Shown piece after piece: positions 1 to 64,000 of a DNA stretch of 64,000 nt. Under the pieces are notes generated by a model. That model had not been told where the DNA came from. It saw only the letters and a program-made list of their open reading frames with translations, and ran no database searches. Every line of letters starts with the position of its first letter. Within the stretch, counting starts at the first letter, position 1. The translations under genes were made by a program, and so were the position numbers. This DNA comes from Marsupella aquatica (lineage: Eukaryota > Plantae > Marchantiophyta): positions 5,717,327-5,781,326 of the forward strand of contig OZ316897.1 in NCBI GenBank assembly GCA_973895155.1. The letters are read 5' to 3'.

Positions 1-1069
1 GAAAGGGGAGTTCAATCCACACAGGCAACTTGGTGTAAGAATCGCTTCGCACATCAACAGATGGTTCCCAAGGGAATGTATGAACAAATTTTTGGTCCAT
101 AAAAAGTGGAGCGAGTTCCAAGGCCGCGTCTCTGTGTTCTGGGTGCTCAAAGGAAATCATGTAGAAATTTTTCCCAACAAATTTGATTTGAGTGACTGGC
201 CAACTCATATCCCTGATAAAGACCCCTTCTACCCAGTCACAAAAAGCAGGAAGAAGAGGACCGCGGTCAGTGAAGAAACACATCATTGTATAGTTAAAAA
301 GCTCTTTAACCGAGAGTGCTGCTTCCTCGAATGACCACTGGATGGCGGTGTGGAGTTTGTTAGGCCAATCTTTTGTGGAGTTGTTTGCGATAGTCTTGAG
401 GATATCATGGCAAGTCTCATGGGAACCTTCAGAGTGATTGTCACCTCTGCGTGCCTCTGCATTTGTTTGCCATTGCATCGGTAGGTGATCATGTTGGGAT
501 CCCAAATCTTCTCGTTGATCTCTTCCAAACAACTTGTTTGAATGATTGTAATTGCGGATGAGGGGATCGGGATGATTCAAGTCTCCAGCATAGTCAGAGG
601 TCCTCATGCCACAAGGAGAAGAGGCCAGTGTTCGTCCTGCCTATGCCATTGTTTCTTCTTCCATTTGTTCCGTCCACGATGGGCCGTTGCGCAGGATGTA
701 ACGTGAATACTTCTTTGACTGTTCCGGTGGTGCTTTTTCAGCTTGAGCTCTAGAGTTGTCAAATAGATCGTAAGGGGCAGCCTTTGGTCCTCCACGTGCA
801 TCCCGCATAGAGAAGCGATTGGGTTCCTTTTCGAGCCCAGGCCGGGTTAAATCATCTCCATTTCTAACCCAATGTCCAATATCATTCCTCCATGACTCGT
901 TGTGTGAGTCTCGTTCGGATCCGCGACCGGAGGAGGAATTGTAGAATCTACCTGGTCCGCGACCAGCAAAAGAGCAATTCTGCATACCAGAACCGTAGCA
1001 AGAAGAGTTGTCCATTATGCAATGCTTTGCTGGAAAGAATAGAGCCACCGTAAAGTCAAGTGTGCTCAC
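1..1069 (-). pseudogene. L1-type LINE ORF1 (DUF4283/RRM-like), 5' portion; continues off the left edge; GA-rich leader to about 1330
   Basis: Manual minus-strand translation of 1-250 gives ...QIKFVGKNFYMISFEHPEHRDAALELAPLFMDQKFVHTFPWEPSVDV...KLPVWIELPF, typical of plant L1 ORF1. It is in frame with ORF 641..1069 across one stop codon. Confidence 0.8.
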
Positions 1070-1432
1070 AGGGATATTACAAATTGGTAGTGTCCAGGTC
1101 GAGTAGATCCTAACAATGCTTCAAGATCAAAACTTAGTCATCGCCAACTCAAACAGCACTTATAAAGATTCAAAATAAAGCTGTGAGCCAGAGCAATTCC
1201 ATCTTCCCATCGATGAACATTGCAAAATTCTTAAGTGTATCGTAATTTGTGACGAACGATGGAAGCCTTGGTTGAAAGTGAAGAGAAAAGGTTTTGTCCG
1301 CTCTCTCCGCTCTTCCTAGCTCTCTCAGTTCCACCTTTGGTTTTTTCAGATACCTGGAATTTACTACTATGGTAGATCTTGAAAATTACCAAGACTTACA
1401 AAACCAAGTTATTCTTCATATACTCTAATTTC

Positions 1433-3169
1433 CTTACGACACCGGGTAGAGGTTTGTCCCTGCCCTAACCCGACTAGGCACAACGTGGTGAACCCGAAAC
1501 TCTTTGCACCGGGCACATATTTGAATAGGTTGCTGGGCGACTTCTCCCAACAAATTAGTCGGGAAATGGGGGAGTTCATCGCCCACAAGGTGGCTTACTT
1601 CTTCAACCAAGAGCTGGTGGCGGTAGTAAAGGCAGGGCAGGCTCAAGTGGAAGCCACAACCAAGATTGAGTGATATCACGAGGAGGCAACCCAACTATTA
1701 GATAAAGCCTCAACTCAAGAGACCGAGCTGCAACTTCTTTGGCCTCAACTTACGACCGCTCTGGCTCAGGTCACCGATGCCAAAGCCAAGTTAGCCTTGG
1801 CCATACAAGCCGGAGCTAGAAAGGATGTCGAAATCTCACGGCTCCGGGCCCAGATTGACAGCTTGAAAGGACAAGCCGTAATCTGGCAAAAGAACGTAGA
1901 GGAGGCCAACGCTTGGGCCCAAAAGGATACAGCTGAGGTGGACACCTTGAAAGCAAAAGTGGCACGGTTTCTACAAGAAGCCGCTAAATAGGACCAACTG
2001 GTGGCACAACTGACGAGCAACAACCAACAGTTGGAAGAGGTGTGCTAAGATGCCGTGCAAACGCGGTGAAATGAGAGAACGAGTCTCTCCTAGACCAAGT
2101 CCAGATCCTCAAGCAAGACGCCAACCGGTTGAGGAGACAACGAGATGACCGCTCCAAGTCCCACTCGGGCGGGTCTGGCAAACATGCCAAACATTAGTGG
2201 TGTGGCAAGTTTAGGATAGCGTAGGTTTAGCCAAGGAAATTGGACACTACAGACAAATGGCAAAACTAGTCAGCAGCGCTTTCAACCCTAAACCCTAAAC
2301 CCTAAACCCTTTTAGTATAGAATCTTAGTATAGAAACAAGTCATTTTGTGGCCTGGCATTTAGCTGAAATTAGAATAGACTAGATTCAAGCACGTGACTA
2401 TTTCAGGCCATGACTCTTAGTTAGTATTTAGTGCACCCCCGGTAGAGGCAGCGGTGGGGGGGGGACTTTAGGTTTAGAATCGGGTATATGCGGATGTGCG
2501 GGGAGTCCCAACCTTAGTGAATGAAAGAGTACCACAGAGGGAGGGTACGACTAAGCTCTTTGGGCAAGTGCGGAGCCGGGCTCCGTTGTAGTGTATACTT
2601 TCTTGCCATTGGGCCTGTTTATTCTCGAAGAAGTCGAGTCAATTGTGTATGTGTGTATGACAAATTTCTAATTAAAACACTTTCTTCCATCATTTTCTTC
2701 GTGTAAACTGAGATTGTATGTTGTGGAATCTGTTACGCACGCGCATTTTATGTTTGATATGCGGGCAATTTCCTCCTAGGTATTGCCGGACCCAAGAAAT
2801 TGGTCATAAATCTCGTATACGGGTATAGAACGCTTGCCCAAACACATTGTACAAGCTATGCACGATCTGACGGTTGTGGATAGTGATTGCAAGCCCGGGT
2901 TAGATACCCATATCATTGGAGGCGGATAACGCAAAGGCTTAGAAGTCCTTAAGCCTGGGTTGATCCAGGCATTTACTTACGATATGTTCCGGCGGCGGAA
3001 CACAAAACATACTTGTGATGTGTGTAGAATTAGAATCGGATGCGGTTAGCGTCCAGTTACAGGAATAAGTACCGTTCGTACGTCCCTCCTTGCCCGAAAT
3101 CTCAATATTTACAAAGCCTATGGCCGCCTAAGCCAAAATCCGTGTAAGGGCGACTCTTTTGGCGTGACA
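1433..3169 (+). mobile_element. 5'-truncated LTR (copy D) of the ORF-bearing Tat-like LTR family
   Basis: ORFs 1485..1673 and 1797..1991 match the C-terminus of the 863-aa ORF (LNRLLGDFSQQISREMGEFIAHKVAYFFNQELV). The downstream DNA aligns with the reverse complement of 31028-31700 and ends ...GGCGTGACA at 3169. No PBS follows. Confidence 0.85.
2284..2310. repeat. Short plant telomere-type repeat (AAACCCT, about 4 units) inside LTR copy D
   Basis: aaccctaaaccctaaaccctaaaccct. Confidence 0.85.
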
Positions 3170-3182
3170 GTAATAAATGATG

Positions 3183-3306
3183 CACAAACTTTCTAACACC
3201 ACCAAAAAACAAACAAGAAAGGTTCTAGAGTCATGTACCTAATCTCAGGTCACACTGTAACAAAAATCCTAAATGTTTGAGGGTGTCACCTCCTTTGTTG
3301 TCCTCA
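3183..3306 (-). mobile_element. Remnant of a CACTA transposase 5' leader, homologous to about 50507-50627
   Basis: acaaaaatcctaaatgtttgagggtgtcacctcctttgttgtcctca versus acaaaattcctaaatgttggagggtgtcaccacctcctccgctgtcctca; both also share the tgtacct splice-donor site. Confidence 0.7.
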
Positions 3307-3345
3307 CTTGTCCTAAGTTTGCAATGGCCAACCAATCATCTATAC

Positions 3346-3894
3346 TCATAGACACACGTGCCTGGCGTGAGAGCAGTATGAGATATCCTCACGTATAAGT
3401 TCATTTGGATACCCACCCTGTTCTCGATGCCAATCACACTTGAGGTACACGGGGAGGTACACTGGCATGTACATCAGGTCATCAAGGGATATGCCCTGGG
3501 CATACCATGGTGCCAGGGTTTGATGTGTGCCTACAAGAAGTGGTTCTAATCCCCTCCACTGGGGGGAGGTCGCTACCAAGTCCCTCCATTGTGTGCTAAT
3601 TAGTCTATATTTGCAGATGTCTTGTGCGGTTGATCATAGAAGGATTTTGGGCCACACATTTGAGAGCATTACATCATTTGGCAAACCATGCAACAAGGAA
3701 GTCCCCACAACATTATGCTCTTCAATTTCATCTCTTGAAAAATAAGATTCGTCGTCTCTTGCATCCTCAGGCGATGCCAAAATATGTTTCAGCACCAACC
3801 CATGCAGGAGAGTCCAAATAGTGGCCAGCCATGTGGCAACCCGGTGTCATGGGAATATGAAGCTCTCAAAAACACGTCGGATGTTTGGCTGCAT
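3346..3894 (-). pseudogene. F-box-like protein pseudogene (182 codons, 2 premature stops)
   Basis: One frame runs from ATG 3894 to stop 3346: ...GTSLLHGLPNDVMLSNVWPKILL*STAQDICKYRLISTQWRDLVATSPQWRGL..., the F-box pattern LP.D...R.I...WR.LV. A TATAA lies about 25 nt upstream of the ATG. Confidence 0.65.
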
Positions 3895-3930
3895 GTGCTA
3901 ATTATGCTATTCACCACTTATAAGAGACCT

Positions 3931-5428
3931 AGTCATGGAACTTAACTACCTTAAGACTTAGCTTTGACGTCGTTGACTCCGACGCCAAGCTCCCTTATGG
4001 TCCAGGCCCGGATAGGCCATTTGGGGAGGACTTAGCATGGGGAAACTACTGGGCAATGAGACGTGGCACAAGCGAAGGCAAGGAGCCAAGCTGGTGACAC
4101 ACACTAAGGACTTAGGCTAGCTGAGAGCTGGTTGGGTCAAGGGGAAAGGGGCCGGACTCAAGGTCGACCATCCGGCCCCAGACGGACCTTGAGTTCTGAG
4201 GGCTTGAGTGTGAGCTCCTCTTGGGCCCAAGGCCAATGGAGTTGACGCCATGGACAACGGACGCTTGGGGCATGAGTTATGGCCCGATCCGGGTTTGGTC
4301 GATCGGGGACCACGAGCAATGATGAGACCTGGAGGCCTAGGCAGGAGCACTGGGTTGGCCCAATCACAACGGGCTAAGGCACTCCGCTTGCGGACGCCTA
4401 ACGAGAAAGTTATGGGCGTTGTCAATTGGTGGAGCGCCCACTATGCGCGATGGGATCCGGGTTGGAGGCCAAATGTTTAGGGACCAAAGTTGGTCCGGGG
4501 GTGGCAGGTCTCCAGAAGCATATATGAGGGGAGTGGTTTCTCCCTGGGGCCAAGGGCAAGCCAAAGTCGTGAGCCGTGGCGGTCGCAACACTAAGGGAAA
4601 GCGTCAAACGGAAACGACGATATCTTCCTAACGGGATGTCCGTTGGAGGATTTCTTGGATGCATTAGAAATCTCTCAATGAGGGCTACGTCCACTTGAGC
4701 TCAACTGGGTCTAGGGGCGCCATGGGTTCTCGAGGTTTGCGGATATTAGCTCACCCGCTTGCCTAATCCTGCCGAATAGCAGCCAAGCCGTATTTAGTCT
4801 CCCAAGGGAGCTTGCATTGGGGAGGCAAGGCCAAGTAGGCATGGAGGTTGAGTTCCAAGGGTGCTCGGACCCTAGACCATCAGTGGGATGAGAACCGGGA
4901 GTTGGTTGCTAGAGTCGGGGCCAAATGTTCTAGTCCCGCCGTGTTGGGACAAGCTTTAGGACAAGCTTTAGGACAAGCTACATTATTTGGGCAATGAGCA
5001 TGTCCTGGGGTCAGGGCGGTCAGTTGGTGATGGATAGGTACAAGGGGGAACCTGGGCCACGCCCAAGGAAAGAGCTATTCTAGACAAACAGTGGGCGTGG
5101 ATTTTGGTTCTGGCTTATGGCATTGGGAGGACCTATCGCTGACCTATTTACCAATGTCTATTGAGCTTGAGTTAGGATGCTAGACTTGGTGAGTTCTAGA
5201 TCCTAAAGGGTTACTTACTAAGGTGCTTGGTTGCTTGTGTAGACAATGAGGACCGTTAAGTAGCGGTTGTGTTGGAGAGCAAGTGTGGCTTTGTATGGGA
5301 GGGGCCGCGGGTGGTGCAAGGGGCACTAGGTTGCTTGCTTGAAGTATTCCGTTGAGGCGTTTGGGCATGAGGGGCACTTAGGCGTGTATTGGGATTGGTG
5401 AGGGCGCTGGGTGGCAAGGTCTACCACT
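3931..5428 (+). mobile_element. 1498-bp element with AGT...ACT ends, probable solo LTR (copy 1)
   Basis: Flanked by 5-bp TSD GACCT (3926-3930, 5429-5433). Homologous along its length to 11217-12682 and 37423-38916. TATA-like CATATATGA near 4520. Confidence 0.9.
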
Positions 5429-6872
5429 GACCTAATGCTTAGAACCAATTCTTTTGAAAGCCTTGTCCCCTCCCGAGCATTTCTCAAGTTTCTTGGATTC
5501 CCCTATGCCTCTTGCGATTTTCTCCAGATAAATTAGGTGGAAAGAGTGTACCCTTTTCCACAAGGACTCCTAAACACTTTTGGTACCAAGAGATATATGT
5601 GATCTACTCCAATTATTGGCAATAACACCAGAGTAGTTGGGGCCAGACCCACTCTCCACAAATCTCTCCTCCAAGTGATAATTTTCTCTACATGTTTCTT
5701 TCAACTCTTGACTATGATCTCTCATCTATTACACTATTATGAAAACACTCACATCCTCATTTGTGCATCTATAGAGTATTAATGGATCCAACGACACAAT
5801 AATTGCACTGTATCTTTCTTTCCTAAAATTTTGTGTAAGAATTTGCCTAATATCTACTTTCCTCTTTACTATCAACTTAATGTTCATTGTAGAACGCAAA
5901 TCCAAAATTTGCGCACTCTCATTCAAATCAATATTGATATTCATATTTTCCTATATGCTTTCTAACTAAGAGAGGTTCAGTGACAAACCATCCCTACTTG
6001 ATCACAGGTTTGTAGACATTATATCTATGGTATTGGCAACATAGCTGACCTTGCCAGATTCAAAGCTCCATCTTCAAGGTGTTCAAGTGGTGACAATGTA
6101 TTCCATGATCAAGAATTAAGAAACTTAGAACCCTTTCATCATAGAAACCGATGGCATAGCCATTCCGTTTGGGTATAACAACGGTGACAGGAAACAAGTA
6201 ACAAAATTCCTGTTATCAGGTAACTCTTAACTGGTAAAAGGAAAGTCTTATAGTAAAAGTATACTTTTTGGCTAAGTTTGCCAAAAATTAACATCATTTT
6301 CCACCACATCATCAAGTTGAATGTCTTGTGAGTGCCAAACGTGACGCGGTCAGATATAAGCCAAGGGTGTGGTCATAGCTGCAAAGAGGTTCCAAATCGA
6401 GTGTCCATCTGTTCTACATGAATAATGTTGTCATTGAATATCCCTGTTGTTTAGATACAACATCATTTCAGAACAGTCTAGTTCAGAAAGCACAGTTCGG
6501 CCTACGAGAAGGAAAAATAAAATCCATGCAAGGATGGAGTAATTTATGGTGGGACCCACCATAAATCCAGTTATAGGCTAAAACAACCAATCGGTGAAGA
6601 AGGGTTCTGGCATTTGCAATATTGGAGCCGGACAGAGTGTGAAAACTAGCACCAGGCGCTAACAAAGCTTTAACAAGGACAAACGTTTAAGTTAAGGGAC
6701 AACAACATGACAATAACCAGATAAAATTCTAAATTTAACACTATTAATGTTCTAGAACCAGCGCCAGGCGCTAACCAAAAGCAAGAAAAAACCAGTGTTA
6801 TATCCGTTGACTATAGACAAAAACCATAGTATCCATTATGAAAAATGACAGTCTCTAGAATGGCGTGTTACT

Positions 6873-9800
6873 CTACAAACCATTCGCGTTCTGCCTATCC
6901 AGCACGAGTCTGACTTCCACAACTGTGAAAATGGGCTGGCTACACAGGGTAGACTCCTCTACTTGAAACTTGAAGTCATTTATAAACACCCAATACAAAT
7001 GTTTACAAGGCATATATGGCTTGCCGCGAGAATGACAACGAAGAAATCCTCACAGGAACAAGTTGGGAAGATGCAAATTTGGACAAAGTAAGTGTTTGGG
7101 GATCAAAGGTTCTCGTGGGTCCGGATTTTGAATTGCTTCCCAAATGCAATTCCAATACCCACATCCCACTCACCATCCAGAGTCATAGCTTCTTTCCGAG
7201 CCGACTCCATTTGTGTACTGTGAGCCAAAGTTAGATTTGATCAAGGTTTGGAGTTTCTCCCATTCTTGGTCCGAAGGCATACGTTGGGGTTGGCAAAATT
7301 GATTCTTTCAGGAAATGCGTTTACATTAATTCTCAAGTCGAATGGAACAGGTGCATCTTGAGACGTCACAACTGTTTGGACCATCGAGACTTGTGCTTCA
7401 AGGAACTCTACCTTGGTAGGTGACAGGTTGGTCCCTTTCACAATTGGCAAGATATCTGGCACAGGAGGAAGGCGTTCAACACCACGATGCGGATGGCTCT
7501 TGTAGCATGTTTTGTTTGGGCAGAACCATATCATTTTTGCAATGGGTGTGCCTCTGAAAATGCAATGTCTGTTGACAACAATGCCGTCAACACCTGCTGC
7601 CGAATGGAACCCGACTTTTGACATGATTTTGACACTCATCCCTCTCAGAATTTCCGTGCAAAGTCCCATTGCACTGAGGCCCTGCCCCATATTTGGCCGT
7701 CCGCCGCAAATGCCAGGTCCCTCTAGGAACGTCCATTTCCAAAGGAGTTGACTCTGTCGGCAAACATTGAAGAACAATCGGAGCACTGAGTGGGGGTTGT
7801 GATGATGTTGTTGTTCCTCTGGCTTTAGGGGTGTTCGCAAGGGAATCACTTCCATTCGTTGAAGTGTCGCTCCCGCCGAGGCCCACTATGGGATTTGTTA
7901 CATTTTTGGGAAAGGAAGTGAAGGCAGTGTTGTTGAGATTCTTCCGTTTGAACCCTTGAGTATTTGGTGTAGTGATGAGAATGGTGTCATGCCGATGGGA
8001 GTCTTGTGGCGAGACAATCCTAGTTGCAAGTCCCTTCCTCTTAACCAACTTTGTGACAATATCTCCATTTAGAGGAGAGCTCCTATCCAGATCCAAATCA
8101 GCAGCGTTGGAAAGAATCATGTTGGTTGCTTCTTCAAATAACTTGGGTGAACCAGATTGGTCTGCGGATCGGAATGCTAATTCCCAGATAGTTGGCCCCT
8201 TCCCTCTATTGAGTCCCTTCAGATATGCGATGTAACCTGGAACTTGTGATAGAGCTCGATTTTGATCAACTTTGCATGCTTCAAAGAGACCCACCAATTT
8301 TTTTGTAGCCCATGCTTTCATGGAGGCGTGCCTTGACTCTGACCCGGTACAGTTTGGAATGAGCGCACCTTCTTCTGCGCTTTTGCTCTGCAATGAAGCC
8401 CGTCCAGACAAAATTTAGTTCTTTTGTATAAGCAGCGCCAAGCGCTAGCAATGAGTAGGAGATAATAAAACAAGGTTTATCGGTACAAGTTTCATTTTCT
8501 GTAATGTTTGAAGGTTTTCAGAGTGAAAATTAAAGTAGCGCCTGGCGCTAGTATAAACACACTGAGGTTTGACTAATAAATGCATCAGGAAAACTTACCA
8601 CACAAATAAAATTCCCCCACTGACGCCATCGAACAACCCACCAAGATATCCAACTCTACAACATCATGAGCTTTCCTGGGACAGAGTTTCCCGCTTGCCA
8701 CCACAACACGATCTCCCTTGAAACTCGATACGCCGCAACGAACGTTGGAGCATTCCGCAGTTTCTCCCATAGTTGTCGATGTTTTGGTTGCTTACCCTCC
8801 AAAACTCCTTCTGTAGAATGTCAATGGAAAGACTGGTAAAAGTGAAATGCATCAGAGCGTTCACGTTCAGGGTCTGGGTGCCCTCCAAAAAAGACATTGC
8901 GAATGACGATCCATCCAGCCTGAGCATTGTCAGCCATAAAACCTTGAATGACAACGTCCTATAACCCATTTTCCTTACAAACCTCAATCATAATTCTCCA
9001 CAAAGGACTCCGTGTCTTCAGCTTTTAGTTTGCATGTGAAGATTGTATAGAGAGCTCAGAAGTTGTGATCGTAAACATGTGCATTGAAAGTAAACCAGTC
9101 GGTTGTCACTCGCTTCATCACATCAAAACTCACCCAAGCTCCTTCCAATCTTTTGTCGGGTTGCATCTGCCGGAGAAGATCTACACCAGATCCATGACCC
9201 TTGACTGTCATTTTGAATATATGGGGCCTATCTGCTACACAACCCTGACCCGGCAGTAGATACCTTTGGAGGAAAGAAATGTTATTTGACCTTTGCATCC
9301 GAGCTAGGAAATCTAACTCACCACGACCAGCCTGGTCCATTTGAACGCTTTGACAAAGCAATGCAAATTTCTGGGGGGTAGACAGTACCATGAGAGACTT
9401 CCAAATCTCCGTTTCTTCAATATCTACTATGTCGTCGACGTTTTTGCAAAGAGCTTTCACGAGCAAACCGGTTGCGGAATTTAAAATACCAACCGGCTTT
9501 GCTAGAGGATTGGCTTCATGATTTTTTCTTATCAAATCTTGAGCTATCTTCTCAGCGCTCCTCGAGAAAACTTTCCTACTCGGATGGTTATGCTCATCTA
9601 TATGAACTGCAAGCCGAGACATGTGACTACAGGTCTCTGTATCAAGAAGGACTTGAGGGTACAAATAAAACAAGCGAGCAGGGCAAGACTTCACACAGAA
9701 AGGAATCTGCTCAATAGTGACAGACTACACCACCCTCTTCAATCAACGAACCCACCACGTGCTGGCCATTGAGTTTAGGAGCACCATGCAGGCCTTTGCA

Positions 9801-10160
9801 TTGCATCTCTTCTTTTGCTGAAAGTACTCACAGGACTTGTTCTTGCACTTGCGCGATGAACCCAATACACGTAACCTTACCAAATTCCCAATGTTTCTTT
9901 GGATGCACGTTCGTAGTTGTTGGAAAACTTCAGGTCCAAATGTAACAATCTTTGGCACGGTCCATGTCACGAAGTCTAGATCCCTTGGAGAGCATTCCCT
10001 CAATGGGAGGCAGTTCAAATACAACATTTCCATTATACTTGTCTGGCAAACAAGGAACTTGCTCATGCCGGAAGTCCCCTGATGAGATAAATCTTGACAG
10101 TTCACTATGTCCCATGGCCTTGAGTAAGGCGTCCATTGCACTCCTTTGGTAGAATTTAAC
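6873..10160 (-). pseudogene. Mutator/MULE transposase pseudogene (GCM/WRKY-like zinc finger, DDE core, C-terminal SWIM)
   Basis: CPARLFYLYP...VHIDEHNHP (GCM-type finger); VSFDVMKRV (first D); GFMADNAQAGW...ERERSDAFHF (second D plus DxxH); NCTGSESRHASMK (E); PTCSCEDF...PCKHLYWVF (SWIM). Has stops, frameshifts and a probable intron at about 8412-8584. The 5' end is lost at a junction with gypsy RNase H near 10160. Confidence 0.85.
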
Positions 10161-13100
10161 GTCCGTCCTCATCAAGCTGACTGAGCACGGACCCGATACA
10201 AAATCCTGTCACATCGACATACACATGGAACTCCTTATTCCAGTCCGGAGTGACCATGATAGGTGCGGTGGTGAGTCGTTTACGGAGTTCTTTGAAAGCA
10301 ATCCGTCTCTTGGGTGTCTCCTCGATCACCGCGTCCTTCTTTATCATCTCAGTTAAGGGCAATGCAATCCTAGCAAAACCTTTAATGAATCGACGATAGT
10401 ACCCTACACAGCCCAAGAAGGATCGTACCGCTTTTTGATCTATGGGAAACACCACCGCCATCCAAGCCCCGACCTTCTCTTGGTCCACCTCGATACCCCA
10501 TTTGGACACACACACTCCCTCCTCTATCCTGAAAAAACATTTGGTGGGATGTAGCTTGAGGTTAACCTCTCGGCATCGTTGTAGTGTACATCGTAGATGT
10601 TCGGGGTGCATAGCGATGGTTCCAAAGATGGCGAAGTCGTTGATAAATATTTCCAGAAATTCCCGTAGGAAATCATGGAAGATATTCATCATGAGTCGCT
10701 AAAACATGGCCAGGGCGTTACACAACCCGAACGGCATTCTCCGAAATGCAAATGTCCCCCATTCCGTAGTGAACGTTGTTTTGAGCTGATCCAAGAGGTG
10801 GATCCAGATTTGATTATAACCCAAATACCCGTCAAGGAATGTATAAATTTTGTTTCGGGCTACCATATCTAGAACCATATCCGTGAATGGTAACGAGTTA
10901 TGGTCTTTTCGAGTTGCGTCGTTCAGCTTACGATAGTCCTGACAGATCCAAATCTTAGGTTTTCTGTCCGTACCTCCCTTATTTGGTACAATGACAATGG
11001 GAGAAACCCAATCGCTGGCCATTACCGGGTAGATGATATCTGCGGTGAGGAGACGATCGATTTCCTCCTTCACTAAGATGGAGTACCTCGGGTTCATGCG
11101 ACATTGTTGTTGCCGTACTGCATGGGCCCCCAGGTTCAAATCGATCGTGTTTTCTCCCAACTCGGGGGAGACTCCCGTCAAATCGTGATGGCTCCATGCG
11201 AACACATCTTCATATTAGTGGTGGACCTAGCCACCCACACCCTCACCAATCCCAACACTTGCGCCTAAGTGCCCTTGGTGCCCAAACGCCTCCACGGAAT
11301 ACCTCGAGCAAGCATCCAGGTGCCTCTAGCACCGCTAGTGGCCACTCCCATACGAAGCTGCACTTGCTCACCTACACGACCACTACTCAACGGTCCTCAC
11401 TGTCTGCACAAACAACCAAGCACCTCGGTAAGTAACCCCTCAGGATCTAGAACTCGCCCAGTCTAGCATCCTAACTCAAGCTCAACAGACGTTGGTAAAT
11501 AGGTCAGCGATAGGTCCTCCCGATGCCATAAGCCGGAACCAGAACCCACGCTCACTGTCCGTCCAGGACAACTCCTTCCTTGGGCGCGGCCCGGGTTCCC
11601 CCTCGTACCTATCCATCACCAATTGACCGCCCTGACCTCAGGACATGCTCATGGCCCAAATAGTGTAGCTTGTCCTAAAGCTTGTCTCAACACGTCGGGA
11701 CCATAATGGCCCCGACCCTAACACCCACTCCCGGTTCGCCGCACTGATGGTCCAGGGACCAAGCGCCCTTGGGACTCAGCCTCCATACCTACTTGGCCTT
11801 GCCTCCCCAACGCAAGCTCCCTTGGGAGGCTGACCACGGCTTGGCTGCTGTTCAGCAGGTTTGGTAAACGGACGAGCTAACACCCGCAAACCACAAGAAC
11901 CCATGGCACCCCCAGACCCAGCTGATCTCAGGAGGGCGTAGCCCTCCTCAAGAGATTTCCAACACACCTAAGAAGTCCTCCAACGGACTTCCTGTTGGGA
12001 AGATATCGTCATTTCTGTTTGGGGGTTTTCCTTAGTGTCGCGACCGCCGCGGCTCACGACTTCGGCCCGCCCTTAGCCCCCAGGGAGGCACCACTCCCCT
12101 CATATATGCTTCTGGAGACCTGACACCCCCGGACCAACTTTGGTCCCGAAACATTTGGCCCCCAACCCGGATCCCATCGCGCATAATGGGCGTGCCACCA
12201 ACTAGCAACGCCCATAACTTTCTTGATAGGCATCCGCAAGCAGAGTGCCTTAGCCCGTTGTGTCCGGGCCGACCCCGTGCTCATGCCTAGGCCCTCAGGT
12301 CTGATCGCCGCTCGGGACCCCGGATCGGGCCACAACTTGTGCCCCAAGCGTCCGTTGCCAATGGCGTCAACTCCATTGGCCTTGGGCCCAAGAGCAGCTC
12401 ACTCCCAAGCCCTTAGAACTCAAAGCCCATCCGAGGGTCTGGACGGCCATCCTTGAGCCCGACCCATTTCTCCTTGACCCTACCAGCCATAGGCTAGTCC
12501 AAGTCCTTAGTGTGTGTACCCAGCTTGGCCCCTTGCCTCGCTAGTGCCACGTCTTATTGCCCACAAGTCTCCGCATGCTAAGTCCTCCCTGGATGGCCTA
12601 TCCGGGCCTGGACCATAAGGGAGCTCGGCGTTGGAGTCAGCGACGCCGGAGCTAAGTGTTAAGGTAGTCGAGTTCCGCGACTATATTCCTTGAGGAGTGC
12701 TTGGATAGATTTTTCTGCCTCCCCCGTCAGAGCATGGCCGAGGTTAAAAGACTTATCCATCCCAATGGTGTACTTCCGGTAGTGCTCCTTTCTTATGACT
12801 TCCACCTAGTTCCGCAAGTTTGGGTCCAGGCTCGCATCCAGCTCAACTAACCGAACTCCTCCGTACATGGGTGGAACCAGGATCGGTTTTGGATTTGGGG
12901 TTAACTCCTCCAATTGCGGGATGGATGGGTCCCAGGAGACTTGTTTCTTATGTCTCGGTCTCGGGTTTTCGGCCTCGGGCAGTTGTTTGGTCGGTTCGTG
13001 GTCACTAGGCTCTGCACTGGTAGAAGCAGCATTGGCTCCCTGCTTAGCTGGAGCCGTGTCCTCCGTATTGATGGGCCATTTTTGCGTTTCATCGGTCTGG

Positions 13101-15179
13101 GTGGTAGAGGTGCTCAGGGTGGACTTAATAGCAACCTTTGGGTAATTCAGGAGATGTGTTTCCCGGGTTGCCTCTACTCCGAAGACATCTTCCTCGGACA
13201 GGGACGAAATGAGTTCAATCATATTGAGCTCATCTTCCTCTGAGGTCTCCAAATCATATTCCTCGGGTCCCTGTGGGGTTTCACCCTGATAATCATCCAT
13301 TGCCCATGATACTTGTATTGTGGGTGTCCCAAACCGTAGCTCCTTCTTTCCCCAATCCGTGATTACTCGGCCACCATACAACCACGGCCTGCCCAGAAGG
13401 ACCGGATAAGAGGAGGGCCGAACCGGCCTCATGACTAGGAAGTTGAGATAGAACTCCACCCCTCCTACAATAGTGAGCACCCGAGTGAGCGTGCCCAATG
13501 GAAGGACCCTTGCCCCGTTTGCTAATCTGATAGCTCGGGCTGTGGGTTGATACCTGAGGTATCCTAACTTGACTGATGTTTCCTCAGTCATGATGTTGAC
13601 TCCCGCTCCTCCGTCTACAAGAACCATCTTGATGGTACAATTATTGATCTCAATCGAGATGTCCGGCGCTCCTAGGTCCTTGCATATCATGTTGCAGTCC
13701 GTGATCCCAACTTGGGGTAGTCGCCTCCGTCGCCAACCCATAAGCAACTTCCTCAGTTGCCTTCGGTAATGTGGATTGTTCTGCAGCAGTTACCCTACCA
13801 TTGCCGTAACCGGGCAACTCTTCACATCTTCCTTAATATCATAGTCCTCCTTCTTTTCTTCCTTTGGCTGCTGCTTGGTTTCCTCCTCCTACTTTTCTTG
13901 CTCCTGTCGCCGGGCGGCCTCGACTGCTTTGATGTCCTTATCGATTGCTTTCTGGTATTCCCGAGCTTCGTAGGCCTCCACCTGTTTCTTTACCAATTCT
14001 TTGATGCGGGGATAAAATAGCTTTGGGTCATCCCGACGGTAGTCATCGTCCTTTTCCGGGGGTATATCTATCACTGGCTGCACTGGAGTAGTATCTTGCT
14101 TTTTCCTGCATTTTTCTTCCTGTTTCTCTTCCTTCTGCTCGGCTCTTGTTGACACTCGGTAGCACTCAGCCTCGTCCGACAGATTAGGGTGCTCCGCCAC
14201 GTCCACCAGATTTACCCACTCGGTGTTGTCATCTTGCCATTCCACAACAATCATTTGGACGACTGCATCGCTCGTGGCCGGTCTGCCCTGGGCCGGTCTT
14301 GCTGCGTTTGTTCGAGCGGCTATTACCAATGGACAGTTGGCCATGGAATGAGCTTCCGTTTTGCAGACTTGACATAGTGGTGTGCCTCGGCCATCCCCCT
14401 GGCGTCTTGGTTTGGTGCATTCCCTCGCAAAGTGGCCTGGCTTCTCACAGTTGTAACAAACCGGGGATCGCCAAATCCCTGGCTTAGGAGGAATGCTTGG
14501 GTTACTGATAACTTGGAAACTTCTGCCATTGTTTGGGTAGGGGTATGTAGTTCTACCTGCTAAGTTACGTGGACCCACCGTTGAAATCTGATACACCGAA
14601 TCAGGGGGATCTTCAAAGAAATACTCCGTGGACTCCGATTCAGGTCCCGGGTTGTCAACATCATCTAATTCCACCTGGTGGACTCAGTTCTTCCATCTTG
14701 GGCATACCTGCACTACATGCCTGGATTGGAAACACTTTGAACACCACGCATGTGCTCGGGTCTTGGGTGGCTTCTTCTTCTCCATAGGCTTTTTTGCGAG
14801 ATGTACTGATAGTGCTTTGAGACAATCCATGATTTCGTTAAGCTTGTCTGCTTCGGTGGCCTTTGGATTGGGTATCGTTCTTCAAACACGGGGCTTGATT
14901 TTTCCCTCCTTCTTAACCCGCCTCTTCTTCTTTTTGCCCCAACTCTCGCTCTTTGAATCACTTTCTGATGAGCTAGAAGTGGAGGATCCGCTGGTCAAAG
15001 TCAAATCCAAACTAGATTCTATCTCCGAACTGGATGAGGTCAAACGATATTTCTTCTTCTTCTTGCGTTTCTTCTTCTTCTTGTCGTCCGATTCGGAGTC
15101 ACTGTCACTGAAGGTCTCGTACTTGCCCTTCCTGCGGCGTGCCCGCTGGCTTTGCCAGGAGTTATAGGTGGACTCCCGG
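10161..15179 (-). pseudogene. Element B internal region: gag C-terminus with zinc knuckles, protease, RT and start of RNase H (non-chromoviral, Tat-like Ty3/gypsy)
   Basis: CYNCEKPGHFAREC knuckle; VLVDGGAGVNIM protease; RT motifs DYRKLND, FLDGYLGYNQI, MPFGLCNA, FINDF; RNase H PDWNKEFHVYVD. Removing the 11217-12682 insert restores ALLKEYEDVFAW. Truncated near 10160. Confidence 0.9.
11217..12682 (-). mobile_element. 1466-bp AGT...ACT element (copy 2), inserted in the RT gene of element B
   Basis: TSD ATATT (11212-11216, 12683-12687). Reverse-complement homologue of 3931-5428. The empty site restores the RT frame. Confidence 0.92.
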
Positions 15180-17601
15180 TGTCCGGGGACCAGTTTAAAG
15201 CGGTATAAAAGTAGACCTTTTAATATTTTTAGGGACTTGGATTTATCATAGTATTTTCTTAAGTTAGTTTAATCTTTCTTAATTCTAATCAGTTTCCATT
15301 TTTAATATGAAATTACACTAAGCTATTTTAACTTAAAACACTAAGTTTCTACTGTCATCTAAATTCAATGAACCACTCACATTTCCATAACAATTAAACA
15401 CTTTTATCACAAGGGCATTTTACAATCACATAAAATAATTTTAAGTCATCCTTTTATTTCAATCATTTTCAAAATATGAAGTTTGGTTCAGGTTTACAAG
15501 GTGTTCTTTGGTGGCTCATCTCCTAACTCGGTTTCCTCACTAAACTCAGCTCATCAGGTCAGTTCGCGGCTTCAGGTTCATCAATGGTCTCTCCCAAACA
15601 TGTTGGACACAATTTCAACCTTCGTCGGGCTTCTTTCACGTCATCGCTTCTTTTATATTCCTCTTCTTGGCTCTTCTTCTTTCTATCCTCAAGCTTCCAA
15701 TCCCAAAGCAAAAATTGCGTCCGTTGTCTTCATACCCCATGCCTTCAAAATCCTTTCTACCAAGTCTATCTTCCTAGTTCCTCCAAGGAAAATCCACAAC
15801 GTACTGTTCCTAGTTTGAATATCGAACCTATTACTGGATTCCACTCAGTAAAAGAATGAAGCAATATCAACTGGTAGCTTCTTTCAAACCTCCAAAATCT
15901 CAAATGTAGAAATTCAGGTGTAATCCATACTTCTAACCTGAACCTCTTAATCAATATCATAAAGTCACTTCTCTTTAGGTCCGAGACAAAATTTTTAAAT
16001 CTTAATTCCTGCCCTCAATCATTTCACTTCCTTCTTTGTTTTGCTTAGAGACTCCTCTTCACCTTGTCGAACCAAGTAACTTCCTTGTCAATCCATTCGT
16101 ACTTTCATTCCTTTTTTTCTTTTTTTTGTAAGCCTTCCGGTCTTCTCATTTTAAGTACGACTTAAACCTTCTTTGTGTCTTCTCGATGGTCTTTGTTCAC
16201 TTGCTCTTTGGTCTTTCCTTTCTTTGTGTTCCTATCACTCATCTTCTAGTTCCAGTCCAAGTGCCATGCGTTTTCCGTAGAACTCCTACTTGTTTTCTTT
16301 CTCAAGGAAAAATCATCCAGTCAGTCAATCAAGCTTTAAATTGAAGACTTCTTTTGTTTTTCGGAGTTCCAATAAACCAGACAGTGATTCCAAGTCGGGT
16401 TTCAACGAACTGTGGCAACGCAGTGTCATTCACGAAGGTTTCCCCATCACAATCAATCTCGACTGAAGGCTGTCTGATGAGAGTTCAGCAAAACAATACA
16501 ATTAACACCGGAATTCAACCCTCCCGTTTGTCTTAAGCTGTCAGTAGCTTTTTCGTTCTTCAGTCCTGCACTCTTGAATGCTTATTGTTCACTTCAAAAC
16601 TTTGGCTTTCTTCTTGCTTGTTGCTCGTCTGACTTTTCACCAAGCACTACTAGAATCCAATCAGGCATAAGCAACTGTTCTTGCGCATTTCTTGTTCATT
16701 GCTCTCCAAGTTCTCTGGTTCTCTTGATATTGCTTCTCTTTTCTCGATCGTCCTCTCGTTCAAATTTGAATTCCCTCACGGTCATGCCAGTCGTTTCGTC
16801 TTGCTTGATACTTCCCTTCAGCGGTACGCCCTCCTATCACTCAAATCCCCTTCCTGTATTGCCTTCTTTCTAATCTTCTCACGTCTCCGCTGTTTTACAC
16901 CATTCGAGCTCGTGTCAACTCCTTCTTCAGTCTTAATCGTCCCTTCCTTCAGAAAGAAAAGTTTTCCTATACTGTTTCACTTCTTTGCCTTCAGAACGTG
17001 AGTTTTTCCCGTTCAGCAATTTCCCTGCCCTCTGATCCTCTCAGAAGAAATTTATTTACCGTCTCCCGGTTCTCATCCTGCTTCCATTTAATCACCCTTG
17101 CGTTCCTTTCCTTCGCTTAAACTTGCTCCCTCTAACTTCCTTTCAGCTCCTCGCCTTCCCATCGCCCATTTCCTCTTCCTTCTGCTTCAACAATTGATCA
17201 TTCGCCCTTCCTCTCATGATTTTTCACCCTAAAACTCCAGATTCTCATTCATTTTTGGAAATTTCCTTCTCCCGAATGCTTCATCATAATCTGTCAGCCC
17301 GAACCTTCTCGCCCATCGCTATTTTTCAGTGCATGCTATTTACTCCTCTAAAATTTCCTTAGCCCGATCGTATTCTGAAAAACAATCGAGCATTCCACCC
17401 TCTCTCCGCTTGCGCAAGCAGAATTTCTCCTCTATGTTTCACCTCATAGCAGTCGCAACCAGATGAATAACGACCACCATGCTGAACTGAGTCGAGTAAC
17501 CTTAAGCCGAGTAATGAACAACCTGAAATATTCTCTCCTTTCCAAAAAATGGCACTCCAAATGAATCTCTAAAACAAAAATAATTCCTAATATGTTAACA
17601 T
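15180..17601 (-). repeat. 3' LTR of the nested gypsy (at least 2.4 kb; internal boundary uncertain)
   Basis: Near-identical to 29650-31003 over shared segments; terminus ...TCCCCGGACA. Confidence 0.85.
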
Positions 17602-17740
17602 TGTTATAACTCCTTAGACTAGGTCTACCCAAAAGGGTTAGGACTAAGGCAGTTACACTATTAACCGCCTTAGTAACCACCCATGTATAAAAGAGGATAG
17701 GAAGGAGTAAAGAGTGTGATGATTGTTACGAAGTTGAACA

Positions 17741-17754
17741 CGTTATCAGCACGA
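17741..17754 (+). promoter_or_regulatory. Primer-binding site complementary to the anticodon arm of tRNA-Ile (half-tRNA priming)
   Basis: CGTTATCAGCACGA directly after the LTR CA; reverse complement UCGUGCU-GAU-AACG. Confidence 0.75.
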
Positions 17755-18071
17755 GTTTTAAGCACACAATTTTTTTTCCAAGATCGTGAGCCGGATATGG
17801 TAGCAATTACATTTCAAGGAGGATTGGGGTCATCAATCCCATGGAATAGGGACTCCTTGAAGGATCCTGCTCGAAGGATGATGAGGGATACTTGCAATTA
17901 ATCCTTTGAGGGACATTCAACATCAAAATAGCAGCAATAGAATCAGAAATCGAATCAGTCCAAATCACAGCAGGACTCAAAGAATTCCCATCCTCAATTC
18001 CCAATTACACATCAATTCCGGCTCACTATTCAACAATACCAGGCTGAGAAAATCTCACTACCACAGATACA

Positions 18072-21000
18072 ATGGCCGCAAATACAATTGAGAAATTATA
18101 CTTCCAGGCGCTATCTATAGATGGCGCCAATTTCCTATCCTGGACTCTAGACGTTGAGGCACATTTGGCATCTAAGAATTTAGAGGACACTGTCATAACT
18201 GACAATGGCCCCACCCTCCAGGAGAAGGCCAAGGCGTTGATCTTGATTCGGCACCATCTGGTCGATTCCCTAAAACGCCAGTACATGAATGCGTACAATC
18301 CCCGAATTCTTTGGGACGAATTACATTCTCGATTTGATCACACCCGGACCATTTTCCTGCCAGCAGCAAGGCACGATTGGATTAATCTTCGTGTGTAGGA
18401 CCATAAAACTATCGCTGAATACAACAGCAAACTTTTTCGCATCGTCTCCCAATTGGTGATTTGCGGCCACCCGGTCAATGACGAAGAACAAATCGAAAAG
18501 ACTTTATCGACCTTCCACTCAACAAATCTGGTATTATCTACTCAATACCAAAACATGCGATTTACAACCTACTCGGAATTGATCTCACACATGTTGTTGG
18601 CAGAGAAACATCAAATCTTACTATTGCAGAACACTAAGCAGCGACCCCCAGGCACTCTACCACCTCAACCTCAAGCCGAAACTCACTTCAATACATGGCG
18701 ACGCGGCAGTACATCATTCCGGGGAAGAGGGAGCAGCAGAGGAAGGAATACCTTTTGTGGCCGAGGATACTACTCCCAACGAGGGGGAAGGAGCATGTCC
18801 CGTGGAGGCAGGGGACGCGGCCGATCAAATCCGGGAAGAACTCACAACAACTGGACAAGGACCACCACAAATTCAGATAAGTCCGATAACCCACTCACTT
18901 GTCATCGATGTGGAATGAGAGGGCATATTAGGAAGGAATGTCGAGCACCGGCTCACCTCGTGGCCCTATACCAAAAGAACATCAATACTCCTGAGTATGA
19001 AACTTACGGCACATTCTTAGAGACCCCAGAAGTTTTACCTGAAATACATACTGTCCTTCCGTTGGACACATCTAAAGCACTAGAAGATCCCAACTGTTGT
19101 ATACTCGACAGTGGGACTTCCCATTCAATCCTGAGACTCAAAACCTACTTCAAATACATTAACCCATCCCAACGGAGAGTCACTGCGATTATGGGAAACC
19201 ATCAGCTGGAAGAAGGCAACGGGCCAGCCACACTAATACTGCCTAAGGGAACCGTGATCCATATCCAATCGGCCATCTACGCACCAAAAGCCACACGTAA
19301 CTTATTGAGTTTCAGAGACATCCGAGAAAATGGCCTCCACATCCATACTAGTACCCACAATTCCAGAGAAGTACTACAGCTCATAGCTAAGACGCAAAAC
19401 GGCATAGAAATTAAGGAAACGCTCACAGCTTTTCCAATGGGTTTTTATGCCATAAAAATACACACCTTCCACACGCATATTCCTGCACTGCCATCCGTGG
19501 ACATCTGGCACCGATGCCTGGGACACCCAGGCACACAGATGTTTCACAAGATCATCAAAGATACACACGGTATACCAAACACAGTACACCCAACCTCAAT
19601 GAAAACTCAATGTCTAGCCTACTCACAAGGAAAACTCACCATGAGACCATCCCCCTCAACCACAGACAAAAATATACCACGATTTTTAGAGCGAATCCAT
19701 GCTGATGTGTGTGGCCCAGTTGACCCCCCCAGTGGTCCATTCTGCTTCTTCTTAGTCACTATCGATGCCTCCTCCAAATGGTCCCAAGTTTCACTTCTCT
19801 CAACACGTAACCTAGTTTTCTCCAAACTACTGGCCCACATCCTGCGATTAAAAGCTCAGTTCCCGGACTACCCAATCAAGACATTAAGAGTCGATAATGC
19901 CGGGGAGTTTACATCCCAGACATTTGATGACTTCTGCACTGCATCCGGGATAGAAGTAGAATATCCCGTGGCCTATCTGCACTTCCAAAACGGGATAGCC
20001 GAATCCCTGATTAAAAGGCTCCAAACAATAGCGAGACCACTAATCATGCAGAGAAATCTACGCTATCATACACGCTGCCGCCTTACTAAGATACAGACCA
20101 TCAGCTTTCAATGCCAGCTCACCTCACCATCTGGCATTCGGCGTTGCACCTAACTTGGCTCACCTCCGCACCTTTGGGTGCCAAGTCCTGGTGCCCATCA
20201 TGGGACCCAAACGCACCAAGCTTGGACCCCAAAGGCAGAAGGGTATATACATAGGATTTGATTCCACATCAATAATACGATATCTAGAGCCAACTACAGC
20301 TGACGTATACAAGGCGAGATTCACGGACTGTCACTTCTATGAAGAGATATTCCTGAAATTAACCTCAGACCAGGAGAATAAAGCTGTACTAAAAAAGGAC
20401 CTCACATGGCAAATCAATTCACAATTCTGGAATGACCCGAGATCTGCCCAAACAGATACCGAGGTCCAACGCACCCTACACCTCACTAGAATCATGGATG
20501 AACTCCCAGATTCATTCGCAGACGTGGCAAAAGTAACCAGGTCACATGTACCAGCCGCAAACACACCATCCCAAATCGATATAACGACACAACCAGCAAC
20601 AACAACCGAACCAAAGAAGAAAAGGGGCCGACCACCTGGAGCCGGGGACAAACAGCCTCGGCAAAGAAGACCACAGAACCCACCTGCATCCGCACACCCA
20701 CAACCCACACCACCTATCACAATAGAAAATGAGGAGATTGCCATTAACTATAACTACACAGGCCAAATCAGAGACAGAGTCTCAACCCCTATCGATAATA
20801 TATTTGCCTATCAAATTTTGCAAGAAATAATGGGAGAGTTACCTGACCCGGCAACGATAACTGAGGCCCAAGCCCAAGCAGACTGGCATGAATGGCAGAA
20901 CGCCATAAACTCGGAACTGGATTCTTTAATCTCGCATCAGGTATTCGGACCCATCAAGCCTGCCCCACCTGAAACACATCTGACCGGCTACAAGTGGACC

Positions 21001-22413
21001 TTTATAAAGAAGAGAAATGCCCAAGGAGAGATCGTGAGATACAAAGCTAGACTGGTGGCCAAGGGATTTACCCAGATCCCTGGCAGAGATTATGACTTAA
21101 CCTACTCCCCAGTCATGGATGTGATTACATATAGAATTCTAATCGCATTCGCCAGTCACCACAACCTAACAATGCATCAACTGGACATTGTCACCGCTTA
21201 CCTCTACGGCCATTTGGACACTATAATATATATGGAGGCCCCACCCGAATTACTAACCCGAGTGGATCACCACCTTCAGGGGGAGCCGAAAGTACAAGAG
21301 CATACAGCCCACAGTGATGGCCCTTTTGGCCATACAAATAAGTCAGTACTACATACCACAGCTAAAGCGATTGGATGGAAAGCAACTGACCATAAAGCAC
21401 TTACCGCAAGAACTAAATTTGCTGTTCAAGTTTTGAGATCAATGTATGGCTTGAAGCAAAGCGGACATACCTGGTACCAACACTTTAAAAACGAAATGCT
21501 AGCAATGGGATTTAAAACATCTGAGCTCACACCCTGTCTGTTCATCAAACATGAAGGCATAGAGATAATCATTGTGGCGATTTATGTAGACGACCTCAAT
21601 CTTTTCGGAACACCAAAGATTCTGGAAGATACAATCCGAAAACTCAATAGGGTTTTTGAGATAAGAGATCTCGGTAGAACTGCTTTTTGCCTCGGCCTTC
21701 AGTTCGAGTACCTCAAGCAGGGCATACTCCTCCACCAATCAACTTACACTTGCCGCATGTTGAAGCAATTTCATATGCACACGGCAAAAGCTGTCAGGTC
21801 TCCAATGGACCTTCGGTCACTGGACAAAGACAAGGACATATTCCAAAAGAGAACAGACGCAGAGCCACTACTTGGCTCCGAAAAGCCATACTTGTCGGCG
21901 ATAGGGCACTGCTCTTCTTGGCTTCCCAAACCCGCCCCGACATCGCTTTCACAGTTAACTTGTTAGCACGCCACAGTTCATTACCTACTATTCGACACTA
22001 GAATGGGGTAAAGAGGATAATGCGTTACCTGAGCGGCACTATCGACCATGGACTTCTTTTTCAGAGCAACACAAACTTCATACTATCCGGATTTGCAGAT
22101 GCAGGATACTTATCAGACCCAGCGGATGCAAAGTCTCAGACTGGGTATATCTTCAAGATCGGACCTACAGCGATATCGTGGAGGAGCACGAAACAAACTC
22201 TAACCATGACCTCCTCCAATCACTCAGAAATAATCGCCCTTTATGAGGCGAGTCGGGAATGCATATGGCTACGTAACGTGATCAATTACATCCAAGAAAC
22301 CTCGGGTATGCCTAAACTGAGTTCACCAACTGTGATCTATGAAGATAACCGGCCCTGCATCGAACAGATTTCTGCTGGTTTCATAAAAGGTGATCGAACC
22401 AAACACATAGCCC
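18072..22413 (+). pseudogene. Copia gag-pol polyprotein with stops and frameshifts
   Basis: ORFs 18072..18398, 18453..20153, 20155..21966 and 22020..22448; motifs CHRCGMRGHIRKEC, ILDSGTSH, IHADVCGP, RVDNAGEF, YKARLVAKGF, IYVDDL, GFADAGY. Confidence 0.92.
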
Positions 22414-22698
22414 CGCTATTTTTCAGTGCATGCTATTTACTCCTCTAAAATTTCCTTAGCCCGATCGTATTCTGAAAAACAATCGAGCATTCCACCCTCT
22501 CTCCGCTTGCGCAAGCAGAATTTCTCCTCTACGTTTCACCTCATAGCAGTCGCAACCAGATGAATAACGACCACCATGCTGAACTGAGTCGAGTAACCTT
22601 AAGCCGAGTAATGAACAACCTGAAATATTCTCTCCTTTCCAAAAAATGGCACTCTAAATGAATCTCTAAAACAAAAATAATTCCTAACATGTTAACAT
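22414..22698. repeat. 285-bp direct duplicate of 17317-17601 (gypsy LTR segment)
   Basis: cgctatttttcagtgc...gttaacat occurs on both sides of the Bianca element with about 3 substitutions. Confidence 0.9.
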
Positions 22699-22960
22699 AA
22701 GCCTAAGTCTACATTCTTTCATCAATTCTAAAGGTGAAAACATTCTTTCACCAAAACTTAATTTTCTAGGAAACTCTAAAACCAGAACTTTTGAATCCAA
22801 ATAAGTTCTTTAACTCTCAACTAGTCTATTATATGAATAAATTTCTAATCTCATTTCTCTCATCTACTTCCCTCAATCTCAAATCCAGATTCTTTCAAAC
22901 AAGAAAAACAAGTCAAGTAAGACTAAAATTTCATTTCTCTTTGCCATGAATGCCACTCTC

Positions 22961-25900
22961 TCAAACTTCATCTTCACCATTTTCGCCATCAGAATCCTCC
23001 AAGGTGACCTCCAATTCGTGTTGCCTCCACTTGAAAATCTTCACTCTCTTGCCGGCGTATCTCCCTTGATGTTCCGTTCCGTCGAGTTCTCGAATGGAGT
23101 AAGTAGCATTTGGATGAATTCTTGTCACTACAAACGGTCCTCGCCACCTCTGTGCAAACTTATTTTCCGTAGAATGCTGATTTTCAAGGTTGCTCTCATA
23201 AATAAGCACCCAATCGCCCTCTTCAATCACTCGAGGTTGAATCTGATGTTTTCGGTCAAAGTAGTCCTTGTTCTTCATGCGTGCCACCCTCATTTTCTCT
23301 AATGCCTCTCGAATCTTCTCAGGTGTCTGATTCAAATGGTCGATCCTGGTAGCGAGCAACTCTTCACGGCTAACATGGTCCCTCCATCCAATCGTTCTCC
23401 AGCTCCTCACATCTTCCTCTATCGGCATCAAGGGCAGATGTCCCATCATCAACTCAGCTGGCGCATATCCTATGACTGAACTACACGTCAGTCTGTCCGC
23501 CATCAAAGCGAGTGGTAAATAGTCTGGCCACTCTCTGAATCTCCCTCGACATGACTTGACTAGTGCATTAACAATTGGTGGGTGCCCTCTCTCACTCTTC
23601 CCGTTTCCCTCCGGGTTGTACGCACAAGTAAGACTCAATCTAATATGGAACTTCCTAAAAAAAAGATCGGCTTCCTCCGTATTGAGTTCTCTTCTGTCAG
23701 CTCTCAACTGATCAAAACACCTGTGTCTCGCTATCATATCCTCCAAAATAAACCTACAAATAAACTCAGTCTTATTCGATGGTAATGCTCGACCCTCGAC
23801 ATAAGATGACAACTCTTCTCTCGACAAAACCAAAAACTTTAAACCTCTAACCCCTCTCGGCATATAGACAACATCTAAGACCCATTGTAACCTCATTGCT
23901 AAAGGATAAGTTGGACAAAGACCATCTCGATGCTTGACTTTCGAATAATATTGGCAAACTGGACAACTCTCAACATACTCTCGAACCTCTGTATAACAAC
24001 TCGGCCACCAATATAAGCCCTTGACCCTCTTGTATGTTGCCTGGACTCCTCTATGTCCTGCAGACTCATTGTCATGACTCTCTCTCAAGACTCTCAACTT
24101 GGACTCATTGTCACCAGTGACCCTTAATGGAATTCCTCCTCGTGTCTTGGGTTGCCTCCATAGAAGTCCGTCTCGCAGTAGGTATCCAAAAGCCTTCCTT
24201 CGGATTCTCTCAAATTCGTCTCGTGTCCATTCAGTTCTCCTCTCAAGTGTGCTCAAATATCTTCCAAGAGTAAGCAGCTCGCCTGAGTAAAGCTCCTCTT
24301 TAAATTCTACCTTCTCAACCTCCAATGTCTCGGTACTATGTACACCTGCGCTCTCCTCCTCTCCAAAACCATCCTCAAATCTCGCTCTCGAAAGCATATC
24401 CGCAACAGGATTATCTTTCCCTGCAATGTGTCTCAACTCCGGGTTAATCATCCAAATAAATGCAATCCATCTCAACATTGCAATGTCTGGTGTATCATAG
24501 TTCGCAATCATTCCCAAAAGTGGCTGACAATCCATCTCAAGTATTACATAGGCCCCTATCAGGTAATCTTTCTCTTGGCGAAGTGATGACTTAGCTCCCC
24601 ACAACTCTCTCTTAATCTATGGGTACCACCTCTGTCGCTCTGTAAAAATCTTCGCCCCAAAACGTGTAGCAAACCGTCGGCCTTCTTCATCATCCTGTTC
24701 AACAGCCCATCCAGCAGCTGTGGGACTCGAATCAACTGTGACAATGATTGGCCTCCCGCAAGTATAGTCCAACGGTCGTAGTACAGGCGGGCTCGGTGGA
24801 AAGCAAGATTGAGGGGTACCAAAAAAGGATCTCCAATGCTCCACCAAAAAGGACCTGAGACTCCTTTGAATGCAATAAATAGGGGCGTGTTACACTCAAG
24901 GGTTGTGATCTTATTTTGGCACATCAAAGGCTATCATTTAACCTAGATCTTTGGAAGTGTGCCCCATCTTTGAGGAAGTGTACCAAACTTTGAGGAAATG
25001 TGTCCAACAACTTGAGGAAGTGTGTCCAACCTTGGAGGAAGTGTATCAATCTTTAATTTACTCCTTGCTAATCTCCTTTTTTAATGAGGACTATGAGAGC
25101 TAATCCATAGTCCTTTTTGCACTTTTTGGTACCCCTCAATCTTGCTTTCCACCGCTCAGCAAAGCTTTCTTCAATCTTGTCATCGCCTCCGTGTGTCTCT
25201 TTGTCCAGACAAACCTGCGCCCTTTTCTCAACAACTCATACAAAGGCTCAGCGGTATGGGCAAAATGAGGAATCCAAATACGATAAATACAAGCTCTTAA
25301 AAATCTCCTAACCTCTATAGGCGAAGTACAATCTCCTAATTTACTAATAGCATTAACTTTTTCTACACTAGGACTTCGCCCACAAGAACCACAATGTTGT
25401 CCCACTACCATTACTTCTTTTAACCCAAATGCAGATTTCTCTCCTGAAAGCATTACTCTAGCCTCTATCATGCGCTGCAAAATTGCCTCAACATCCTGCA
25501 TATGATCCCCAAAAAAATTCCTTATCCCATCCTCTCGTACCGTCTCATCTCTCTTTAGTTCCAAACATCCTTTAATAGGTATGTCATCAAGGAAGGGTCG
25601 GGTCTTGTCAGGAATAAAACGCTGCAGGATCAAATTCATGGCGTTTTGCATATGTGCTACCGAGTTTGTAGCATCTTGAGGCAAGGTACACATTTTAACT
25701 AATCCCAACGGTGTTCGCATCGTTGTTATGTCTCGGCTACACTCAGACAACTGGAATTGATCGTACCCCGAATAAAGGTCTCCTATCGAGTAAATCACCC
25801 TACCAGCAAACTCTTCTGCAAATTCATCTACAACCGGCCCAGTACCAACATTCCTAATTGTAACCCTATTAGGTGGTTGCATATCTTGGATGAAACGCAA

Positions 25901-26456
25901 TTTCCCATTTTTCTTCTTAACATGCAGTAAACCACTGATTTGAGTATGGGGCTTCAGATCACTCAAGAATCTTCGCCTTCAACTTCTCCTTAAGTAATTC
26001 CATAAGCTTTGGCATTAGTGCCCGTGGAACCCGAAGTGGTCTCAAATCCCATGGAATATGTGGTACTGTAAAAATAATCATTGGGGTTACCTCTCTCGGG
26101 TTAACACATCCAATCTCATCTAAATTAAAGGAAAAAGCTTTCCCATGTCTACTTATCATCTCTTTAAACCTCTCTTTCTCTACATCCCAAAGTAATCCAT
26201 CATCTCCTACTCTAATCTGATCAAGAGTCTCTTCAGTGAACACATGCCCAATCCCTTTTGGGTCTCTCAAGCTAGGTTCTTCTCTAGCTTTTTCAATCAA
26301 CCCTCGAGCATCTAAGGGCAAAGGTACAGCTGCAGGTCTCACCTTCTTGTCAACTGTCTTATACTTTGTGTTCACATTAATTTGACTCCCTATAAAATTG
26401 CTAATCCCTCTATACAATTCCTTTCCAATTTCGATCTCACTCATTCCTCTTTCCAT
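22961..26456 (-). pseudogene. Nested gypsy pol (RT, RNase H, integrase), disrupted
   Basis: GDLYSGYDQF, PQDATNSVAHMQ, PFLDDIPIKG; RNase H VTVDSSPTAAGW; integrase HHCC (H..SAGH...CPVCQ), LDVVYMP, YNPEGNGKSERGH; GPF motif. Confidence 0.9.
24795..25153. mobile_element. 359-bp MITE with about 30-bp TIRs and a 4-bp TSD
   Basis: TIR GGTGGAAAGCAAGATTGAGGGGTACCAAAAA and its reverse complement; TSD GCTC (24791-24794, 25154-25157). Removal restores KALLSPPVLR in pol. Contains about 5 tandem units of about 21 bp (CTTTGAGGAAGTGT...) at 24950-25053. Confidence 0.9.
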
Positions 26457-26736
26457 CAGTTCTAAGGTTCGCTCTACTGTTTCCCCTATCCCAAACTCAT
26501 CTATATAGCCCTCTAAACACTCATCTGGTTCTATTCCTAATCTCTTATGTAATCTAGCTTCCTCTCTACATAACCCACGTACAATCCTTGTACAACACTC
26601 TCTTTTTCTAACATGGACTATAACTCTTCCAAACCCAAACCCAACAAAGGATGAAACAAAAATTTCTCTAACTCCCCTAATGTGGACGATTTTCCCGCCA
26701 TGGCGCCTTGTTCAGTCGTCTCCCTATTCAAGGCGC

Positions 26737-29178
26737 CTAGTCAAAATCCTCAAACTTCCCTTCATTTTTCTTCCCTTCTCGTAGTTCTATACGATTTCTA
26801 GGATGGGCTGCTTGTACTATCGGGAATTGAATCATTTTAGACCCATCCCTACTCCTGATCAAAGCCACATGCGTCCCATCATCTAGTACCTGTGTTGCCA
26901 TCCTCATCTCAGTGATAAATGGCTGCCCTAAAATCATTTGCATGGGAAGACTCTCATGAACAAAAACATTCATCAGTTCCACAATGTCCCCAATTCGGAG
27001 CTTAACTCCAGGACAAGCTCCCCAAAAACTATTCTTGTCTGCACTAACAGATCTAACTCCCCACCCACTATATCGATCTACTGCCCATTGTCCCTCCTCA
27101 TAAATACGCATGGAAATAATATTTACTTCTGAACCTGAATCTAATAAAGCTCTCACAGGACTCTTAATTCTATCTAACTCCACCTCACATTCACTACACC
27201 CTCGTGCCCAATGCATTTTCCTAACATCCATGGCTATCGAGCACCAAGCTAAAGCTCTCTCTCTCTCATCTGCTCTCATAGCCTCCACCCCCACCTGCTC
27301 TTGACTCGTGGATTCTCCTCTCTCATAGCCCTCTCGTCCCCCACTCACTTTACCCACAAAAGGCATCACTCTTTCTTCCCCTTCGTCCTCCGAGTCAAAA
27401 CTCCCTTCTTCTGCCAAGGTACATGCCACCCCTTGTGGCCCTTCCTTTAGGATGCGTTTTCTCTTGACCTGCGTCAAGATAACATCTTGCACATCTCTCC
27501 TCATACACCCTATTACCTCCTTGTTTGTTAGACCTCTCACTTCTTGGTTCCAAAATTTGGCACCAACCGCATTAAAGTCAACCTCCCACTCAATTTCCCT
27601 CCCTAATGGGTACCCTGGTTTCTTTCCTCCTACCTTCCCTCTCCCTTTTTGCTCTACCTTAGAACTCGTCCCTGGTTCTTCCCTCTTAATCTCCCCTGAC
27701 TCTCCTTCTCTCTTTTCCCCCTCTTTACTACTAAATGATTCCCTCGAATCCCTTTGTTTCACCTCTACTATTACCTCGGAACTGTCCTTCCCTTGCTGAA
27801 TAGAGTTCACAAAAACTGGTGCTTTCCAACCAGTTTCCCTCCGCAAATACTCAGCATATCTCTTCTCACTCACCTCATCAAAGTTAGACCTGGTACCACC
27901 ACTCGCCTCTACTCTATCCCGTTCTGCTACATAAACCCTAGGCTCATACATCATTGCCCCAACCTTTGCCTTTCCCCTATGCTTTTCAACAAGCACCTTC
28001 ATCCCTCCTTTACCAAAGTTTAATGGAACCCCTTCCCCATCGTCAAAGTATGCTAGCCTTTTCTTCCCTGGTTCCCCTACAAACTTGACCCATTGCTCTT
28101 TTAGGGCCTCCGTCAACTCCCTACATTCATTTCTGGTGTGATCTTTTGAATCACACCACATACACAAAGCATTCGGCCTCCTCTCAGCTGGTTCCCTTCT
28201 TGGAATCTCAGTCCTCTGAGACCTCTGCTCTATCACATGGGAGGTTAAAAGCCTTATTCCTTCAGCAATTTTCTCTAGGTCAGTCGTGCTGGACCCTTCC
28301 ACCTACACCCTCCTCTCGACATCTTCTCTCCTCCCAACTACATCCCTGGTGATCTCTCTCTCTCTCTCACTCTCCCTCCTCCTTACCACCTCTCTCGTGG
28401 CCTCTCTGTCGTTCTCTCTTCTCCTTCTACGCTCATTTACTCTCATTACTGCCCTCTCGACCAGACTCCAATCCGCTGGTCCTTCCGCCCAAGTGGGTTC
28501 TAGCAGATCCATGGAGTTTTCTAACTCATCCCTAAGCTGCTCCCCTCCTGCTCTCAAAAACAGTTCTGATTTCTGAAGTTCAATAATCCTTACATCACGC
28601 CAAGGGAGCTGGCTCATTCTTCGAGTGAACTCTCGAAGTAATTGTTGTGGCTCAAGTCTCTTCTCTCTCTCGTTAACCCAATCCAGGAAGGAAGTGTGAG
28701 TCTCCCTACTCGAATCCTCTAACTGAAATTCCTCTTTCATTCTACGCTCAAAGTCTCTCCAAGTCCTATCCTCTACTGACTTATCTACCAAAACCTGAAC
28801 TGACCCCTTCAAACTCATCTCAACAACCGTGACGAACTTTTGGATCGCCACAACCTCATCCACCATTTGTATCTCGACTTGTGTCTTATACTCCTCTAAA
28901 TATCGGGTGACATCTCGCCCATCGAACCTACCTCTATTTGTGAGTACTGCTTGAAGGCATCTCGATACCCTCATCTCCTGGTCTCTTTCCCTTCTCTCTA
29001 CCATTTCTCTCTCTCTCCTCTCACATTCACTAACCGCATCCTCTCTCTTCATCAGCTGCATGGCAGCCGCCATCATTCTGATCATATCCTCCATAGTCTC
29101 TTCTTTTCTGAAAGCTTCAGAAAAACTTTCTATATTAGGACTCACGTTTGAATCCATACACAAGTTGACAACCCTCAA
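26737..29178 (-). pseudogene. Nested gypsy gag-protease ORF (one premature stop at 28303)
   Basis: RGRFDGRDVTRYL capsid motif, CMWCDSKDHTRNEC knuckle, ALLDSGSEVNII protease. Confidence 0.88.
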
Positions 29179-29627
29179 ACTATGGTCTCACTCTCTCTTC
29201 CCTCGAAAGTTTGAATCAACAAATCAGTCGTCTCCAATCTTTCGCAGTTGATCAGCCTCTCAGCTCTTCGAGCTGCCACTGCTGAACTGTCTCTCAAGAG
29301 ATCATGAAACCAAGTTCACCCTCTATCAATCAATCAATCTCTTATCTAATCAATCATTCATATTAAACAACCCTAATTATCTATTCTCTTTTCTAATTCT
29401 CTCTACTCATGGCTTGCCTTCTGCTCGTCTCCCTTAAGTTCTCAACCCTAAATGATCGTATGGTTCTCGACGGCCGTTCTTCTCGCTCTTCCCTAATCTC
29501 TACCTTATTCTCTTTTTCCCTCTCTAACTTAATCTCACTCGGAACCCCAATTTTCTCATGGTCGATTGTTTCTAATGGCTTACCCATTCACTAATCACAT
29601 GTCCCTAAAACTAATGATTCTGCGAGT

Positions 29628-29645
29628 TCCCCAGTATGGTCGCTA
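29628..29645 (-). promoter_or_regulatory. Degenerate PBS of the nested gypsy (tRNA-Arg-like)
   Basis: TAGCGACCATACTGGGGA lies 4 nt from the LTR end and resembles TGGCGAC...CTGGGGA Arg-type PBSs. Confidence 0.6.
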
Positions 29646-31980
29646 CTTATGTCCGGGGACCAGTTTAAAGCGGTATAAAAGTAGACCTTTTAATATTTTT
29701 AGGGACTTGTCAATCCATTCGTACTTTCGTTCCTTTTTTTCTTTTTTGTAAGCCTTCCGGTCTTCTCATTTTAAGTACGACTTAAACCTTCTTTGTGTCT
29801 TCTCGATGGTCTCTGTTCACTTGCTCTTTGGTCTTTCCTTTCTTTGTGTTCCTATCACTCATCTTCTAGTACCAGTCCAAGTGCCATGCGTTTTCCGTAG
29901 AACTCCTACTTGTTTTCTTTCTCAAGGAAAAATCATTCAGTCGGTCAATCAATCATCCAAGTCGGTCAAATCGAAGACTTCTTTTGTTTTTCGGAGTTCC
30001 AATAAACCAGACAGTGATTCCAAGTTGGGTTTCAACGAACTGTGGCAACGTAGTGTCGTTCACGAAGGTTTCCCCATCACGATCAATCTCGACTAAAGGC
30101 TGTCTGATGAGAGTTCAGCAAAACAATACAATTAACACCGGAATTCAACCCTCCCGTTTGTCTTAAGCTGTCAGTAGCTTTTTTGTTCTTCAGTCCTGCA
30201 CTCTTGAAAGCTTATTGTTCACTTCAAAAACTTTGGCTTTCTTCTTGCTTGTCGCTCGTCTGACTTTTCACCAAGCACTACTAGAATCCAATCAGGCATC
30301 CTCAACTTTAAGCAACTGTTCTTGCGCATTTCTTGTTCATTGCTCTCCAAGTTCTCTGGTTTTCTTGATATTGCTTTTCTTTTCTCGATTGTCCTCTCGT
30401 TCAAATTTGAATTCCCTCATGGTCATGCCAGTCGTTTCGTCTTGCTTGATACTTCCCTTCGGCGGTACGCCCTCCTATCACTCAAATCCCCTTCCCGTAT
30501 TGTCTTCTTTCTAATCTTCTCACATCTCCGCTGTTTTACACCATTCAAGCTCGTGTCAACTCCTTCTTCAGTCTTAATCGTCCCTTCCTTCAGAAAGAAA
30601 AGTTTTCGTATACTGTTTCACTTCTTTGCCTTCAGAATGCGAGTTTTTCCCGTTCAGCAATTTCCCTGCCCTCTGATCCTCTCAGAAGAAATTTATTTAC
30701 CGTCTCCTGATTCTCATCCTGCTTCCATTTAATCACCCTTGCGTTCCTTTCCTTCGCTTAAACTTGCTCCCTCTAACTTCCTTTCAGCTCCTCGCCTTCC
30801 CATCGCCCATTTCCTCTTCCTTCTGCTTCAACAATTGATCATTCGCCCTTCCTCTCACGATTTTTCACCCTAAAACTCCAGATTCTCATTCATTTTTGGA
30901 ATTTTCCTTCTCCCGAACGCTTCATCATAATCTGTCAGCCCGAACCTTCTCGCCCATCGCTATTTTTTAGTGCATGCTATTTACTCCTCTAAAATTTCCT
31001 TAGTCCTGGGTGGCAGCGAGTTGTACATGTCACGTCGTAGGCTTCGGCCTTAACTCAGACTTCAGCTTAGACGGGCACATCCCTCATAAATCTGAGGGTT
31101 CGGGCAGGAAGGGAAGCACGTTATACACCTTATTCTCGTAAACTAGCGCTAAGTGCGCATACTGCTAAATACGGACACCTCCTAGGTATGGTTTGTGTTC
31201 CGCCGCCGGAAAGTACCTTAGTCGATAGCAGGATCGACCCCGGCTTAAGGGCTTCTAAGCCTTCGTGCTGTCCGCCTTCGATCCGGATTCGATGATACAG
31301 GTCCTCAACCCGTGCTCGCAACCACTTACCCGCAGGCTGCACCCTGTGCACGTCTCGGGTAGTGCGTTCGGCCTGGCGCTGCCACCCATATACGAGAAAC
31401 CCACACACATATGCGCACACATGCATACAATCTCGATTTACACGAAGGAAAATGATGGGAAAGGATTTTACTACAAAGGGAACATATGCGTACACTTAGT
31501 TGACACGACAGCCCTGGAATGCACAGGTTCAAGGCCGAGGGTGCACACTACAATGGAGCCCGGCTCCGCACTCGCCCGGCGAGCTTAGTCCTATCCCCTC
31601 CCCTTGGTACTCTGTCATTCCCAGAGGTCGGGACTCCCCGCATGTCCCACGGATGTCCGACTCTGAAACTAAAAACCCCCCTGCCTTTACCGAGGGGTGC
31701 ACTAAATACTAAGAGCCGAGGAACGGGGTGTCCTCTCGCCGAAGATTCGCTGACTAAGGTCCTAACTAAGCTGACAGTCAGGCCGGAAAACGGCTGTGTC
31801 TTATTAGAAGATCCTAATCTATGCAGGCTGGACAGCAGGGCAGCACTGCTGTACCTAAGGCAGGTGCCTGTCCCAAGAGCCTGACTAAGCCAATCCTAAT
31901 CCTAATCTATTCCTACTCCGCCGCTAATGCCTGGCACGCTTGCCAGAGCCGCCCGAATGGGAACGGCCATCCCGCTGCCT

Positions 31981-34572
31981 TCAAAGCCTGTCATTGTCCG
32001 CTTTGAGGAGCTGGACCTGGTCCAGCAGAGATTCGTTCTCTCGCCTCGCCGCGTCCGTCTCCTCTGCTGCCTCCTGACATGCCTCCTCCAGCTGCTGGGC
32101 GTCGTTCGTCAGTTTACTCGCCAGCTGGTCCTGCTTCTCGGCCTCGGTTTGGAGCCGCGCCATCTCGGCCTGCAGCATGGCTATCTCCGTCGCGTCCCGC
32201 TGGGCTCGCTCCTCGGCCTCCTCCAGGTCTTTCTGCCAGGTGACAGCTTGTTTCTTCAAACTGTCAATCTGGTTCCGGAGTCGTGTAATCTCGGCCTCGT
32301 TCCCAGCTTTGGCCTGTTCGGCTAGGGCGGTAAGAGCGTACGCCTTTGCTAACAACTCATCGGCGGCTGCAATCTTGGGTCGTAGTTGCAGAAGCTCAGC
32401 CTCTTGAGCCGCCACTTCGTTCTTTAGGTACACGGACTCCACCCGGTACCGCTCTATCCTCTGAAGGGCCTCCGACTGGGCCCGACCTGCCTTTACGGCG
32501 GCAACCAACTCCTGATTGAAGAAATAGGCTACCTTCCAGGCCATGAACTCCCCGGTATCCCGGGCAATTTGATGAGAGAAATCTCCCAGAAGCCCGTTCA
32601 AAAACGTACCCTGTACGAAGAGTTCCAGGTGGTCCAAGTTGTGCCTGTCCGGATTTGGGCACGGGCAGACATCAACACGCGCAGGGGCCGGGGCAGTGAC
32701 GTCCAGCCCTGGGGACATAACGTTGGAAGGGGCTGGAGTGTCCTCCTGCAGCGATGTCTGGTTCTCCGGAATTGCCACCGGCGGGTCCTTGGGAGACCCG
32801 GGTTCGGGTAAGACCTCTGCCGTACCAACTTCTATACTTAGCCCGGCTAGTTGGGTCGCATCAACGGTTGCGACGACCGACCCCTCCGGCGCCTCCTCGT
32901 TTATGATTACAGCTATTTGTGGAGGTGGGGTGGGTGAAGCTGGCGTGTCCACTGGACTTCGGGCCTCGGGTTGGGGCCGTCTCTCCAATGCCGGAAAAAC
33001 CCACCTAGCTGGGACCAGCTTTGTAACGTTGATGCGGGGAAGGGTTCGTCGATCAAACCGGGCGTACCACTCAAGAATGATTTCGATATGGCTAGCGAAA
33101 TACGCCTTCCCGCCAATGTACAGCGTCTTCCTTCGCCGCTCCATCTCTTCATGGAATTTCTTAGCGAAGTATGACGCCCATTTCCTAGGTCGATAGTTCT
33201 CGACCTGGATAACCTGGGCGGCGGAGATCTCCCCCCGGGGTTCCATCATGTGGAGAGCGTACCTCTGGAACTCCAGCCGCTCAGCTATCTCGGGCATGAG
33301 GCAGGTCCTCATCACGAACCCGTTGTCTACGGATCCCTCTGAGGGAAAACTTGAAGATTGGTACTTGGCCCCCTTGCCCCCGGGAGCCCATGATTCGACT
33401 CGATGGTCACCTTCGGGTAACCCGAAGATCATCTTGAGCCGTTCTTCTATGAGGGACATATTCCTTCCCCGCAGCCGAGTCTGTTGACGTACGTCATCAT
33501 AATTCTTGACGAATTCTGTCATGTCCTCCCCGTAGTACCTGCAAGTGTTCCAGGGGAGAGAGGTGAGGTGCTCAAATCCCTGAGTCTTTAGGTACACCGC
33601 ATGCTTGGGATGGAGGATGTTGCTATGAACGTTTTCCCCCATGCGATGCATCGTCACCTTGGCTACGGCTACCGTGGCCAACGGTAACCCGGATGCAGTG
33701 GCGGATTCCTTCCTCTTCTTTCCCCGTGACTGACTCGGGGAAGGTGATACTTCCCCATCCTCCCGATCGGGCCTGGGGAGTGCCACTGCGGTTGGTAACG
33801 GGCCCGGGGCGGCCACGGTCACTATGTTGTCTGCTGGGGCCGCTCCTGGGGTCAGAGCAGGGGGTGGGGACGATATAGTGTCGGCCCCCCGAGCGCTTGT
33901 TCCTCTGGGCCGCCTGGTCAAGGGTGGGGTAGCCTCGTCGTCATCGCTAAGATCCACAGTGTTGATGACGGAGCGTACCTGTGCTGGCTGGGTGATAGGT
34001 GGTGGGGTTTGGCTAGGCTGCGGCTGAGGCTGAAGCTGAAGCTGAGGTTGAGGCTGGGGTTGCATGGGCACGGGTACGGGTACGGGCCCGGCTGAGTTGG
34101 TCATGTTGGTTGATGGCCGAGTTCCCATGAAGCTCTGCAGGTGCTGGTAGAAGTTCTCCGAAGCGAGTGCGGACGCCCTTGTCGAACGGTTGGTACTGGA
34201 CTCGCCGTTAATGACAGCCCGAACCTGGGCAGGGATGTGGTCGAAGTGATGTCGCTGCAGGTCGATTGTACCCGGGATATTGAAGACCTCGTCCGGAAGC
34301 CAAAGCAATGCTTCCCAGAACCTGATATATTTGTCTCCGTTGAAGAAGTACCCAGATACCTCAGCTGGTCGGTAAAGCTTGCTCTGAGACGGGTAGTCAA
34401 AGTTAAGGACGTAGTGGTGTCGTCCTGCTAGGCGGATGGCTCTCTCGTATTCGCATTCAATCTCGTATCGGCGCGGGTTGGCGTGTTTCAATGAATCGGC
34501 CAAGTGCCTTCCGGTAGATAGGAACTGCGTCCAGAATCGAATGGCCGAGCTGGAGAGGATCGTGTGCGACAT
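31981..34572 (-). CDS. Intact 863-aa LTR-encoded accessory protein (N-terminal domain, Pro/Gln-rich linker, KKRK NLS-like motif, PMD/plant-transposon-protein-like domain, C-terminal coiled coil)
   Basis: Uninterrupted ORF with TATAAAAG about 100 nt upstream; homologues in three other LTR copies in the window. The domain assignment is by eye (LKTQGFEHLTSLPW...EFVKNYD...RGRNMSLIEERLKMIFGLPEG). Confidence 0.85.
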   Translation of the reverse strand: MSHTILSSSAIRFWTQFLSTGRHLADSLKHANPRRYEIECEYERAIRLAGRHHYVLNFDYPSQSKLYRPAEVSGYFFNGDKYIRFWEALLWLPDEVFNIPGTIDLQRHHFDHIPAQVRAVINGESSTNRSTRASALASENFYQHLQSFMGTRPSTNMTNSAGPVPVPVPMQPQPQPQLQLQPQPQPSQTPPPITQPAQVRSVINTVDLSDDDEATPPLTRRPRGTSARGADTISSPPPALTPGAAPADNIVTVAAPGPLPTAVALPRPDREDGEVSPSPSQSRGKKRKESATASGLPLATVAVAKVTMHRMGENVHSNILHPKHAVYLKTQGFEHLTSLPWNTCRYYGEDMTEFVKNYDDVRQQTRLRGRNMSLIEERLKMIFGLPEGDHRVESWAPGGKGAKYQSSSFPSEGSVDNGFVMRTCLMPEIAERLEFQRYALHMMEPRGEISAAQVIQVENYRPRKWASYFAKKFHEEMERRRKTLYIGGKAYFASHIEIILEWYARFDRRTLPRINVTKLVPARWVFPALERRPQPEARSPVDTPASPTPPPQIAVIINEEAPEGSVVATVDATQLAGLSIEVGTAEVLPEPGSPKDPPVAIPENQTSLQEDTPAPSNVMSPGLDVTAPAPARVDVCPCPNPDRHNLDHLELFVQGTFLNGLLGDFSHQIARDTGEFMAWKVAYFFNQELVAAVKAGRAQSEALQRIERYRVESVYLKNEVAAQEAELLQLRPKIAAADELLAKAYALTALAEQAKAGNEAEITRLRNQIDSLKKQAVTWQKDLEEAEERAQRDATEIAMLQAEMARLQTEAEKQDQLASKLTNDAQQLEEACQEAAEETDAARRENESLLDQVQLLKADNDRL

Positions 34573-34672
34573 TCAGAGGAGATAGTAGTGGCGACCTAGA
34601 GAGAACGAGAGAGCTGGGGTCGAAGCTGGCGCACGGACTGATGGACTGGTGCACTACAAAGGGTTGGCTCCC

Positions 34673-34680
34673 CTTTTATA
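34673..34680 (-). promoter_or_regulatory. LTR TATA box
   Basis: TATAAAAG 358 nt inside the LTR 5' end; conserved at 40683-40690 in LTR B. Confidence 0.7.
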
Positions 34681-35038
34681 CTTTGAGGGCTCGTCGATCC
34701 CCGACGTCTCCTCGACGCCCATAGGTTGAACCGCTCACGCTTGTGGTGTACCGACCACTCCGCCGGTCTGAGTCAGCGTGCGTCAGTGGCCGCTTCCTTA
34801 AGTTCGTTATACGGACCCGAGGGAGGGGCCCCTCCACGCTCGTAACCCGGGTGTGCGAATAGTGACCCGTCGCCAGCCCGAACCTGAAGTCCCCCTTATT
34901 GCCTAATGATGCCCTACCCCTAATGATTACCTAAATACTATCATTATGCTAATAATAGCGGCCTAAGACCCACCTAACGCGCGTGCCGAGCGCAGTTAGA
35001 TTGAATCACTCATTAACCGCCGTACCGGCGGCGTCACA

Positions 35039-35473
35039 GTACCATGGACGAGCTTCTCCCTGCATCACTCCTGGGAGGACGGTTAGCTTAATGGTGTCTT
35101 CCCCATTGGCCTTAGCAGTAGCTTCAAACTCGTCCAACCATTCGTTCGGATCATCCCCATGATGCCCTTTGAAAGGTCGATAATGAAACCGCGACCGTTG
35201 TGATATTTGTGGGGAGCTGGGGCAGCGCGAGCCACAGCAGGTGGCACGGTTGCCATAGGTACCGGAGGCGGTGGTACGTGGCACTAGCGGTGGTGTAGCA
35301 GGGACTGGAGCAGGACCGGCTGGACCGGACCCCGAAGGTCCCGGTGGTATGTTCATTCGCCGAGGCAATTTCGAATCTTCCGAGCCTGAAGAGTCAAAGC
35401 TTGTTGTGGTTGCACTCTCTCGTTCACTGGTCAATCTCCTCAAGTAAGCTGCTTGAGAACGAGTGACGGGCAT
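35039..35473 (-). pseudogene. Element B gag N-terminus (continues at 31027-31004, then 15179 downward)
   Basis: MPVTRSQ...YRPFKGHHGDDPNEWLDEFEATAKANG...GEARPWY, a retrotransposon capsid motif. Confidence 0.88.
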
Positions 35474-35571
35474 TTACTTGTACAAATGTGATGGTTAGTA
35501 ACTCACTAGGGTCTAGTGTACTCTGTCTAGGTGCACCCGCACATGTCTCCCCTCTACTATACGTAGAGTGC

Positions 35572-35589
35572 CCCCTCCATCTAGCGCCA
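35572..35589 (-). promoter_or_regulatory. PBS of element B, complementary to the 3' end of tRNA-Asn
   Basis: TGGCGCTAGATGGAGGGG, 13 nt from the LTR end; one mismatch to the plant tRNA-Asn end CCCCTCCTTCTAGCGCCA as I recall it. Confidence 0.85.
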
Positions 35590-36473
35590 AAAACAAAGGC
35601 TATGTCACGTCGTCAGCCTAGGCCTTAACCCGGGCTTCGGCTTAGACAGGCACATCCTTTGTCAATATGAGGGTTCGGGCAGGGAGGGAGGCACGGAATG
35701 CACCTAACTCACATAAACTAGCGCTAAGTGCGCCTATTGTCATATATGGACACCTCTTAGGTATGGTTTGTGTTCCGCCATCGGAATGTACCTCAGTCGA
35801 TAGCAGGATCGACCCCGGCTTACAAGCTTCTAAGCCTTTGTGTTGTCCGTCTTTGATCCGGATTTGATGGTATGGGTACTCAACCCGGGCTCGCAACCAC
35901 TTACCCGCAAGTTGAACCCGGTGCACGACTTGGGTAGTGCGTTCGGCCAAGCGTTGGCACCTATACACAAGATTCACACATATACATACGCACAAGCATA
36001 CAATCTCAATTTACACGAAGGAAATAATGGGAAAGGATTTTACTACATAGGAGACATATGCGTACACTTAGTTGACCCGAAAGCTCTAGAATGAACAGGT
36101 CCGAGGCCGCGGGTGTACACTACAACAGAGCCCGGCTCTGCACTCACCCAGCGAGCTTAGTCCTACACCCTCCCCTTGGTACTCTTTCACTCCCAGAGGT
36201 CGGGACTCCCCGCACATACCGTGGATGTCCAACACTGAGACTAAAAATCCCCCTGTCTCTACCGAGGGGTGCACTAAATACTAAGGGCCGAGGAATGGAG
36301 TGCCCTTGCGCCCGAAGATTCGCTAACTAAGGTCCTAACTAAGCTGGCTGTCAGGCCGTAAAACAGCTTGTCTTATTAGAAGATCCTAATCTACGCAGGT
36401 TGTACAGCATGGCAGTGCTGCTTTAACTAGGGCAGGTGCTTGTCCCTATAGCCTAATTTAGCTACTCCTAACT

Positions 36474-39400
36474 CTATTTTAATTGTACTCCGCCTCTAAT
36501 GCCTGGCACGTTGCCAGAGCCGCCTGAGTGGGAGCGGCTATCCCGCTGCCTTTTGAGCCTATCGACGTCCTGCTTGAGTAGCTGGACCTGGTCCAGCAGA
36601 GATTTGTTCTCCCGCTTCACCGCGTCTGCCTCTTCCGCGGCCTCCTGGCATGCCTCCTCCAGTTGTTGGGTGTCGCTTGTCAGCTTATCCACCAACTGGG
36701 CCTATTTCGTGACTTCTCCTTGAAGCCGCGCCATCTCTGCCTTCAGGGTGTCAATCTTGACTGTGTCCCATTGAGACCTGGAGTCAGCTTCCTCCAGATC
36801 CTTTTGCCAACTGACGGATTGCCCCTTCAAACCATCAATCTTGGTTCGGAGCCGCACAATCTCGACGTCCTTTCCGAGCCCGGCTTGTACTACTAACGCT
36901 GCTTGGGCCCTAGCCTTGGCAACCTGGTCCTCCGTGGCCGTTACCAGAGGCCATAGTTGCTAGAGTTCAGCCTCCAGGGTTGCCACTTTGTCCTTCAGGT
37001 AGGCAGACTCAACCCGATATTGCTCTATTCTCTGCGCTGTCTCTGCCTGCGCATGTCCTGCCCTTACAGCCACAACCAACTCCTGGTTGAAGAAGTAGGC
37101 CACCCTCCGGGCCATGTATTCCCTGGTGTCCCGAGAGATCTGTTGCGAGAAATCTCCCAACAACCCGTTCAGAAATGTGCCCGACGCAAAGAGTTCCAGA
37201 TGGTCTAGATTGTGTCCATCTGGATTCGGGCACGGGCAGACTCCAACCCGTGCGGGAGTGGGAGTGGACATATCCAGCCCTTGAGGTAAGTCGGTCGAAG
37301 GGGCTGGTTCCACTGGAGGCGGGCGGTTCTCCTGCACGACCGTAGGGGGTGGCGGAATCCCCTCGGCTATCGTGGCATCTGCTTTGGGTATGGCTTCATC
37401 CGGCCCGGTTTTGATTGCATTGAGTCGTAGAACTCGACTACCTTAACACTTAGCTCCGGCGTCACTGACTTCGACGCCGAGCTCCCTTATGGTCCAGGCC
37501 CGGATAGGCCATCCATGGAGGACTTAGCATGGGGAGACTTGTGGGCAATGAGACGTGGCACTAGCGAGGCATGGGGCCAAGCTGGAGACACAGACTAAGG
37601 ACTTGGACTAGCCTATGGCTGGTTGGGTCAAGGGGAAATGGGCCGGGCTCAAGGGTGGTCGTACGGACCATCGGATGGGCTTTGAGTTTTGAGGGCATGG
37701 GAGTGAGCTCCTCTTGGGCCCAAGGCCAATGGAGTTGATCCCATTGGCAACGGACGCTTGGGGCGCAAGTTGTGGCCCGAGTTGGGTTGGGCCGGTCGGG
37801 GGCCCCGAGCGGCGATCAGACCTGAGAGCCTAGGCATGAGCACTGGGTCGGCCCGGTCACAACGGGCTAAGGCACTCCGCTTGCGGATGCCTATCAAGAA
37901 AGTTATGGGCGTTGCCAATTGGTGGCGCGCCCATTATGCGCGATGGGATCCGGGTTGGGGGCCAAATGTTTAGGGACCAAAGCTGGTCCGGGGGCGGCAG
38001 GTCTCCAGAAGCATATATGAGGGGAGTGGTGTCTCCCTGGGGGCTAAGGGCGAGCCGAAGTCGTGAGCCGCGGCGATCGCGACACTAAGGGAAACCGCCA
38101 AACAGAAATGGCGATATCTTCCCAACGGGAAGTCCATTGGAGGACTTCTTAGGTGCGTTGGAAAGCCCTTGAGGAGGGCTACGCCCTCTTGAGCTCAGAT
38201 GGGTCTGGGGGTGCCATTGATGCTCGTGGTTTGCGGGTGTTAGCTCACCCGTTTGCCAAATCCTGCCGAACAGCAGCCAAGCCGCGTTCAGCCTCCCAAG
38301 GGAGCTTGCATTGGGGAAGCAAGGCCAAGTAGGTATGGAGGCTGAGTCCCAAGGGTGCTCGGTCCCTAGACCATCAATGGGGCAAACCGGGAGTTGGTGT
38401 TAGAGTCGGGCCCGTTCTGGTCCGGCGTGTTGAGACAAGCTTGGGACAAGCTTTAGGACAAGCTACGCTAATTGGGCCATGAGCATGTCCTGAGGTCAGG
38501 GCGGTCAGTTGGTGATGGATAGGTATGAGGGGGATCCCTTGGCCGCGCCCAAGGAAGGAGCTGTCCTGGATGGACAGTGGGCGTGGGTTCTGGTTCCGGC
38601 TTATGGCATCGGGAGGACCTATCACTGACCTATTTACCAACGTCTGTTGAGCTTGAGTTAGGATGCTAGACTTGACGAGTTCTAGATCCAAAGGGGTTAC
38701 TTACCAAGGTGCTTGGTTGTTTGTGCAGACAATGAGGACCGTTGAGTAGCGGTCGTGTAGGTGAGCAAGTGCGGCTTCGTATGGGAGTGGCCGTTGGTGG
38801 TGCTAGGGGCACTTGGACGCTTGCTCGAGGTATTCCGTGGAGGCGTTCGGGCACCAAGGGCACTTAGGCACAAGTGTTGGGATTGGTGAGGGCGCTGGGT
38901 GGCAAGGTCCACCACTCATTGTCCCGATTGATTGCATCTAAGGTTGCGATAATGTCAATGGGTATGCTTGGCGGGGCGGCAGCATCGGGTTGTGGGGCCG
39001 GGGTAGCAGGGCTTGCAGCTGCCAGACTTCGCGGTCGCCTCACTTGGGCTGGGAAAACCCATTTTGGCGGGGTCAGCTCGGGCTCGTTGAGACGCAGAAG
39101 GCTTCGGCGGTCAAAATGAATGTACCACTCGATGATGATTTTGATGTGGCTAGCAAAGTACGCCCTTCCGCCAAGGTACAAAGTCTTCCTTCTCCGCTCC
39201 ATCTCCTCGTGGAACTTCTTGACGAAGAAGGACGCCTTCCTGGGCTGATAGTTCTCCACCTGGATGACCTGAGCGGCCGATATTTCTCCTCTCGGTTCCA
39301 TCATGTGGAGGGCATACCGCTGGAACTCCAGGCATTCTGCAACCTCCGGGATGAGGCACATCCTCATTAAGAACCCATTGTCCACTACCCCCTTGGCTGG

Positions 39401-40584
39401 GAAGCTAGATGACTGGTATTTAGCTCCCTTGCCCCCAGGAGCCCGTGATTCTACCCGGTTTATCCCCTCGGGTAAGCCAAAAATCATCTTCAGACGTGCC
39501 TCCTTGAGACACATTACTCTCCCATGCGCTCGGGTTTGTTGACGGGCCTCGTCGAAGTTCTAAATGAACTCCGTCATATCCTGCCCGTAGTACCTGCTTC
39601 CGTTCCAAGGGAGAGAGGCGAGGTGCTCAAACCCTTGGGTCTTCAGATAGCATGCATGCTTGGGGTGGAGGATGTTCTTGTGAACGTTGTCCCCCATGCG
39701 ATGCATGGTCAGCTTGGCTACCGCAAACGTGGCCAAAGGCAACTCGGATACGGTTGCGGGCTCCTTCCTCTTCCTACCCCGAGACTGATTCCTGGGGTGA
39801 CTAGAAGAGGGGGATATCTCTCCATCCTCTCGGTCCGGTGGTGGTAGCGCAACTGCCGTGAATATTGGTGCCAAGGCCGCTAGAGTTACCGTGTTATCCC
39901 TCGGGCTTGCTGGAGTGGTGCTGAGTTGTTCGGCGCTTGTTGAGTCGTACCCCGCGGCCGTCAATTCAGAGGAGGGTGAGCCTCCTCATCTTTGGAGCTA
40001 ATATTCACCGCATTCACCATGGATCGTACTCGGAGAGGTGGTGGGACTGGTGGCAGGGACCGGCTTGGCTGAGGCCGAGGAGGTGTAGGTGCGGGTACGG
40101 GCACGGGTTGGCCGGCACTGGTCGCTGATGGTAGAGTTGCCGTGAAGTTCTACAGGTGCCGGTGGAGGTTTTTCGAAGCAAGTGAAGACGGCCCTGTCGA
40201 CCGGGCAGTGTTGAACTCGCTATTGATGATAGCCCGGACCCGAGCAGGGATGTGGTCAAAGTGGTGCCGCTGCAAGTCAATCGTGCCCGAGATATTGAAG
40301 ACCTCATCCGAAAGCCGAAGCAATGCTTCCCAGAAGCCGATGTATTTGCCTCCGTCGAAGTACTCTGATACTTCTTTGGGTCGGTAAAGCTCGCTCTAGG
40401 ATGGGTAATCAAAGTTAAGGAGATAGTGGTGTCGTCCTGCTAGGCGGATGACTCTCTCGTATTCGCGTTCGATCTCTTATCGGCGCGGGTTGGCATGTTT
40501 CAATGAGTCGGCCAAGTGCCCTCCGATAGACAGGAACTGAGTCCAGAATTGTATGGCCAAACTGGAAAGGATCGTGTGCGACAT
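36474..40584 (-). pseudogene. Decayed copy of the LTR-encoded accessory gene
   Basis: ORF fragments 39560..39964, 38864..39514, 36960..37337 and 36474..36695 align with the 863-aa protein; ATG at 40584. Confidence 0.87.
37423..38916 (+). mobile_element. 1494-bp AGT...ACT element (copy 3)
   Basis: TSD CATTG (37418-37422, 38917-38921). Confidence 0.92.
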
Positions 40585-41974
40585 TCAAAGGAGATAGCAG
40601 GTGACTAAGGAAAAAGCGAGAGAGCCGGGGTCAAAATTGGCGCGTGGACTGAAGAACTGGTGCACTGCAAAGGATCGGCCCACTTTTATACCCTGAGAGC
40701 TCATCGATCGCCCGACATCTCCTTGTCGCTTATAGGCCGAGCCTTTCACGCTCGCAGTGTACCGGCCCCTTCGCTGGTACGGGTCAGCTCATGTCAGTGG
40801 CCACCTCCCGGAGTTTGTTATACGGACCAAGGGAGGGGGAAAGGGGGCCCATTACATGCTCGCAGTCCGGGCGTGCGAATGGCGACCCGCCGCCAGCCCG
40901 AACATGAATTCCCCTTATTGACTAATGATTTCCTACTCATAACGGCTACCTAAATACTGTCATTATGCTAATAATAATAGCCTAAGATACCCCTAATGCG
41001 CATGCTAAGCGCGGTTAGACCAAATCACTCATTACACAACTAGATTTTGTTGCGTCGGATGCTAACAATACCTCCTCATAATCGTTGTTAATATAATTAA
41101 CGACTTCCATGACTACGTTTATAACTACATCCGACGTAACGGCAATGTCGGAGAAATCTAAGCGCCAATTGCCCCCATTTTAACATCGCTAGAAACACGT
41201 TTAAAATTAACGTCTCTAGATGAGCTGTCCTAAATGTCGTTTTGGTCGTCGTTCAATATTAACATCGTATTAGAGGACGTAATGTGTTTAGGGTATAACG
41301 ACTGTGATGCCTAGACAGGAATCACTCGGCCAGTTAAGTGGGTAAAGCAGGAAGGCACCCTAGGAACACCTTAGTATAGGGACAAAACAAGGAAAATATA
41401 AACCATTAGGGGCAACCATGGAACCCGGGCCGAGGCCGGAGGTAAGGACGCTGAGGGTGAAAACTCGATTAGGGTTAGGGCGCGTTAAGCATCGGCGGCT
41501 AGGAAGGATCAACGGGAAGAAGGACCGGCAGAGGAGAGTGGTAAGGAGCGCTTGCAGGAGATGGTGGCTCATTTGCGAACACGAACTAGGCAGACGACTA
41601 CGGGAGGCCAACTACTGTCAGCTGCTTAGGCAAGCACTCGGGGAGAGAGTAGATACCGACGATCAACCTAAGGAGGGTATGAGCAACGTCAATCAAGCGA
41701 CACATTTCTGGGGATGCCTATTCGAACGGGCAACTGAGTACATCAAGACTTACGAGGACGAGGAATCAGAAAGGGCAGCTCGAGAACGGCAGGAGCTCGC
41801 TCGATTGTGGGAGCTGCAGAAGACGGCTTTCTTAGGAGGCGAACTCATCAAGGACGAGTTCCTGTGGACGCCTACCTCCAATCAACTCGACGATCTTCTG
41901 TTTTGCAAAGACAACGTCGTCGGCATCCGAGAGGCCATCAACACTAGAAGAATCCGAGGTGAACTGAGATCGCA

Positions 41975-42295
41975 ATATATGACTCATTTTGGCTCATGTG
42001 ACTTCATTGTGACTCAACGTGACTTGACCCACTCTGTGACCCTTGGAGTTGCAAAAGTTGAGACCAAAAAATGGAAGTCACTATTGATACTGGGCTTTGC
42101 AACTTGCTTGATACCCATTTGTGACTGATCTGTGACTTTATTGTGGAGTCTAGCCTTGTTTCGACGTGACTGCAATATGACTTCAGCGAGTCACATCATA
42201 AGTCACATACATGACTTACCCGCATTCAACAACGACTAGCGTGTGACTATTTAGTGTCACAAGAGAGACCAATGGAGACCCTGGCCCGCGTCACA
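41975..42295. repeat. CACTA subterminal repeats (TGTGACT/ATGACT, both orientations)
   Basis: More than 12 copies near the left TIR and a few near the right TIR (about 59110-59215). Confidence 0.8.
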
Positions 42296-42807
42296 CAACA
42301 GAACCATTTGGGACTCTATATACTCATGTTTATAACTAATAAGGTTCACATGCAAGTTATAACCATGACTAATGAACACAGAGGGACAGTTCATAAGGAG
42401 AGAGAGCACTCGACATTACAATACATAGAAACCTGATGTTCTAACTTTAGAAATATAACACATTGAATACAAGAAATGAACATAGCATGAATGACATCCA
42501 CATGAAACAAAGCATCATATAAGCAGATCCTACATAAAACATTCATAAGAATTAAACACAATCACAATCTTGCTAAAAAATGAAGATCATTTGAATTCCA
42601 ATGGAATAGTTTACAATGTGATCAATGTAATTTAGACAAAACAGGAACTCATAATTGATGACTGTAGGATGAGATAACTGAAAGCACATGCATGATACTA
42701 TGAATCTCCAAGAGGACATGATTCTTGTACTGCTTCTTGACATCTAAAATCTACATAACATGACTCACACTACAAACAAATAATGACATGACATTGTTAT
42801 GGATCCT

Positions 42808-45800
42808 CTATGAACTTGCTTGGCCATAATACCAAAGAACCTGCAGCATCTCCAAGTGTCTTTTGAGGAGGATCATCATTGTGTTTGGAATGGGAAGGAC
42901 AGTTTTAGGTTTCACTAGTAATGTGACTAACACTACTGAATAACCTGGGGGAATCCTCTTGCCATGGAACGTTGTGGAACCAACCTGCACTCTGGCAAAT
43001 CCTACTCGTGTTCCACTCTCATCAACAGCTAACAAGCCACTTTGTCCCTCAGCATTAGGTGCTTTCCCCACTTCCACCTTAGATCTTTCTGCCAGCACTG
43101 TTCTTGGAGGTTTGTATGAAACCTTTGACGTGGCTCTGCTCCCACCAGCAGACTTGCTTCGTGTGCGCATGCTTCCTCTCTTCACAGTAGTGAAGCTAGG
43201 CTCAGTAGGTTCCTCTGTTAGGACTGTCACAGTAGCAGGTTCATCACCTGGGAGTGTCATACCAACTAACTCTTTGGTTGGATTTATCTCAACAAGAGGC
43301 ACACCTGTCATTGAGAATGATACATTCTGCAAATCATTTATCTCTGCAATGGAGTCAAGATCTACATAGCATGAATCTGGCTCAATGGTATCATTGTCAT
43401 GCTTGCTGATATCCTCATTTGCCCCAACATTGATATCATCCACTCCCTTGCCAATGTCATCCTCATCCAAACATGGTTGACTGCCCTCTGTCAAACAAGT
43501 TGCTTGTACAGACTGCAACTTTGTTGCCTCTAAATTACAGCGAGTATTTGCCAGGTTCTCATACTTCTTCTTTGTAGCACCTGTCTTATTCTCTATGGAC
43601 ACAACAACCACAATATATGTTACTGAAAATAACACATTCAACAAACAATGTCAATTCAAACTATACATTTAATAATCATATCCCACACAGTTGTAAAGGC
43701 CTTACCTTCAAGCCTACATGTCGTTGGCATGCCAGAAGAGTGCATCGACTTTGCCACCTCAAGTGGTGATGGTGGAACTCCTGCAGAATTGGAATCAATT
43801 TTATCTCTCACCGACACAACAGCTTCCATTAATGTCTTGAAGTTCACATGGAACAAGTCAGTCAATGAATTCAAACGGTCATTGATCTCTGGAAGACATG
43901 TTTCGACAGCCTTCAAACGACCACTTATCTCTGTAAGTGAAGATCCACCTCCCTACATGACACAGGGGTATAGGTTCAATCACTCCATATGAAATGTTGG
44001 GCAATATATGCACAATCAATGTTATATACAGTGTACACCTGAAATTCAACGCAGGTCATTCAATTACCAATCAGAACTCATATAACTTACATGCTTGGAG
44101 GATTCAGATGCACCCTCTTGAGCCCGGGTGTTCACAATTTCAGCCCTCAACTCTTCTTTTGAAGGGCTTTGCCCCAATTGGGCTTTCTGCACATGCATGG
44201 CAAACACAAGTTATCGATCAATATTCAGGGAACGTACACTAAAAAACAAAGTTTACATGTATGGGTTTACACTAAAAAATAGTACATAGTGTAGCATAAA
44301 TTACATAGCTAGGCCATTCATTCTTACCAAACGTTTAGCTGTCGGTGCAGTGCCGGTCCTTCCTGTCAGATTAGGGTTTTGAACACTCAACCTGGCCTCG
44401 GTCATCTGTGAACTCTTCTTTTTTGAAGCATCTGTTACAAAATAAGCTACTAACCTTGCCCACACTTTATCATCACAACTGGCTGGTGGAGGCATATCTG
44501 GCTTCTCCCCACCTTCCTTTCAAGCCTTATGCATTCTCCACCTCTCTTGCTTGATAATTTTACCTGCTGTACTCTCTAGGCAACCTATGTCCACGCCATC
44601 ATCACTGCCCACATAATTCCATTTGGCAGCAACATTTTCACATACAGTCTTCCAATCTTTTGGATGCTGTTTTTTAAAATTAATAAGACTCACATCTAAC
44701 CAACGCAATACTTCAGCTTTCAAATCAGCATGCCATCGGTTCTTGCGAGGACACTCAGCATCCACCCATTGTCTCTCATTCAACTTTACGTTCCCTTTGT
44801 TTGTCACCTCCCCTCGTGCACTGCTCTCGGTAGTACTGGGCGTTGTATTGGCCACCCCTTCATTCACCCTACCTGGGGTTCTGAAGCCACCTGGGAAAAT
44901 ACAATGCCATTCATGCTTGAGAACTACATATAGCAGAATGGATGACGGCAACATTCAATGCTTCACTTCAAGAAAAATTCTTCAAACATACATACCTGTA
45001 GCTCTGCCTGTAGATGCCTGTGCAGGGACTGCACTCTGAAATTGTTGCGACCCTGGACCACCTGTCCAGCCTAGTACAGGGGCCGGATGATGTCACTTTC
45101 TAGGTATGTGTGTGCAAACATATGTACTGAAAACTAAGTACAAACTGTAGGAAAACAACTAAACATTCACCGACATACCTATCCCCCTTCCGTGCTGCAT
45201 CTGCATAGGGGCATTAGTGAATACTTGAGTCGATGGTTCGACTGTCCAACCTACACACATACATTTTCTATCATTATACATGTGCAGAGTCCCCCCCACG
45301 TGAATGGACTCCACATATAATGAGTTCTTCCATTGCTGACAAGATCAGACATTACCTGCTCCTCTTCCAGAGTTTGTAGGTACTGAATTTTGATATCCCT
45401 GCCAATTACCTTCACCACCTTCCCAACCTTGTTCATTCCACGACCCACCACCATCCTCCCAACCTGGTTCAACCCATGTCTGTCCTTGTGGACATTGGAA
45501 CTGATCATTACTAGCATTTGCCCAATCAGGTTGGGCAGAATCTGCATGCAATGGCAGGTGGACAGAATTTCATGTTGTCTGAATCCAATACATCCCAAAC
45601 AATGTCAAAATTGATATGCAGTCTGAAATTCAGGAGTGCCATGCCTTCACAAAGAACTGGCATATAGATATATACTCACATCCCCATGGTTGAGGTGGAC
45701 GTCCATACCCACGAGATTGTGGGTTTGGACCTGCTCTGCCTCTACCACGGGCATAACCTAGAGCTTGCCCCCTGCCATAGTATTGGGCACCAGCCTGGGA

Positions 45801-46585
45801 TCTACCACTACTACCACCTCGCCAACCTTGATCAGAGGTCAGCCCCCCCTGCTGGTATGGTGCATGCACAGGCTTCGAAGGCAAAACAGAACTGGCAGGA
45901 CGCTGCATCACATCACCAACTACAATGTCAGGAACTAAGCAAGGTACATATGTGTAGTACTGAACATATGAACCCCCTAAACAAGAGTTTTTAACTCAAA
46001 ACCTTGTTGGGAAAACTACTTACATGTTTCTTTTGGGGCTGCTCTGCAATGTATTCATCTTCATAACCCCCATCCTCATCCATTTCCTCTGGAAAATACT
46101 CATCATCTGCATCTTCTTGTCTAGTGTCTGCACCCACCTGTGCAGCATCAATGTCATCTCCACATTCTGCCATTGTAGGTACGACCTTCTTGCTCAACCT
46201 GTCACTCCGACGCATAGGCCCAGAGATAGTGCTGGTCACCCTTCTTGCGTACTCCTTTTGTTTCTTTGAAAATGTTGTGGCTCTGCGACATTCCAATATG
46301 AGAATACAGTCACAATTTCAGTGCCACATTGAACTATTCATGTCACACAAACTCAGCGGAGGGGTGTAGTTGAGAATCGTTCCCTTACAATTCAGCCACA
46401 TCCTTTTCCAGATCCAGTTCTGCGATTTTGGCTTTCACGTATGCTCGTTGTTCCATAGCTTTCCTTTCATACTCACACATCTCTGTGTCACTCTGTTCCA
46501 TCCTACTGGACCACAAAAACATGTCATCTATGGTCACCCCGTATAACACAATGCAACCACAATCACCAGGCATCCATCCATACAT
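42808..46585 (-). pseudogene. CACTA TnpA/Ptta-like ORF2, multi-exon, partly decayed
   Basis: PPASCDDKVWARLVAYFVTDASKKKSSQMTEAR...TGRTG (Transposase_24-like); C-terminal FHGKRIPPGYSVVLV...VLPIPN; many GT-AG-bounded coding blocks. Confidence 0.7.
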
Positions 46586-46657
46586 CTGTGTTGCTTCAGA
46601 ATTACTTTATTACACATCCTTCCCCTCACTAATGTCCATGCAAACAATTCACATTAC

Positions 46658-49600
46658 TCATGGCACAGGCACACTGTTGGCATCTGCATCTCTGAATTCG
46701 CCTCCTTCAGCAAATGCATCTACCCTTGTCACAGGAATGAAGTCCCCGCTATCATGAACTACAGGCACTTGGTCTGAACGCCGACGATCAAAGGCACTAT
46801 GAGAGTGTAAATGAAACTCAAGGTTTGATCCTTCCATCCGACGTTGCCTGGCCTGTTTATGACACACTACACGCCAACTTGGGGAGTCTTCCACATCCAG
46901 GAAGAAAGCTTGCTCCACCTGACTAGGAAACACAAATGGCTCAGACCATTCGGGCAATTTCCCTCTGAAATTGGCCAGCAAGAAACCGTCGTTGTCTCTC
47001 TTCATGGTAGCCCTGTTACCAAGCCAATCCTGCCGCACCCATGAACCTTTCATAAGAATCACAGGACTGGACACCGCCCCATAGTCCAGAGCCCATATGT
47101 CAACTAATTCTCCCACATATCCCATCTCCATCCAGGCCCTGTCGTGATTGTGGCTCTGTTGCTCAAATACAGTGATGAGCCCGCAGTCATTCGTCACCCT
47201 GTAGGCACTGTCACCATCCTTCACTCGGAAGTGATTCCCATATGCTCTCATCCGTTTGTAAGTCTTCATTTTCAGGCTAGGGGCATTAGACAGTAGGTAA
47301 ACATCTGCATCCATGTCTGGGTGGGTCTCGTGATGCTCTCTAATTGCCACTCTGATCCACTCCATGAAACCTGGAAAAGTTGTTCCTACAGTGGGATGGG
47401 CCGCCTTCAATGACTCATACTCCCTGAACGAACAACCACACAGCATTAGCTTGGGTAAACATGAACAGGCTGAAGGAGAAAACCACACGAACACAACATT
47501 TAAGCTCATGAACTGGATTATAGCACATGTATGCACTCACTGTATCCAGGGTTCCATCACCACAGTGTTGTGCAATACAAAGTCATGTGCCAAGTCTCTC
47601 ATAGATGTGGTCAGGTTCTTTGTGGTTGCAGCCCCTTCTAGTACTTCACCTATCACCCCTTCCTCCTCATCAGAATTCCACACCCTGGTCTTCACATGCT
47701 CATATTGTGCTATGTATTCGGTCAGAAATCCCAGAGTCTCATCCTTGATGTAACCTTTAGCCATGGTTTGTAATATGTTCTCACGTGACCTTTGAGTAGC
47801 TTCATGTACCGTTCCAAAGGGTACAACCAACAAGCACTCACAGGCCCAAATTGGTGTAGCTCTTCCACAACATGGACAAGTAGGTGGGTCATGACATCAA
47901 AAAATGCGGGAGGAAAATAAATCTCCAGGTCACACAGCACCTGAGCGACATCTTCTGTCAGTTGTGGGAAGTCTGTTTCATCCCAAACCTTCACACAAAT
48001 ACGACGAAACACATCACTGAGTTGCATGATCATAGTACGAACAGGCTTCTGCAACAGGCCCCTCAGGCATAAAGGCAACACCTGTTGCATCAACATATGG
48101 TAGTCATGGCTTTTCATACTACCAAGCTTTCTAGTCATGATATGCTTCTTGAAAGCACTACCATAGTTTGAAAGAACCTTCAAAGAACTCAACCTCTGCA
48201 CAAATAGTTCCCACTCTGTGTCTGTCAGAACATAGGGCGCTTGGTACTTCAAGAGCACATCAGCTCTGTGGGCATGTGGCCTCAACCAAAGATGGGGTTT
48301 CATTCCCCTCTGTTCAAGATCCAATCTCACTGAACCAGTGTCTTTCTCTCCACACAAGAATCTGAGTAGACTCTCACAAATATTCTTTTCAATGTGCATA
48401 ACATCAATGTTATGTTTGCTTGGCTCAAACTCCTGCATCGTTGCAATGCAAAAGCGTCAGGAAATGCCTCAAGTTTAGTCTCTCTCTTCGAAATGAATGC
48501 ACATGCTCTGAACCAAAACATGTATCCCAATTAGCATCAACTCCAAGAGGCTTACCCTCCAGTACTTGAGCTCCAAGTCCAATATGCTCAGTCTTTTTAC
48601 ACCATATCGCTTTATTGGATCACTCACTCCATCTTCCCTGCCCCCTCGTTTGATATAGTCATCCCTCAGTGCTCCCCACTGCCTGATCTCCTCTTTGGTC
48701 ACTCATGCCGGGGGTCCACGTTGCTCAATCTCATTGCCAAAGTGTGCAATCAGTGCCTGTCTTTCTCTGTAAGGGTGATCTGCCTTCAGAAAACGACGAT
48801 GGCCCATGTATATCACTTTCTGCAGGGCTCTGGAGTACTCACTGGTGACATTGCGCCCACAGATAGTACAAGCACAATATCCTTTTGTTGTTTGGCCTGA
48901 TATCATCCCATGGGCTGGGTAGTCAGCTATAGTCAGAATGACAATGGCTCTAAGGATGAATGGGTTGAACCTCCCAAGCCTCTGTAGGACATCATATGTG
49001 AGAACTCCTTCCTCCCAAAGCTTTCTCAATTCCTCCACTAGGGGAGCCAGAAACACATCTATGTTGGCAGATACAGCACTGTCTGGCCCTGGTATCAGTA
49101 GGACCATCAGAACAAAAAATCGCTTTGTAGTCATCCAAGGAGGAAGGTTATAATTCAAAATAGTTACAGGCCAGCACGAAAATTTGTTGTTCTTGTCTCC
49201 AAATGGGTTTACCCCATCCAATGACAGCCCAAGTCTGACATTCCTCGGCTCAGCAGCAAATTCGGGATACATCTCATCTATGAGTTTCCATTGCCTTGAA
49301 TCTGCAGCATGTCGTTGTAGCCCATCATCACTTTTCTTGTCAGTTGCCCAAGTCATCATCTCCGAGATGGCACGGCTTCTGAACATCCGCTGAAGTCTGG
49401 GAATGAGTGGAAAATGATGAAGTACCTTGGCGGGAACCATAGACTTTCCTGAGTTCCGATACCTGTGCTTCCCACACTTAGGGCATGTCAACGATTCTTT
49501 ATACTCCTTTCTGAAAAGAACATGCCCATCAGGACAGGCATGGATCGAATCATAGTTCAATCCAAGATTAGATATGCATCTTTTTGCCTCGTACATGTTC

Positions 49601-50404
49601 TTGGGCAAAATATTACCATCTGGTAGCACAGTTGTTCGCAAGAATGCCAACAACTCAGAAACCAAAACGTTGGGGACATTGTGGTTGCCGCAAATGTTTA
49701 GGAACATGATGACAAATCCCAGTTTAGAATATTTGCTACCGGGGTACAAAGACTTCCTGCCTTCCTGTATTTGCAGGGGGAGAGCCAAACATCCCATCAT
49801 GCCCAGGGGTTTCCTGCCCTATCTCAAACTCATCAAGAGGCTCTTCGACAGGGGGCACACTTGCATCTGCAGCCGTATCCTCTTCATTGTCCAGCCCATC
49901 ATGAAATGCATCCAAGTCTTGGAAGATGTCTCTCACCATCTCTTCCACATGAATTTCTTCGTCACGTGGTGCTGCCTGAGCACCATCCCGTTGGAGAGCT
50001 GACAACCCACAGAGACCAGCTACAACATTTTCAAATGCACCAGGCAGAACCTCACTTGCCCGTCTTGCAGCATTGGCAGCATCAAATTCTAACCTCCACT
50101 CCTCATCGGAAGAATCTTCCTCTGCAGGATCATTCCAAACTCGATGTCGTGGATCTCTTCCATGAACCGCGATATGCCGCCAAACCTCATTCAGACCCCT
50201 GGTACGGGATCCTTGGCAGATTGCACAAGGACATCTCATCCTACTGGCTCCTGAAAGTCTGGTTCGTAACCTTTCACGCTGCCAAAGCTTATTATCATGG
50301 CGTGATATCCTTGTGGGATGATGCAAAGGCAGTGCCTGTGCCCTGGGCTGGGTCTGGGGAGGGTGGTGACCAGGGTGCATTGTAACAGGCTGGGAGCTCT
50401 GCAA
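46658..50404 (-). pseudogene. CACTA Tnp2/TnpD transposase (transposase-associated, Transposase_21, DUF4218 and DUF4216 regions) with introns and lesions
   Basis: MRCPCAIC, IHACPDGHVLF, EPRNVRLGLSLDGVNPF, YNLPPW, TIADYPA, IDVMHIEKNICES, MKSHDYH, FPPAFFDVMTHL, EPFVFPSQVEQAFF. Confidence 0.93.
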
Positions 50405-50810
50405 TCATGGACAGCAGTGAACAAGGATGCCTAATGGTGGTATTTGTGTTCCATATATCCCTGACTGTATCTGCCAAAAGAGTTAACATAACGTGTACTA
50501 AATTCTCACAAACCCTAAACCACCCCAAAAGAAAAAAACAGGTTCGCAAGTAGTGTACCTATTGTCAAGTGAATGACACAAAATTCCTAAATGTTGGAGG
50601 GTGTCACCACCTCCTCCGCTGTCCTCAAATGTACCGCCTCTGCATGTACGTTTACAGTGACACCCCCAGGCAGCAGGAAACAACAATCCGCCAACAGTAA
50701 AATAAGCCCAACTGCCACCAACCATAACAAGGTACATTAGTTCAAAGATCATATTTATTTCAATGATCTGATTTATACAAAAAAACTTGTGTCCAAAATG
50801 CTACTACTCC

Positions 50811-51689
50811 TCACTCTGATTCAGAATCGCTAATGACCCATTCCTCACTTGTTGTCTCATAGTCCTCTCTGTAAGGATCCTGACCATTCCGTGGCCAGGC
50901 CTCAAAAAGATCATAGTCCATTGGGTTTTGACGCTTCCCAGCTGCTACTGATTCCACAAGCCAAGCATATGAAACCACAAACACATTATGGGACATGACA
51001 TAAAAGCGAATGTTTCCCTTCCCAAACTTGCGGCAGGCTTTGGGATATGACTTAGTAATGACATGAGTGGTGTCCTCTGTTATATTCTCCTCCACTGTCC
51101 CACCTAGGTCAAGCACTGTGGACTTGTACACTTTGCACTTAACCTCTCCAATTCCCGCCTCCACAAATACCATGCTCAGCCCTTTCAGAATGGGGGTTGG
51201 TTGCTTCGTCTCCTCAGCCAACATACTCTTCAGCCTTGTAGAGCTCTGTCCTTTGTTGAGTACAGGTCCATATTGGAGATCAGCAAGCCGTGCCTTTGCT
51301 TCCCAGACTTCTTGTTCAGCCCAAGCTAATGCAGTAGCTTCTTCATCCTCCCACAACTCATATTGCTCAGTATCCTGTACAATCTTATGTGCTATGGAAT
51401 CTGTGATCCAAGAGGCCTCAACTACTTTTAGGCCTTGCTTAGTAATTGCAGAATTCATGTAGGACCATGACCACTTCTTTATCACTGATAGCCATGTCCC
51501 TGCAACAACATGTGTAGTCTCTGGAGTGATGTCCTGAACTACAGTGCCATGGAGCTCAGAGAATCGTTTCTGTACAGTTGGCCAATGCACTTTGGTCAAC
51601 CCATGCTGGCCATGGACCAAAATCGCTCTGACCCCTGTAAACACTACTGGGTGGTCACACTTTCTACGTTTACCAGGCTCCATGTACAC
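50811..51689 (-). CDS. 292-aa protein with two BRCT domains (CACTA cargo)
   Basis: Two repeats: VFTGV...GTVVQDITPETTHVVA...VVEASWITDSI and ILKGL...LGGTVEENITEDTTHVIT...VVSYAWLVESVAAGKR; intact, intronless ORF. Confidence 0.82.
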   Translation of the reverse strand: MYMEPGKRRKCDHPVVFTGVRAILVHGQHGLTKVHWPTVQKRFSELHGTVVQDITPETTHVVAGTWLSVIKKWSWSYMNSAITKQGLKVVEASWITDSIAHKIVQDTEQYELWEDEEATALAWAEQEVWEAKARLADLQYGPVLNKGQSSTRLKSMLAEETKQPTPILKGLSMVFVEAGIGEVKCKVYKSTVLDLGGTVEENITEDTTHVITKSYPKACRKFGKGNIRFYVMSHNVFVVSYAWLVESVAAGKRQNPMDYDLFEAWPRNGQDPYREDYETTSEEWVISDSESE

Positions 51690-52275
51690 ACACCCTACGT
51701 GATGACAGTGAATTTTGGAAGAATGGGTTCACCTGACAATACAAGGACAACAAAATTCCTGCTTTTTGAGTTGATCTGGCCCACTGGTGCTCAGGTCCGA
51801 TTTTGATAGGTACAAGGGATATGTGAACAATACGTACTAGGCACCTGCACGGATGCAGGACATTGTTTGAATATATACTACAAAATCCATATCCTTGGTG
51901 AAATGAAGTGCAACCAACTTGTCATGGCACATACATATTTTGTTGTAAAGGAGGATACATTCAATGACAAACTTATAGGGCAATTTGATTAATTGCATGC
52001 CTGATAATTTATACGCTTACAACTTAGAAGTCCTGTTTTAATTTAGCAGTCTGATGAAAGTGTTTATGAAAATGACCACTCAGCCTAAATACTTCCAAGA
52101 AGGCTTGTAAGGATAAGTTTGTATAGGCATGTACCCAGCCACTGACGCCAGAGCACAAGATAAGTGCTGCCTATATAAACTCGCCTACCCAACTCCTTTT
52201 CAAAATTGGAATCTCTGCAATCTCAAAAAATAGTACATCCACATCAGGTGCACTGTGCATGTACAATGTTCAGCT

Positions 52276-52956
52276 TCACAGCCAAGATATGTGATCTCTC
52301 ACAGGAGTGCGCGAGGTAGGATCAATGGCATGGTGATGACAATAAAATATCCATCGATCAACACCATGTGCAGAGTGATCATAGATTTCTCTGTCACAAG
52401 CATAACCCTCTGCTTGATGATCTTTCAGGCAATGATAGTGCCACATAGTGGGACACCTAGCACAGTGGACTATGTCAGTCCAGTAGTCATCATCATGCTC
52501 ACCACATGCCTTGCACCTATGAAGTGGGCAAGCTGTGGCATGAGCAGGCAAAAACTCAAAATAGAAAAATCTCACACAAAAACGGTCTGGACATTTCCTA
52601 ACATTTGCTGCGGCATCAACAGAGCCCTCATAGGACCCCAACTTCCCACATTGTGCACACTTAGCCTGCTTCTCCAAACAATCAGTGCACATCCAGTCTC
52701 CCTGGTGTGTTGACGGGAGGCCCACCCCTGGACAGTTGTTTTCTGCAGCAAGGTCAGACTCCGGGTTGAGGTGGAAATGCCTCATGCAAGGGCCCTCACA
52801 AATGACCAGGCCCCCACCATCGTCACAAATGGCACAACAATGAGCTGCCTTCTGGAAAATCTGACTTGCAGAGAAGTTAGTAGCATTTGCCCCAAGTACA
52901 CCTGTGTTTCTCACCTCTGTCACATGCTTTTTGGCTTGAATTTTAGGCCGTGCCAT
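52276..52956 (-). CDS. 226-aa stand-alone EDM2/NSD-type composite PHD-finger protein (CACTA cargo)
   Basis: CAICDDGGGLVICEGPCMRHFH...CTDC...CAQCGKLGS...CPLHRCKAC...CARCPTMWHYHCL...IFYCHHHAIDPTSRTPVRDHI follows the EDM2 PHD region, including its TPVRDH end. Confidence 0.82.
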   Translation of the reverse strand: MARPKIQAKKHVTEVRNTGVLGANATNFSASQIFQKAAHCCAICDDGGGLVICEGPCMRHFHLNPESDLAAENNCPGVGLPSTHQGDWMCTDCLEKQAKCAQCGKLGSYEGSVDAAANVRKCPDRFCVRFFYFEFLPAHATACPLHRCKACGEHDDDYWTDIVHCARCPTMWHYHCLKDHQAEGYACDREIYDHSAHGVDRWIFYCHHHAIDPTSRTPVRDHISWL

Positions 52957-53657
52957 GCCTGCGCATGAGATAGACTCTACAATTTAGCAGACTGCACAGA
53001 AAATAAAATATATTTAGCATTTAAGGTACAAAGGCATTTGCTACTGCAATGAATTGGAATGGCCACACAAGGATGCAGAGCACACATACTTTTGGTATGT
53101 TGAGCCCACACACAAAACTGATCCCCTAATACAATTTCTCCACCAACACCTCAATTTTAATTGTGGCTATGATTCACCAAAGGAGATCTGCAACAACATT
53201 TCATGCATTTGAATCACATACAATAGTCGTGACATGTAAAACAGGCATTCTTCGAAGAGGATTGGTATGAAGCAGTGTCATAAGGGTTGAAATTTATACA
53301 TCCTAAATAGGTTATGATAGTGGCTGAGACAAATAAGTGAGGCATAAATCACATTTTGCATATTATCACATGGCCCATTAATTCATTCAACGTTGCAAAT
53401 GTTCACCAGGTTAAAGCAGTCATGAAAGCAGTCTTTCAATAGAGACTTTTATGCGAGTTTGCTAGCCTCTTAAATTAGGATATTTTGCTTAGTGCAGGCA
53501 TAATAGGATATAAGTTATGTACTGTTGACCCTAAACCCTAGACCCAAAATTGCTCATACATCAAAATTTTAAGTAAATATCCTCTGTGTTGAAGTCAGAG
53601 TGTTAAGCTATAGGTCAATGGTATCTGGTCTGTGCATGCGGTGTGACAAGTGGTCCT

Positions 53658-54107
53658 CTAGAGCATGTGATCCAAACATGTGTAGACACCAAAGTCACCG
53701 GTGGTGGGGTCTGGGAGGGCAGGACAAGTGACATCACCAGGCACACTGCAGGATGGCGAGTGGTTCCAGATGATACATTGTGCTCTGTGCAAAAATCGGC
53801 ATCCAAGAGAACGGTCATCCAATTCTGGGCCAGAAGCCCTACAGGCAGGACAGTCATATTGGCAACTGTGTACACACCCTTGGCACCTAATTTGTGGCGG
53901 GTCATGTACAAGAGACACAAATACCAAGGATGTCGGGAAGGGTACTGAAGCAGGTAGAGGCCGGCTGTAGTTGTTCCTGGAAACAACAGGGTACTCAAAG
54001 TACCATGCAGACTGGGCTGGAAGGATCCCAAGTCTGACATACTCAAGGCGCAACATCTCTGCCTTGCGTGCAAGTCGCACATGTTCAGCATTGCCGGTCC
54101 TCACCAT
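53658..54107 (-). CDS. 149-aa Cys/His-rich putative zinc-finger protein (CACTA cargo)
   Basis: CQGC...CPAC...CRFLHRAQC...C...C...CLDH; same strand and size class as the neighbouring cargo ORFs. Confidence 0.4.
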   Translation of the reverse strand: MVRTGNAEHVRLARKAEMLRLEYVRLGILPAQSAWYFEYPVVSRNNYSRPLPASVPFPTSLVFVSLVHDPPQIRCQGCVHSCQYDCPACRASGPELDDRSLGCRFLHRAQCIIWNHSPSCSVPGDVTCPALPDPTTGDFGVYTCLDHML

Positions 54108-54388
54108 AAGTGTTGCTTTCGTTGTGATGTCCTCTGTTCACGTCCTTTGATGAGCAAGGTGAGCAGGAGGTCGACTTGCCTCGCCAACAACAACCACCTA
54201 AACTAATCAGTTCCCACTCATTGTCTTGGTTCCAACTACAGGTCATAGTATACACATAGCATGAAACGTGCATAGTACATATTTGATTCTGAGTTTATGA
54301 GTTTCCTAAGACAAAGAGCTTGGTGATAAACCCATATTCTCGACGGACATGTATATCAATCATATTAAACTCCTGTTTTTTCATCCAG

Positions 54389-55040
54389 AAAGACCGAAAG
54401 TCTCACCTTGCAGGTTGCAGCAGAGAGAAAATTCACTGGTTGTCGTGTTGTGCAAGTGAACCTCCACTGATGCCCCGGTGTAGCCCCTCAGATGCAGGTG
54501 ACACTTACCAACTCCCAAGTTGCCTGGTCTAACAGAAAATGCTTATATCTTCAGAACTTTATAGAGCAAGTACATGATCACATACTTCTGGATCTATTCA
54601 TATTTGGAACTCTTGCCAACTACAACTCCCATTATGCACAAGCTCACATCAACAGAGAAAGATACAGAATGCATACTTACTATGGCTCTAAGCACCTTCA
54701 CTACCTTGTTGAACCCAGTCCTGAAGTCTTTTCAGCGTGTTTGTTGTGCTGTCTCCTTTGGCACCCAACACCTTAGTCCTTGATGTAACAGAATGCGATT
54801 TTACAAGTTAGATGCTTTGGAACCTTCTATGGTCTTAGCTGAATTGATGTCATCGTAAGTGGTGAAAGACAAGGAAGACGAAAGCTGGTTGAAGAGCTGT
54901 GGACAACACACTAGCATGAAGTGCTTCAACCAATCCACTGCCAAACGGAACTCTTACACAGTCACATTCTTTCAGTAAACAGAAACTCAGTCAAACTTCA
55001 TAATCAAAGTACAGACTCTAAAGGACCAAAGGAGGATGTT
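54389..55040 (+). pseudogene. Captured exons of an unidentified host gene
   Basis: AG/GT-bounded blocks at about 54389-54497, 54555-54725 (57 codons) and 54792-55040 (83 codons), separated by 57- and 66-nt introns, read as one frame with a few stops. Confidence 0.5.
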
Positions 55041-55115
55041 GTGAGTTTCTCTGTTGTTTAATGTGTTACCCTTCTAGTTTCGAAGTTAGCAAATGCTGAA
55101 TAATGTGTCTACCAG

Positions 55116-55455
55116 ATCTTCGAAAAGAAGCCCACCACAATTAAGAACTTCGGTATCTGGGTGAGGTATCAGAGTTGTACAGGTTATCCCAACATGTACA
55201 AGAAATATCGTGATACCACATTAAACAACCACACAGCAGATGTATGATGAGATGGCTTCTTGTCATAGAGTTCGGTTCCCTTGCATCCAGATCATCAAGA
55301 CTATGACAGTCCCTGTCTCTCTGTGCAAGCGAGAAAGTACCAAGCAGTTCCATGATTCAAAGATCAAGTTCCCCTTGACGTACCGCAAGATTCAACCTCC
55401 ATCGCGAAAGCTAAAGACGACTTACAAGGCCACCAAGCCCAACACATTTGTTTGA
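55116..55455 (+). pseudogene. RPL18A: 60S ribosomal protein L18a (eL20) last-exon fragment captured in the CACTA
   Basis: CAG acceptor, then [20 protein letters not shown]..., a frameshift, and [21 protein letters not shown]...KIKFPL...[15 protein letters not shown]. Confidence 0.9.
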
Positions 55456-58400
55456 GTAGTGCGGGTGCAGGTTCCCAATTTTGAAACAATTTGGCTCATT
55501 TTATGTCCCGAGGGACTCCAGGAGTTTATGTATTGAGTTTCTAGGTCAAGATGCTTAATATAAGGAAATTCAATTATCACTTCGTTCCCAACTTCTATTA
55601 ATTGAATATACACAAGCTGGAAGCAAGAAGACAAGCCACAATCTAGCATCTTAGCCAAACACAATCGTCCCGACAAAGCAAAACTCAGCTGGACAGAAGT
55701 CACTCGGATCCACAAAAAATTGAAGATTCACCTCCAAGCCGGAGGCCGATCACTTCAGTACAGCAGCTTCTGGACGGAACAAACTCTGCTCAGCCCCACA
55801 GAAACACAAATGTTAAGGCTCCAAGTCAGAGCTCACAAACAGAAACTCAGATAAATAACATTCAAAATCTGTCCAGGTTTGTGCAAAGTGTACATATTCA
55901 TTCTTCTGGAATGAACACGCAATGCATACATCGCCTAGACACAGTCATTATAAATCATTGGGCAATTGGGGACCACTAAGCAGGTGTGTTCCTATTTCGA
56001 GGCTACAGGAAAGGATAGTGACACCAAACTGAAGAGTACACCAAAAGAAAAACAGCAAGAACCAAAGTCAATCATGTGTGGATAAATTGCACATGGGAAG
56101 TTCCCCTGAAGAAGCACCAGTTGCTAACATTGTCACCCGAACCACACCCAGTTTATTACCTCAATGTCTTCAGCCTCAATATCCAATCCTCAGCCCCCTG
56201 GTGCTTCCGTGTTTGTTCTGAAAATTTCTGTGATGAAATAATTATTCAATACATTCAATAGCAAAGAGAACTCAATCACAAAAGAAAAATAGTTAGTGTG
56301 AATGCTAATTTCTCAACACTTAACTAAATTCAAACCACCAATTCAAGTAGTAAGTTTCAAAAACTTGCCTTTACATGAAGAGAAACCAATTGGCCATGCA
56401 TGTTACTAAAGCAATAAACAAATAATTAGGCTCAACCTCGGGCTCAACACACAGGCAAACTACTCGAAACATGCTGCTGAGAAGTAGCATTTTTTGAATG
56501 TCAGACTATGTGTAAGTGCCATGATCGTGCTCCTACGTTTCACAAGGAGGGCTGGCCCGAAAGGGAGAAGCAACAATGTGGAGTCTATACACGTAGCACA
56601 AATCCCAGTTTAGAAGGGTGGATGAAGTTCAGACAAGAGTTCAGAACTTGCCATTTGAGATTGCCAATCTGAACTTCACATTCAGACAGGACTTCATCCA
56701 GTTCAGGAGTTCAGATAGGAGTTCAGACAATCTGAAGAGGACTTTGGACTTGAATGAGGGACAGCGTGGCCATATAGCGTGGCCTTCAGCTGCGTGTCTC
56801 AGGCTGAATTTCACTTTCCAGTTTCGAGAGTTCTGAAGGTCTAGTTTTAGTAACTTCCTCCTGACTCGACTTGGGAGCATTCTCCCTATTTGCTAGCTTG
56901 TAGTTAGCTTTGACTCCTGTGAGCTTAGTTGACGACCCTCTTGGGATATTAACAATTAGAACAAACACAAGTTGTCAAGACAGATTCCACCGGAGCAAAA
57001 AGTCCAAAATCAGGTGGAAGAAAACCTAAGGAAAGTCCATAAGAACGAAAGTAGGAAGGCAGGTGCACGGGCCACCGAGAAAAGTAAAGGATGCATGTGA
57101 TTAGTGGGGAGGGATCCTAGCAAAAACAGGGGAAAGCAAGGGAACTTGCTGCTAAAATCAGCTGAACGATTGCACGGTTCCTATAAATTTAGTGGACCTT
57201 AAGGCCGTCTGTTCACCCCCCCACCCCATTGCCAGAGCACGGGGCACAAGGCATGTTCTGATACAGGGAGGAGCAAAACAGTCATGTCAAGCAAGAAGTG
57301 TGGAGAGACCAATCAGTAAGCAAAAATAGGGGAGAACAGACATACATCAGCAGCAGCAGGAAACAAGAAAGATGACACTCTGTTCCATCTTAGAGTCGGG
57401 GACACTACTGCAACACCGGGACTGGAGATAGCATCCAGCAGGCCGGCGACCCATGCCAAAAGGGCAGAGCAGCAATCCGCCATGTAGCGATAGGCGAGAG
57501 CAGCGATTACGACGATGAAAGATGGTCGAAGCTGAAGCAAAACCCCTAAAGATGCGGCTTGGCCATACTCTCCTTCCTCACCTCATAGCGCTAGGCATTC
57601 AACCTCCCTCTTCAATGAACTCACAGCAGCTTGAAGGTCGATAGATTTTACCTTGTCTCCTGAGCAGAAACGTCTGCATTAGCTGAACAGAGCCCGGAAT
57701 AGAGCTATCGCATTTAGCCTCCCGACTCCAAAATCGAACGCAACACAACCTCCAACTCCCAATGGCAGCTCAATAGGTTGATCAGCTCGGTCAATGCAGG
57801 TCAGTCGACCTCAATAGCCACACTAGAAGCTCACCGCAAGTCACTCAAAGGTTAGACTAGAAGCTCCGCCGCCTTCACACCGTAGCAAAAAACAATGAGA
57901 CCAATATCGAGCAAGGCGACCCTGTTTGAATATTTGGCGACCATCAGGCTCCACCCCTCCTTTCTCGCTACCGTTCCCCCATGTGATGGTTAAGCTTCTC
58001 AGGACACAATCAATCGCACAAATGTAGCTTAAAGCAGGACCTCACTAAGCAGACTATCGGTTAGGACCTTATAGACATAGAGATAGATAGGTCAATGCAA
58101 CCTTACTTAGGCCGATGCAGCATGTCTCTTGACAATGTGAAGCAGCGCAGCATTCCTCCACCTAGCTCGCAGTGATCCTCCGCCTTGCTTGCAGTAACCA
58201 GCCTCCGCCTAGCTAGTTTGCACTGTCACGGCTGCAACTTTTTGTGCAACGACTTGGCCCTCCTACCAACTACGAGCTCCCAAAAGTATGTCGAGCAGAT
58301 GTACACTCAGGCACCACCTCGTAGAGCTCAACTCCAAGTCGGCAGCTCTCACTTGAAACTCAATAGCAGCTTAGCTCACCAGCAGGTTGAAAAGCGACAA

Positions 58401-58572
58401 TGGACTCCCCTCAAAACTGATTGGCAGACCTCCACACTGACGCTCGTAGCAGGCCCAATCCTAAACACATTTTCACCCTAAAGTCCAGTCGCGCTCAAAA
58501 ACTTTCAAACGACCCTGCAGGAAGTTCGCGAAGAGTGCAGCTGGAATGAAGGTCGTCGACTCCCAATTTCCC

Positions 58573-58692
58573 TCGCAAAACCAACCTCTGCGGCACACTG
58601 ACCCTGAACACTTAGGGCAAGTAGTACCCCCAAAATCTCTCGCAAAACCAACCTCCAAGGTACACTGACCCTGAGGGAAAGTAGTACCCCTC
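58573..58692. repeat. Imperfect tandem duplication (2 units of about 60-67 bp) inside the CACTA
   Basis: tcgcaaaaccaacctc...acactgaccctga...aagtagtacccc occurs twice. Confidence 0.7.
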
Positions 58693-61600
58693 ACATGTGG
58701 GCAGCCATCGAGTGACTTAGCAAACAGGTTGGTTTGGACATAAAAGAACCAATGCAAATGACTTAGCAAAAAGTTCAATGTGGGGAGAGTGCACTTTGGT
58801 CAAGAACAAGGCCAAATATAGTCAGGTATGAATCCACATTATAAGTGAAAGTACCCACCATTCTGATGAAAACCCCCATATTTATACCCATTATATTTGG
58901 ACCTCGCCAACCATGAGTGTGCAATATGTAGTTGCACCGGGAGTTGCATATTAGGGATTGGCATCCGAAATTGGCTAATGGGGTATGCATGCTGACGGAA
59001 TTTTAAAAAATGATGTCCAATTCATATTGCACTATTGTGGAGTAACTAACATAACTTACCTATTTCTTACTTACCAGTGTTACAATAGCGACATTGGATA
59101 AAGTTGTAAGCATGACTTCCCACAACCTCACCAAAACTTAGTTGGTATGATGTAACTAACATGACACCCACAAACTTGGAGTCGCATATTTATGAAGGTC
59201 TCGCACAAGTCACATAGGGGAGGGTCTCAGAATGGGTGGTTTTCTTCTAGTGCAAGAACTGCAACGACATACACTGGGAATTAAAGGGTAGCACGGAAAG
59301 GTGGACCCAGGCAACGGTGCTAGGAGAAACCTCCACGGCAACAGAGATGAAGAGGAAGGGAGCCGTCAACGATGAAGCCACCCCGGCAAAAAGAACGAGG
59401 TCGGCGGCACCAAAGAAGCCAGCCGAGCAGCAGAGCAGGAGGCAGGGAGAAGCCGAAGAGGAGGAGGTTGATCCCATCAAGGCCATTCCAACCAGGGATG
59501 ACACCTGGAAGGGCTGGGCGGCAACCCTACCGGTGGAAGTGCAACTACATTTTGCACGGGAGGAGGATGCATGCTTTACGGCAATGCAGACCAAGAAGTA
59601 TCAAGGCTTCATGGCCGGATCCGGCTTAGAGGCCTTTGTAAGATTACCATGGCTGAAGCCGGAGGTACCGGAGTCAGACCTATTAGAATTCGTGGGGTCA
59701 TGGGAACCCGAGACCAATTGCACGAGGATATATGGGAAGGATTTCTATCTTACTCCCAAGGTAATTGCCGAAGTGTTTGGCTTGCCGATAGGCAATAAGA
59801 CCAAAGTTGATACCAGGAAGACCTTGCCTGACAAGGAGTTCCGGTCGTTCCCCGGGCCATCAACGAAGAATGGCTTCTTCCGGAACACCTGCACCAACCC
59901 GCACATAGGAGAGATGATCGACTTCTTGCGGGTGACCATGCATTGTAACTTGCCGAGGGCAGAGATCGGCAAGGCACAGGTCTATCTGGCAGAAAGGCCA
60001 GACCCAAGCCGGGACTACAACGGGTACCTCCTCAACCAATTGAAGAAGATCTTAAAGGAGGAGCAGCAGGTAATCGGCATGGGGAGCGTGTCGCGGCTTG
60101 GCTATCACATGCCGCTGTTGTGCCGGTATGCCAGAGGTCAGACTTTTGCCCCAGTACTTCCCCTGCAGGTAAGGGCACCCGAGGAAGCTCCAACGCCAAG
60201 GCCGTTGGCTGAGAAGCCTCAACCACCTGTTAGCCCTACGATCGAGCAGGTGTTTAGGCCCAGGAAGGAGGACTTGCCGATGCAGCAACCAGGCATGCAG
60301 AGTCTGCTGAAACTACTGGAGAAAGAAAAGAAATCGGCATCGGCAACAACAATGGCAACGACAACAATGCAGGACACTACTACAGAGGTAGGCCTACACC
60401 GGCTCACAAGAGAAAACCCCTTTGCTGGAGACAAGGAGAGAATCAGGCCGGAATCCAAGCCAGGTGTTTGAATGTATGTGGGAATCTCAAGCTCCGAATC
60501 TGAGGCAGAATTGCCTGAAGCTCCTACCGACGAAGAGGAGAGGGAGAAGCCGGACGTCCAAGAAGTAGAGGAGGCAGTGGAGGACTGCAACCATGATAAT
60601 TCCGGCTATGGGTCGGACCATCACGTTCCAGGAGTAAGGACCTGTGGCCGGTTTGTCCCCACACTTCCAAGGGTAGTGCGAGGGGACCCCAACCAGCAGA
60701 GTAGCCCTGAGTCTCCCCCACCAGATGTTGCTCCCCCGAGCTTTGACGGCATAAAACAGACGGTGCAAGAATTTCAGGAGCGAATCAGGCAGGAAGAGGA
60801 GGCAGCCCTGGCTAGGGAAAAGGATTTACCAGGAGGAGATTGGCCGGAGGACATCAGGCGGCTAGCCAAAAAAGGAAGCAAACCTCTAGCCACGATTGAA
60901 GAGATCCGCAAGACGGCTTGGGAGCAGAGGCCGCGATGGGCGATGCCGATCACTTCTACTTACTCCACCTACGCTAAGAATAGAGCCATGGAGTATGGTG
61001 AGATGTGTGGGGAACTTGCGCTCGGCATCTTTGGAGAGGAGTTGGAGGTAGGACCCTTTTTCCATAGGGAGCAGTTGGAGAAGCACCAATTAGAAGAAGC
61101 GGTGGCTTTAGAGAGAAGCAAGAAGGACGAGGTCATTCGGCGGCTTAGGAGGATGGAAGCCAAGATTGAAGATCTAAGGGCGGTCAAGAAAGCCCAAGAT
61201 GAACTGCGGATTAAACGGCATGAGCTGAACATCATGCAGGGGCAGTTGGACACCGCGCAGGCTGATAATCAGAATATCAAGGATAAACTGACTCAGACGC
61301 AGGGAGAGTTGGCCGACACGATCAAAGAGAGGGAGAAGTGGAAGCAAGAGCTGAAGAATACAGAGGAGGCCCACATAACAGCCAACAGCCGGGCCATGGC
61401 GGAGACCCAAAGAAAGGAATGGGCGTTGAAGGGGGAGCTCGAGAAAATCCGCGGAGCCCTTGAGCAGAAGGAGGCCGAGTTAGGGAAATCCTATCAAGGG
61501 ATTATGGCGCTGCAGCAGGAGCTTGCGTCCTTGACGGCCAGCTTCAAGGCCGACCTAAGGGAGAAGGACGAGATGCTCGATCAGACTTACGCCAAGATGA

Positions 61601-63294
61601 ACCAGATGGAGTCTGTCATCATTGCAGAGCTCGACAAGGAGCTAAGAGCAACCCGGGAGGAGAGGACTACCTTGAAACAAGAACGGGAGGAAGCCCAAAA
61701 GGAACTAGAGGAGGCACGCAAGGACCTGGATGAGACCCAGGAGGAGTTGGAGGAAATCACGAGGAAGATGGAGAACCTCCAGCGGCGGGCCGACAACCAA
61801 ACGGAGCGGCTGAAGAAACAAGCCGCAGCATTTAAGTGCTTGTCTTCATCAGGCCCAACTCCAATTGGGGCAACCAAGTTACCAGGAGTGGTACTGGCCG
61901 AAGAAAAAGCCGCGCCACCTGCACCAGTGCCGGAAGTAAGTGGGAAGGGGAAGGGACCAGCTGCCGAACCAGAAAAGAAGAAAAAGCAGAAACCTTCAGG
62001 GTCAAGGAGTAATCCGACTCCACAAGCCGTGGTGACCAAGGAGGTAGAACCAGCACCATCCTCCGGCATGAATACGGCAATAGATCCCGCTATCATCACA
62101 GGTGGGGGTGGTGTGTCCAAGCCGAACTACTCAGTAATGAGGCCGGTATTCCAGATCCGCCTCTTGAGCAGGCCGGGGAGACCGTAGCCGAGGCTGAGGC
62201 CGTAACCGATTCCCGAGCCGATGCCGACGCCGATGGTGGACCCAGTCAGGCCAATGGAGAGTTGACTCAGTCAAGGGCAGGTAATCTGTCAGAGAATGAA
62301 CCTACGGCAGTGGCTGAGGAGGAAGCGTTGGGGGCGTCCATTAAGGATCCTCCACCGGTGTCGTGACGGTGCAAGGGCGCCGTTCCTTTTAGGGAGGGAG
62401 GACGTGGAGGGAGGAGGCATGAGTGGGCAGGGCGGGCGCTGATCTCCAAGTTTAGGATTAGGATCAGGACCAGGAGCGGCCCTGACACTTAGCTTAGTGG
62501 GATTGCGGTTCCACTGGTAGGAGCAACACTTGTGCTCCTGCCTTGCTGTACATAGGTAGATTCGGGCAAGTAGATTACTGTTAGGTAGATTAGGCTTACG
62601 ATGCAAAGAATGGCGGATCCACTACCAGGATAAGTACCTGGGTAGCGGGGAGCTCAGGGCCTCTTCTTTAGCAAGTTTTTAGTTTGCACCAGCCGGGCTG
62701 GGATCAAGTAGTACGAGAAACTCTCGGTTAGTCATACAGTGACCCTTGTGTATATTCATGTTTCCTCATGCCTAAGAGCTGAATAGAGTTGGCCTCACGG
62801 CTTAGTTCGTAGAGCTTGTGTATGAGATGTACTGTTTGTGTGGCAAGTGCATGGTATGACTCAGTCAGAATGAGTCATTTTGCTATTTGTGTGTTGCATT
62901 AACTTGTGTGAAGAGTGCCCACATCAACCAGAAGGAAGGAAAGTAAGCAAGGGAGTGAGAGTTGGATGTGTCGAGCTGAGAGAGGTCTTAGCGGCTTAAC
63001 CAAGCCTATTGGGGATCATTCCGGCGGCGGAATCCAAACATACCTAACAAGACGGAGGGGAAGACAGGGGAAGACAGGGGAAGGCCTAGATTAGGCCGGC
63101 TACGTATCTCATGACCCAATGAAGGATCTGTCCAGTATATGTGTGTAAAATGTTAACAGTAGTAGTAGAAGATTAGCAGCGTCCCATGCCGCTAAGCCGC
63201 GGAAACGGCCTCGCCAAGCACCAAAAACCTGCGGGAATCGGCTTGAGCTGGGGGGTTTCTTGGGTTTAGGGAGCCATGGGACGCACCACATTTT

Positions 63295-63312
63295 TGGCGC
63301 TAGATGGAGGGG
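63295..63312 (+). promoter_or_regulatory. PBS of element C (tRNA-Asn)
   Basis: TGGCGCTAGATGGAGGGG, identical to the element B PBS. Confidence 0.88.
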
Positions 63313-63359
63313 GCATTTCTTAAGCCGTGAGATATGAAGTTAGAACGGAAGCGTAGGTA

Positions 63360-64000
63360 ATGACTAACCTTACGCCGAGGGAAGAAAGAGTGATTCAACG
63401 GGAGAGAGCTTGACTGCAGCAGCTCGCCGGGTGGCATGATACACAGCGACTGAGAGGGGCAGAAAGAGCTGGTAGCTCCGAAACTGGAAGTGGCGTCGAA
63501 GAAGACATACCTGAAGAAGAGTCGGTAAGGAGAAGTGAGTCTCCAACCGACATGGGGGAACCAGAGGCACGGCCAGACGAGAGGCCAGGGACCAGATTGA
63601 GCCAGCGGTCGCGCATACATTACAAGGCATTTCATGGGAGAGGAGATGAGGATCTGGACGAATGGTTGGATGATTTCGAGGGAACCGCTGCAGCAAATGG
63701 AGAATCGGCCATCAAGATGCAGATTCTTCCCGGCCTGTTCAAGGGTGAGGCTAGGCCTTGGTACAGAGCATTAGATGTGGAAGATCAAGCCATCTGGGAT
63801 ATCTTCAAAACACTCTTTGTTAAGGAGTTTCGACCAATTGGAACTTCAGAACTAGCAGTGCTGAAGTTGGGACGACTTCGGTTCAAGGAGAACAAATCCT
63901 TCAGGAAGTTCTTGCAACGCTTTCAGAAACTGGTAAGACGTACAAAGACCAATGCATCTGAAGGTATGCAACTTCAATGGTTGGTGAATGCTTTGCCACA
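63360..64000 (+). pseudogene. Element C gag, 5' part (runs off the right edge; one early stop)
   Basis: SQRSRIHYKAFHGRGDEDLDEWLDDFEGTAAANG...GEARPWY, homologous to element B gag. Confidence 0.88.

Follow-up and report, generated by a model that had tools for sequence, protein, structure and literature searches.

We analyzed a window of 64,000 nucleotides from the liverwort Marsupella aquatica (contig OZ316897.1), in which a discrete unit of 4,011 bp sits inside the gag gene of a gypsy element (Table 1). A single intact ORF occupies 65% of this unit (2,592 of 4,011 bp); it is preceded by a TATA box and followed by a non-coding 3' part. Two further copies of the unit were found in the window, one of which (copy 2) is colinear with it and is followed by a primer-binding site (PBS) and the gag of the host element. 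The other (copy 3) ends in GTGACA with no PBS after it, and only residues 632–863 of its ORF, frameshifted, could be recognized. Besides, a second and otherwise unrelated long unit at approximately 58.7–63.3 kb was found to carry a homologous ORF.

Table 1. Features of the window. Positions are those of the window; the sense strand of the solo LTR is the window minus strand.
Feature	Position	Strand	Details and evidence
Copy 3, diverged, inverted, partial LTR of the solo-LTR family	1443..3169	+	65–70% nucleotide identity
Left target-site duplication, GTACA	31023..31027	.	Read directly
Solo LTR	31028..35038	-	4,011 bp; TG...CA ends, 4/5 target-site duplication, homology limits, depth steps
3' non-coding part of LTR (U5 or end of R)	31028..31980	-	Blocks of 84–87% nucleotide identity to copy 2
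Intact ORF, 863 aa	31981..34572	- (34572->31981)	Open frame; dN/dS
C-terminal coiled-coil-like region, residues ~690–863 (~170 residues)	31984..32505	-	Composition, weak Pfam coil matches
Globular domain, residues ~300–510, predicted VANC21-like (PMD-like) fold	33043..33675	-	AlphaFold2 model and fold search
KKRK, NLS-like, residues 285–288	33709..33720	-	Sequence only
U3 and 5' leader	34573..35038	-	TATA box TATAAAAG at 34680-34673
Right target-site duplication, GTACC	35039..35043	.	Read directly
Host gag, N-terminal part, cut by solo LTR	35039..35473	-	gag ATG at 35473
Primer-binding site TGGCGCTAGATGGAGGGGGCA	35569..35589	-	21 nt, starts 13 nt past the end of copy 2
Copy 2, 5' LTR of host gypsy element	35603..41038	-	Colinear, 74–78% nucleotide identity to solo LTR
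Second-family homologous ORF	59317..62187	+	384 aa, one stop, 571 aa; domain-plus-coiled-coil layout
Second-family PBS	63295..63315	+	Downstream of homologous ORF; same as host-element PBS
Second-family gag	63570-63998	+	Follows PBS; related to host gag

Boundaries and identity of the unit

On the plus strand the unit starts with TGTCACG and ends with GTCACA; read on its sense strand it is bounded by TGTGAC...GTGACA, a terminal inverted repeat matching at 6 of 7 positions. Both termini are shared with copy 2, and the 3' terminus also with copy 3. The target-site duplication is imperfect, agreeing at 4 of 5 positions (about 1.6% by chance). Homology with the two other copies ends precisely at the limits of the unit, and the three copies share one terminal nucleotide and have three unlike flanks, one of which is the PBS with gag. 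Summed contig depth rose at 31028 from approximately 400 to more than 100,000 (a step also given as about 100-fold) and dropped at 35038, where 16 loose ends in contigs of public runs continued into unlike sequences. The alignment of the host gag to intact gags stops at a conserved ARPWY, exactly at the edge of the unit (35039). This gag shows 60% amino acid identity both to an intact gag of Calypogeia fissa and to the gag of the second family.

The ORF of copy 2 is dead, being interrupted by an in-frame stop and by a 1.5-kb insertion (37423-38916). The spacer between copy 2 and the PBS is 13 nt long; the usual LTR-PBS spacing is 0–5 nt. A 25-nt stretch holding the PBS recurs exactly at 63291-63315, and the C. 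fissa elements L003 and L004 share the first 19 nt of the PBS. This site is putatively complementary to tRNA-Asn; no tRNA-Asn gene was detected by ARAGORN in the window or the loci. The sole ARAGORN match was a tRNA-Ser-like stretch within a 1.5-kb repeat. The second-family LTR runs up to 63290 (...CACCACA) and is followed by TTTT and the PBS; its start could not be fixed and possibly lies near 58696. The ORF of this family is 27% identical to that of the solo LTR over the domain (tblastn E 2e-17).

The solo-LTR reading rests on the shared termini with different flanks, on the order ORF-bearing unit, PBS and gag in the second family, and on the sister elements of C. fissa described below. These observations support the structural interpretation of the unit as a solo LTR from a Ty3/gypsy family present in many copies in a liverwort-type genome. 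No full-length element of exactly this family was present within the window, where the host element is truncated after the reverse transcriptase (RT).

Sister elements in Calypogeia fissa

Two full-length sister elements, L003 and L004, were found in C. fissa, with the same PBS, LTRs of approximately 5 kb and RT sequences 69–74% identical at the protein level to the host RT of the window. Their direct repeats (94% and 96.5% identity, respectively) start directly after the integrase (IN) and the polypurine tract (PPT) AAGTGGGGAG, and the start of the ORF is present in both LTRs. Since the PBS is located approximately 4.9–5.1 kb past the LTR start, the whole homologous ORF lies inside the LTR. 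The ORF of another C. fissa protein, P0012 (L001/L002), lies approximately 4 kb after IN, and no matching repeat was found in the 3.8 kb upstream of its degenerate PBS; this element may be old or rearranged. A further ORF (P0013, L005) had no gag-pol nearby, and no aRNH was detected in the sister element. Altogether, ORFs with the domain-plus-coiled-coil layout occur in at least three LTR families of two liverwort genera (23–31% protein identity), always with the same gag/RT lineage and PBS.

These results allowed us to evaluate the structural claims of a preliminary description of the locus. Its 4,011-bp unit with TG...CA ends inside gag held, as did the intact 863-aa ORF filling 65% of the unit with a TATA box about 100 nt upstream (the distance is 108 nt) and the colinear copy followed by a PBS and gag, except that the tRNA-Asn identity of the PBS is only putative. 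The claimed 5-bp duplication held only in part. The proposal that the gene lies in the LTR, is duplicated in every element and survives recombination is supported by the window copies, the second family and L003/L004; the start of the ORF in both LTRs, after the PPT, and the whole ORF before the PBS were seen in the sister elements of C. fissa and not in the solo-LTR family itself.

Promoter, coding potential and selection

The TATA box TATAAAAG is located 108 nt ahead of the ATG on the minus strand, and both it and the ATG context are kept between the solo LTR and copy 2 despite 20% divergence. Random sequence at the local GC content would contain approximately 0.035 stops per codon, so an open frame of 863 codons cannot have arisen by chance, and we rejected this reading. 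Because the ORF follows the conserved TATA box and stops short of the 3' end of the LTR, it is upstream of the PBS, and it is therefore copied into both LTRs and retained when solo LTRs form.

Between LTR subfamilies, dN/dS of the ORF was 0.08–0.24 in comparison with copy 2 and 0.18 with copy 3, whereas shifted-frame controls gave 1.0–2.0. Differences affected 34–55% of third positions versus 15–30% of first and second positions. It should be noted that dS is saturated across these subfamilies. Changes private to the solo copy (13 nonsynonymous and 6 synonymous) looked neutral, and the solo copy itself thus shows no visible constraint. It is likely that the ORF was selected along active lineages and that the solo copy is a young relic decaying neutrally, with an ORF that is still open by chance. 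In the 3' non-coding part, nucleotide identity to copy 2 exceeds that at synonymous sites of the ORF. The motif ATTAGG occurs five times, in a single orientation, in the 1.4 kb of non-coding LTR (0.33 expected); with no binding or methylation data at hand, these repeats are the sole lead toward motif-array binding of the VANC type.

No RNA run carrying the unit was found among public runs, and matching runs were represented by contigs only, so that a transcript, transcription start site (TSS), poly(A) site and protein remain unshown. Two Logan contigs with relatives (L006 and L007) had neither a poly(A) tail nor a PBS and could not be read as transcripts. A product identical to the 863-aa protein was absent from protein records.

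Domains and predicted fold of the protein

The C-terminal region is rich in E, K, Q, R, L and A (57–82%), contains no proline and weakly matches the Pfam coil families GAS and FlxA. For residues ~300–510, AlphaFold2 produced a model with a mean pLDDT of 85.9 (>90 over the core), and the only match to this model in the PDB was VANC21 (Foldseek probability 0.94, TM 0.44). VIA-align superimposed the model on VANC21 with Z 8.1 over 215 residues (rmsd 4.5 Å, 10% identity), and the runner-up chain scored Z 2.1. Such values indicate a common fold with VANC21, not a common function. Structural homology of VANC to the PMD protein MAIN has been reported, as has oligomerization of VANC through a predicted coiled coil (PMC13547354). 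Together with the VANC21 match, this suggests that the domain probably has the PMD type of fold, an indirect inference without a direct comparison to MAIN.

Sequence searches were far less informative. Pfam gave no informative family for the whole ORF (E≤0.01), the domain (E≤1) or 25 family members (E≤0.01), and in particular PF10536 (PMD), DUF1985 and DUF287 did not match the ORF, the domain or the 25 relatives. Single-sequence and profile searches of the PDB returned nothing, VANC21 included, and the ESM Atlas yielded no usable match. A homologue search with residues 300–863 found none, and coiled-coil words probably saturated its candidates. A profile search with the domain retrieved 69 relatives, and every named one was from a liverwort; the database entries of the C. 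fissa homologues read “unnamed protein product”, and one weak relative, from Riccia, is fused to a DDE_Tnp_4 transposase.

With regard to the protein, the preliminary description had proposed an NLS-like KKRK, which is present in the sequence, and a coiled coil, which composition and the weak Pfam matches support. Its PMD-like domain had no support from Pfam and gained support from the fold match to VANC21; being unique, this match also strengthens the suggestion of a chromatin or anti-silencing factor, a function that remains inferred. A dN/dS of about 1, named there as a refuting result, failed to appear, and the idea that each solo LTR is a working promoter-plus-gene cassette found no support from selection, given the neutral-looking private changes.

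Proposed mechanism and alternative explanations

The locus is most likely explained by a solo LTR of a gypsy family that carries a complete accessory gene in its LTRs, with a product inferred to be a DNA or chromatin factor. In this model, the TATA box in U3 would start transcription approximately 80 nt ahead of the ATG (no TSS data are available), which would place the ORF in R/U5, upstream of the PBS. Reverse transcription would copy the ORF into both LTRs, and the ORF would survive LTR-LTR recombination. The protein would consist of an N-terminal region, a proline-rich linker with KKRK, a domain of the VANC21 fold (PMD-type, DNA-binding) and a C-terminal coiled coil. It may be an oligomer that binds DNA or chromatin in the nucleus and acts in trans on LTRs of the family; by analogy with VANC21 and VANDAL21, it may favor expression of the family, for example by countering silencing. 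A bolder version, which we regard only as a possibility, is that a whole liverwort gypsy lineage moved its accessory gene into the LTR. Every 5', 3' and solo LTR would then be a promoter-gene unit, and hundreds to thousands of copies would jointly supply a VANC21-like trans-acting factor for anti-silencing or chromatin targeting. If so, R or U5 would exceed 2.6 kb and expression of the downstream gag-pol would be unusual.

The most serious alternative accepts the LTR architecture and assigns the protein another role in the replication cycle, like the PMD-bearing ORF1 of Ogre, whose own function is uncharacterized. The protein could move the RNA or the pre-integration complex into or out of the nucleus, provide a chromatin tether for integration or act as a scaffold through its coiled coil. 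The fold match is silent on activity, no function has been assigned to the PMD ORFs found in angiosperm gypsy elements (PMC6317226, PMC5418596), accessory proteins of Athila and VANC are predicted to form coiled-coil oligomers and to have numerous contacts with the host (PMC13547354), and a long coiled coil with KKRK is compatible with many nuclear roles. However, the only PDB entry with a related structure is an anti-silencing factor that binds DNA in a sequence-specific manner, and there is no evidence for any particular alternative activity. On balance we lean away from this view.

The remaining alternatives are weaker. The ORF could be a passenger, a host gene captured by an ancestral LTR and hitch-hiking without a role in transposition. 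Phylogenies of the Nicolau/Ikeda type, in which PMD moves between host genes and transposable elements (PMC5418596), and the transposase fusion of the Riccia relative favor this possibility. On the other hand, dN/dS of 0.08–0.24 across LTR subfamilies with saturated dS and retention of the ORF in the at least three families with a constant gag/RT lineage and PBS speak against it. Since a useless 2.6-kb ORF would not remain open, we consider a passenger unlikely. Finally, the unit could be an independent TIR or other non-autonomous transposon lying beside gypsy sequences. No pair of units flanks an internal region in the window, the target-site duplication has a mismatch and 13 nt separate copy 2 from its PBS, all of which would fit this reading. 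It is nevertheless already contradicted and very improbable: the end of the unit adjoins an identical PBS and gag in two families, the termini are TG...CA with a 5-bp duplication, no transposase is present and the sister elements carry the unit at both ends, right after IN and PPT. The TIR-element reading was rejected on these grounds.

Relation to known systems and implications

Accessory ORFs of plant LTR retrotransposons are generally internal, single-copy and of unknown function, and solo LTRs are considered bare regulatory relics. In the literature searched, we found no paper describing a complete gene inside the LTR of plant retrotransposons, in line with the initial supposition that this architecture was undescribed in plants. 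Our preferred reading, an accessory gene carried in the LTR, is best compared with ORF1 of Ogre (Tat lineage) and with the further extra ORFs known from plant Ty3/gypsy elements (Steinbauerova 2011; Neumann 2019, PMC6317226). Like Ogre ORF1, the liverwort ORF is a sense-strand accessory ORF of unknown function that precedes gag, belongs to a gypsy element whose LTRs are very long and has a putative PMD-type domain. However, Ogre ORF1 is located in the internal region, downstream of the PBS, and is therefore present once per element and lost when solo LTRs form, whereas the liverwort ORF precedes the PBS and is part of the LTR. The Ogre-type position between PBS and gag (eORF-5'F) was not met in either window family or in C. 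fissa. Unlike Ogre, the liverwort ORF has no Pfam PMD match, its sister element lacks a detectable aRNH and its host is not an angiosperm.

VANC21, encoded by the Arabidopsis Mutator-like element VANDAL21 (PDB 9LNJ/9LNK; PMC5735166, PMC10398659), binds arrays of motifs in the non-coding DNA of that element (PMC5735166). The two proteins are similar in being transposon-encoded accessory proteins with matching folds (Z 8.1) and predicted coiled coils, which in VANC21 are predicted to mediate oligomerization (PMC13547354), and in being encoded near the non-coding DNA on which the liverwort product would act. In contrast, VANC21 belongs to a DNA transposon (VANDAL MULE), occurs only in dicots and has DUF1985 and DUF287. 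Its DNA binding and anti-silencing have been shown; both are only inferred for the LTR ORF product, with sequence identity of approximately 10%. MAIN and MAIL1 (PF10536) probably share the PMD-type fold, and PMD is known in gypsy elements (PMC5418596), but these are host genes acting in silencing, and the LTR ORF does not match PF10536. The sag gene (“LTR ORF”) of MMTV is likewise a complete coding ORF within an LTR and hence occurs twice per provirus. It is located in U3 of an animal retrovirus, encodes an unrelated protein and depends for its expression on the copy in the 3' LTR, with transcripts that are spliced or start at an internal promoter, whereas the liverwort ORF follows the TATA box of its own LTR (R/U5) and fills most of it.

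A gene inside the LTR would be present at a doubled dose in each element and would persist in solo LTRs. It would also mean that the length of R/U5, strong-stop DNA synthesis and the expression of gag-pol have to be reconsidered for these elements, and annotators may mistake such LTR genes for host genes. The fold link to VANC21 also bears on how the plant mobile domain originated, so far traced within angiosperms only. To our knowledge, anti-silencing of this kind has been shown for Arabidopsis Mutator-like elements only; judging from the fold link, early-diverging land plants may likewise have retrotransposons that encode sequence-specific anti-silencing or chromatin factors.

Structure and ends of the gene-bearing LTR

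Self-comparison revealed two further copies of the solo unit, a lone Ty3/gypsy LTR of which 65% is ORF, in the window (see table). Homology between the solo unit and copy 2, the 5' LTR of the host gypsy element, ended precisely at both termini. Read on the minus strand, the solo unit runs TGTGAC...GTGACA; the GTGACA terminus was also found in copy 3, a partial inverted LTR, where the flanks differed among all three copies. The flanks of the solo unit, GTACA and GTACC, form an imperfect target-site duplication (TSD) matching at 4 of 5 positions. When contigs from four public runs were placed on positions 30400–35700, summed depth rose from a few hundred to >100,000 at 31028 and dropped at 35038, and 16 contigs reached 35038 and then diverged into unlike sequences. 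The solo unit is therefore sharply bounded and repeated at very high copy number, and it was present in at least four organisms with different labels. Since the runs containing it are all contigs, with none on record as RNA, they are uninformative on expression.

Features of the window and of the protein encoded by the solo unit
Feature	Position	Strand	Description
Solo unit	31028–35038	sense minus	4,011 bp; plus strand starts TGTCACG, ends GTCACA
TATAAAAG (TATA box)	34680–34673	minus	upstream of ORF ATG in solo unit
ORF of solo unit	ATG 34572 to 31981	minus	863 codons without interruption
Non-coding tail of solo unit	after 31981 to 31028	minus	~950 bp
Copy 2	35603–41038	minus	colinear with solo unit, 74–78% identical
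Copy 3	1443–3169	inverted	partial, 65–70% identical to solo unit
Host element continuation	14674–10156		CCHC, protease, RT
Second-family ORF	59317–62187	plus	384 aa, one stop, then 571 aa
1.49-kb repeat	3930–5428 (+), 11217–12683 (-), 37423–38916 (+)		copies 84–91% identical; termini AGTC...CACT
285-bp direct repeat	17317–17601 and 22414–22698		99% identical; flanks copia-type gag-IN-RT region 18453–21966
CACTA/En-Spm transposase pieces (Transposase_21, DUF4218, DUF4216), then ORFs with BRCT and NSD-type PHD fingers	42808–50404 and 50811–52956	minus	
863-aa protein	residues 1–130		conserved between copies, without known domain
	residues ~160–290		proline-rich; KKRK at 285–288
	residues ~300–510		globular domain
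	residues ~520–640		proline-rich again
	residues ~690–863		coiled-coil-like

On the minus strand, the end of copy 2 at 35603 is followed after 13 nt by the PBS, TGGCGCTAGATGGAGGGGGCA, and then by the start of the gag ORF at 35473. A 25-nt stretch containing TGGCGCTAGATGGAGGGGGCA recurred exactly at 63291–63315 (plus strand), 4 nt past the end of the long unit of a second family, and the gag behind it was 60% identical to the first-family gag. The ORF of this second family had the same layout as that of the solo unit, with a core domain 27% identical. The order of ORF-bearing unit, identical PBS and gag was thus seen in two families within the window. The alignment of the first-family host gag with intact gags reached the conserved ARPWY motif and stopped precisely at 35039, the insertion point of the solo unit; the host element is truncated beyond RT, and its 3' LTR is absent from the window. 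An unrelated second gypsy element (16084–31006) was inserted ~20 nt beyond the solo unit in the same gag. This minus-strand Ty3/gypsy element has 1.3-kb LTRs (95.5% identical) without an ORF, and a search for a convincing TG...CA terminus or TSD found none.

The gene in both LTRs of liverwort relatives

A profile of the domain, searched against 1.8 billion representative proteins, yielded only 69 relatives; those with a named source all came from liverworts (Calypogeia fissa or Riccia sorocarpa). Of the five C. fissa loci with ORF relatives that were analysed (L001–L005), two, L003 and L004, contained full-length elements with the gene order gag-CCHC-PR-RT-RNaseH-IN and an RT showing 69–74% protein identity to the host RT of the window. 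Direct repeats were observed in L003 (8738–10288 and 19927–21557, 94% identity) and L004 (9016–10509 and 20413–21893, 96.5% identity), both extending to the edge of the DNA examined. The downstream repeat starts right after integrase, behind AAGTGGGGAG, with the first bases TGTGAGGCCCC; for comparison, those of the solo unit are TGTGACGCC. Over 19 nt, the PBS matched that of the window exactly (L003, 13656; L004, 14151). From the repeat starts and PBS positions, these LTRs are therefore ~4.9–5.1 kb long. The called genes P0008 (10001–11557) and P0078 (10001–11893) lie entirely within them, and the first 290–510 nt of the ORF were visible in both LTRs of these elements. The observation in the preliminary description held, and its interpretation, a gene located in the LTR itself, was supported and is demonstrated in these sister families.

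One relative, P0012 (L001/L002), was an exception, with the ORF ~4 kb after IN and no matching 5' repeat found on searching this locus; in L002 no repeat matched upstream of a degenerate PBS. This second C. fissa family (also at L003 70–3395) carries the homologous ORF 1–4 kb downstream of integrase, and might have an internal 3' ORF or represent an old, rearranged element. A weak domain relative (E 6e-5) also occurs in P0058, a 781-aa R. sorocarpa protein (KAL3685530.1) annotated DDE_Tnp_4 (Harbinger-type), a possible counterpart of the PMD-transposase fusions in angiosperm MULEs.

Selection and non-coding LTR sequences

Codon alignments of the solo unit with copy 2 gave dN/dS of 0.24 (residues 1–226), 0.08 (226–534) and 0.17 (579–863), and with copy 3 of 0.18, whereas shifted-frame controls on the same alignments gave 1.0–2.0. 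Third codon positions differed at 34–55%, versus 15–30% for positions 1 and 2. A dN/dS near 1, which the preliminary description named as refuting, was thus not met (0.08–0.24). This codon-level selection shows that the retrotransposon lineage carries the ORF as a genuine gene, although no RNA data are available. Most of the changes that set the solo copy apart from the family majority in public contigs (13 nonsynonymous, 6 synonymous) were CpG-type transitions. These private changes, a small and selected sample, probably reflect neutral decay after insertion. It was therefore the transposing lineage, rather than this solo LTR, that experienced selection; the ORF of the solo copy is still open because the copy is young.

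The U3 regions of the solo unit and copy 2 aligned in conserved blocks, including GGTATAAAAG and the ATG context; from sequence alone, we infer a TSS just downstream of the conserved TATA box. The non-coding LTR ends (31028–31740 and 35603–36312) of the two subfamilies shared 84–87% identity, while synonymous positions in the ORF were close to saturation (dS 0.7–2.0), which suggests that these ends are constrained in cis or have recombined. Besides, the non-coding 1.4 kb of the LTR (31028–31980 and 34573–35038, minus strand) contained ATTAGG 5 times, always in the same orientation (0.33 expected); copy 2 had 3 occurrences and the 2.6-kb ORF none. In the absence of binding data, it is a weak lead for a possible binding motif of the LTR protein.

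Predicted fold of the LTR protein

Pfam detected weak coil matches in the LTR protein and nothing else. An AlphaFold2 model of residues 290–570, based on 47 aligned relatives, had a mean pLDDT of 85.9 (core >90). The sole plausible Foldseek match in PDB was VANC21 with target DNA (9LNJ; E 0.05, probability 0.94, TM 0.44), the runners-up having probabilities <=0.03, and a Foldseek-independent PDB search also retrieved VANC21 (9LNK; Z 8.1, 215 residues aligned; next chain Z 2.1). The match is unique yet moderate (rmsd 4.5 A, 10% identity). The core is thus predicted to have the VANC21 fold, which indicates a common fold, not a common activity. VANC21 is a sequence-specific anti-silencing protein whose binding targets are arrays of a 9-nt motif located in non-coding VANDAL21 sequence (PMC5735166); VANC has been reported as a structural homologue of the PMD protein MAIN, and its oligomerisation through a coiled coil has been predicted (PMC13547354). 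Because of the fold match and the reported VANC–MAIN homology, the earlier label "PMD-like" is reasonable at the fold level, although the test of Pfam membership failed; the chromatin or anti-silencing function also proposed remains a reasoned candidate only.

Other elements in the window

The 1.49-kb repeat had perfect 5-bp target duplications in 3 of 3 copies (GACCT, AATAT, CATTG); one copy interrupts the ORF of LTR copy 2, another the pol of the host element, and a tRNA-Ser(GGA)-like 92-nt stretch lies within it (38411–38502). It is likely a solo LTR or small non-autonomous retroelement of a different family. The 285-bp repeat is made up of 49 nt from the end of the gypsy LTR and 236 nt of its internal region, a composition that ruled out a copia LTR pair; an insertion-site duplication or assembly feature is likely. 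The BRCT and PHD-finger ORFs near the CACTA pieces may belong to a neighbouring gene or to a fragment captured from a host gene.

Relation to known systems and proposed mechanism

Gypsy elements of angiosperms are known to carry PMD (clades PMD-A1 and A2; PMC5418596), including 57% of Ogre elements (PMC6317226), within extra ORFs that lie in the internal region on either side of the polyprotein (PMC5418596, PMC6317226). The known "LTR ORF" is that of MMTV, an animal retrovirus, where sag lies in U3. In the full-text literature searched, no protein gene within the LTRs of a plant retrotransposon was described; most subscription journals were outside this search, and absence is not proof. The LTR gene is probably akin to gypsy accessory ORFs and PMD/VANC-type TE proteins.

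The analysis shows where in the LTR the gene sits, which way it points with respect to the conserved TATA box and the PBS, that it has been under selection and, from a model, what fold it encodes. In the mechanism we propose, transcription would begin in every LTR right downstream of the TATA box, with the 863-aa protein as the putative first cistron. The protein would enter the nucleus, oligomerise via its coiled coil and bind DNA of its own family, for which there are no binding data, and this binding may promote expression of the family, a candidate function only. Gag-pol would lie ~4 kb downstream, and its translation needs explaining. If the poly(A) site is only in the 3' LTR, the ORF would be in U5 and expressed solely from genomic-length RNA; if it follows the ORF within the LTR, R would exceed 2.6 kb and every LTR could produce a monocistronic mRNA.
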